Assembly (NCBI GenBank): GCA_964035545.1
Contig: OZ037765.1
Coordinates: 20,398,995 to 20,462,994, forward strand
Length of the DNA: 64,000 nt
From: Bugula neritina
Lineage: Eukaryota > Animalia > Bryozoa
Reading direction: 5' to 3'
Of this stretch, positions 1 to 64,000 are shown piece by piece (positions within the stretch are counted from its first letter, which is position 1; the number at the start of each line of letters is the position of its first letter). The position numbers and the translations under genes were made by a program. The notes beneath the pieces are model-generated. The model did no database searches. It worked only from the letters and a program-made list of their open reading frames with translations, and was not told where the DNA came from.

Positions 1-97
1 CATACTTAACCTGAATTATATTGTGGAAATGACAAACTAGCTTGTAAAGCTATCTACATCTTAATTGCACCTCAATTTGCAATTTTTTTTACAACAG

Positions 98-1680
98 TCG
101 TGGATACGCAGACAAATGATGAATACCTGCAACCTGTGAGTGCTCGAGGGACGCTGAAATCGGCTCCCGCAGTTGATGATGATGGATATTTGCAACCACA
201 AAGCTATTCAGGTTATATTGATGTTTTAGCTGATGATAGAAGTGAGTGCTTTATTACTTACAGCATGTAGCATGTGTTCTTTACAACTAGTTGCTTTGGC
301 TTGCAAATTTAGAATTTTAGTAAATACTTAGTTTAAAAAAAGGCATGTTATCCGTGATGAAAGCAAATTAAAAACTTGAAAGCATGATACCTTTAAACCC
401 GCGTGTCTAGAAACTATTTTTAAAAGTTGGTAGCCGAAGCAATATGTTGTGTTTGATTTATTTATTTTTTATTGAAACTAATGATTTTTAAAATTAAAAT
501 TTTTACATACCTCACTCAGCTATAATCTTTGTGTTGTGGCGAACTTGGCATGCTGTGCGACACTAAAACTAGGGCAGATAACTCTAAGTTGTCTAAGCAT
601 GTTCTTACCACATTTTAGGTTTTTGACACCAACATTCTATCTCAAGTAATTGCTTTTACTTCAAAACACTTTCACTAAAACAAATTTTCACCATATTTGA
701 GCAAAAATTGTTAGATGCCCAGTGACTGAACTGTGCTCTCGATGCATGCTGAATTGCTTCAGCTTTGTTTCTAGTTTCATTAGCGCCTTCATCTATTTAA
801 TTAGTTGTTGTACTTTTTTTCCTACACATAATATTTTTTCATAATTCACAGAATAAGTAAATTTTCTTCACACCTTTATAAGTAATTGAGAATATTTTAC
901 ATTGAATTATACAGAAAAGAATGCCGCTGAGAATACTCTTCATGGTTATGAAAATGTAAGGCATCTTGGCGAGGGTTAAAATTATATGTGTAACTTACAA
1001 TTAATGTTTAATGCTGGGGTGTCCAATTAATTCACAAAAAAGCAACTGTTAAATGTTCATTTACCTGTATGCTCTAAGGCTTTGGTTAGAAGTTATGTAT
1101 GTGTATACAGTACTAATGATATTCTAGTAGTGTTTGCAAATTCAAATCATAGTTTTTTTTGGCAAATTCCTCAGTTATCTTGTTAGCGCTGTATGCAGGT
1201 GCATGGGATGACCTATCTATGTCACTGCTTATACTAGGGGTCAAGGTTAAATGTTCATTCCTTCTGTTGTGTGAGTGCTACTAACAACTAAATGTGTTAA
1301 CATAGCTTATTCAAAAACATTGTCGTTCATGTTTTTATCTATTCCATTGAAATGTATTTATATCAAATGACTCAAAATGTAGCTACCAAACATTTTATTG
1401 AAGATGTTGTGTAATTTTAGCTGAAGTTGCACATATGAAGAAAGCCAATGAGATTAATGAGGAGGGAGACATGAGCCACTCGCCCCTGCTTGTAGCAGAC
1501 AACTCCATATACTTGACAAACAAAGATGGAGTCGATACTCAGCAAAAAACTTCCAATCCTCCAGATGTAGCAAACCCTATTTACATGTCTAACAACAACG
1601 GCTCCCCTCCGCTCCACAAACAATCTATGAACCCACAGTATCAGAACCTCGACTATGTCAATCAGGAGATCAATTGTTGA
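98..1680 (+). CDS. 3' end (last three coding exons 98-241, 915-974, 1421-1680) of a receptor tyrosine kinase, EGFR/ErbB-like C-terminal tail
   Basis: AG/GT-bounded exons join in phase 1 to give ...NDEYLQPV...DDDGYLQPQ...GYENV...DNSIY...NPIY...NPQYQNLDYVNQEINC*. This has DEYLxP motifs, two NPxY (PTB) motifs and several YxN (Grb2-SH2) motifs typical of EGFR-family tails. AATAAA follows at ~1717 and ~2356. The kinase domain lies outside the window, so identity is inferred from the tail only. Confidence 0.6.
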
Positions 1681-4600
1681 GAACCGATATTTTCCATCGA
1701 TAACTTAAAATTGAGTAATAAATCACCTATAAGTTACTCCTATATTTTCAGGCTAATCTGAAATCAGTATTTTGATATCGTATTGCGTATCTATGTTTGT
1801 ACACATACTTTTATTACAAGTTCTATTTGTGATACTCAATCTGCAGTCAGTGGCATGCATATTTCAGATAATTTTGTATTGTTTTGATATACATTTTATA
1901 CTTTTTGCAAGTTTACGCAAAAGCCATGCACTTCTGTTCTACCTACTAAAATGCTCTGGGCACAGGCATTTATTTTTTATTTGAATTTAAATTTCTCAAT
2001 TGTTCTATATAGCACTGTCTATCGAAGTATTGTCTAGTGATTTATATTCTATATTAACCTCACTTACTATAATTGAGATTACAGCAGTTGTGATTCAGTA
2101 AGATAATTTCAAGTCGTATACAAACTAATCATCAATTAGAAACTTTATGTATATAAAACTATAGTAGATTATATTTTCTTGCAAATATTTATGAATATTG
2201 CAATATCAATCATAGCTCATAGTATATCTGCTTGAAGTTGTTATATTTTTATTTATATAATGAAAGTTGTGTATTTTTATGCCAAAGTTTTGTTCAGATT
2301 TTATTATGACTGTAGTATTGTCATTTTATTTTTCCTTTTCCTTTTCTAATATGTAAATAAACACTCATCTTACTACACTATACATTTAGTGATCTTATCA
2401 AGCCTGCTACATTCAAAATTCTTCTAAACTTATCTATGCATTTGGCATGTAGAGCTAATGGTTCTGTTGGTAGTCAACTGTGCTCACATGTACTTATACG
2501 TGCTTATATTGCTGAGTCTGTTTTTTCTCAACTTTCGACTTGGTTCTACAAAGTCAACACATAAGATTAAAACAATGGCTTCAAAATCATACCAACTTGA
2601 CATAAATGACTAATGAGCACAAGATACTTTCCTAGTTTACGCTTTTTTGATAGGAGTGCTGCCCATGTAACTAGTCAGTTGAATATATTGTAGGGTTGTA
2701 TGACTCTTCATTCTATATGCTCTGTGCAGTTTCAATAATAGGAACACTCCTGGCATGCAGGGAATATTCACATTTGTAGTTAACTAACTTAAATCTGTAG
2801 TAACCTTCTCAGTCGCAGCTCCATGTGTACAAAAATAACAATAGTTTATGAAATTGTGTCTTTAGTAAGCAAGAGCTCAAATGTAAAGGGAGCAGTTTTT
2901 ATTTAGCCTCTTCTTGTATGCACATATATTAGCTATTGAAAAACAAAGTTTCAGGATCTTGATGAATTATAATAATAACTCCAATTGTCATAATTAATTT
3001 AGCAATCTATTTGGGGTGTAATATTGGCATGTGGTACCAGGACAGTGACCTTTGTGTTGCAACTGATTAGCTAGTCATTGTCTGTGAGTATGCTGAGGCT
3101 AACAGAGGTGGCAGTAAAACAGATTTACAATCATTTTCCTAAAACTATAATCAGTTCTGAGTTGTTGCTAGGTGCTAAAATCCATCACTTTGATAAGATT
3201 CTGTGATGCAACATTGGGGCATAATTTGAGACAATTATGCAAGTTGTGGTGGACTTCATGAGCCACAATCTTCTTGCCACATATGTACGATTGACAGCAA
3301 TGTTTCAAAATGCTAATAAAAATAAAATTATTATTATTCATCAAGTTATTTATAATCAAATGTTAAAAACATCCAGTTTTCTTCTAGTCAAGTTGCCAGT
3401 ATTAATATGACTAGAATTACTATACAACTACTATCAGCCAATACAAAGCAGCTTTCAGATCAATGTTCTACGTACAATATTTGTGTAAGACAGATAACAC
3501 TGACCTGTTTAGCTGTCCTACTGATACATGCCAAACAGGTAGTACGCAATCTAAAACACTACATAGTGTGTTTAGACTTTAGCCAAACTAGCTGTCAACG
3601 ATCAAAAATGGTACTTTCTGCCAAATGAAGAAGAAGGTACTGCATGCTACAGTTAGCTGTAGACCTAAGCATGCAAGACTTATTTTGATACCATTTTGAT
3701 GACTATTGTGCTAAAAAAGGCAAAACTTGGCTCATCAAAAACTGAAACTAAAATGTGTCTATGTGGCTGCTTTCTTGCTTTATATTAACCAAAATTGCTT
3801 TGCACACATGAGTGGAAGTTCTCATACAATAGATTATAGAACTAAAGCATGTTAAGTAAGAAATCTGTTTTTTTTTTTCTAGAAAATAACATACGCTTGG
3901 CACCTAAAGCCTAACATGCATGAGTACTGAAAGTGCTGCATTAACTCACAGGTTCTTGTAATGTAGCTCTAGCTTTAAGCTTTTGACTACACAGAACATG
4001 TGCACTACGCTGTCTAGTTGAAAGTCTCTCATGTACATAAAAGACGGGTTCAGACACAGGCTAGGAGTTTTTCAAGGTGGTTCAAGGTGGTCATTAGAGA
4101 AAACTTTTGTTACAGAATATTACAATAACAATCCATGACTGATGCCTTCAAACTAACACTGCAGTTTGGTCTGAAGAAAATTACTAAGCTAGATTAATTA
4201 GCATGAAGCTTTCATTTGAGTAAAAGTTATTTTAAGTTTTCATTTTAATTACTGCCAATAATACCTGCAATGATGAGTTTGTCAGTGTACGATAAGAATG
4301 TTTTATACGATGAATATTTTTTCAATTCTTCATGCAATTCATGCAACAGCTTTAATCAAGTTTATTTTACGTTTTAAAGCTTTATCAGATTATTGGTCTT
4401 GTGGTTCAATTTAATGCATCTAATTGGGCTAAAAGTCTTATAATAAAAATTTTGACATTAGGCGTAATAATACTTTTTATCAAAATTTGACAAAATCCAG
4501 GAAGACTGAATATTATTAGAGCAACCAGAAAGTATATTGAATACAGGCTAAATAATTTTATATCTGCTTTTCCGCCTTCATTGACCCTCTTGCATGGCCT

Positions 4601-4839
4601 TGTTTTCACCATTCAATGTTTATGTATTGGGTGCTTATATGCATGCGTGTAAAGCTTATTATATTTTCTTATAAAATACCCACATTTGTTTTTAAAGTAT
4701 CCACCCCTGTCTTAACTTAAAAAACATTTTCCGGCCGGGTACATTATAACCAAATGCCTTTCCTGACATCATAGAGAGCAAAATCCAAATTCATAATCTT
4801 AGGCTTACCAAACCAGCACTCCTAACTCTAAAGTCTAGA

Positions 4840-6190
4840 TTAGTGTTTTCCTCAAACTGGGGAAAATTTGGGTTTTCAATGTAAGCGTTCTTTCTAAAAA
4901 GCTCAAAGCTCTTTGAACTCTCCTACTGTTTTCTCAAGATACACATGTGTATCTATAAAGTCTTCATCTTAACTAATTTATTTTAAATCTAGACTAAATT
5001 TTACAATCCAAGTCTACTTCTGCATGCATGTGTCCATTAATATTGATATTTGAGAGAAAGTAATTGCTAAAGTCAAACAGTCCATTTTTCTCTAGAAAAC
5101 TTGATGAGTCCACTTTTATATCTATAGCAAGAATGTGAATGATGATTCCAGAAAAAAGAACTTAATGTTTTGTCAACTCTTACTTCCACTATTTAAGCTG
5201 CAGATGTGATGAAGCTTGTTGGCAATATTTATAGATACAACTGGGCTTACTTGATAATACCATATTAAAGTGTATGTACAGATGGAGCCTCGGCCATGTT
5301 GGGATCAATATATACTGGAGTGTTGTACGGCTGGCAAAGAAGAAAAGTCATAATATATAAGGTGTGCACGGCTTCATTCGCTGTGAAGCATTCGTTTCCA
5401 GAACACTGTACTACAAGCAATAGAATCTAACTTGGCAATGAACATCAAGATTGTGAATTACATCAAGGCTTTAGCACTAACTACTTACCAGCTATTTTCA
5501 GCACTGTGTCAATAGGGCAATGCTACATTCACTACTTTGCTATTTGTGAGGTAGTCATCCAAAGGTAACATGGTAGCCCGACTCTTTCGAATGAAATTCA
5601 AGAAGTTTCATGAATGCAAAAAACCAACAGGAACCTTTATTACGGCTAAAAGCAGATCTCTATGAGCTGTACACTGCATGCAATGTATTTGCTACACTAA
5701 GTAACTTGAACTAAATTACAAGGGTGCAATCATTGCATCATTGCTTTTCATAGCAGTATCAATGCTTTCAAAGCTAGACTGAAGTTGTGGGGGACACTTG
5801 CTCATATAGAAAATGCAATGTTTGTCTCCACACCCAATAAATTATTAAGAAAGGAATGTGCCCTAAATTTTCTCTAAAAAACACATTTGGAAATTTTTCT
5901 GAACTCATGACAGAGTTTGAACGGTATTTCCATGAGCTACCTAGAAGATTCCTAATTGGACACGTGACCCATTTAAACGCTCTGTTGAAGAGACTATAGG
6001 TAAATTACAGAAGGATTTCGTTAAACTGGCTACCAATTCTACAAATTGAAGAATAGTTTCAAATCTTTACCAGTTGACGAATTTAAGTTATAACAAGCAA
6101 CAAGCAAATTTGAGATATATGTCCTAGTGAAAGCATCAGCTGAAGCCATCACGTTAAAAATTGAACTGCTCTGTGTTTTATACATGCATG
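4840..6190 (+). mobile_element. Degenerate hAT (Buster/Charlie/ZBED5-SCAND3-like) transposase remnant
   Basis: Interrupted translation shows LDEST (~5100), CTDGASAMLG (5275-5304), VHGFIRCEAF (HCxxHxxxL-like, ~5364) and IKIVNYIK (~5444); many stops and frameshifts. A TIR-like TAGTGTTTTCCTCAAACTGGGG lies at ~4840. Confidence 0.75.
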
Positions 6191-6727
6191 ATATCGTTGT
6201 AATCATATTATAATCAAATATAAAATTGTATCTTATATTATACCAGTCTTTTTAAAGGAGATATAAATTTTACTTTTCAAAAGGGGAAAATTAATAGTGA
6301 ACACTTATGAGTCGGGAACGTATGAAAACGGTCAGCTGGCAGCCATTGCTGATGACTGGAAAATGGCTGCTCCTAAATGTTTTCTTATTTATCTTATTTA
6401 TCATTAGTTTTAACTTCATTGTTAGCTTTATTGTAAAAAGCAGTTATTAATGTTTTTTGTTACTCATTATTAGTTTCAATGTGATAAAACTAGATTTAAT
6501 TCTAGCTGCCACATAGAAATATATTTATAAACGCATTAGACATAAACTTGTGTTTTGTCAAACTGATAGTTAAGTTAATATAAATTTGCATAAAATAAAA
6601 AACTGTACACTATCAAAAACTGACATCTAAATATCAGCAGCATGTAACGGAAGTTTTCGAGTTTAACTTTAAAACTATAAAAGCTGAATTACTCTAGTAA
6701 TGAGCTTACATGCTTGCAACTGGGTCA

Positions 6728-6929
6728 CTCACGCAAGTTTATAGTCGCTATCCCTGTGAGAAACCCCTGATGGTAAGGGTTTTTGCTAGAACGGGCTAAG
6801 GACTTGTTTAAATGAGGCACAGGAGCAATTATGACTGGATGCTCTTCCTAACATCACCAATGGCCTTTGTCGGGGTTTGAACCCACAACTTCGTGTTCAC
6901 AAAGCAAACGCTTTAACCCCTAGACCACG
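6728..6929 (-). mobile_element. tRNA-derived SINE (family A), full length, with 16-bp target-site duplication
   Basis: Minus strand begins with a tRNA-like head (A box TGGTCTAGGGG, B box GGTTCAAACCC), then core GGTGATGTTAGGAAGAGCATCCAG. Flanked by direct repeat GCTTGCAACTGGGTCA at 6712-6727 and 6930-6945. Homologous copies elsewhere in the window. Confidence 0.85.
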
Positions 6930-7015
6930 GCTTGCAACTGGGTCAACTAGTTATATATTTTTGCCTTATATAATAACTTCTATGGTGAAAGGAATAAATG
7001 AAATGACGCATTAAG

Positions 7016-7241
<226 letters not shown>

Positions 7242-8617
7242 GTCAAGCAGCTGTAGATACACATGCAGGTATTAAGACTTGAGTGTAGACCATTTATTAG
7301 TCATGCAGGTAACAGAAAACAAACTATACCATACCACAACCAGCACATACCATTTACAGGTAAAAATATTATTCTAAAAGAGCTACAGCTATCTCTCACA
7401 TTGCCATAGCAAGCACCAGATAGATCTTCTCATGATGTTTAAAATAATTATTTGTCTAACATAACTGACACTAACCGAAACATATTCATTTAAATTGAAT
7501 TACTTTAGGATTTGAATATAACTATGGCACCAGTGCCAAGCTAGGACAAAAAATAGTCTCGTCATAATTAGTTCTAATTATATAATAATTTACTCATCAG
7601 TTGGTGACATTACCTATCTAATAATACTTAGAGCACCACTAATATACATTTCTGTTGTTATTATTGCTAATTGATGAGCAATAATGTGTGTGTTGTTTTT
7701 TACATTGAACTCTTCTAGAGCCAGTATACTTGCAGCATAAATATACAAACTGAATCACTCAAACAAGCAAATAATAGTTCAATTCATTATTTACTCAAAT
7801 CTCTCGAATAATAAAAATACAAAGATAATATAACCGTCTTTTCAGTAAATCACTTTGTTAAACAGTGAGCGTTGTACTAGCTATTCTTTAACATCTTTTG
7901 CTATCAAATAAAAGAGTATAACAAGAGAATGTATCACCATGAGTGAACAAACAACATACATTATAATCTAAGGAATAAAAAGTTCATAGTTTTGATTGAG
8001 GAAGTTATTCATTAGCAAAAGCAAATTATTGTATTTCAAACAATTGTCATTCATAAATTAGAACTGATGTGTCAAAACTTTTCATTGACATATATAATAA
8101 ACTTGTGCTTTTTATATATTATGAAGGTATTTGCCTTATATTTTAGCTTTATATATATACTGTGTTGCAATAGTCTAGCCTACTTTACACCCTCATAATT
8201 TGTTCAACTTATATTTATTTTAATTCGTATTTTGGTAAAAATAATAGCTCACAATTTATAACTGTAGCTTTGACAAAAGTTGAAAGTATAGATTTGGATA
8301 AAGTTAAGCACATGTAGGTTTTAACTCTTGAAAATTATACGAACACTAATTGACAGAGCCTGAGAATGGGCACCCCTGAGAATTGGGTAGTTAATGTGAA
8401 ATATACAGGAAAACTTATGCTATGACTGCATAATTTTTAACCAGTATATATGGATATATACAACATACCAAACATATACATATATACTATATACATCTTG
8501 CATTAAGTAGGTATACAGCCTCTTTATTTCCTAATGTTATGTGTCTAAGCCAATACAGTTTCATATACCATGATATGTTCTATAGAATTTTGTTAACTCA
8601 TTTGATATTGCGAGAAT

Positions 8618-8760
8618 GTGGTGTAGTTATTATTGTAATGGTTAGCACACTAGCTTGTAAGTTGGAGATCTGTAGTTCGATTCCCAAATGGGGAAGGAAT
8701 TTTTTACAAATAATGTTTCATCTTACTTTGGTACTCTTGTGGCCATTGGGAACTTGAATA
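8618..8760 (+). mobile_element. tRNA-derived SINE (family B), degenerate
   Basis: TGTAATGGTTAGCACACTAGCTTGTAAG...GTAGTTCGATTCCC head; related pieces at ~30517-30575 (+) and 40610-40670 (-). Confidence 0.55.
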
Positions 8761-9149
8761 AAATCAACTAATAGCATGAAATAACGTGTGCACACCAAAT
8801 AAATGAAAGCTGGTTTAAAATGTTGGTTTCAAGTATATTGCTATAAGCTATTTTATCATTTCTAAGGTTAAAAGAGAGCATAACTCTAAAATTGATTGAT
8901 TGCATTCTGGCGCACTTTCGAAATCAGGCTTGTTAATATTTTTTTGGTTTCTGGTATAATAAAGTTATTGTTTCAATGAAGATATCAAGTTTAATTATAC
9001 ACTTGTATTATCTGTTATTTAATAGCATACGCCATACATGGATACTTTAGCTACATTATCAACAATACTGTGTCGTCTACTTACTAAAACTCTTGGACTA
9101 TGTTATTGAGAATTTAAATTTACAAAAGAGTGTATATGAATAATAAAAC

Positions 9150-9362
9150 TCATGCAAGTTTATAGTCACTATACCTGTAAGAAACCCCTGATGAAAGGAG
9201 TTTTTTCAAATAGACTAAGGACTTATTCATATGTGGCACAGGAAAAAGTATGACTGGATGCTCTCCCTAGCTACAGCATCACCAATGGCCTTTATTGGAG
9301 CTCGAACCCATGACTTTGTGTTTACTATGCCAATGCTCTAACCCCTAGATCACAGTTGCTCT
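9150..9362 (-). mobile_element. SINE family A copy
   Basis: Colinear with 6728-6929 (CAAGTTTATAGTC...AAACCCCTGATG...CTAAGGACTT...ATGACTGGATGCTC...CATCACCAATGGCCTTT...CGAACCCATGAC...AACCCCTAGA). Confidence 0.8.
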
Positions 9363-12300
9363 CTATAAAGGAATGTACCAGTATTACATGCTAGTAAACA
9401 TAAAAACATTATATCAGATGTCCTTTGTTCATTGTCTCCATCTTTTCAAATTATGCATGAACTTAATATTGCTATGAAATTATCAATTTTATAATATTTA
9501 ATCCAAAGCATGAATTTGTGTCTTGATTCAATAAAAACATAAGCAACAATTGTTTTAGTCAACATCTAACTTGTAAGAGTCGAAAACTATAAAAATAGCT
9601 TTTAAAATTGTATAAACTGATAAATATAAAAAAATTATCAATCATATTTGATTCGCACAGTACATTTAACACAAAATATAATATATAATAATAAAATACT
9701 TGCAAGTAGCAACCTTACCGTAAAATATATGCTTATTTAGAGTTATACTCTTTTAATGTATTTTATGCCATTGTGTCACAACTTCTCAATACAAACTGTT
9801 TTTAACATAGCATGCAGCAATCCAAGGGGTAACAACTCTTAACATTCACTCAAGCCTTTAGATAACTAAACATGCCAGACCAGATATTACTGTGTAATCT
9901 TACAGTATTAAAATTTTCAATAACTGATTTAGGCTTTTGAGTTCTATAAATACAAAAAGCAGCTTTAATTCATTTTTGCAAGGAAGTTGAACTTATTCTA
10001 AGCTTTTGGGCATTTTTGCTGTTGAACATGATAACTTTTGATTTCATCTATTTGCAAATGTCTGTAACTAACTGAACGAAGCCATCACTATTGAAATGTA
10101 GCCAAAGTATAATAGTGAAGATGTCTACGAATACATCTATAAATAGATTGAAGGGTCTGCTGATTTTCTACAAAATTGTAATCATGTAAAAATGCAATGT
10201 CCAATAACTAAAATTAAAAAAGTTTTTTGTCGCCAAAGTTCTTGTAAGTTTACCTTAAATATTTCCACAGTTTTTTTAAATATTATTGAATAATATATAT
10301 TGCATTTTCAATGATATTTGGATATAAGCCAATTGATTTGGTCCCCATAACGTATTTAGATAAATCGACAGTAGCATCAAATTTAAGAAACTTCAATTTC
10401 TTCAACCAACAAGTTTTTAGATTATGAGAAAACCCCATGAACTGTTGAAAATTTAGAAATTGCAATAGTTGTTTTACATAACTTTAATAATAATCAATCA
10501 AGTTTAGCAATAAATTAAAGTTTGCAAAGTAATGCAGTTTGTTAACAGAGCTGTAAAAGTATCTCAGTTGCTAGAGGTTTCATATTGCTAAATAAACAAC
10601 ATGCAGCATTGAAGGTTTATTTTAGTTTTTATTTCTGTTATTAATATACTGGCTTCATGGTATGTATGAGTGTATTTTTTTAATTGATCACGGAAAATTG
10701 TAAGTATCAGTAAGCTTCATACATGCGAAATATGCCTTAATTGATGCGAATTCTTTTTTAATCAAGTTATCAATGCAGATATGACTATAATATAGTTTGA
10801 AAATTTGCTCAGCATCTTTCACTATGTCCTGAATAATTATGATAAAAACTTACTGCAATACTAAGCTGCACGAATGTCTATATTCATTGCAATATTGTGA
10901 TGGTTCTGTACAGAATAATTAGCTGTAAACGTTATTTTACAATATGCATTGTTTCAATGTGATTGATCAAATTATATTTTTAAGAAAAAAGGCTATGAAA
11001 CATAATGTCACATAATGTCACACAGTAACAAAAACATTTATCTTACATAGGGTATTATTTTAAAAACATCTTAGACATGACTTCTCCTTTTTTGGACATT
11101 GACAAATACTCCTACAGGCTTTATCTCATCTCTATATACTAGACTGCCAAGTTCCACACATGTGGATATTTCCACTTCCGTGACTAGAATATTACAATCA
11201 AGATTTCTTTGCGTTGATAGTATAGAAAATAAATGTCAAGTGGTATAGCATTACGTATTTTAAATTGATATAAGAAGCTCATTCAGTCCAAATTTATAGT
11301 ACTCATACTGCACCACTATAGATAATAAGGCATTTTTTTGACACCAATAATACATTACATCTTCTATGATGTAATGCAAAAACTGATTCGACTCTTTACG
11401 GCATATTCTCCATAAAGTCTGAAAAATCTCACTTGCGCAACACTCTGATGGACGTTGACCAGATGAGTCACCGAGCCAGGTGGATGCTGTAGTGAATGTA
11501 GTCAATTGGATCTCTTTCAACAATTTCATTTTTCTACGGTTTTCCTAGTGTCAAGACTGAAATTAAGATGAGAAAAAAATTCTTGAGCTATTTTGTAAAA
11601 AGTAAAATGTTGAAGAAACATCAAAACAGTCACATGCATTCCTGACTCAGCTGGCTTCTTGCCACAATTATTATATCTTTTTATTATGGTTAAGCTTATA
11701 ATCAAATGAGAGCTATCTAACCCTGCCCTAAGCATAGAAATATGCATAAAAATATCTCAAAAATTGATTGAATAAAAGTAAGGCAAAACTCTGTAGCTAG
11801 AGACAAAGCAGAGAAAACACACAAAAGAAAGCACGTCACCAACCATTGTACACAGTTTTTCATTACAAGTATGGTTACCTCTATGATAATATCCTATGCT
11901 TCTACATCCTCCAAAACGATGACATAAACTTGTTTAGCATCACACTATTGAGAATGTGGTGCATGGTGGTGGATGGGCAACGACGCAATGGATGTAAAGA
12001 AAGGTGTTTGTAGTAGAACTTTTTTAGAGTTGAGTCCTCCTGCTCGGTATTTCTCTCCTAAAATAAAAAAATATCCTTAGCAAATTGATAATAATTGATG
12101 TGCGCAAGTGACTAATTTAAAAACACAAAGTCATGCAGGTGACTAATTCAAATTGCTATCTTGCCATCTTCAATATTCTCACCAACACTGAGAGCAAGCT
12201 TTTTTTGTAGAAGTTTATAAAATTGAACAATTGTTTACATGTGGGTGTAATCTATTTAATAAATAAAACTAAAAAATTAATGCTTACTTTTCTAGATGAC

Positions 12301-12479
12301 TTTTCTGGCCATTTTTATTTTTCCAGCTATTGCTTTTAGTGAAGTTTCATTCCATACGCGTAAGCATGAGTGAATTGGCCTTTTCTGTTTGGATAAAGAC
12401 AAGTATCACATAAAAAACTATAACTCCAGTTCCAATTAGTCTTCATCTATCTGGTAAAAGAGAATTTGCACACCAATTG

Positions 12480-13154
12480 TTTTGTGGAAAGTGAATGAAA
12501 TAACACCCTGCAAGAAATCTTTTGACATTGCTACAGAGCTATCCAGAGGATTACAAAAACGACCGCAGGGCTCTTTTTTTGCAAAAAAGGAACATATCAT
12601 TTATAATTTGAATAAATTTTTGACCCAGGACTTCATGGTTTAAAGAGTTATGGCTTAGTTGGCGGTTAAAAAGAACCAGTCAGTAATCACCACAGAAGTA
12701 TTGTAAACCATTTCTCATTGAGTAATTTTTTATAAGTACTTCTTATAATAGTACAAGCATTTGTATAAACAGTTTGCAGTGTATAAGCAGTTTACTCTGC
12801 CATCAGTACATTGAGATTTGCTTTCCCATAAGCAAAAAGTGAAAACTATTCTCCAGAAGCCTGTAGGCTTCGTAAGCCTTTTGTTACAGCTCACTTGCAC
12901 TCCACCATAATTTTTCACAATGTGTTAAAGTAGGTCAATACATTATACTTTTATTCTGTGATTAATTCCCAAGTTAATAATTTATGTGGAAGCATATAGT
13001 GTAAGTTTCCCACTGTCTTAAGATTGATTTTATAGTCATCATAGTATTCAGTGTGATTTTACCCCCATTTTCCTTAGCCTATAGTAACTTCAACTCTGCA
13101 TTTAAACCTAACAACACGTATGAAATGAAAGAACTGGCGACTGCGAACATCCAT
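12480..13154 (-). pseudogene. Putative decayed accessory ORF of the Polinton, divergently oriented
   Basis: ATG at 13154 opens MDVRSRQFFHFIRVVRFKCRVEVTIG*GKWG*NHTEYYDDYKINLKTVGNLHYMLPHKLLTWELITE*..., continuing via frameshift into ORF 12730-12918. No recognisable family. Confidence 0.3.
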
Positions 13155-13505
13155 TTTAAAAACTAAACAACGCATTTCTCAACTATACCAGTAACTATAT
13201 TATATTGAGTAGATACTGGGGGTTTTCAGATATTAAGTAGGTAACATAACGCAGGGTGTGTATACAATTGTAATATTATATATGTGTATAACGCTTTTAA
13301 ACAGTAAATAGAAATGCAAAATAATGCGGTCTAACAAGCAAACAAAAAAGAAACAAACCGTTGCTAAAGCAATTAAAAGAGCTTTACGAATTGATTTAAT
13401 CCAAAAAGATTAGTGAACTGACAAAACGCTTTGCGCCGCAAAGAGATTATAAATTATTAAGTTGCTGAACATCTGCTACACTCATTTGATAAAATAGTCA
13501 GTGAA

Positions 13506-14240
13506 ATGTCCACATACTCATCACCTAACCTAGTCTCTTTATCTATATCAAATCAAACATCCCCGTATTATAGCTCTTTGGTAAGTAATACTAATATAAT
13601 ATTTGTAGACGTGTCTTCCGTATTGTTATTTTTTCTTTCAAACAAAATTTATTTCACCCTAAAATATGCTTAAAAATGTGTGTTTTTTTGTAGATTTCTA
13701 ATTTGCAGACTATTGTCTCACTGTATGAGCTGAAAAATGAGGTGTATTGGCTCACTTCTAAAAGAATAGCTTGTATCAATGAAGCTGAGTACGCCCTGTG
13801 TTCAGTTGAAGACCAGGAATATTTCAAAGGAAAAGTTCTATTTCCATACGCAATTATAGATGAAGTTGGTATGGCAAGCCACTTCATCATTACGGATCCC
13901 AGAAGAGGTAAATTAGCTAGGTTTATTTTTATCTCCTCTCAGCAAACTGAGAATGATCCACTGACTACGAAAAACATCAGCGGGATCGAGAAGCTGCTCT
14001 TAAAGTATATAGCCGCATTAGATAAACATTTATTTTTTTCAAAATCATTTATGTTCGTAAGTTATTATGTATGTAATCTTGCTCATACTAATCATGTTTT
14101 GAGATGTAGAGCTTGCATTACGAACCCACACCCTTGTGATGAGTTCTGTAGCAATTGCCCTCACCATTATTTTTTGTCATCTGTACCTTGGTGTAAAATT
14201 ATACATTCAGGGTTTTTAAATTGATTAAATACAGATGCAA
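13506..14240 (+). pseudogene. Two-exon Polinton accessory gene (exons 13506-13580, 13694-~14224): small beta-rich domain plus C-terminal Cys/His motif
   Basis: GTAAGT donor at 13581 and TTTTTTTGTAG acceptor at 13693 join in phase 0 to ORF 13703-14224. The C-terminal HVLRC...PHPCDEFCSNCPHHY is paralogous to 20281-20390. Confidence 0.6.
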
Positions 14241-14281
14241 ATATTATTTTGAATGCCTAATATTTATCTATTTATACAAAA

Positions 14282-16976
14282 AAACTTGAATGCGATGAAT
14301 GGCTTATTATTAAAACACCTGCACTAAAGCTTCAGTGCATTCAAACCGATCAATTTAAGTTTGTAGACATTATCAACTTTGTGGCCCCTGAATTTAGCTA
14401 TGCTCGTTAACTAAAAGCTTTGGAATGTGAACAGCAGAAAGGTTTTTTCTTTGTACGAGTACATTGATACAGTTGAAAAGTTGAACGAAACAAGTCTCCC
14501 ACCTCATTCAGCATTTTATAACTCCCTTACAGCAACTAACATATCATCAAAAAGTATGAATATTGCTAGCGTGTTTGGGAGGAAAACAAAATGGCTTCAC
14601 TGGTTGATTTCCTACGTTGGTACTCTTTTCTCAATGTGAAACCATTTTTAGAAGCCATAGAGAAACAGTCTCAAATATACCAGCTTAAAAACATTGACAT
14701 GTTGAAGGAAGCAATTTCCCTTCCCGGTTTGGCGGTACGTTGGAAGTTTGCAGAAATAAATAATGATGGAAATGACATTCCACTGATATCAAACAAAAAT
14801 TCCGATTTGTACACGACGGTAAAACGTAACATTGTAGGCGGGCCCTCTATTGCTTTCCATCGATACCACAAAAAAAGTGAAACAAAAATTAGAGAACTCG
14901 AATATCAGCAAAGCGCAAAAGTATGCCATCAGATTCTAGGCTCTCTATTTGTGGTGCATGGGCCAGCAGATGCCAACTGGAAGCCCGATCAGAAGGCGCG
15001 CTGAAAATAGTTTTAAACCGGAGTTTCCTGAAAAATTTGGTCGGATGGCCTGGGGTTACTTGCAGTATGTAAGGCATGTTGCCGATAATGATATTCAGCA
15101 CATGTACAACAGAGGTGAAAGATGAATTGGTCAGCAGGGATTGCCAGTGGATGGTTTTTGTGAGACCACAAATACTGTTTATCAGTTCCACGGTTGTCTG
15201 TTTCACGGCCATAAATGTACATTGACGGAAGGCATCGTCACAAATCCAGTTAATGGTGTTCCCATGACAACACTGCACAACAAAACTGATCTAAAAAAAG
15301 ATTATATAAAAACTCTGGGATACGAAGTGACAATTATGTACGAATGTCACTGGAAAGATTTGTTGAGACTCAATCCTGATATATATTGTTTTGTTGCCGA
15401 ATTAGAGAGTAGGACTATGACGCAAAAAGTTTCAACGAATGAATTTGAAATAATTCAGGCTTTGCAACATAACAAGTTTTTTGGTCTCATTGAATGTGAT
15501 ATTAGCGTTCCAGATAATTTGACTAATAAGTTCTCTGAAATGCAACCTATTTTTAAAAACATTGAGGTAACCAGACAGGATTTGAGCGAGCACATGAAAG
15601 CTTTCACAGAGCAAAGCAATCATTTGAGTTGCGGGCAGAGGATGTTGATAGGTAGCATGTGTGGTCAAAAACTTATGCTGTTTAGTTCCTTAGCCCAGTG
15701 GTGCTTGAAGCACGGTTTGATCATTTCAAAAATCTACCAAATTGCTCAGTTCAAGCTGCTAAATTGCTTTCAAAAATTATGCGAATCCCTTAGTAATGCC
15801 AGGAAAATGGAAGACGCTTGCCCAACAAAAGCGCTGCTAGCCGACACAGCCAAATTAATTGGCAATTCAGTCTATGGGGAAAGTGATAACAAATAAAGAG
15901 AAACATAGGGAGGTTTTTTATACGAATAGCCAGCATAAAGCCTCTCATAAACTTAGGGATTATCGCTTCGTGTCATTGGAAGAGCCCTGTAACAATTTTT
16001 TTGAGTTGAGTTTAGAAAAGAAAAGAATTGTTCTGGACACACCATTTGTATTGGGGTTTTCAGTTTTACAATACGCTAAACTTAGAATGTTGCAATTCTA
16101 TTACGATTGCATAGATTTTTACATTCCTAGGGACTCATTTTAATACATTAAAATGGATACCGATTCGGCGTATATGGCTCTTGTTGGTAGCTTGAAGAGC
16201 TACCAGCAAGAGCTACCAGTAGGGAATCCGAAAGCGCCCTAAGTATTGGTCTGGTATCATTCATTAAAGTATATATTATTCTGAAATCATTCATTAAAGT
16301 ATATATTACTCTGATATTATTCATTAAAGTATATATTACTCTGATATTATTCATTAAAGTATATATTACTCTGATATTATTCATTAAAGTATATAAGTTA
16401 GATAAATTTCTCTGCAAATTTTAGAAAGTAAAAAGTATTGACAATGGAAACTTATGAGAACATTTTAAAGTTGGATGAGTTGACAGAGAAATACCAGAAA
16501 GAAGCTGCTCAAGAGAAAGTTTTTTGAGGAGTACGGCGAGTGGTTTCCAAGACCTTACTGCTCTCTACATCATCAAAAATTTGTTGATGAAAAACTACAG
16601 TGCAATGAGTGAAGTATGCCCGAGTGTTGCAAGCAGCAACACGACTTTGATCGGCGTACTCCTGCCCAGATTGTTCAAGGAAGAATTTATTGGTGATGGA
16701 ATTGTGGCACTGAATTCTGAAACATATTACTGCTGGTCAAGGAGTGGTAGCAAATTTAGCACCAAAGGGATTAGTAAGACGTTGAACGTTCCGATTAGAG
16801 AGCAGTTTCTAGAAGTACTCAACACTAAAAAGTCAGTGACAAGGGTGAATAGAGGCTTCCTAAAAAAAGACAACCAAATATTTACATACTCTCAAATTTG
16901 AACTGGACTGACATACGGATATGGAAAGAGAAAGGTTGTCGGTGATGGTGTTTCTACATTACCAATAGACCTTTAA
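14282..16976 (+). pseudogene. polB: Protein-primed family-B DNA polymerase (pPolB) of a Polinton/Maverick, N-terminally truncated and frameshifted
   Basis: FKFVDIINF, KGFF/YEY, LPPHSAFY, NIVGGPS..FHRYH, SLYLWCM (motif A with the catalytic D deleted at ~14940), inserted VDGFC..VYQFHGCLFHGH nuclease-like block, KLIGNSVYGK (motif B), F*YIKMDTDSAY (motif C, 16138-16173), LFKEE, KFSTKG, C-terminal KRKVVGDGVSTLPIDL* (stop 16974-16976). Confidence 0.95.
16258..16395. repeat. 30-bp tandem repeat (TCATTAAAGTATATATTACTCTGATATTAT) x~4.5 within an insertion in polB
   Basis: Directly visible; the insertion (~16200-16470) interrupts polB just after the DTDS motif. Confidence 0.95.
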
Positions 16977-17279
16977 TTAATGCTATTACAGTGTTTTATT
17001 TGTGAAATTTTATATCACATCTTTATTATATATGTACTTAAAGTTTTCCTTCTATATTCAGCATTAATTTTTTTTTTTATCTCTCTAATATAACCATACA
17101 ACTTTTTGCTCCACTGCACATATCATTTGTAATAATATTTTATCACTAATAAATATTAGCCGAAATAACACTCATTTATTTCTTCGAATAAGCAATAATT
17201 ATGAAAGCGGTATAAAATAACATTTTCAATGCTATGATACATCACATTTAATAATTAATCCATATTTATATAAGAAACA

Positions 17280-17743
17280 TAGTAGCACGCACACCGGGAA
17301 TTAAATAATATTAATATACATTTTGAGCTAGTTCAAAGTAAAAATACGATTCACTAATTATTTTCAAGCTTTCGGAAGTTATACCGTGAGATCGTATCCA
17401 TCTGTCATAGGGGAGATGGATTAGCAATGCATAGTCTTCGAAGTAGTTGGATATCAGTGATCTATAAATAATGCAATAAATTATTAACAAATACATTACG
17501 GGTACGCCGGGCAAGTTTACTTGGTTTTTACCTTAAAGACACCTACTCGAGGTAGTTTACTTTAGAAACTATTTCTAAGTAGTCAATAATCTACGGCTTA
17601 CTAGGTAATATCTACCGGATTAATTAATATTAATGATTTATCGGGTTAAACGTAACGCTTCAAGAGTTTTAATCACATACCCCCTCACAACCTTCTCAAA
17701 AACCTCCTCAAAAGGAGGTCTCAGATCTCCCCCATATACTACT
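17280..17743 (-). repeat. Candidate right-hand terminal region/TIR of a Polinton, ending ...ATATACTACT
   Basis: Non-coding, CpG-richer segment downstream of the polB stop, ending in ATATACTACT (17734-17743; reverse complement AGTAGTATAT) and abruptly followed by polB coding sequence. Confidence 0.6.
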
Positions 17744-17865
17744 AGTGTATAAGCGATCAATTCAAGTTTGCTGACATTTGCAAAGTTCTATATTGCTCCA
17801 GACTACACGTATAAAAAATATCTCAAGGCATTCGATTGCAGTGAAAACAAAGGTCAATTTTCCTA
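17744..17865 (+). pseudogene. polB: Exonuclease-region fragment of a second, divergent pPolB
   Basis: CISDQFKFADIC / YIAPDYTYKKYLKAFDCSENKGQF aligns with CIQTDQFKFVDIINFVAPEFSYAR*LKALECEQQKGFF at 14336-14450 but is clearly a different sequence. Confidence 0.8.
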
Positions 17866-17869
17866 AAAG

Positions 17870-19109
17870 GACAGAATTTTAAATATTTAAAACCAGCAAA
17901 TTTACAAATGCTCTGCAAATATTAAAAGGCAACTAACAAAAAATTGAAAAAAAAACAACCACACACATAAAAATCAACTGCAGGCCGGCATTTGTACTTA
18001 AAAATACAACCAACCGAGAGTACAGATATTTTCCCTCATCTGATAATAATGGTCAACTTTTTGACAAATCGGTACTGATCCAATCAGTAGACAATTTCTT
18101 AGGAACTATTGATAAGTTTATGGCCGTTAAAATTTTAGAGTGAGTGTTACAACAACACACTAATAGTTCTTGAAAGGTTGAACCTCTTAAAAATATCAGC
18201 TTTTACCAATAAAAGATTTTAAACATAGGTAAATTAGGCAAGCCAAACAAAAGCTCTCAAAAGGGAAATTTGTATGATGACAACCTGTGCTTTTTCAGTT
18301 ATTTATCTGTAAAGATTTGCTGCTTAAGTGCAAAAGACGTTTGTGCAAAGCGGTCAGTGAACATAAAGCTCATCTTTTGTTTGGTAAATTCAAGCAGAAA
18401 GTTAAACTCTCCGGTAGCTATAATTGTTAGTTTAGAGGTGTTTGGCTGAAAGATTTTCTGGTTCTCAAACTTTTTTTTAAAGTTTTAATTACTGTTTTTA
18501 AGTTGTCACCGAACAGTAGCAGTAATGTACTATAGAGTTCAAAATCAAAGCTTACCTCAAAACTTCACCTCAATTTTTTATGCAAAAGCATATGGCTGTT
18601 TTCACTGCGAAATATTGTACAAATGTTTATTTCTTTTCAAACGACACAGTTGTGACTCGAAGCAAAAGAGCTTAGCTTTCCCTAAAAAATGCTATCAACC
18701 AAATCAGAATATTTATGAGTTCTCACAAGAACCAGCAGATATCCATGTCCAGCCTTCCAGACATTTTTATACTTATCGCATTACTTATGACATAGAGACA
18801 TATATGTTTAAAAAAGGTTTTCTACCAAACACTGAAAAATTAAAGTTTACAGCTAAACACAAACTTTTGAGTATAAGTGTGTGCTCAAATGTCCCCGGCT
18901 ACAATTCTCCTCAATGTTTTATAATTGAAGAAAATGTAAAAAAAATTGATTTCTTAGTTTATTGAATATTTCAGTTCAATAAGTACTGCGAGTTTTACCA
19001 TTTCATTAGACCAGTTCAGGACAATTGAATGAATACATGAACAGCAGCGAAACATAGAAAAAGATTTCACTGATGGCAAATTCTCTAATCTTAAAATTTA
19101 TGCTACACG
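17870..19109 (+). pseudogene. polB: N-terminal part of a Polinton pPolB (terminal-protein-like region, Cys/His motif, Exo I)
   Basis: KINCRPAFVLKNTTNREYRYFPSSDNN, YDDNLCFF (18273-18296), CFHCEILYKCLFLFKRH, FYTYRITYDIET (Exo I-like DxE), HKLLSISVCSNVPGY are motifs recognised from animal Polinton pPolB N-termini; multiple stops. Confidence 0.75.
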
Positions 19110-19290
19110 AGTAGTATATATTGAGCATATCGAGTAGTGGATTGTGATGGTAGTTCTATATGTTATAATGGGAAGGCCTGTGTGGTGGTGGTGCAGTGGT
19201 GGTGGTGCAGTGGTGGTGCTCGCGTTAAGGCGGCGTTACGCTACGTTGATAGGCCAGTGATTAACGACCTAGCGGTTATTGATAAATAAT
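19110..19290 (+). repeat. Candidate left-hand terminus/TIR of another Polinton, starting AGTAGTATAT
   Basis: polB reading frame ends abruptly at 19109; AGTAGTATAT (19110-19119) is the exact reverse complement of 17734-17743; followed by GC-rich GTGGTGGTGCA repeats and a CpG-rich subterminal stretch. Confidence 0.6.
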
Positions 19291-19346
19291 GAATTATTAG
19301 TATAATTATAAAATTAATTTGAATACTGGATAGAGTTGCCAGCAAA

Positions 19347-20050
19347 ATGTCACTTAGGTGAGTACGTTGTTAGTTTATTACATGGAATAGTTGGAGACAA
19401 TAATAAATTGATGAGTCTACCCGTGCTGATTTAAGTATAACACATAATAATTATTGCAGCTGTAATGGATTTGAGAGTTGTGATCCCCACATTCTAGAAC
19501 TAGTCAAATAAGCTCTTGAAATCACAAGTGTGTCTACACAGTCTCTACAGCTAGTGAATAATATGGCTAATGTAAAGAGAAACCTGGAAATGATGAAGGA
19601 GCAGGCCGCAAAGTTAAGGTTAGTAAAATATTTTAAATACAGCATGTGTATCTATAGCACATAATTATTGTATTAGTTGCATTACCAAGTAAGCATAGTT
19701 TATTAATAAAATTGTAAAGTACTTCACTGTTTTTTTTTTAGGAAATTAGAAGCCAAAACGTTGCTGGAACGACAACGACTGTATAAGCTGACAGAACTAC
19801 CTGCTGGTAGCGTGCTGGAGGTGAGTTCAGAAAAAACAATAGATACAGTGAATGGTGAGGCACTACTCATCGAATTTAGTAGCGAAATAAAAGGAGAGAG
19901 AGTCTAGGGGAAACCTATTATCTCCAATTGTATGAGAGAGGATGTCTCGGGGAAGGTGCCCCTGATTCTATTGTATCATGGAAAAAATCTGGGTAAGAAC
20001 GGCAAAAAATTTCATCACCTCACTGCAGTCAAGATCAATTGCACAGCTCC
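19347..20050 (+). pseudogene. Three-exon Polinton accessory gene (19347-19357, 19460-19618, 19742-~20050): coiled-coil plus small beta-rich domain
   Basis: GTGAGT and GTTAGT donors and TGCAG and TTTTTAG acceptors all join in phase 2: MSLSCNGFESCDPHILELVK*ALE...MANVKRNLEMMKEQAAKLRKLEAKTLLERQRLYKLTELPAGSVLEVSSEKTIDTVNGEALLIEFSSEIKGERV*GKPIISNCMRED...; two premature stops. Confidence 0.75.
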
Positions 20051-20057
20051 CAGCATG

Positions 20058-20156
20058 CCCATACAACTAAAGCACATTGAGAAATTAGATAAACTGATGC
20101 AACCAGCAATATACCCACTAAGAAGAGTAGACATGAAAACATTTAACATAGATACA
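20058..20156 (+). pseudogene. Short fragment of a Polinton major capsid protein (paralogue 1)
   Basis: PIQLKHIEKLDKLMQPAIYPLRRVDMKTFNI aligns with GVQLKHIEMMEKKLQPSIYPIR*VAMKTYNI at ~24493-24585. Confidence 0.75.
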
Positions 20157-20199
20157 TATAGGTACAGCACACAATCTAAAACTCCTCTCACTCATGTAC

Positions 20200-20430
20200 A
20201 GCCTTATTATTTTATTTTCATTATTAAAAGAAGCTACATTAGTAACTGTAAATTACAGCATATTTTATACTGCTTATATTAAACATGTTTTAAAATGCAC
20301 AGCTCGAACTATGAGCCCACATCCTTGCAATGAGCTGTGTAAGAATTGTCCTCACCATTATATTTTGACACCTACACAATGGCATTAAATTATGCATGCA
20401 GGGTTTTTAGATTTATCAAATACAATTGCA
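20200..20430 (+). pseudogene. Fragment of a Cys/His-motif accessory gene, paralogous to the C-terminus of the 13506 gene
   Basis: HVLKCTARTMSPHPCNELCKNCPHHYILTPTQWH*IMHAGFL vs HVLRCRACITNPHPCDEFCSNCPHHYFLSSVPWCKIIHSGFL. Confidence 0.75.
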
Positions 20431-20712
20431 GCTTCTATAAACAATTACACTATAACAGGTTTTATTATATTACAAGTTGTTTTATTTTGTTAAGGTGATT
20501 AACTTATGTATAAATTTTAATTGACATGTGTATGGTTTACGAAGTTTAATGACTATACTGAAGTTATTAACACATGCATTAAACAGCATCATTTATAATA
20601 ATAATTTTTAATGGATTCTATAAATTGTTGTGCAAGCATAAAATTTTTGATTTAACATCTTCATTCTTTGTGGTGAAAACTTGGAAAAGAAAGACTCAAA
20701 AAACTAAATCAG

Positions 20713-20949
20713 ATGCACAAATTGGGAGATTTCCAAAAAGGCAAGGTTGCTGAGGTTACTTCCTTAAAGGTAATCAGAACATCAAATGGCGAATGCTTAT
20801 TGGTCGATTTTTCAACAGAGATTGACGAAGACACTGTAACTGGGAAGCTTATAATTCCGGATAGAATCAGAAAAAAGACTGAAAGCACCGCGCCTCTGAT
20901 TATATTTACTATGAAGGAAAAAGTGGGCGATTTCACAGTTATGTTTTAA
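20713..20949 (+). pseudogene. Second copy of the small beta-rich accessory domain
   Basis: HKLGDFQKGKVAEVTSLKVIRTSNGECLLVDFSTEIDEDTVTGKLIIP...APLII aligns without gaps to YKLTELPAGSVLEVSSEKTIDTVNGEALLIEFSSEIKGERV*GKPIIS...VPLIL. Confidence 0.75.
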
Positions 20950-21653
20950 TCAATCCAGCATGCGAGATAGTTGAAAAAATTCAGTCAAAAGTAAAACACT
21001 GAATGACAAAGCAGTGTCTTTTATTTTTTGTTACAAAAAAGTACCATAGCAGTATGTAGCGATGTTGGTGCCAGTTCCAGAAAAAGATGAAAATAAAACT
21101 AGCAGGTGATGATGATATTCAACTGGGAATGTTAATGCTACGCTTTGAGTAATAAAAATAAAAGTTAATCAAATTTTACAAACGATGTACACAAAAGCTA
21201 CTGAAGTTTTACAAAGTAGAGTTCTCATGATGAGTTTCCATTGTGCAACAGACAAACAACACACTTAAACACTCTCCTGTAATGATGCTCCAAGTCAACC
21301 GCAGGCAATCATTTGACTTTTGCAGTGTACAACAATGTCTTTAAAATTTGGGGGAGTATAGGTAGAAAAAAGCACTAAAAATGCCAAGAACAAAAAAAAG
21401 TGAAACTGGTGAAGTTGAGGATACAAAAAAGCAAGATAGAAAGAGTCAATGCATTACTAAGTAAGAAAACTACAAACTCAAGTAAGCATTTTTATCTTGC
21501 TGCTGGTACAATGTTTATTGTATTTAAACCTATGCTAATATAAGGTATTATGAATTTCTTATTTATGAAGCAAAAATTATTTTCTAAAACTATAGCTATA
21601 TATAGTTTCATACAAAAGCAATGTTATATGTTTTATACGCAAAGGGTTAGCTG

Positions 21654-22205
21654 ATGATGACACCAGTAGGCACCTCAGAAAATTTCCCCTTGCAAAATAA
21701 ATGTCAGATATTACATGACAATGAAAAACTAATACCAACATTCAACCATTCCCATAAATTCTTTTTCAAGTCTGATAAATTTATCGGCGAGTTAAAATTT
21801 TATGAATCAAAAGGTCATAACAGTGGGCCATGCTTATATATAAAAAACCCAAACACCAAGAATTTGTTAAAAAAATCAACTGAAATTTAAAAAAAAAATT
21901 AAATTATATGGCAAAAGCAAAAACTTAACATTGCTCGGTTGTTATATTGACGTTGTTAAAAACATGAATGATGAGGTTTGTGTGAGTACGGTACTCAACA
22001 GAACACCTCAACTGTATTGAAGGAAAATAACTTTTCGGAAAAGTTGGGAAATTGACTTGCATTTTAAGAAATGGCGTTATAAAAAAAATTAATGATGAGT
22101 TATTTTGGTCACTAAATGTGATAGAAATTAAATTAGATGACATCTCACAAGATCAATATAGTTATTTTAAGCGAGCCGAACCAATTATAAGAATTTTGGA
22201 CTGAC
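21654..22205 (+). pseudogene. Decayed accessory ORF of unknown function within the Polinton locus
   Basis: ORF 21654-21890 continues through an A-run frameshift and stops into ...LFGKVGKLTCILRNGVIKKINDELFWSLNVIEIKLDD...; protein-like composition, no recognised family. Confidence 0.35.
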
Positions 22206-22633
22206 TGACACTGACTTTATAATGATAGGAATATGTTATATCTTTTGGTGACAGGGAAATATTGTATCAATACTATTTTATGTTGGTGAATGAAATACTG
22301 TTATGCATATGCATTTTACATTGAGCACATATCATTTTTTAAAAGCAAATTGTTAATATATACATCTATATAGTTCAATCTATCTCAATATATTTCAATA
22401 TATCTCAATATATACTCGGTGAAAAATGTTTAAAACTTTGTTCTTTTGGCTCCGATGAAGAGTGTAGTAAACCTGAGAATTCGAATTGATAATACTATAC
22501 TATATTTCAAGTACATTTATGAATGTACCTATTTACATATTATTAAACAATAAATCTATTTGAAGCAATTTTCTTTGATCCTTCTATCTCTATCAAGGTG
22601 GTTAAAAGAATAATTTGTATTTCATTGTTTTAG

Positions 22634-22970
22634 AAAAATTCACGTGTAAAATATGTGGAAAAAGTTATAACCACAGGTAAAGTTTGAGTAGACATCAAAG
22701 TATTCACAAAAAAGATTGTGATAAATGTAAACGGTTGTATGCACCGTGGAAAACGAATCACTGATGTCATAACACAGTAAGTAGAAAATGTTGTAACATA
22801 TGTTAGGAAATGGAAATGAATATACACCGGCATATTTTTTTAAAAAAAAGAAAAAAAACGTCAATACTTTTTCTTCCATTGACGTAGCAAAGTTATTTTC
22901 TCATCATGCAAAACTTTGCAAAATCATTACAGACCAACCCAATAGTTTAGTTTTGAATGTTATAATATAA
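22634..22970 (+). pseudogene. C2H2 zinc-finger exon with in-frame stops (not in the supplied ORF track)
   Basis: After acceptor TTGTTTTAG (22633): FTCKICGKSYNHR*SLSRHQSIH (22639-22707, canonical C-x2-C-x12-H-x3-H), then CDKC...H*C and CNIC*...HRH. Confidence 0.75.
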
Positions 22971-23032
22971 TATAGACAATAATCTTGAGTAGGGTTAAAT
23001 ATTTTACGGTAATTTGACACGTATGTAGTTCA

Positions 23033-23073
23033 GTCACATGGGAGGTCACATGGTTCATTCAATACTATATAAA
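23033..23073 (+). promoter_or_regulatory. Putative Pol II promoter: two GTCACATGG E-boxes and TATA box
   Basis: GTCACATGG at 23033-23041 and 23045-23053; TATATAAA at 23066-23073; ATG of a spliced gene at 23135. Confidence 0.5.
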
Positions 23074-23134
23074 CCAAGATTGTAGCATTTCCAAAATAAG
23101 AAACATCGATCAAAAGGAATCTTGCATTCCTATA

Positions 23135-24435
23135 ATGGAAAAGGGTAAAATAATTTTAGAGTAAGTTTCTTTTATTTTTCACTTCTTTGCTACCATATAT
23201 GCTATACATTAATGGTATATACACTAGTGCCTTGTACATGTTGCTATACTTTATTTAATTTGTACTATATAAGATTTATAGTTAGCTATATACTAGGGAT
23301 AAATGTGAAAGAGTTAGTCTTAATACTGATAATTGCTAAAAACTATTGTTTACGGAAAACTCTTTTTTTGCTTCTGTACTAATCTATCTAAGACAATTCA
23401 CAACATATTTTAACGTTGCATTTATACTTTTAACAGTCCTTTGGAACAAACTAAACAGCTAGAAAAAAAACTCGCAGAAAAAACTCAAGCTGTAAATTAC
23501 TGCTATACATTTGCTAGTCCTTAATGCTGTTCAAAGGTTAATTGTATAGTAGTTATTATTTTAGTGCAAATTCGGAAAAAGTTTTCAAACCCAAGAAACC
23601 TAGCTAACATGTAAAAACTGTAACTTCTCCAACTACCACCTTTATTACCATTGCTACACCTTCTCCTGTTGCAAGCGTATCCTCACAGGCTGAGAATACT
23701 TCAAGCACATCCGAAAATTTGGAAGTTCTGTAAGTAAAATCTGATTGCTTCCTTAATATGTAATGTTAATGATTTACCAAATATTATAACGGTGCTATTA
23801 TGTCTTGAAACAACTAGTGCAATGATACTATTATGAGTTGTAAACCATGATTCTCCAATGTATTTTAGTTCAACCGCTGATGTTGATGAAGAGCAAGACA
23901 ACACCGCAACTGAATATGGAGAAAAAACCTCTGAGCAATTTAAACCCAAGCTGCTGTCAGTTTTTAAAGACAGCAGCAATAAATACTACTTAACGTACAA
24001 CTCGGATAAGAGATTACATCTCAGTTTCCTCCCTTATCAAGGGACTTTGAAATTGTTCAGTAACAAGGAAAAGTTTGGAAATTCAATGATTATTGTAAAA
24101 AAGGGGGTCAACGGTGTTGTTGAAAGAATTAGGCAAACCGCTTCTCAGTTGTTAAACACCCCTGTTGACTTTTATGGAATGGATGATTTGGATGACCTTT
24201 TTGTCTTTTTAAGTATGGTTTTGAACAAAAATAAAGTAAAGTGCGCCAATGTTTTGGACAATGGTACAGAAAAATTAATACCCATTACGGAGCTTGAGCA
24301 CCGTAAATGTTATTTTAGCGCCATATCAACACCCTGGAAAAACTACAATAAAACCTGAATATTTTGGAAAACAAGCTAAGCCGACTAAGATTATATGCTT
24401 AGGTGTCGATGTAAGTGGGATGTATTTGTCTAACA
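23135..24435 (+). pseudogene. Four-exon Polinton accessory gene (23135-23160, 23437-23491, 23565-23729, 23869-~24435): low-complexity S/T/acidic N-terminus plus globular C-terminal domain
   Basis: GTAAGT donors at 23161 and 23730; phase-2 junctions are consistent for exon1-2 and exon3-4 (exon2-3 needs a 1-nt indel in an A-run); one stop in exon 3; exon 4 is ORF 23858-24358 continuing by frameshift into HPGKTTIKPEYFGKQ... Confidence 0.6.
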
Positions 24436-25020
24436 TACAAATTAAAAATGATGAATGCTTCATTTTTTGTCAGAAAAGCAAAAATAAATGCTGGTGTTCA
24501 GCTCAAACACATTGAGATGATGGAAAAGAAGCTTCAGCCTAGTATCTACCCTATAAGGTAAGTAGCCATGAAAACCTATAACATAGCTCAGGGTTCGTTT
24601 TCCAGTAATGAAGAAAACCTATTTACCGGAGTTCTACTCAAAAGAATTGTCATAAGCTTAGCTGATGCTAGAAACTTTGAAGGTATTTATGACAGAAACC
24701 CTTACAATTTTCAGCACTCTAATTTAAAATACTGCAGCTTGCTTATTGATGGCAAATCACATCCCAATAAATCACTGGTATCATATTTTAGAAATCGAAA
24801 CACTCTGAGGAATTATTTCACTTTGTTTGAATCTACGGGTAAAGCATTTCAAGACGTGAGTACTGATATCTCTAGAGAAGATTATATAGCAGGCGGCTAC
24901 GCCTTGATTTGCTTCGGCCTCACCCCTGACCTCCAAGAAAATGGTTGTTTTCACCTTATAAGAAAAGGGAATATATGGCTCGAATTAAAATTCTCTGAAG
25001 CACTGCAGAACCCTGTCATC
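24436..25020 (+). pseudogene. C-terminal half of a Polinton/Maverick major capsid protein (paralogue 2)
   Basis: YKLKMMNASFFVRKAKINAGVQLKH...YPIR*VAMKTYNI...ENLFTG..LKRIVI...F.G.YDRNPYNFQH...ISREDY..GY.L..F.LTPD....CFHLIRKGNI.LELKFSEAL matches the recognisable pattern of animal Maverick capsid proteins; single frame, one stop. Confidence 0.9.
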
Positions 25021-25165
25021 CGAGTGAACACTGGGTAGCTATCTACAAAACAGCGTACAACAAAGGAATATACTTTGACAGCTATGGGTCTCCCCCATTC
25101 AATTTAGAAGAAGTTGCAACGGTGTTAGATACATGTAAAGAATGGGAGTACAACTCTGAACTTGT
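25011..25165 (+). pseudogene. Adenain-type (adenovirus-like) maturation protease fragment fused to the capsid fragment by deletion
   Basis: PCHPSEHWVAIYKTAYNKGIYFDSYGSPP carries the catalytic HW and FDSYG motifs; truncated before the catalytic Cys. Confidence 0.85.
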
Positions 25166-25390
25166 TATATATGAAATTATTTAATATTGTTACTATATTA
25201 TGATTATCAAATATAGGTGCATGCTTACCCAACACTGCCAAAAGTGCAAAGTTGTTAACTCAAAGCAAACTTCTTATCTTGTATAACATTTCGTTACCTA
25301 CAGCTCTCTATGCTCTTTTACTGTTCTGTAGTAAACACTCTATAACAGAGAGTATTAATGATTGTTTGTGTGATATGGTGGCGGTGGTGT

Positions 25391-25700
25391 GGCCCGGCCA
25401 CACGCTCACGAGAATCACACGAAATCGTCTATTTGACACGAAAACTCAAACGTACAATCAAATTTGAGAAAATTCAAACAAAATCATTTTTGTTGGGTGC
25501 ACACTGCACCCAACAAAAACGATAAGCACCATTTGATTGGTCAATAGAATTTTAGCAACAGTAATTATTTCATTTTTACCACGCTCTCTGTTTGGCAATT
25601 TTCTGCTGTTGATCTGTATTTCGTGCAAGACTCATTCAGGGACTATTTATTATTTATTATTTATTATATGTGTTTCGTCCGACGAGTGTGTGGCTGTTCA
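25391..25700. mobile_element. Non-autonomous TIR element (MITE, PIF/Harbinger-like ends) with internal perfect hairpin
   Basis: GGCCCGGCCACACGCTC...GAGTGTGTGGCTG imperfect terminal inverted repeats; internal 15-bp stem at 25487-25519. Confidence 0.5.
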
Positions 25701-25730
25701 TAACCAGAGGATAATATATATATATATATA

Positions 25731-26335
<605 letters not shown>

Positions 26336-29300
26336 TGTTTAGAGTTAGTTACTGCATGCTTGTTAGTCTGAAATAGCAGTGGTAAAAAAGGAATTAATAT
26401 AGTAATTAATTAGAATCAACATCAAATTAATTATGCAAATCTAAAATTAGTTGTACCACTTGGCACTGATTGAATCAGTAGAAATGAGGTAATGCACAGT
26501 GAGGCAACACCTTGCCACATATCTTAAATGGTGGAAAAACAAGCGCAACACCCTCTAGTGGTCCACTGATAAGTAAATGTAATGATGCTCACAAATTACA
26601 ACAGCAACACTAATAAGACTCTTACGGAAGCTGTGCACCATGATACAGGACATACACCTAATTGTTAGAAATGATATATATAATTAATTTAATAGCAGAA
26701 TACACGCACAATACTACCTGTTTATACAATATGAACATGTATTATACCTATATTATAATATACATAGACATCTAGACTGCATGCATACTTTGTGTTGTAA
26801 TAAGTACTTCGTGTAATTTAGTAGAATACGGATAATTTTCATCGCAGTAAATTTCGAATACTAAATGTTATGCAGCCAATCCATTACACTTAGCATATTC
26901 AAAAGTCCTATCTACCTAATAGCAATATAACATAGTTATAATTGCATGCCCGCTACTCACGCAGGACCACAGCGGTGAAAGGTGACCATATAATTAAAAT
27001 TGCACGAAAGTGCGTTATATGCTTCTACTTATAGTTATAGCAATTAATAAAAACATTCAAAAACTACACAAATAAGATAGAAACATGCACACAAGTGAGT
27101 GTCTGCTATAAACATACCGTCAAGGTGAAACACTGTTGCAGCATATTATAGCTCCAGGAGTTTTCTATAGCAGCCAATTCTTTCTTTCCTATAGACTCAC
27201 TGCTGCTAGCCAGCCTACGTTAGTGGCAGTAAGTGAAGCTCTGTCAAGTGTGTGCACCTGCACCCTAACACTAGTCTGGGGACCCGGATGGTAACTTGCA
27301 GTTGGTGATGTGGCGTATATACTTCACGCACCAATGGTTCTGACACTAAGGTGATAAATTACATGGTTCAGGCAGGTTAGTAACTGTGTAATTATTAATG
27401 GCATTGTTACAGGAAATCACATGATGCAGCACAAAATTTGAGGTGTCTAAATAAAGTAAGCAAAAAACAAATATTATATTTTCGCTAATAAATAGGAAAC
27501 TATAGGTACTGAATTGGAACAAAATCAAACATGAAAGCAAATGTCCTTATTCACAGACAAGCAGGTGGAAACTTAAATCAATTCAATCACTACATGCAGC
27601 TTTTCAACTCCCAACTTGATATTTCATTTTCACTCCCATGCCACTCAAAACTTATAAAAATGCCCAGAAAGATAACAAAAAGTATTATGTCTTATATACA
27701 GGTGAATATGAAAAGAGACAGTATTGTTTTGTGTAAACTACAACTTCAATTGGGGAATATAACTATAGGTATAACATGCTAGTTAGGCTAAAATATTTAC
27801 TATATCTCTACCTACAGGTGAAAGACAAGGGATAGGGTACTTGCCCCAGTCCTGTCTATAGTGCTCTATCAGCTTCCTCTTAACTCTTACAATCAAGATA
27901 GTATTACTTGCCACTCTGACTACCCCCATTATAATTCATTCCAAAGCTCCAAAGCTCCAAAGCTAAAATTATTTGTAATATATAGTTTCTTTTTATAATA
28001 TACTTATAATAGACTTAGAATCCTTTACTTTTAACAGTAGCCAATTTGCTCGCAAGTAAAAACCAACATTATATTTTTTTGAAGTAAATACTGCATAGTC
28101 ATTAATTATTTGGAATTATTTTTATAATAAAATGTTATGATAGTTGTGATATGTATATATTGATTACATGGTTGTTACAGTTAAGAAAGACTTCTAGCTG
28201 TTAAGAAAGGAAATTGTCTAATTTGTGTTTTTTATGAATGATCAGAGTCTGTACAGTTTACTCATTTTGCAGACATGAAATAATGTAATCAGCGCATAAC
28301 CTGATATCCTGTAACAACAGAATAACAAGCTGCGACTAAGCTAAATTGTAATGGTATCAAAAGCACAACAGTTTACCTTTACCCTAAATATGGTAGTAAT
28401 ATAAGAGTTTTTGATAAAGATTATCAGAAGAGTCGTTGAACTGTCTAGAATGTATAATTTTCTATTTGCAACCCAGACAAAATTATATTCTGACGTTTCA
28501 AAACTACATGAAATAATAGTGAACTGGTATACTACTACTTGGTATAACAAACTTGGGATAACATATTATTATGTATTATTAGATGTAGCTGCTTGACCAG
28601 GTATGCTAATCACAGAGTATGTATAGGTAAGAATTATGGAACCTGCAGTTTGATTAATCAATAGAATTATTACTTGACAACCAAAAAGGTGCAAATCAAG
28701 ATACATTGAATACTATGGTTCCGTTGGTGCTGCAGGTTTGCCTGCCTCCTTGAGACTTTCAGTGAGATGACTGCTGTAACAGGTTGACGTAACTATAAAT
28801 TTTTATATCTGCTCTGTCATGGTATGTAGACTACTCTGTATCTACAAAATTCAAGAAAGAATGTGGAATACATGTTCTGAAAAACACTGGACCTGTTACC
28901 TGAGAACAGCTGAAATTGAAATATACAAATGAGCTAGGCATAATACTACATGGAAATTGCTTTAAACAAGAAATGCATTAACATACTAAACGTATGATTT
29001 CTAGCTCTTTGAATAATGCAAATATAATATGCTTATAGTATTATACAAGTAGTTGTAGTATAGAAATAATTCTAAGTAAATGTTTTTGTTCAGTGTTGGG
29101 ATTTGTAATTTTAACCTCTTCTTACATGGACATTAATTGGTAAACAAACATGAATAAAACTGGGACGTATATATTTATTTAGTCATACTAACATATAGGC
29201 TTAGATGACATTCAATATTAATTATATACTTGATGAATTATACATATTTGATATAACCTGGTGTTTACTTCACCAATAAAATCTAATATCTACAAAGTCA

Positions 29301-32300
29301 ACACGTGAACAACTAGCACATATTATTATATATTATATAATCTTGTTATAAAAACATATATTCCAGAATATGGGTCATAGTACAGAAATGATGCTGGTAT
29401 AACTTATAATCCTTAAAGATCCATATATGATCAAAGTCAAGAAGTTCTCATCTACAACTCGTTATTTAATCTGAAGCTGCGGGCCAACCAGCAACTTACC
29501 TGGTTGATCAATCGAATTAGAGTCATCGCTAATACCTCGGAAATCCAAAGCACCTCGACTATAAAAAGCAGCACAGAGGCAGCCACAGTTGTCAAACGAT
29601 CGGAGGAACCATGGTGTGTTGAGTTATTGCGTGACACAATTTAGGCTATATTTAACTAAATTAAATAATTAATTTCAGACTGAAGAATTTTATTGTAAGT
29701 AACTTGATCTATTTTTTGTGATGTACTAATTTTTTTATTATTATTATTTATTTTGTTACAGTATAACTTGTACTTGAAGAAGCTATCATTAAATTGAAAA
29801 ATTTAATTTTGAAGTCACATAAATCACACTTGAAGAAATATTGTTGAAATCGAGAATTTATTTGAGTTACATGAGTTGCGTTTGAGGAAACCATCTTGAA
29901 ATCGTTTGATCTTTAAAGTTACATGAAATTTATGTTTAACAGGCTTATCAATTTTGTTGCCAGTATATTATACACAGTAAAATTTCAAAGGATAGCTAGG
30001 ATATATTTATCTTATTTCTTTTGGGTTTGGTTATTATAATAATTTTGCTTGTCTTATAATTTTGTTTTCATATTATTATCAAATAGATATTCTAAAACGT
30101 ATACAAAATTCATAGTTTCATTCATTTCCGGAGAGGTAGGTCTTAAATTTGACTGATGAAATTTATAACCTGAGTGCTACCATTACACAATATACATAGA
30201 ACCACGCATATTGTTTATACATGAATAATATTGCCAAACCAAACCATAAATAAACATTTGTCGAGTGGAGATAACTCCTATTTTTATTCTACAGTTGCTG
30301 TATTGCACACACTAATTTTAAAAGCAAAATTATCAAACAATATCTAAATTATTAATTGTCTCCCTTTGATCAATTCCAGTCAATCAATTATTAGGTGAAA
30401 AATTGTTTTATTCCAATTAATAAGTCTAGGAAAACACCTTTTAATGATTTAATTTAATATATATAAATTTATAATATTATAAAATTTTTCCAAATTTATC
30501 TTATTTTCGTTTGACAGTAGCACACTATAGCAAACAAATTTGTAATGTGAAGTTCAATTCCCCATGGGGGCAAAATTTCTATAACTTACAGTAACATATA
30601 AGTTTACATTAGATAAATTATGGTATAGGGAATATTGCATAACATACCTATTGTATGTATTGAATTTTTGTCCTGCATAAGCACTCTTGTGCTAGTAAAT
30701 TGTATAGCTGTGCGTGTGCGTGTGTGTACACTATATGAGCTTGATGATCGATGTACTTTAAATGCAGTTTAAAAACTTAATGATAGCATCATGTTGTGCA
30801 ATTCAACACATGCATGGCAGGGGCTGATAAACTTCAATACTGTACTGTAAATGGTAATCTGTTTCAGGATTTGTCCCTTCGTCAGCACAGAGCAGAGTTC
30901 CATGGTCAACGCCTTTGCAATAAAAGAAACATATAATTCTACTAAAGCATAAGCCAGCGTGTGAAGCTGCAAAGTTCAAAGATCTTTATATGAAGAGGTA
31001 AATGAACTAGGAGCTGCTCAGCAGTGCCCACTTACTGTAACTAATTTTGTGCATTCTCACTAGTTATTTTTGGTGTCCAAGAAACTTTGAAACACCACCA
31101 AAAGAACAACTATATAAAATATAACATGTTTATTAACATTATTGGAGTGTAAAGTAGCATAAGAGCCATTTAGGAACTCTGCATATAACTACAGTTAAGG
31201 ATCAACTAGTTTGAATACGTTAAGCCAGTCAACAGCATTTGTCGAACAGAGATAACTCCGATAATTTAGATAAATTTATTCCATTTCAAAATATTTGTTC
31301 ACCAATTTGTTTATTTAAATCCTATTTTCTTGGAAAGTTGTTTACTAGCCTCAGCTAAAGCATCCAATAAAGACCTTTTGATAACTTACACAGCTGCATA
31401 TCTATTTTTAGCTGCTCATACATTTCCGGCTATACTGATTATGTAAGAATCTTAGAGAGGATTATGTAACAGCTTGTTGCTTGCATGAGTATTTTTATTT
31501 ATCATATACTTGTTATTGGCTGAATATGGCTGAATATGGTGAGACCATCTCTGGGTAGATATAAGATTATCAGGGAAATATGAAATAGGGCAGACACAGC
31601 TAAAATGTTCCTTCATTTAGTCAGTTTTAGTCAGCCTTCTGTCAGTTTCTAATAACTGTTGTTGAAGTTAGTGCTTCTAAAGTTGTTAGATTTGAAAGAG
31701 AAATAAAGAATTCAACAGACTTTCAACTTTTAATTCAAGTAAGTTTAAATTTCTAGCTTTACTCATTACCGAAAAGTCTACCTACCATGTAGTTGAGGTA
31801 AAATCTACCTGCATGCCCAGATTCTGAAGTTGTTTAATTATAACTGCTCATCTCTCTTGCAGTTAATCTGTGGTTAACATTAAATCTAATTAGGTTGCAG
31901 ATTAACTCAGAGTAGTTGTTAGTTACAGGTGATTAATTTGTTTATCAATGAATTACTGTTGCCTGGCTTACAACTGCTCGCCAGTGCAGATTTAAAAGTG
32001 GGAGCCTATAAAAATTTGATATTAAACTGCATGCATTTGGAGCAGGTTATGGCAGTACCAGAATTATCTTCTCTTGATGCTTCTAATTGTTAATGGGTTT
32101 GGCATCTCAGTTAAATCACCAAGTCTCTGCATATATTACAATAAAGGCTTACAAGCAGTGGTATAGAGGCAAAACTGCTTCTAGCATGCAGCAAATTCCT
32201 CAAACCTCCAACAGCAAGAGACAGATCTAGTTTTATCAAATTAAAATTATTAAATAAGCATCGAAACTACTCAAACAAGACATGAGACTTGATAAATATG

Positions 32301-33174
32301 GTAGCAACAAAGATTATATCTTAAACATTCTCTTACTCACAAGAAATATTTAGGCATGCTTTTTACTATTTCATCTGCCTAGTTTTCTTTTACAAATAGT
32401 TAAAAGTTAGTAGCTAAACAGCTTGCTATACCAATTAGAGATTAATATAAATATTTTAGGCTTTGGCTGGCCTTTGATTTTATAGGCTATACTGTTGTAT
32501 TCTTTAGTTTTTGTTCTTATAAATAATCTTTTATATATAACTAAAATAGCAAACTGTATCTTTTGCATGTGTTTGGCAATTAAAAGCAAAACTTGCAGTT
32601 TGTGATATAATAAGAAAACCGAAGTCAAGCATTGCTTAATGAGCCACTTTTCATTAAAATTATTACCTATAACAAGATAGCATGATTGCCAGTAAATTCC
32701 ACAGAAAATTCCTAATTTTTGCTCAATTTGATTCAGAGTGAACATTTCAAGCAGGTATGAAATTGAAAGGACAATTCCTACAGTTGAACCTGTTTAAATA
32801 TCTGTTCATATGTTTATAAAGGTTATTTAATTTGTAGGCTCTTTATTTAGAGAGAAAATGCATGCAAAATGAAACTGATTATGAGTACAGCAATACTTAT
32901 GGAATACTATTAATATCAAATTACTTTGCAACTATAATGTGTTTCAGCATTTTGTATGTGCAGAACACAATCCATGTCATACAATAATGTGCACGATTGC
33001 AGTAATTTACAAATTATTTATCAATTTTTTTCCTTGCCTATAGGAGCCACTGCAACTCTATATGGCTGCTAAGCTGACCAGTATTAACTTTCACTATTCA
33101 AGGACGTACCTGATTGGCTGAGAAGCATGGCTTCACAGCAGTGCTAAAAGCGTACGAATCTAGTAGTATTTTTG

Positions 33175-33290
33175 TTTTTCTTATCTCATATTCCCCTCTT
33201 TGACTAAAGGTGATAAACCTCAGCTTGTCTGTTAAACAAATAGAGGTGTGATAGATAAGGCTGAAGATTTTAAATCATGTGAGATGTTGC
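33175..33290 (+). promoter_or_regulatory. Conserved GATA-rich upstream element of ANL gene copy 1
   Basis: Alignable to 47865-47975; identical 25-mer AAATAGAGGTGTGATAGATAAGGCT (33238-33262); conserved CTTATC, TGATAA and AGATAA sites; likely 5'UTR exon donor GTAAGT at 33362. Confidence 0.65.
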
Positions 33291-33521
33291 ATGTTGCAGT
33301 TTTTACTTTAGGGTAGATGAACAGACTTGAAAGAACTGATCAGCTATAAGCCTCTTTTAAAGTAAGTAAACTTCAATGTTATTTTCTTTTTATAGCACAA
33401 CACAAAGTTATGCTCTTTTAATGCATCTCAAGCTACATTTTTTAAAGTCTTATTTTATTGTGTAAATGTTTTATTACTCTACAAAACATGCTTTCTCTAT
33501 TGCATAGAAAATTTGACCAGC

Positions 33522-41754
<8,233 letters not shown>

Positions 41755-42237
41755 AGCAATAGAGAACTAATCTAACGTAAGCATAACACAGGTGAAAATC
41801 CCATGCGCTCTAAAATAAAACTATATATGCTTTCCCAAGATTGAAAAGTTGGTAACTAATGTGGTGTGTTTATTTAATTCGTGATAGCATCAGCCTAACA
41901 CAGTTGGACACGATTTGCTTTTCTAATGATTTCTTTGAAATTAAGCCCTGCTATACAAATCATAATTATTTATATATTTATTTTAATTTTATAGGAAAAA
42001 TAAAACAAGGTTTTCCTTACTATAATGTTATGTTTAACAACTAGTATGCAGGCTTTCTGCTCTTGAAACACTGTATGTAAATAAACCAGTTCCATATTTG
42101 CTAATTTTGAAAATATGGCAGTGCATGTAAAATAATTGATAAGATATTGAATTAAGGTCATTTTTAGACTAGTGACTTTGCTAATAAATTTGGCACTTGA
42201 AAAGATTAATTTCAACTGCAAGCAGCTGGTGATGTAG

Positions 42238-42287
<50 letters not shown>

Positions 42288-42409
42288 CACGAGCCACTCA
42301 CGCACAGTTAGTATTATTGGAACCCTGCAGTGCAATGAACATATAAGTATTTGCTCTGTTTTTTAATTGTATATGTACTGCTTGAACATCTATGTCAACA
42401 TATTTTTGT

Positions 42410-42780
42410 TTAGAAGTTACCATTTCTGTTAGACTTATGCTGGTATTGGCTACCTACACTATAGTACAGATCAACCTACTATAAATTATTACTATATTTC
42501 TAAAAATTATTGTGACATTTGATAAAGTTGAAAACTAAAAATTTGAATTTGAGCTTTTAAAGTATTTTTAACAAATTTATAGGTACATAATAGTTTTAAC
42601 TCACTCACCAGTGCAACTCTTTTAAATTTTAAACAAACTAGAAAAAATACATTTGGTCCAATGCATGATGATCTTTAAAATGTGGAATTAAACATTATTT
42701 ATCTTAAATAGGTATGCTTTTTCATAGTAACTCTAACAGCACAAACGCCTATGCTCAGGGCACAGATTATTGCTTATTGT
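42410..42780 (+). repeat. Dispersed ~370-bp repeat; diverged direct copy at ~45710-46070
   Basis: Shared blocks CCATTTCTGTTAGACTT, TTTGATAAA, TTTAAAGTATTTT, ATGATCT, TCTTAAATA and TATTGCTTATTGT occur in the same order in both copies. Confidence 0.65.
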
Positions 42781-42807
42781 TGGGCAAGAGATCATGCTTC
42801 CTTCTCA

Positions 42808-43016
42808 GCCTAGCAGGAGCTTCTCTGCCTAGCAGGAGCTTCTCCGCCTAGCAGGAGCTTCTCCGCCTAGCAGGAGCTTCTCCGCCTAGCAGGAGCTTCT
42901 CCGCCTAGCAGGAGCTTCTCCGCCTAGCAGGAGCTTCTCCGCCTAGCAGGAGCTTCTCCGCCTAGCAGGAGCTTCTCCGCCTAGCAGGAGCTTCTCCACC
43001 TAGCAGGAGCTTCTCC
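42808..43016. repeat. 19-bp minisatellite (GCCTAGCAGGAGCTTCTCC) x11
   Basis: Directly visible, near-perfect head-to-tail units with no spacers. Confidence 0.97.
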
Positions 43017-43149
43017 GGTTTTGGCTGACTCTACTGTGTTGCCTTCATGGTTGGATGCTTCAGGCTGGTTCAAGGGCTGCAAACTGATAGAAGGATTTGT
43101 TAATGAAGAGGCTGCTGTCTGGTCAATGGCTGACCAAGGTTCTGTCATC

Positions 43150-43500
43150 AGACGCGGTAATTGCCAAAATACCACTTCATAAGGTGATTTGCCTGTTGTA
43201 CTGACAGCCGATTTCATGGCATATGTGATGTAAGAAAGACCTTCAACCCACCCATTCTCTGGATATTCTTCTAGCTATTTTCTCAACCTCAGTTGCAAAT
43301 CTCCATTGCTTATCTCCATGAAGCCCTGAGATTGGAAATGTCTAGGCTGTTCATGGGTGATAGCAAGGCCTGGCAACTTCTTGGTGACTTCACTGATGAC
43401 TCCAGCAATAAGCTCTTTGTCATTGTCTGAGTGCAAAATTCGTGGTGCTCCAAACAGGCCAAAGGCCAGTGGTATGCTTGGATAGCAAGGGATGAGCCCA
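43150..43500 (-). mobile_element. Ginger/KRBA2-SCAND3-like DDE integrase remnant
   Basis: Minus strand reads FGAPRILHSDNDKEL...ITHEQPRHFQSQGFMEISNGDL...GWVEGLSYITYAM...TGKSPYEVVF, matching the SDNGxEF / PRHPQSQGxVERxN / SPYExxF rve-integrase pattern; contains a stop. Confidence 0.85.
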
Positions 43501-46500
43501 ACTAAATTTGCTGAACTGGTCTGGCATGTGTAGTATCCACTTGATATGCATTCTTGTCATGAAGAACTGCATTTTCTGTTATTGCTTTTCCTTCATGATA
43601 ACTCTGCCTCAGTATTTCTAAAGATGAAACAGTTAAGATGTGAACACATGGTGCAAGTAGACCAATGCTCAGACACCAGTTAACTGCTAGTATATATAAG
43701 GTCATACTCCAAGTTGAGTTTTAATTTGCATCTTTCCTAGAAGAGATTGCAATTGGCATCTCTGTAACAAAAATAACAACAACAAAAAACAAATAACTTT
43801 AGAATATTTTTTAACATGATAATGCAAGTTTCATAGGATGAGAGCTTTGGATTGAAAGGTTAAGGCATAAGCTGCAGTATGCTAGATATTTTGGGTTATA
43901 TTCTCTAAATAACACTCCCTCCCTTTTTACAACTAAGAGGTGTGTTTCTGCATGGATTACACTGCTGATTAAAGAGCATCTAGAATGATGTGATGAAATG
44001 GTGATAGAACCTACACCCAGGTACTATGTGGAGGAAAAAACTGTGATGTAAATTATTAAAGATACAAGCTACTTACAAATATACATCATATCTATTTTGT
44101 GGCCAAGCTACAGCAGCAGTGATTTACCCAATACAATGATAACCAGAAACATTAAAATGTTATAAAACTCTAAAAGACAATTATTAACATGCCACTGTGG
44201 TCACCCTTACAAGTAGAACTTTTTGGTCCAATTCTTATTTCTGTAGTCCCTAGCAATGTAGTACTTTTGTCTATGATGTTGGAGAATGTCCAGTGTGTCA
44301 CACAAAACTGGTACCTATTTAAGGTAATGGCATCAATATGGGTGTGTTGTATTATATCTGCTCTTCAGGTATGTCTAGTATATATATCTACAACATATAG
44401 TATCACAAAGTATACTACTTGAAAGCAATAGCCATATTACTTGAATAAAACGGAAACTATTAAGGGTAAGACAAAATTAGTTGGATGTTACAACTTTACT
44501 GCATAAAAATGCCTACATAATTATATTGAATGTGTTAACTTGTGTTTATAAAAAGAAAAAAATAGTTTTATTCCTGACTTCACAAATTGTATAACAGCAT
44601 TGACATTCTTAGTAACATAATTATTTTATAGAGCAGTTCTGGTATTGGTGATATTACATGCTATGTCCATGTGTTGAAGTTGGCGTTTCTACCTGAACAT
44701 TTATATTTTAGATAATGGGAAGAAATGAGTAGGAAATGTTTGGTAATGTGCATATAACTATATAATGGCAAAATGTATAAAATAATAAAAAAAAATATTA
44801 CTACATGTCCATTGTTGTAAATGTGTGGGTTTTGCCTCCTACTAACAGTGTTGATTGAACATAGAAATCTTTGTGGGAGTCTGAAAAAATAAAGTAGGTA
44901 GATTTTGAGTACTTCATTGTAACCCTGCTAAAAAGGGGCTCATGCAGGCATAGCCCTTCACAAGTAGAAAGAAGAGTAGTTGATAGTAAATGATTCTTTG
45001 GAGAAGTAAATTTTCCAAATCTTTTAAAAAAATTGCGAAAGAGCATTTTAGGTGAACTACCAAGCATATAGAAATATATTAAATCAATGCAGTAGTTTTC
45101 AGGTGAGGTAGTATTTTTCACATCTTCTGCATAAAAAATTAGCAAACAAAGTATTCATTTTTATAAGTAGTTGAATAGCTTCTCAAATTATAAGAGCCCA
45201 GTCAAATAAACTCAAGCATGTATGCTCAACATGCTTTTAGAGCTGAGCAATGACTTAAAGTTGCAAAAATATCTCATCCACAGCAGAAATTAACAACTAT
45301 TTTTAGTCACAGTGTGGGGCTAGTTGTGCCAAAAAACTTTGTCAAAATGACTCTATCTTAGTGAGTATAATGTTTATGCATTTACAGTAGTTTCAATGGA
45401 CAAAGACATATTATTACTTGGACAACATATTATTGACTTTGATGATGCTAGTTTTTAGATTGGCAAAATAATTTTTCAAAACTTATGTTCAAAAACCTAA
45501 TTTTTGGTTCAATTAGCCCCACCCTCATTTAAAATATATGTGGTTTCAAAATAAATGTATATATTATTAGATTTGGTTTACTATAGCACTTTATAAGCAT
45601 AAGCAAGGATAGGCTGTAGTTGAAGCAAACAACACACTGTGGTTGAATGCATAGCTAGGTGTGAACCCTGCAGCACATATAACAACATATTAGCAGCTGT
45701 TCAAATGTTTCAAAGTTGCCATTTCTGTTAGACTTTAGTTGGTATAGGTATATACCTAAGTCATATTGTAAATTGCTACAATATATAAAAATAATTATAA
45801 CCTTTGATAAAATTTAAGAACAAAAAATTTCAATTTGCCCATTTAAAGTATTTTGAGTGCAAATAAACTTGTACGTACATAATATTTTCAACTCTATAAC
45901 CAGTAAGCCTAAGTGAAATTGTAAATAATATAAAAGGGAAAAAAAGTACATAATATGCTCTATGCACAATGATCTTCAAAATATGGAAATAAAGATTATT
46001 CGTCTTAAATATGCTTTGTCATGGTAACAGTGGCAGGAACTCAAACTCAAACTATTGCTTATTGTCAACAGTCTATATTTCCATATAAAAGACTGCAACT
46101 AGTAAAAACATAAATAATCTGATTGAATTTACACTAATTAATTACAAGCATTGATTAAAGAACTTTTACTTGAATAAAAACAAAAAATAACATAATACTC
46201 GCATGTATTTTGTCAACGAAGACTTGAAAGTTATGGGAAAGGAAAACTATGAGAGAAGTGACTACAGTCAACTTTCCTCCTTCACTTGTTTAGCTGCACT
46301 GACTCAAGCCATAACAAAGATAGCTATGATGATCAAAAAGCTATTGCCAAAGCACTTTCACAAAAAGCTTTCACAAAAAAAGCTTCCGCAAGAAAGCATT
46401 CACAAAATACTTTTACCAAAAGCATTTCATTAAATTCTTTGAACAAAAAGCTTCAGGTGCAGAAATCATATTAATTGCCATTCTTAGTTTAATTATAAAC

Positions 46501-47864
46501 ATAAGCAATGCCATAGGTTAAATTTTCAAATTCTACTCCTGCTAGGTTTTAATAATTAAGTTTTAGATAAGAGCAATGGTCAGCTCTATACATGGTGGAA
46601 AGATATTTTGGAGTTATTACTTCTTGTTGTTATATAACTGCTTTTCAGGTGAACTTATATAAATATTTATAATTGAAGTGATATAATTATTAACTCTTTA
46701 TATTATTAATTCCTCTATTGTCTGTATCATTTTCCTTAGTGTAAACTGGGATGCTATAACCAATGTTGTATAATTGTTTTTGAATTTATGCAGTACACTG
46801 AAATTGTTCCTAATTACTTGAGTTGTCTAACCATATATCCTGCATGGCTCACATAATGTTCAATGTCTGACCTCCTCCTTACAAGTAATGAATCTTCAGC
46901 TAAAAATAGAGCTATCTATTCACTGGCACTAGGCATATTCTACTGATGTGTTTTATACCAGAAATGTTTCTACTTCTTACAGTATAGCAGACTATTATAC
47001 AGATTGCTAGTGTCATAATCTATAGTGAGTTAAAGTCTCAGCAGTAGCAAAGAAACAAAAATATTAGCCATATAATTATCATCAATATGACTGCCTTTTT
47101 CTAAGCTGAAGATGAAGTTGATAAAAACCATCACTCAAGTTATTCAAATCAACTGGCACAAAACAAATCTCTCCAGGTCATGTTTTTGAGATAGCTCATG
47201 GAGACACCTTTGGCATAACAGTGAGTTTTTAAAATATATAATATATGGTCTCTTATGTGCTAACATTGTAATAGTTATCAACCTCAGAATATCTGACCCA
47301 CAGCCTGCTAGTTGTGTGCATGAATGAATTATTTTATACTTTAATGAAAGATTGTCAGTCTCGGTTTTTAAGCCTCATTCAATTCAATTTAATTTTTACT
47401 CAGCTATGTTTTTTCTATAACAGCCTAATTATTATTTTGTTTTGTATTTAATATCGCATTTGTTGTATTGAGAAGTGGCAAAGTTTGCACTAACCAGCCT
47501 GTCTAGATGAGCTCAATAATTTGTTTGCTGGTCTGGGACTTTTCACTCTAAAACTTCAATTAAATGTTAATAAGTATAACATTTAGTAAGCTATACTATT
47601 TTTAATGCTTATATCGCAATTTACGTAGTATTATTCATATTATACTTAATATCATTATAAGTTAATTGTAACTAAAATGTATACAGTATGGTATGTAGGC
47701 CTAATATAGTAAGCCATGCAACAAAACCCCTCATGCAGTTGCATTTTTAAATCTACCACACATTGTGGAAACTATGCATTATCAAAATAGTTTGCAGTTT
47801 GCATGGATAATAATATAGTTGCTAAAACTACTATATAGTACTATATATAAAGAAATCATCTTTG

Positions 47865-47975
47865 CTTTCTTATCTTCTATGTCTCTTGGACTGAGTGATA
47901 AGCCTAAGCTGATTTCTTAGATAAATAGAGGTGTGATAGATAAGGCTCAAGAAGAAAATCATGTTAGATGTTACA
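47865..47975 (+). promoter_or_regulatory. Conserved GATA-rich upstream element of ANL gene copy 2
   Basis: Identical 25-mer at 47923-47947; same GATA sites as copy 1; likely 5'UTR exon donor GTAAGT at 48042. Confidence 0.65.
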
Positions 47976-48205
47976 TCTAATCTACCATTTTAATCTGCAC
48001 CGCAATATATATGCACTCTTTGGAACGACCAGCCAACAAACGTAAGTATAACACATCCTACTTTTTCTCCTAGAATAGTTTACATTTTACTGCATTTGTA
48101 TTTTGTCAGAATTTTACTTCTGAGCTTTGATAAATTGTTCAACATTTATGTATAATTGACATTTTGTTGTTATTTATTTTTTGTAAAGAAAAAAATCTTA
48201 TCAAA

Positions 48206-56018
<7,813 letters not shown>

Positions 56019-56864
56019 ATAAAGCAATGAAGAAGTTGTTGAATACATGTTATAGTGCTAGTAATTCATCTTATAGACTATCATATTAGCTCTATAATAT
56101 ATATTATATAACATTCATTATTAAATATATGTAACTGTTGGTAGCTACTAAATGTGATTTTTTTAATTTGCAACAATAACTCTAGCTATTAAGTTATATA
56201 TGATAAGAAGAGTATTAAATTGTTTATTTAAACAGCTTCTCATTACCATCCCTGTATAATGAAGTTTACTGTAAACCTTGTAAAGTCAGCTTAAACTTCT
56301 TTACACATATATAACTATTTTGTTTTATTTTCTCAATGATTATTCTAATTGAAAATGGAAGTACAAATCATAATTTTTTATTCTAAGTCAAGACCTTATT
56401 TTATATCATCAACAGAAAAATTTAGCTGCAGTTTTTTCAATAATCCATAATTAATATTATCATAAATGATATCAACTTCACAATTCGGCTTCAACAGCTA
56501 AAAAAATAACATTCTTTAAGATACCGAAATTTATAAAAAATAAGGTAAAATTTTTATCTGTTTTATATAATAAACACTGCAAATTTTAAAGCGTTTGTGT
56601 TGTGGGGAGTTGTCTTACCTCTATGACAGATTTTCAGTTACGGCTGCAGCAACAACTTTCTTCATCACAATAATGAAAATTAAGTTTAGCTGATTATTCC
56701 TTAAATCTAACTATTAAATCTACATGTTTAACGCAACCAAATTTGTTTATGTTACTTAAAAATGTAATATATTATGTATATTGTAGTGCAACATATAATT
56801 ATTTATAAAAAGTTATAAAAGTTATAAAAAGTTATATACTATATAACATATACTACAGGTTATA

Positions 56865-56966
<102 letters not shown>

Positions 56967-59900
56967 CAGAATATTATGTTAATATAATGTTATGAGCAAC
57001 TTTTCAAGTGTCTACTCTTTTGATGCTTATGCCCAAATTTGCCAAAACTAATGGTAATATCTAAGTTGTTTGTTATAATATTATTGTCGTCTTTGAATAA
57101 GAAATAATAATTATATATAGTATCTTGCTTGTGGGTACATTTGTTTACACTTGAAATATTATGATTTAATATATCAGCATAATAACTTTATTGCATTATC
57201 AAAATAATAACATAATATAGTTTTGGTAGCTCATCAGCCACAATGCTAACAATCTACCACCAGAGACAAGCAGAACAGTTAGCGGTGGGCAAGTGGAATC
57301 CTGCTTTATCACTTACATTGTAAAATAAGTCAGTTGAGAATTTGGCTGCAAGCAAGCCAAGTCAATCTATGCTAGTATTGTATAGAAAGTCATCAGTAAG
57401 CAGAAACTAAATTCTGAGAGATGTATTTCAGCGTATGATAATGTTTTTTTTTTGAAGAATGAGAAAAAATAGATTCTAAGTTATATATAAAGGATCTCAA
57501 AGTTTTAAAAATATCAGATAAAATTGAAAGTCAACTAGAGCAAATACAAAGTTGTACTCTGTAAATTAAATTTACAAATAGTAAGAACATTTCTTGAACT
57601 TTATTAAATTGCATATTAGTCATCATATGTACAATTAAACATAGCAAAGAACTTGAGATGCATGGAAATAATATATCCGTTGTCATATTGACAATCTTTG
57701 TTTAATTGTGGAATTTTATCCCACTAAGTTTACAAGGCGAAATATTTGTTCTTTGTGATAAAGTTATTGAAACTTGGAATCATCTTTCGAGCAAATATTA
57801 CATTTCAGTACCAATAGGCCATAGTTATTGAGATGTGCTTCCTTCATGCAATCTTAGCAGGTGGCCAAGTGTGGAATATTTTCTTTTGTAAAAAATTTGT
57901 GTTCTTCAGTGTTGCTTTGATTTAGTTTAGGAAAAAAACTCTCAATTATATTATCTGTTTTAGCAGATAATTCTAAGAATAATACATATATTATATTATA
58001 TTATATTATATTATATTATATTATATTGTATTATATATATATATATATATATTACGCAATTTATGTTTTGTTTATTAAGTGTAATACAACAGTAACGCAA
58101 CAATTATAAAAATATAACAAAATATATCGATGTATGGTATTAACCTTTGGCACAACTTTATAGCAGTTTGCAAATTTATTTTTCCAATAACAATGGTATA
58201 TCACTGATACAAATTATTCATTTCCATAAGATTATTATTGCCAATTCTTTGCAGCAAGTATGGTACTAAAATTAAAAATAAGCAAAATATATGTTTTCAA
58301 ATAAATCAAATTACTGCTATGGGAACCATAATCAAGGCCACAAAAAGTGTTATCACAATTTTCTGAACAGAAGCTTGCTGCTTGAGTGACTTTTATTTTA
58401 AAGTTTACTGCAAAATTTTTAAAAACAAGTTCATAGTTTCAAAGCTTACATTTAAAAACTTTGGCTATAATAATTTTTGCTTCTATTTACTATTGCGAAT
58501 CTGCATCGACTGTCAAGTTTTGGTACATGACCAGTTGCCCAACAGTTATCACAATAAATATTTACATATTAAGGTAATTAATTATATTGTTCAATAAAAA
58601 ATAATGATATCATTGATACAGGAAGTTAGCAACTTCATTGTAAAAGTTATTATTGTTATTAATTTAAGAACTCAAATCTGTCAACTTTCTACGGACTATT
58701 AGTAAGTATTTTTTCTATTTCAACATATGATGCACAGGAAGCTAGGCTTGCTAGCTGTACGACAATTACATCGAGTGCATTTGACAATATGTTCATACAG
58801 TTTTAGGAGCCGCAGATAACATAATAATATTTTAATAGACCTAATGATGCTGTTACAGCTAAGCCGCTGGGTGATATATAGTATTATGAGGGTAAGAATT
58901 AATAAAATTCTTCAAATATTTCTGGTCACCAGTCACTAACCAAACTTTTAAGTTTGTCTTTTTCTGCAGCTGACACCAAAATAATATTATTTTACGAGTT
59001 ATGCAGCTCTTATGCTTCAGCTATAATATCATTATTTTATGAAAGATTGGAATTTAGATGACTTGTAATTGTTATCACAGGTTATTACTGTGACATATTT
59101 ATCAGTAAATCACCAACAACGTTATTCAGATGAATTTAAAGAATTTCTCGTCTAAGGAATATTAGTGTTACTATTTTATTATAGTTATCTACATTATCTA
59201 ACATAAAGTGCCAACAATTATGCAAGCATGCACCATAATAACCTTTGTATATAATATATATTGTTTACATTGACTAGCCTCTAATCCTACAATTATGTGT
59301 AAGCTATACAGCATAGGCATGCACAAAAGAAAACAAATTATTTATTAGGCTAAGTCTACTTCTTTTTGGATTATTGCTGGCAGCTATCAGTTGTTCATAT
59401 ATTTAGCTATAAGTCTTAAATTATTTTAAGAATTGCCATTTTTATTCTCATAAATTTTATTGGATTGACTTCTTACTAATGTGTTATTGTGAAAAAAATT
59501 CTAATTTAAAAAAGCATTTGGACTACACTTACATAGTTCATATAAATATTACTATAATATTGTAGAGTGGCTTCAGTCAACTTTATCCATGTTTTGGTTT
59601 TTTTTCTAGCACTGTGTATGTCTAAGTATTTTATTCTTGTTGGAATTACTATTTCAGATGTCAGATTTTCTTATCTTGGTGCTGGCTGTATTTCACGGCT
59701 ATTAATTCAGACACTTCAAGACCAGCTTGTATATAAATATGGTATTTACATTTATGCGCACATTTTTGACCAAAAACTCTTGAGCTGTAGTCTCCAACGT
59801 TACCTATAATTAGCCAGTATATTACAGCACTACGCAATGGCTCCCTTGCACACTGGGACATAAGGGCTGGCTGGCTGGCTAGCCAAGGTGTGCGACTAGA

Positions 59901-62555
59901 GTACTGCAGCTCTGAGTAGTTGACTGGCCAACCCCATACCCCCCAGTACATTCTCTTAGCCACTTGATATAGTCAGTTAGTGTTTGCTAACCAAGCCAAG
60001 CGTAGATATGACTTATCTAGCTACTAATTCTTGGCTAGAGTGACATAGATAAGGCAGCATTTAGCATACATTGACCTACCAAACTTATTTCAAACTTATC
60101 TTGTGTCAACAATGGCCAATCCTTGCACAAATATACCATTTAAATGAGGTTCTCACCATGCAAGAGCCTTCTCAACCTCTACCACACTCTACTTTTCTTA
60201 TGACAGCTCAGTATTGACATCTACAAGAGAACTTGTGAAAGTAAACCTCTAAAGACTGTTGGGAATTACTCAGCCCAAGCACTAAGCAATGTACTGGGAA
60301 TGGGTGGTACACTTGCTGAACATAGCTGAAATCAATCAATCACGAATGAATTGAAACAAAAGTCACTCTAAAAATAATTTGGCGGAACTGTTAAAATTAA
60401 GTTCAAAATTTAGGCCAGTAATTACATACTGCACTGCACTCACGTCGTTGCCAATATGCATTTGGCTGAGATGGTGTGGTAATTCTGATAGCCATAAACA
60501 TGCGAAGTCAAGTGCTCTCAAGCATTGTTTCATTTACTGCTATGCATTGTCATAAATGATTACTGCTCTGTATTAAAATACAATAATTAACAGCTATAAA
60601 AGCTGATTAGATACCCTTGCATCCCTATGGTCAAGAAGGCCACTTGTACAAGTTTATACTATTTATACTGATAACATTAATAATATGATACTTGGGTCTT
60701 CAGGAGAATTTTAGAAGACATAAAAAATAAAACATATATTTAGAACTTGCTGTGTTTATTTTTTATCCTGTTTACTTGGGTGATGATTCCAACAGTATAC
60801 CCATGTGTGATGTTGCTTTCACTAATGACCACACTGTTACAAAAAGCATTGCATACAAGTTTTTAAAAGTGCTAAAGAATAATAATTATTATTACACTTT
60901 GCTGATATATATGTAAATAGAATTACAACTAATTTAATGCAGCTCTGTTCGCACTGCGTGATACCCAACTGCTGCTTTATGCTGGAAATTTCTGCCCTAT
61001 ATTAAAAGTTGTGCACTGAGCACACAAGGCAAGAGCAACAGCCCATATGTTAGTTACATGCCCTGAATGCATTTTATACAGAGTTTATAGGATGCCTATT
61101 ATAGCCCATATGTCTGTTACACGTACTGCTGATTATTTCATATACTGTTATCAATACAGTCAGCATTGATTACACTCATCCTCCTCAGTGGGGTACCACA
61201 TCAGGCTTACAAAAGATTGCTTGAATGCATATTTTTATTTCCTAGCATGTGCTTTTATGAAGTATCTTTTCTGCTTTAAAAAAGGATACAAGGCCAGACC
61301 ATTATACACAACGAACATATTTTATTTATATTCACCAAAATTGCTATAAACCGTATTTTTAATGTTTTCATTTCACTGATAAAACCAACATTGATATGTT
61401 TTGTTTGGCCCAAGTCTAATTTTTGCTTCATTACAGCAACACTTTGGAGCAGTTTAAATTTTACCCAGCCTTTAGTTTTATAATTTAGAGATAAAATCAT
61501 ATAAGAGCTGCCATATTTTATAGTTTACTTAGATTACTTCTAGAAGTAATATACAAATTTACTTTCGTGAAGTGTAAACACTTTAGCATCTTTTTTCCAT
61601 TGTCTATAAAAATTGTATTACTTTATCTGCTTGCTGTTGAAATTTCTGCTTTATTTCTTCGAAATATTATTAGGATTCTTTTGTGTAGTACATTTATCGG
61701 AGCCCAAAATGAAGCACTATATCATAATAGGCATTGAAACTTGTGCTGCGTGTAACATTCAACTAATTACCCTTAAATGCATGCAGAATGATGGAACTAT
61801 TTTGGTCATTCGGTCTTGAATTGAAGTAGCTGATTATTTTATTTGACCACAACATGCCTAAAATAAATCATAAGTTGTTGTTTTTAAACAAACTATTAGA
61901 AGCTAGATTGTCTACCCCAAGGAGTCTCCATCTAGTGCAGACAGCCCAACAAGATTGACCAATGAGCAGTCAAGTGTGGTACCAGCCAAGTGTAACCAGC
62001 CTGGTCTTCTCCTAATTGTAAAGCACCAAACTCATGGCATGCAGTGTGTTGCACATTCAGACGTTCTTATTGGCTACCCATTCTTCATATATATTTTTGC
62101 TAATCATTTTACAATTCAGTACATTTAACTTTATCTTGTTCAAATTATCTTTGCTTGGTGTTAGTACATACAAGTGTAAACTTCACTCCATAATTTTCTG
62201 TTTATTGCTGACAAAGCTATCTGTTCAGAGTGATAAAAAGGTAAAGTGATTTGTGAATTTATATCATAGACAGTAATGTAGATAAGTGATAATATTTCTG
62301 TTACATATATACATATATGGGTGCATAAGTTAGTATGTTACACAAACTGTGATACCTACTAGCTTGCAAGTATCTGATGTAAAATTTCTTTAAAGTGTTG
62401 CTTTTTTCGTGGTTGTTTTCTAAACAAAATGAGTACCAAAAGAAGCTTAACCGAATGCAGGATTAGGCTGCTGTTTTCTCTTTTAAGCAAGTATCTGCTT
62501 ATTTTATTTGTGTTCCATATTGTCTTTATATTTTTCATTATGAATTTATTGCTCT

Positions 62556-62850
<295 letters not shown>

Positions 62851-63423
62851 AACACACTATTTTGATGGGTATATAGATTTAATTGCTGTTTTCCTCTATC
62901 AATAAAATCATCCAACAAAATTGCTTGTAGTTCATAATTACTAAACCACTAATTTAATATATCTGTCAAGTGTGCTGCGTTTGGGTATTGGAATGGCTTT
63001 ATATATGCTTTTCATAAGCTAAAATAATGCTCAACAATAAAATGTGATATGATTTTGACAGCTCTTATGTAACATCTAATTAGCACCAATATTAATATAT
63101 TATACTAAGTTGACAAGGAGTAAATTTGCAAACTAATTAAAGTTTGAAACAAGATCCACAACTATAATTGAAGAATATTTTGCAAGTTCATATTATATTA
63201 CCATTCCCTAGCATTTCTGCTTCATTGTATTATAAGAATGTACAAGAATCACTCAACTGTGCTGTTGAAACTTGTTTGTAAACATAGGTCAAAACAATAA
63301 ACTGATGTGATTAGTAATGCTAGCTATGTTTTACCACTATAATTCAACATTGTAGTAGTGATTGAGTCATATTTCTGTTGTTGTATTTGACACGAAAGAA
63401 ATATGCATTAATTTTATTTTTAG

Positions 63424-63639
63424 AACAAGCCAAAGAAAGTTATTACAATGGCGGCTGTGAGTGCAATCGGACAAGATTATTGTAGCAAGTATTTGTCACA
63501 GTTTTCTGCTGCTTCAAATCCTGCCAACAAGTATGGCTTAGACATGGACAGTCACAGCACCCTTGGAGCCGAGTATGACAAACTCTACGGCAGTATTCCA
63601 TATTATAACCCAGCGACAGTAGCTTATGCACATCCACAG
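63424..63639 (+). CDS. Coding exon (probably first coding exon, ATG 63448) of an unidentified host gene continuing beyond the window
   Basis: Strong acceptor (TTTTATTTTAG) and donor (CAG|GTATGT); 216-nt open phase-0 exon with raised GC; Tyr/Ala/Ser/Pro-rich peptide MAAVSAIGQDYCSKY...YGSIPYYNPATVAYAHPQ. Confidence 0.65.
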
Positions 63640-64000
63640 GTATGTATTGGTAGCTAGCATGTCCTAATATCTAAAGTAGCCAGTGACACAAACTTTGGCT
63701 ATCTCTCCGTAATTACATTATAGATATAAATTAGAATAATTTTGTACTCTAATTTACGTGGTGCGTGTGTTTGATTTATCCATTAAAGTACAACCTGTGT
63801 AATAATTACGCTTATCACAAAAAAGACTGTGATTTTATTAATACCTTCTTCAAAGAAATTTATAAGCAAAATTGATGTTTTAAGTCTATGCAGCTCAGAC
63901 AGTTATCTGTACTACTTTAAAGATTTCCTCGTTTTCTAATTTGGTGTGTCTGTTAATATTTGTGTGTACAGTCAACTTGTTAGGCCTAGAAGTTTGGTTT

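What the first reader, a model, noticed from the sequence alone, without database searches (positions are those of the whole stretch)
13506..25165. Same-strand collage of fragments from several different Polinton/adintovirus genomes: possible viral archive locus
Seen in sequence: short pieces abut directly, often mid-gene, and every recognisable piece from 13.5 to 25.2 kb is on the + strand. Order: accessory gene > polB-A (no N-terminus) > terminus > polB-C exo piece > polB N-terminus > terminus > accessory gene > ~100 bp capsid-1 > Cys/His piece > accessory paralogue > zinc finger > 4-exon gene > capsid-2 > protease. The duplicated genes (polB, capsid, Cys/His, beta domain) are diverged at protein level, so they probably derive from at least two distinct elements rather than a recent local duplication. 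Established: a normal Maverick has one polB and one major capsid gene between TIRs, and strand-biased clusters of viral/TE fragments are the architecture of uni-strand piRNA clusters. Inference: this is either a nested-insertion hotspot eroded by deletions or a locus that accumulates viral fragments as small-RNA templates.
Basis: partly seen in the sequence, partly recalled or inferred. Interest (0 to 1): 0.8.

Follow-up and report, generated by a model that had tools for sequence, protein, structure and literature searches.

The report
Eroded nest of several Maverick viruses
A 12-kb stretch of an invertebrate genome is a pile of broken pieces from at least two, likely three or more, different Maverick (Polinton) DNA viruses, likely left when elements landed inside one another and were then cut down by deletions; the shared strand is largely built into these viruses, and a role as an antiviral archive is untested.

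Summary
Overlapping polB and capsid pieces differ too much to be one element (capsid pieces 19/32 aa), and a missed third polB piece (24303-24432) is nearest another clade. Both Maverick-type ends (17743, 19110) abut polB coding sequence directly, as nested integration would give. Related contigs in other samples run on natively where the window jumps, so 14284 and 20060 are junctions. The strand signal is weak: in five intact relatives 53 of 55 long ORFs lie on one strand, leaving about 5-7 independent runs (p 0.06-0.016); a weak opposite-strand polB relic lies 2.4 kb upstream, making p 0.22-0.07. The two beta genes are neighbours in relatives too. No small-RNA data exist here, and the pieces are sense, not antisense, to the flanking host genes. 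Best reading: a nested, deletion-eroded Maverick graveyard (0.65); template-switch chimera 0.15; piRNA archive 0.13.

The parts
10331..10849 (-).
   Evidence: tblastn E about 1e-4 with two motifs in the right spacing; HMM 7.5 bits, 0 of 25 shuffles reach it; covered by X6 and X8 contigs
13190..13292 (+). Multi-copy piece resembling the outer part of a Maverick end (inferred)
   Evidence: raised summed depth and loose ends at 13214 and 13292; begins AGTAAC, not a perfect end motif
13299..14284 (+). Accessory gene A1 with an intron (about 13581-13693) and Cys/His-rich end; reading frame 13694-14221 open
   Evidence: P0143/P0145 83-89% identical; 2.05-kb contigs in X2, X5, X8 fit exactly 13299-14284 and run on unlike at both ends
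14285..17114 (+). polB-A: C-terminal part of a protein-primed polB with stops and frameshifts, plus 3' DNA
   Evidence: 57-72% to P0001; about 95% in DNA to X5, X6, X8 contigs
16201..16506 (.). Inserted high-copy repeat with a 30-bp tandem array; not Maverick
   Evidence: skipped by contigs of X5, X6, X8; very high summed depth in X5, X6
17211..17743 (+). Right-hand end of element A, ending ...ACTACT
   Evidence: follows polB-A natively in an X8 contig to 17484; motif and junction
17744..17870 (+). polB exonuclease piece C from another element, starting at the first base after the end
   Evidence: (115 of 183 aligned bases alike to polB-A)
17871..19109 (+). polB N-terminal part, more decayed, running up to the next end
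   Evidence: P0001 202-561, 39.5%; HMM to 19116; about 83% to the X6/X8 contigs that continue into polB-A
19110..20060 (+). Left-hand end (AGTAGTATAT...) of a different family, then beta gene 1 with a GT-AG intron, cut at 20060
   Evidence: ends share only about 10 terminal bases; intron position matches the gene model P0144
20061..20170 (+). Major capsid piece 1 (residues about 238-270)
   Evidence: nearest P0129 27/32 aa; three X6 contigs fit from 20061 on and have other letters before it
20171..20590 (+). 3' part of a second Cys/His gene
   Evidence: 76.9% over 160 bases to A1
20593..21182 (+). Beta gene 2
   Evidence: 71% aa to P0142/P0144, 38% to beta gene 1; follows a beta-1-like piece in X6 and X8 contigs
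22396..22780 (+). Repeat plus C2H2 zinc-finger piece like the one just upstream of polB in relatives
23135..24302 (+). Four-exon accessory gene of unknown function, cut at its 3' end; weak caspase-like lead
   Evidence: exon frames; Atlas 0.85, lead only; fold failed
   Evidence: six best of 95 homologues are the L-locus polBs, P0001 only 29%
24433..25017 (+). Major capsid piece 2 (residues about 217-410)
   Evidence: 69% to P0121; family folds as double jelly roll
25018..25165 (+). Piece of the adenain-like protease
   Evidence: 50-63% to relatives' protease, which hits Pfam Peptidase_C5

Best explanation
The locus is a pile of broken pieces of several different Mavericks that likely formed when elements integrated one after another into or beside older ones and were then likely collapsed by multi-kilobase deletions. 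Shown: different source elements; two element ends sitting directly against polB coding DNA; junctions where related contigs continue differently; no match to integrase, ATPase or minor capsid. Inferred: the order of events, that the ends mark integrase-made junctions, that deletions rather than pre-formed chimeras joined the small pieces, and that the locus has no function. Because these Mavericks carry their genes on one strand, each eroded element gives a same-strand run, so only about 5-7 orientation choices are involved.
For: Ends at 17743 and 19110 abut in-frame polB sequence with no spacer and share only about 10 terminal bases, so they belong to different families. In X6 and X8 one contig runs from a polB-N-like stretch on to 14284 and polB-A (joint 18936 to 14284), while other contigs fit 13299-14284 and then leave: 14284 is a join between two parts of one family. 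Zinc finger > polB-D > capsid 2 > protease is colinear with L008-type elements with gaps of about 6.9 kb and 0.25 kb. Pieces differ in likeness to related contigs (about 95% for polB-A, about 83% for polB-N), as separate arrivals would. 53 of 55 long ORFs in five relatives are on one strand. The interval holds other dead elements: a hAT-like relic at about 5.3-5.8 kb, an opposite-strand polB relic, high-copy repeats. One X8 contig shows an end motif just behind a beta-2-like piece, so such nesting is not unique to this locus.
Against: No target-site duplication survives for either end, so integration is inferred. Five to seven runs all on + is still p 0.06-0.016 if orientation is random. The order C before N and the 110-bp capsid piece between accessory genes each need an extra co-oriented element and large deletions, with no host spacer recognised between pieces. 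The intact relatives in hand are only 31-37% identical to polB-A over most of its length and lack ends, so the native gene order of the actual donor families is only partly known.
Confidence: 0.65

Rival explanations
1. The collage was built by template switching or microhomology recombination among co-replicating linear Maverick genomes (a defective-interfering-type chimera), or by ectopic co-oriented recombination, and then fixed at this site. Polarity is kept by the copying mechanism.
For: Very short pieces (110-130 bp: C, capsid 1, D) joined mid-gene with no spacer and out of order; all on one strand; polB exchange between Polintons by recombination is proposed in 10.1101/2023.08.22.554363 (passages).
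Against: Two complete-looking ends lie inside the pile, tail to head, against polB; pieces differ in likeness to related contigs; the outer ends are not a matching inverted pair.
Confidence: 0.15
2. The locus is, or lies in, a uni-strand piRNA cluster transcribed on the minus strand that traps Maverick insertions and keeps those that give antisense small RNAs.
For: All 5-7 runs, and a hAT-like relic upstream, are on +; mosquito clusters hold unidirectional fragments of many viruses with antisense piRNAs (10.1101/127498, passages); related Maverick sequence is present in other samples.
Against: Strand bias is mostly built in and one relic is opposite. The nearest host exons on both sides are on +, so read-through would give sense RNA, whereas mosquito read-through clusters hold viral pieces antisense (10.1101/2022.08.22.504762, abstract and passages). 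The pile is one virus group over 12 kb, not a mixed LTR-rich cluster.
Confidence: 0.13
3. Assembly chimera of collapsed repeats.
For: Repeat-rich region; no long reads seen; only some junctions appear in the listed contig rows.
Against: Run X1 has depth in 30 of 30 bins, holds 0.86 of sampled words, and listed contigs bridge 13190/13299, 16200, 25017 and 25165, and just reach across about 17870. X1 may be the source sample, so this is not independent.
Confidence: 0.04
4. All pieces come from one element that carries the paralogues.
For: The two beta genes follow each other in X6 and X8 contigs; homologues of the beta and Cys/His genes both list a 12,630-bp longest contig.
Against: Three overlapping or clade-discordant polB pieces and two overlapping capsid pieces; two unrelated ends inside the pile; relatives have one capsid gene and one polB locus.
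Confidence: 0.03

Closest known systems
Mavericks/Polintons (adintoviruses, Polintoviricetes) and their degraded endogenous relics (PMC8502044, passages; 10.1101/2023.08.22.554363, passages)
   Same: Protein-primed polB family, double jelly-roll capsid, adenain-like protease, AGTAGT-type ends (motif recalled), decay by stops, frameshifts and deletions.
   Different: Not one element: no matching inverted ends, no target-site duplication, no integrase, ATPase or minor capsid; several clades in 12 kb; accessory genes carry spliceosomal-type introns.
Nested transposon clusters (LTR-in-LTR nests, recalled; Ngaro retrotransposons inside EMALE virophages, PMC8547959 passages; retrotransposons inside cryptophyte PLVs, PMC12220804 passages)
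   Same: Later elements sit inside earlier ones and disable them.
   Different: Here both guest and host elements are Mavericks, and both visible ends interrupt polB; my searches listed no paper devoted to Maverick-in-Maverick nests.
Mosquito uni-strand piRNA clusters rich in endogenous viral elements (10.1101/127498; 10.1101/2022.08.22.504762)
   Same: Co-oriented fragments of several viruses at one locus.
   Different: Those hold cDNA of RNA viruses among LTR elements, antisense to a shown precursor, with measured piRNAs; here pieces are DNA-level (introns and ends kept), sense to neighbouring host exons, and no small RNA has been measured.

Membership tests
Maverick/Polinton (source of the pieces) | [quoted passage not shown] | tested here: met
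   246 homologues at E<=0.001, many with PF03175; pieces mapped
Maverick/Polinton (source of the pieces) | [quoted passage not shown] | tested here: met
   P0121 (69% to capsid 2) modelled at pLDDT 76 matches PBCV-1, iridovirus, mavirus and Sputnik capsids
Maverick/Polinton (source of the pieces) | Adenain-like protease next to the capsid gene | tested here: met
Intact Maverick/Polinton element | rve integrase, packaging ATPase and minor capsid genes | tested here: not met
   7 of 9 non-polB ORFs of L008, these among them, have no hit in the window at E<=0.01
Intact Maverick/Polinton element | Matching terminal inverted repeats and a 5-8 bp target-site duplication | tested here: not met
   three end-like sequences do not align beyond about 10 bases and their flanks differ
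Uni-strand piRNA cluster | Dense 24-31 nt PIWI-bound small RNAs with 1U bias from one strand | not testable with these tools
   no small-RNA or raw-read run was listed
Uni-strand piRNA cluster | Element fragments co-oriented beyond chance | tested here: inconclusive
   p 0.06-0.016 for 5-7 runs; 0.22-0.07 with the opposite relic; boundaries chosen after the fact
Uni-strand piRNA cluster | Fragments antisense to a precursor transcript | tested here: inconclusive
   neighbouring host exons are on +, the same strand as the pieces; a separate minus-strand precursor cannot be excluded
Nested insertion cluster | Element ends interrupting another element's sequence | tested here: met
   2 of 2 clear ends abut polB coding sequence
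Nested insertion cluster | Target-site duplications around the inner elements | tested here: inconclusive
   partner ends are missing, so duplications cannot be scored

The most novel reading that the evidence does not exclude
Mavericks in this animal insert preferentially into the polB gene of resident Mavericks in the same orientation (both visible ends interrupt polB, and their outer six bases agree at 5 of 6 read from the end outward), building a locus that the host transcribes antisense as a heritable small-RNA archive against a DNA virus family, a DNA-virus counterpart of mosquito viral piRNA clusters in a lophotrochozoan.
Probability: 0.12. Interest if true: 0.75.

Novelty: new member of a known kind. 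Interest (0 to 1): 0.3.

Why it matters
As a graveyard it is an ordinary outcome of transposon decay, useful mainly as a record that several Maverick clades, some with intron-bearing accessory genes of unknown function, have invaded this lineage (likely a Bugula-type bryozoan, inferred from the source name of P0144). It would matter more if a genome-wide count showed Mavericks targeting each other's polB in one orientation, or if small RNAs showed an antisense archive against DNA viruses outside arthropods; both are cheap to test.

Tried and rejected
No whole genome is held for the window and the L loci lie in no held record, so fragments could not be assigned to host families. Four scans of viral contigs found no relative. 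Pfam gave no hit at a curated cut-off for 30 of 30 window pieces and none for six frames of 1-13400; the interval 26.4-49.5 kb was not scanned in full, only five short ORFs from 36-54 kb. No RNA holder was listed; X8 and X9 are only guessed to be RNA and X8 also covers flank DNA, so their uneven depths say nothing on expression. Low or absent cover of 12.1-13.2 kb, 17.9-18.5 kb and 23.2-24.8 kb in X2, X5, X6, X8 hints that much of the pile is lineage-specific, but no contig joining across it was listed, so this is not used as evidence. Summed contig depth in X1 is near the flank level over polB, but depth is no copy number. The 4-exon gene's caspase likeness is a lead only (0.85; model pLDDT 36; no His-Cys pair recognised). 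The beta protein's OB-fold likeness is under the bar. A target-site preference rests on two sites; a third end seen in one X8 contig has a different flank. A cDNA origin was rejected because introns and ends are retained. Helitron capture was considered; I saw no Helitron ends by eye and did not test it further. Three look-ups in earlier findings were empty. Supplements of the papers were not read.
Full report
Observation. The window is AT-rich animal-type DNA with microsatellites and multi-exon genes; no genome is held for it. A search with the longest polB frame gave 246 relatives. Twelve of the 120 listed, laid on the window, place residues about 673-1460 of P0001 at 14327-16973, residues 690-713 again at 17789-17860 and residues 202-561 at 17952-18947, all on +. 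The 21 capsid relatives hit 20061-20204 and 24415-25017, and a further polB piece appears at 24303-24432. A model of capsid relative P0121 matches solved double jelly-roll capsids. Zinc finger and protease pieces match intact relatives. Exon frames of the accessory genes were read directly.

How many elements. The two capsid pieces overlap and share 19 of 32 residues and 63 of 96 bases; their nearest relatives differ. Piece C overlaps polB-A and aligns at 115 of 183 bases. Among 95 long polB relatives, polB-A and the N-terminal part both rank P0001 first, whereas the six best hits of piece D are the polBs of the L loci and P0001 is 29% alike (D is only about 43 residues, so this is modest evidence). 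In runs X6 and X8 one contig resembles the N-terminal part at about 83% and continues into polB-A, which related contigs match at about 95%, so the N-terminal part is likely from a sister element. At least two sources are shown and three or more are likely. The beta genes do not count towards this: a contig in X6 and one in X8 go from a beta-1-like to a beta-2-like piece (joint 20047 to 20593).

Junctions. The end at 17743 is followed at once by polB exonuclease sequence, and polB N-terminal sequence runs to 19109, where the second end begins. The two ends share about ten terminal bases and nothing else, and neither pairs with the end-like piece at 13190. Ends that cut another element's gene are what nested integration leaves; no target-site duplication can be scored because the partner ends are missing. 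Contigs in X2, X5 and X8 fit 13299-14284 and leave on both sides, and the polB contig rejoins at 14284: a join between two parts of one family. Three X6 contigs fit from 20061 on and have other letters before it. Zinc finger, piece D, capsid 2 and protease follow the order of L008 with gaps of about 6.9 kb and 0.25 kb; the 4-exon gene between zinc finger and D has no counterpart there. Seven of nine other L008 ORFs, integrase and the ATPase-like and penton-like frames among them (the last two labels are mine, from position and motif), have no match in the window. The 306-bp insert in polB-A is a separate repeat.

Strand. A metagenome scan gave 22 related loci from 53 pattern matches. In the five longest non-redundant ones 53 of 55 Met-initiated ORFs of 110 aa or more are on one strand; L011, L013 and L017 were left out as near-duplicates or decayed. 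These relatives are distant from polB-A and lack ends, so they show the group's layout, not that of the donors. The dozen pieces thus reduce to about 5-7 colinear runs; all on one strand has p 0.06-0.016. A decayed polB N-terminal stretch lies on the minus strand at 10331-10849; its HMM score of 7.5 was reached by 0 of 25 shuffles, which is real but weak support. With it p is 0.22-0.07, before allowing for boundaries drawn after the fact. A residual bias may exist; loss of inverted neighbours or co-oriented recombination would also give it (inference).

Reality and distribution. Nine runs were listed; X1 holds 0.86 of the words, has depth in 30 of 30 bins, and its listed contigs bridge several junctions (most rows were not shown). 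X1 may be the source sample. The other runs match the host flank at roughly 92-94% and hold related Maverick sequence in other contexts. P0144, in the cluster of the beta-gene homologue, is named Bugula neritina by its source and occurs as two gene models, so the host is likely a related bryozoan (inference).

Mechanism. Best supported is serial nesting followed by deletion (0.65). A template-switch chimera (0.15) explains the tiny out-of-order pieces and polarity but not two full ends inside the pile or the uneven likeness of the pieces. A piRNA archive (0.13) is not excluded: mosquito clusters hold unidirectional viral fragments with antisense piRNAs (10.1101/127498, passages) and are mostly read through from upstream genes (10.1101/2022.08.22.504762, abstract and passages). 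Here the nearest host exons on both sides are on + (their identity is weakly supported), so read-through would be sense, and no small-RNA data could be had. The archive and nesting readings are not exclusive.

Literature seen. Passages only: PMC8502044 (adintoviruses, degraded relics), 10.1101/2023.08.22.554363 (Polinton size, ends, duplications, polB exchange), PMC8547959 and PMC12220804 (retrotransposons nested in virophages and PLVs), PMC11131425 (many diverse polintoviruses per coral genome), PMC10120064, PMC11161782, PMC6085071. Searches for Mavericks in Bugula, for nested or head-to-tail Mavericks and for bryozoan piRNAs listed nothing devoted to these points; the library is partial and supplements were not read.

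Verdict. Observation confirmed; interpretation partly supported. A new member of a known kind: a nested, eroded Maverick cluster. Interest 0.3. The boldest open reading, polB-targeted co-oriented nesting used as an antisense archive, has probability about 0.12 and would deserve 0.75.

Noticed in passing
window 13581-13693, 19620-19741, 23161-23869: Maverick accessory genes carry GT-AG introns; the beta-gene intron position matches the NCBI gene model P0144. PMC10120064 (passage) states that such endogenous viruses in protists lack introns.
   Followed up: partly
window 23837-24302: Last exon of the 4-exon gene gives caspase-domain clusters as best Atlas hits (0.85, lead only); possibly an inactive caspase-like decoy.
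   Followed up: partly
window 17744-17749 and 19104-19109: The six bases outside the two ends agree at 5 of 6 when read from each end outward; both are native polB coding sequence.
   Followed up: partly
window 33177-41242 and 47866-55109: Tandem duplicate of a multi-exon + strand host gene about 14.5 kb apart, exons 79-98% alike; weak AMP-binding hit below cut-off, likely an acyl-CoA synthetase.
   Followed up: partly
window 10-267 and 1402-1677: + strand exon-like frames with tyrosine motifs recalling the tail of an ERBB-type receptor kinase (recalled; no Pfam hit).
   Followed up: no
window 4600-5900 and 42400-46030: Decayed hAT-like transposase motifs on + (family recalled) and a decayed integrase-like element on - with a 341-bp direct repeat at 42407-42731 and 45706-46028.
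   Followed up: no
window 11263-11834: Minus-strand frames with raised depth in the two runs guessed to be RNA (X8, X9) and a 247-base skip in X5, X6, X8 contigs; no Pfam hit; may be another gene of the upstream relic.
   Followed up: no
L001, L002, L008, L010, L014: Near-complete unidirectional Mavericks from metagenomes with zinc finger (and in L008 a dUTPase) upstream of polB; L008 integrase carries a chromodomain; L002 and L014 polB is split over several ORFs.
   Followed up: partly
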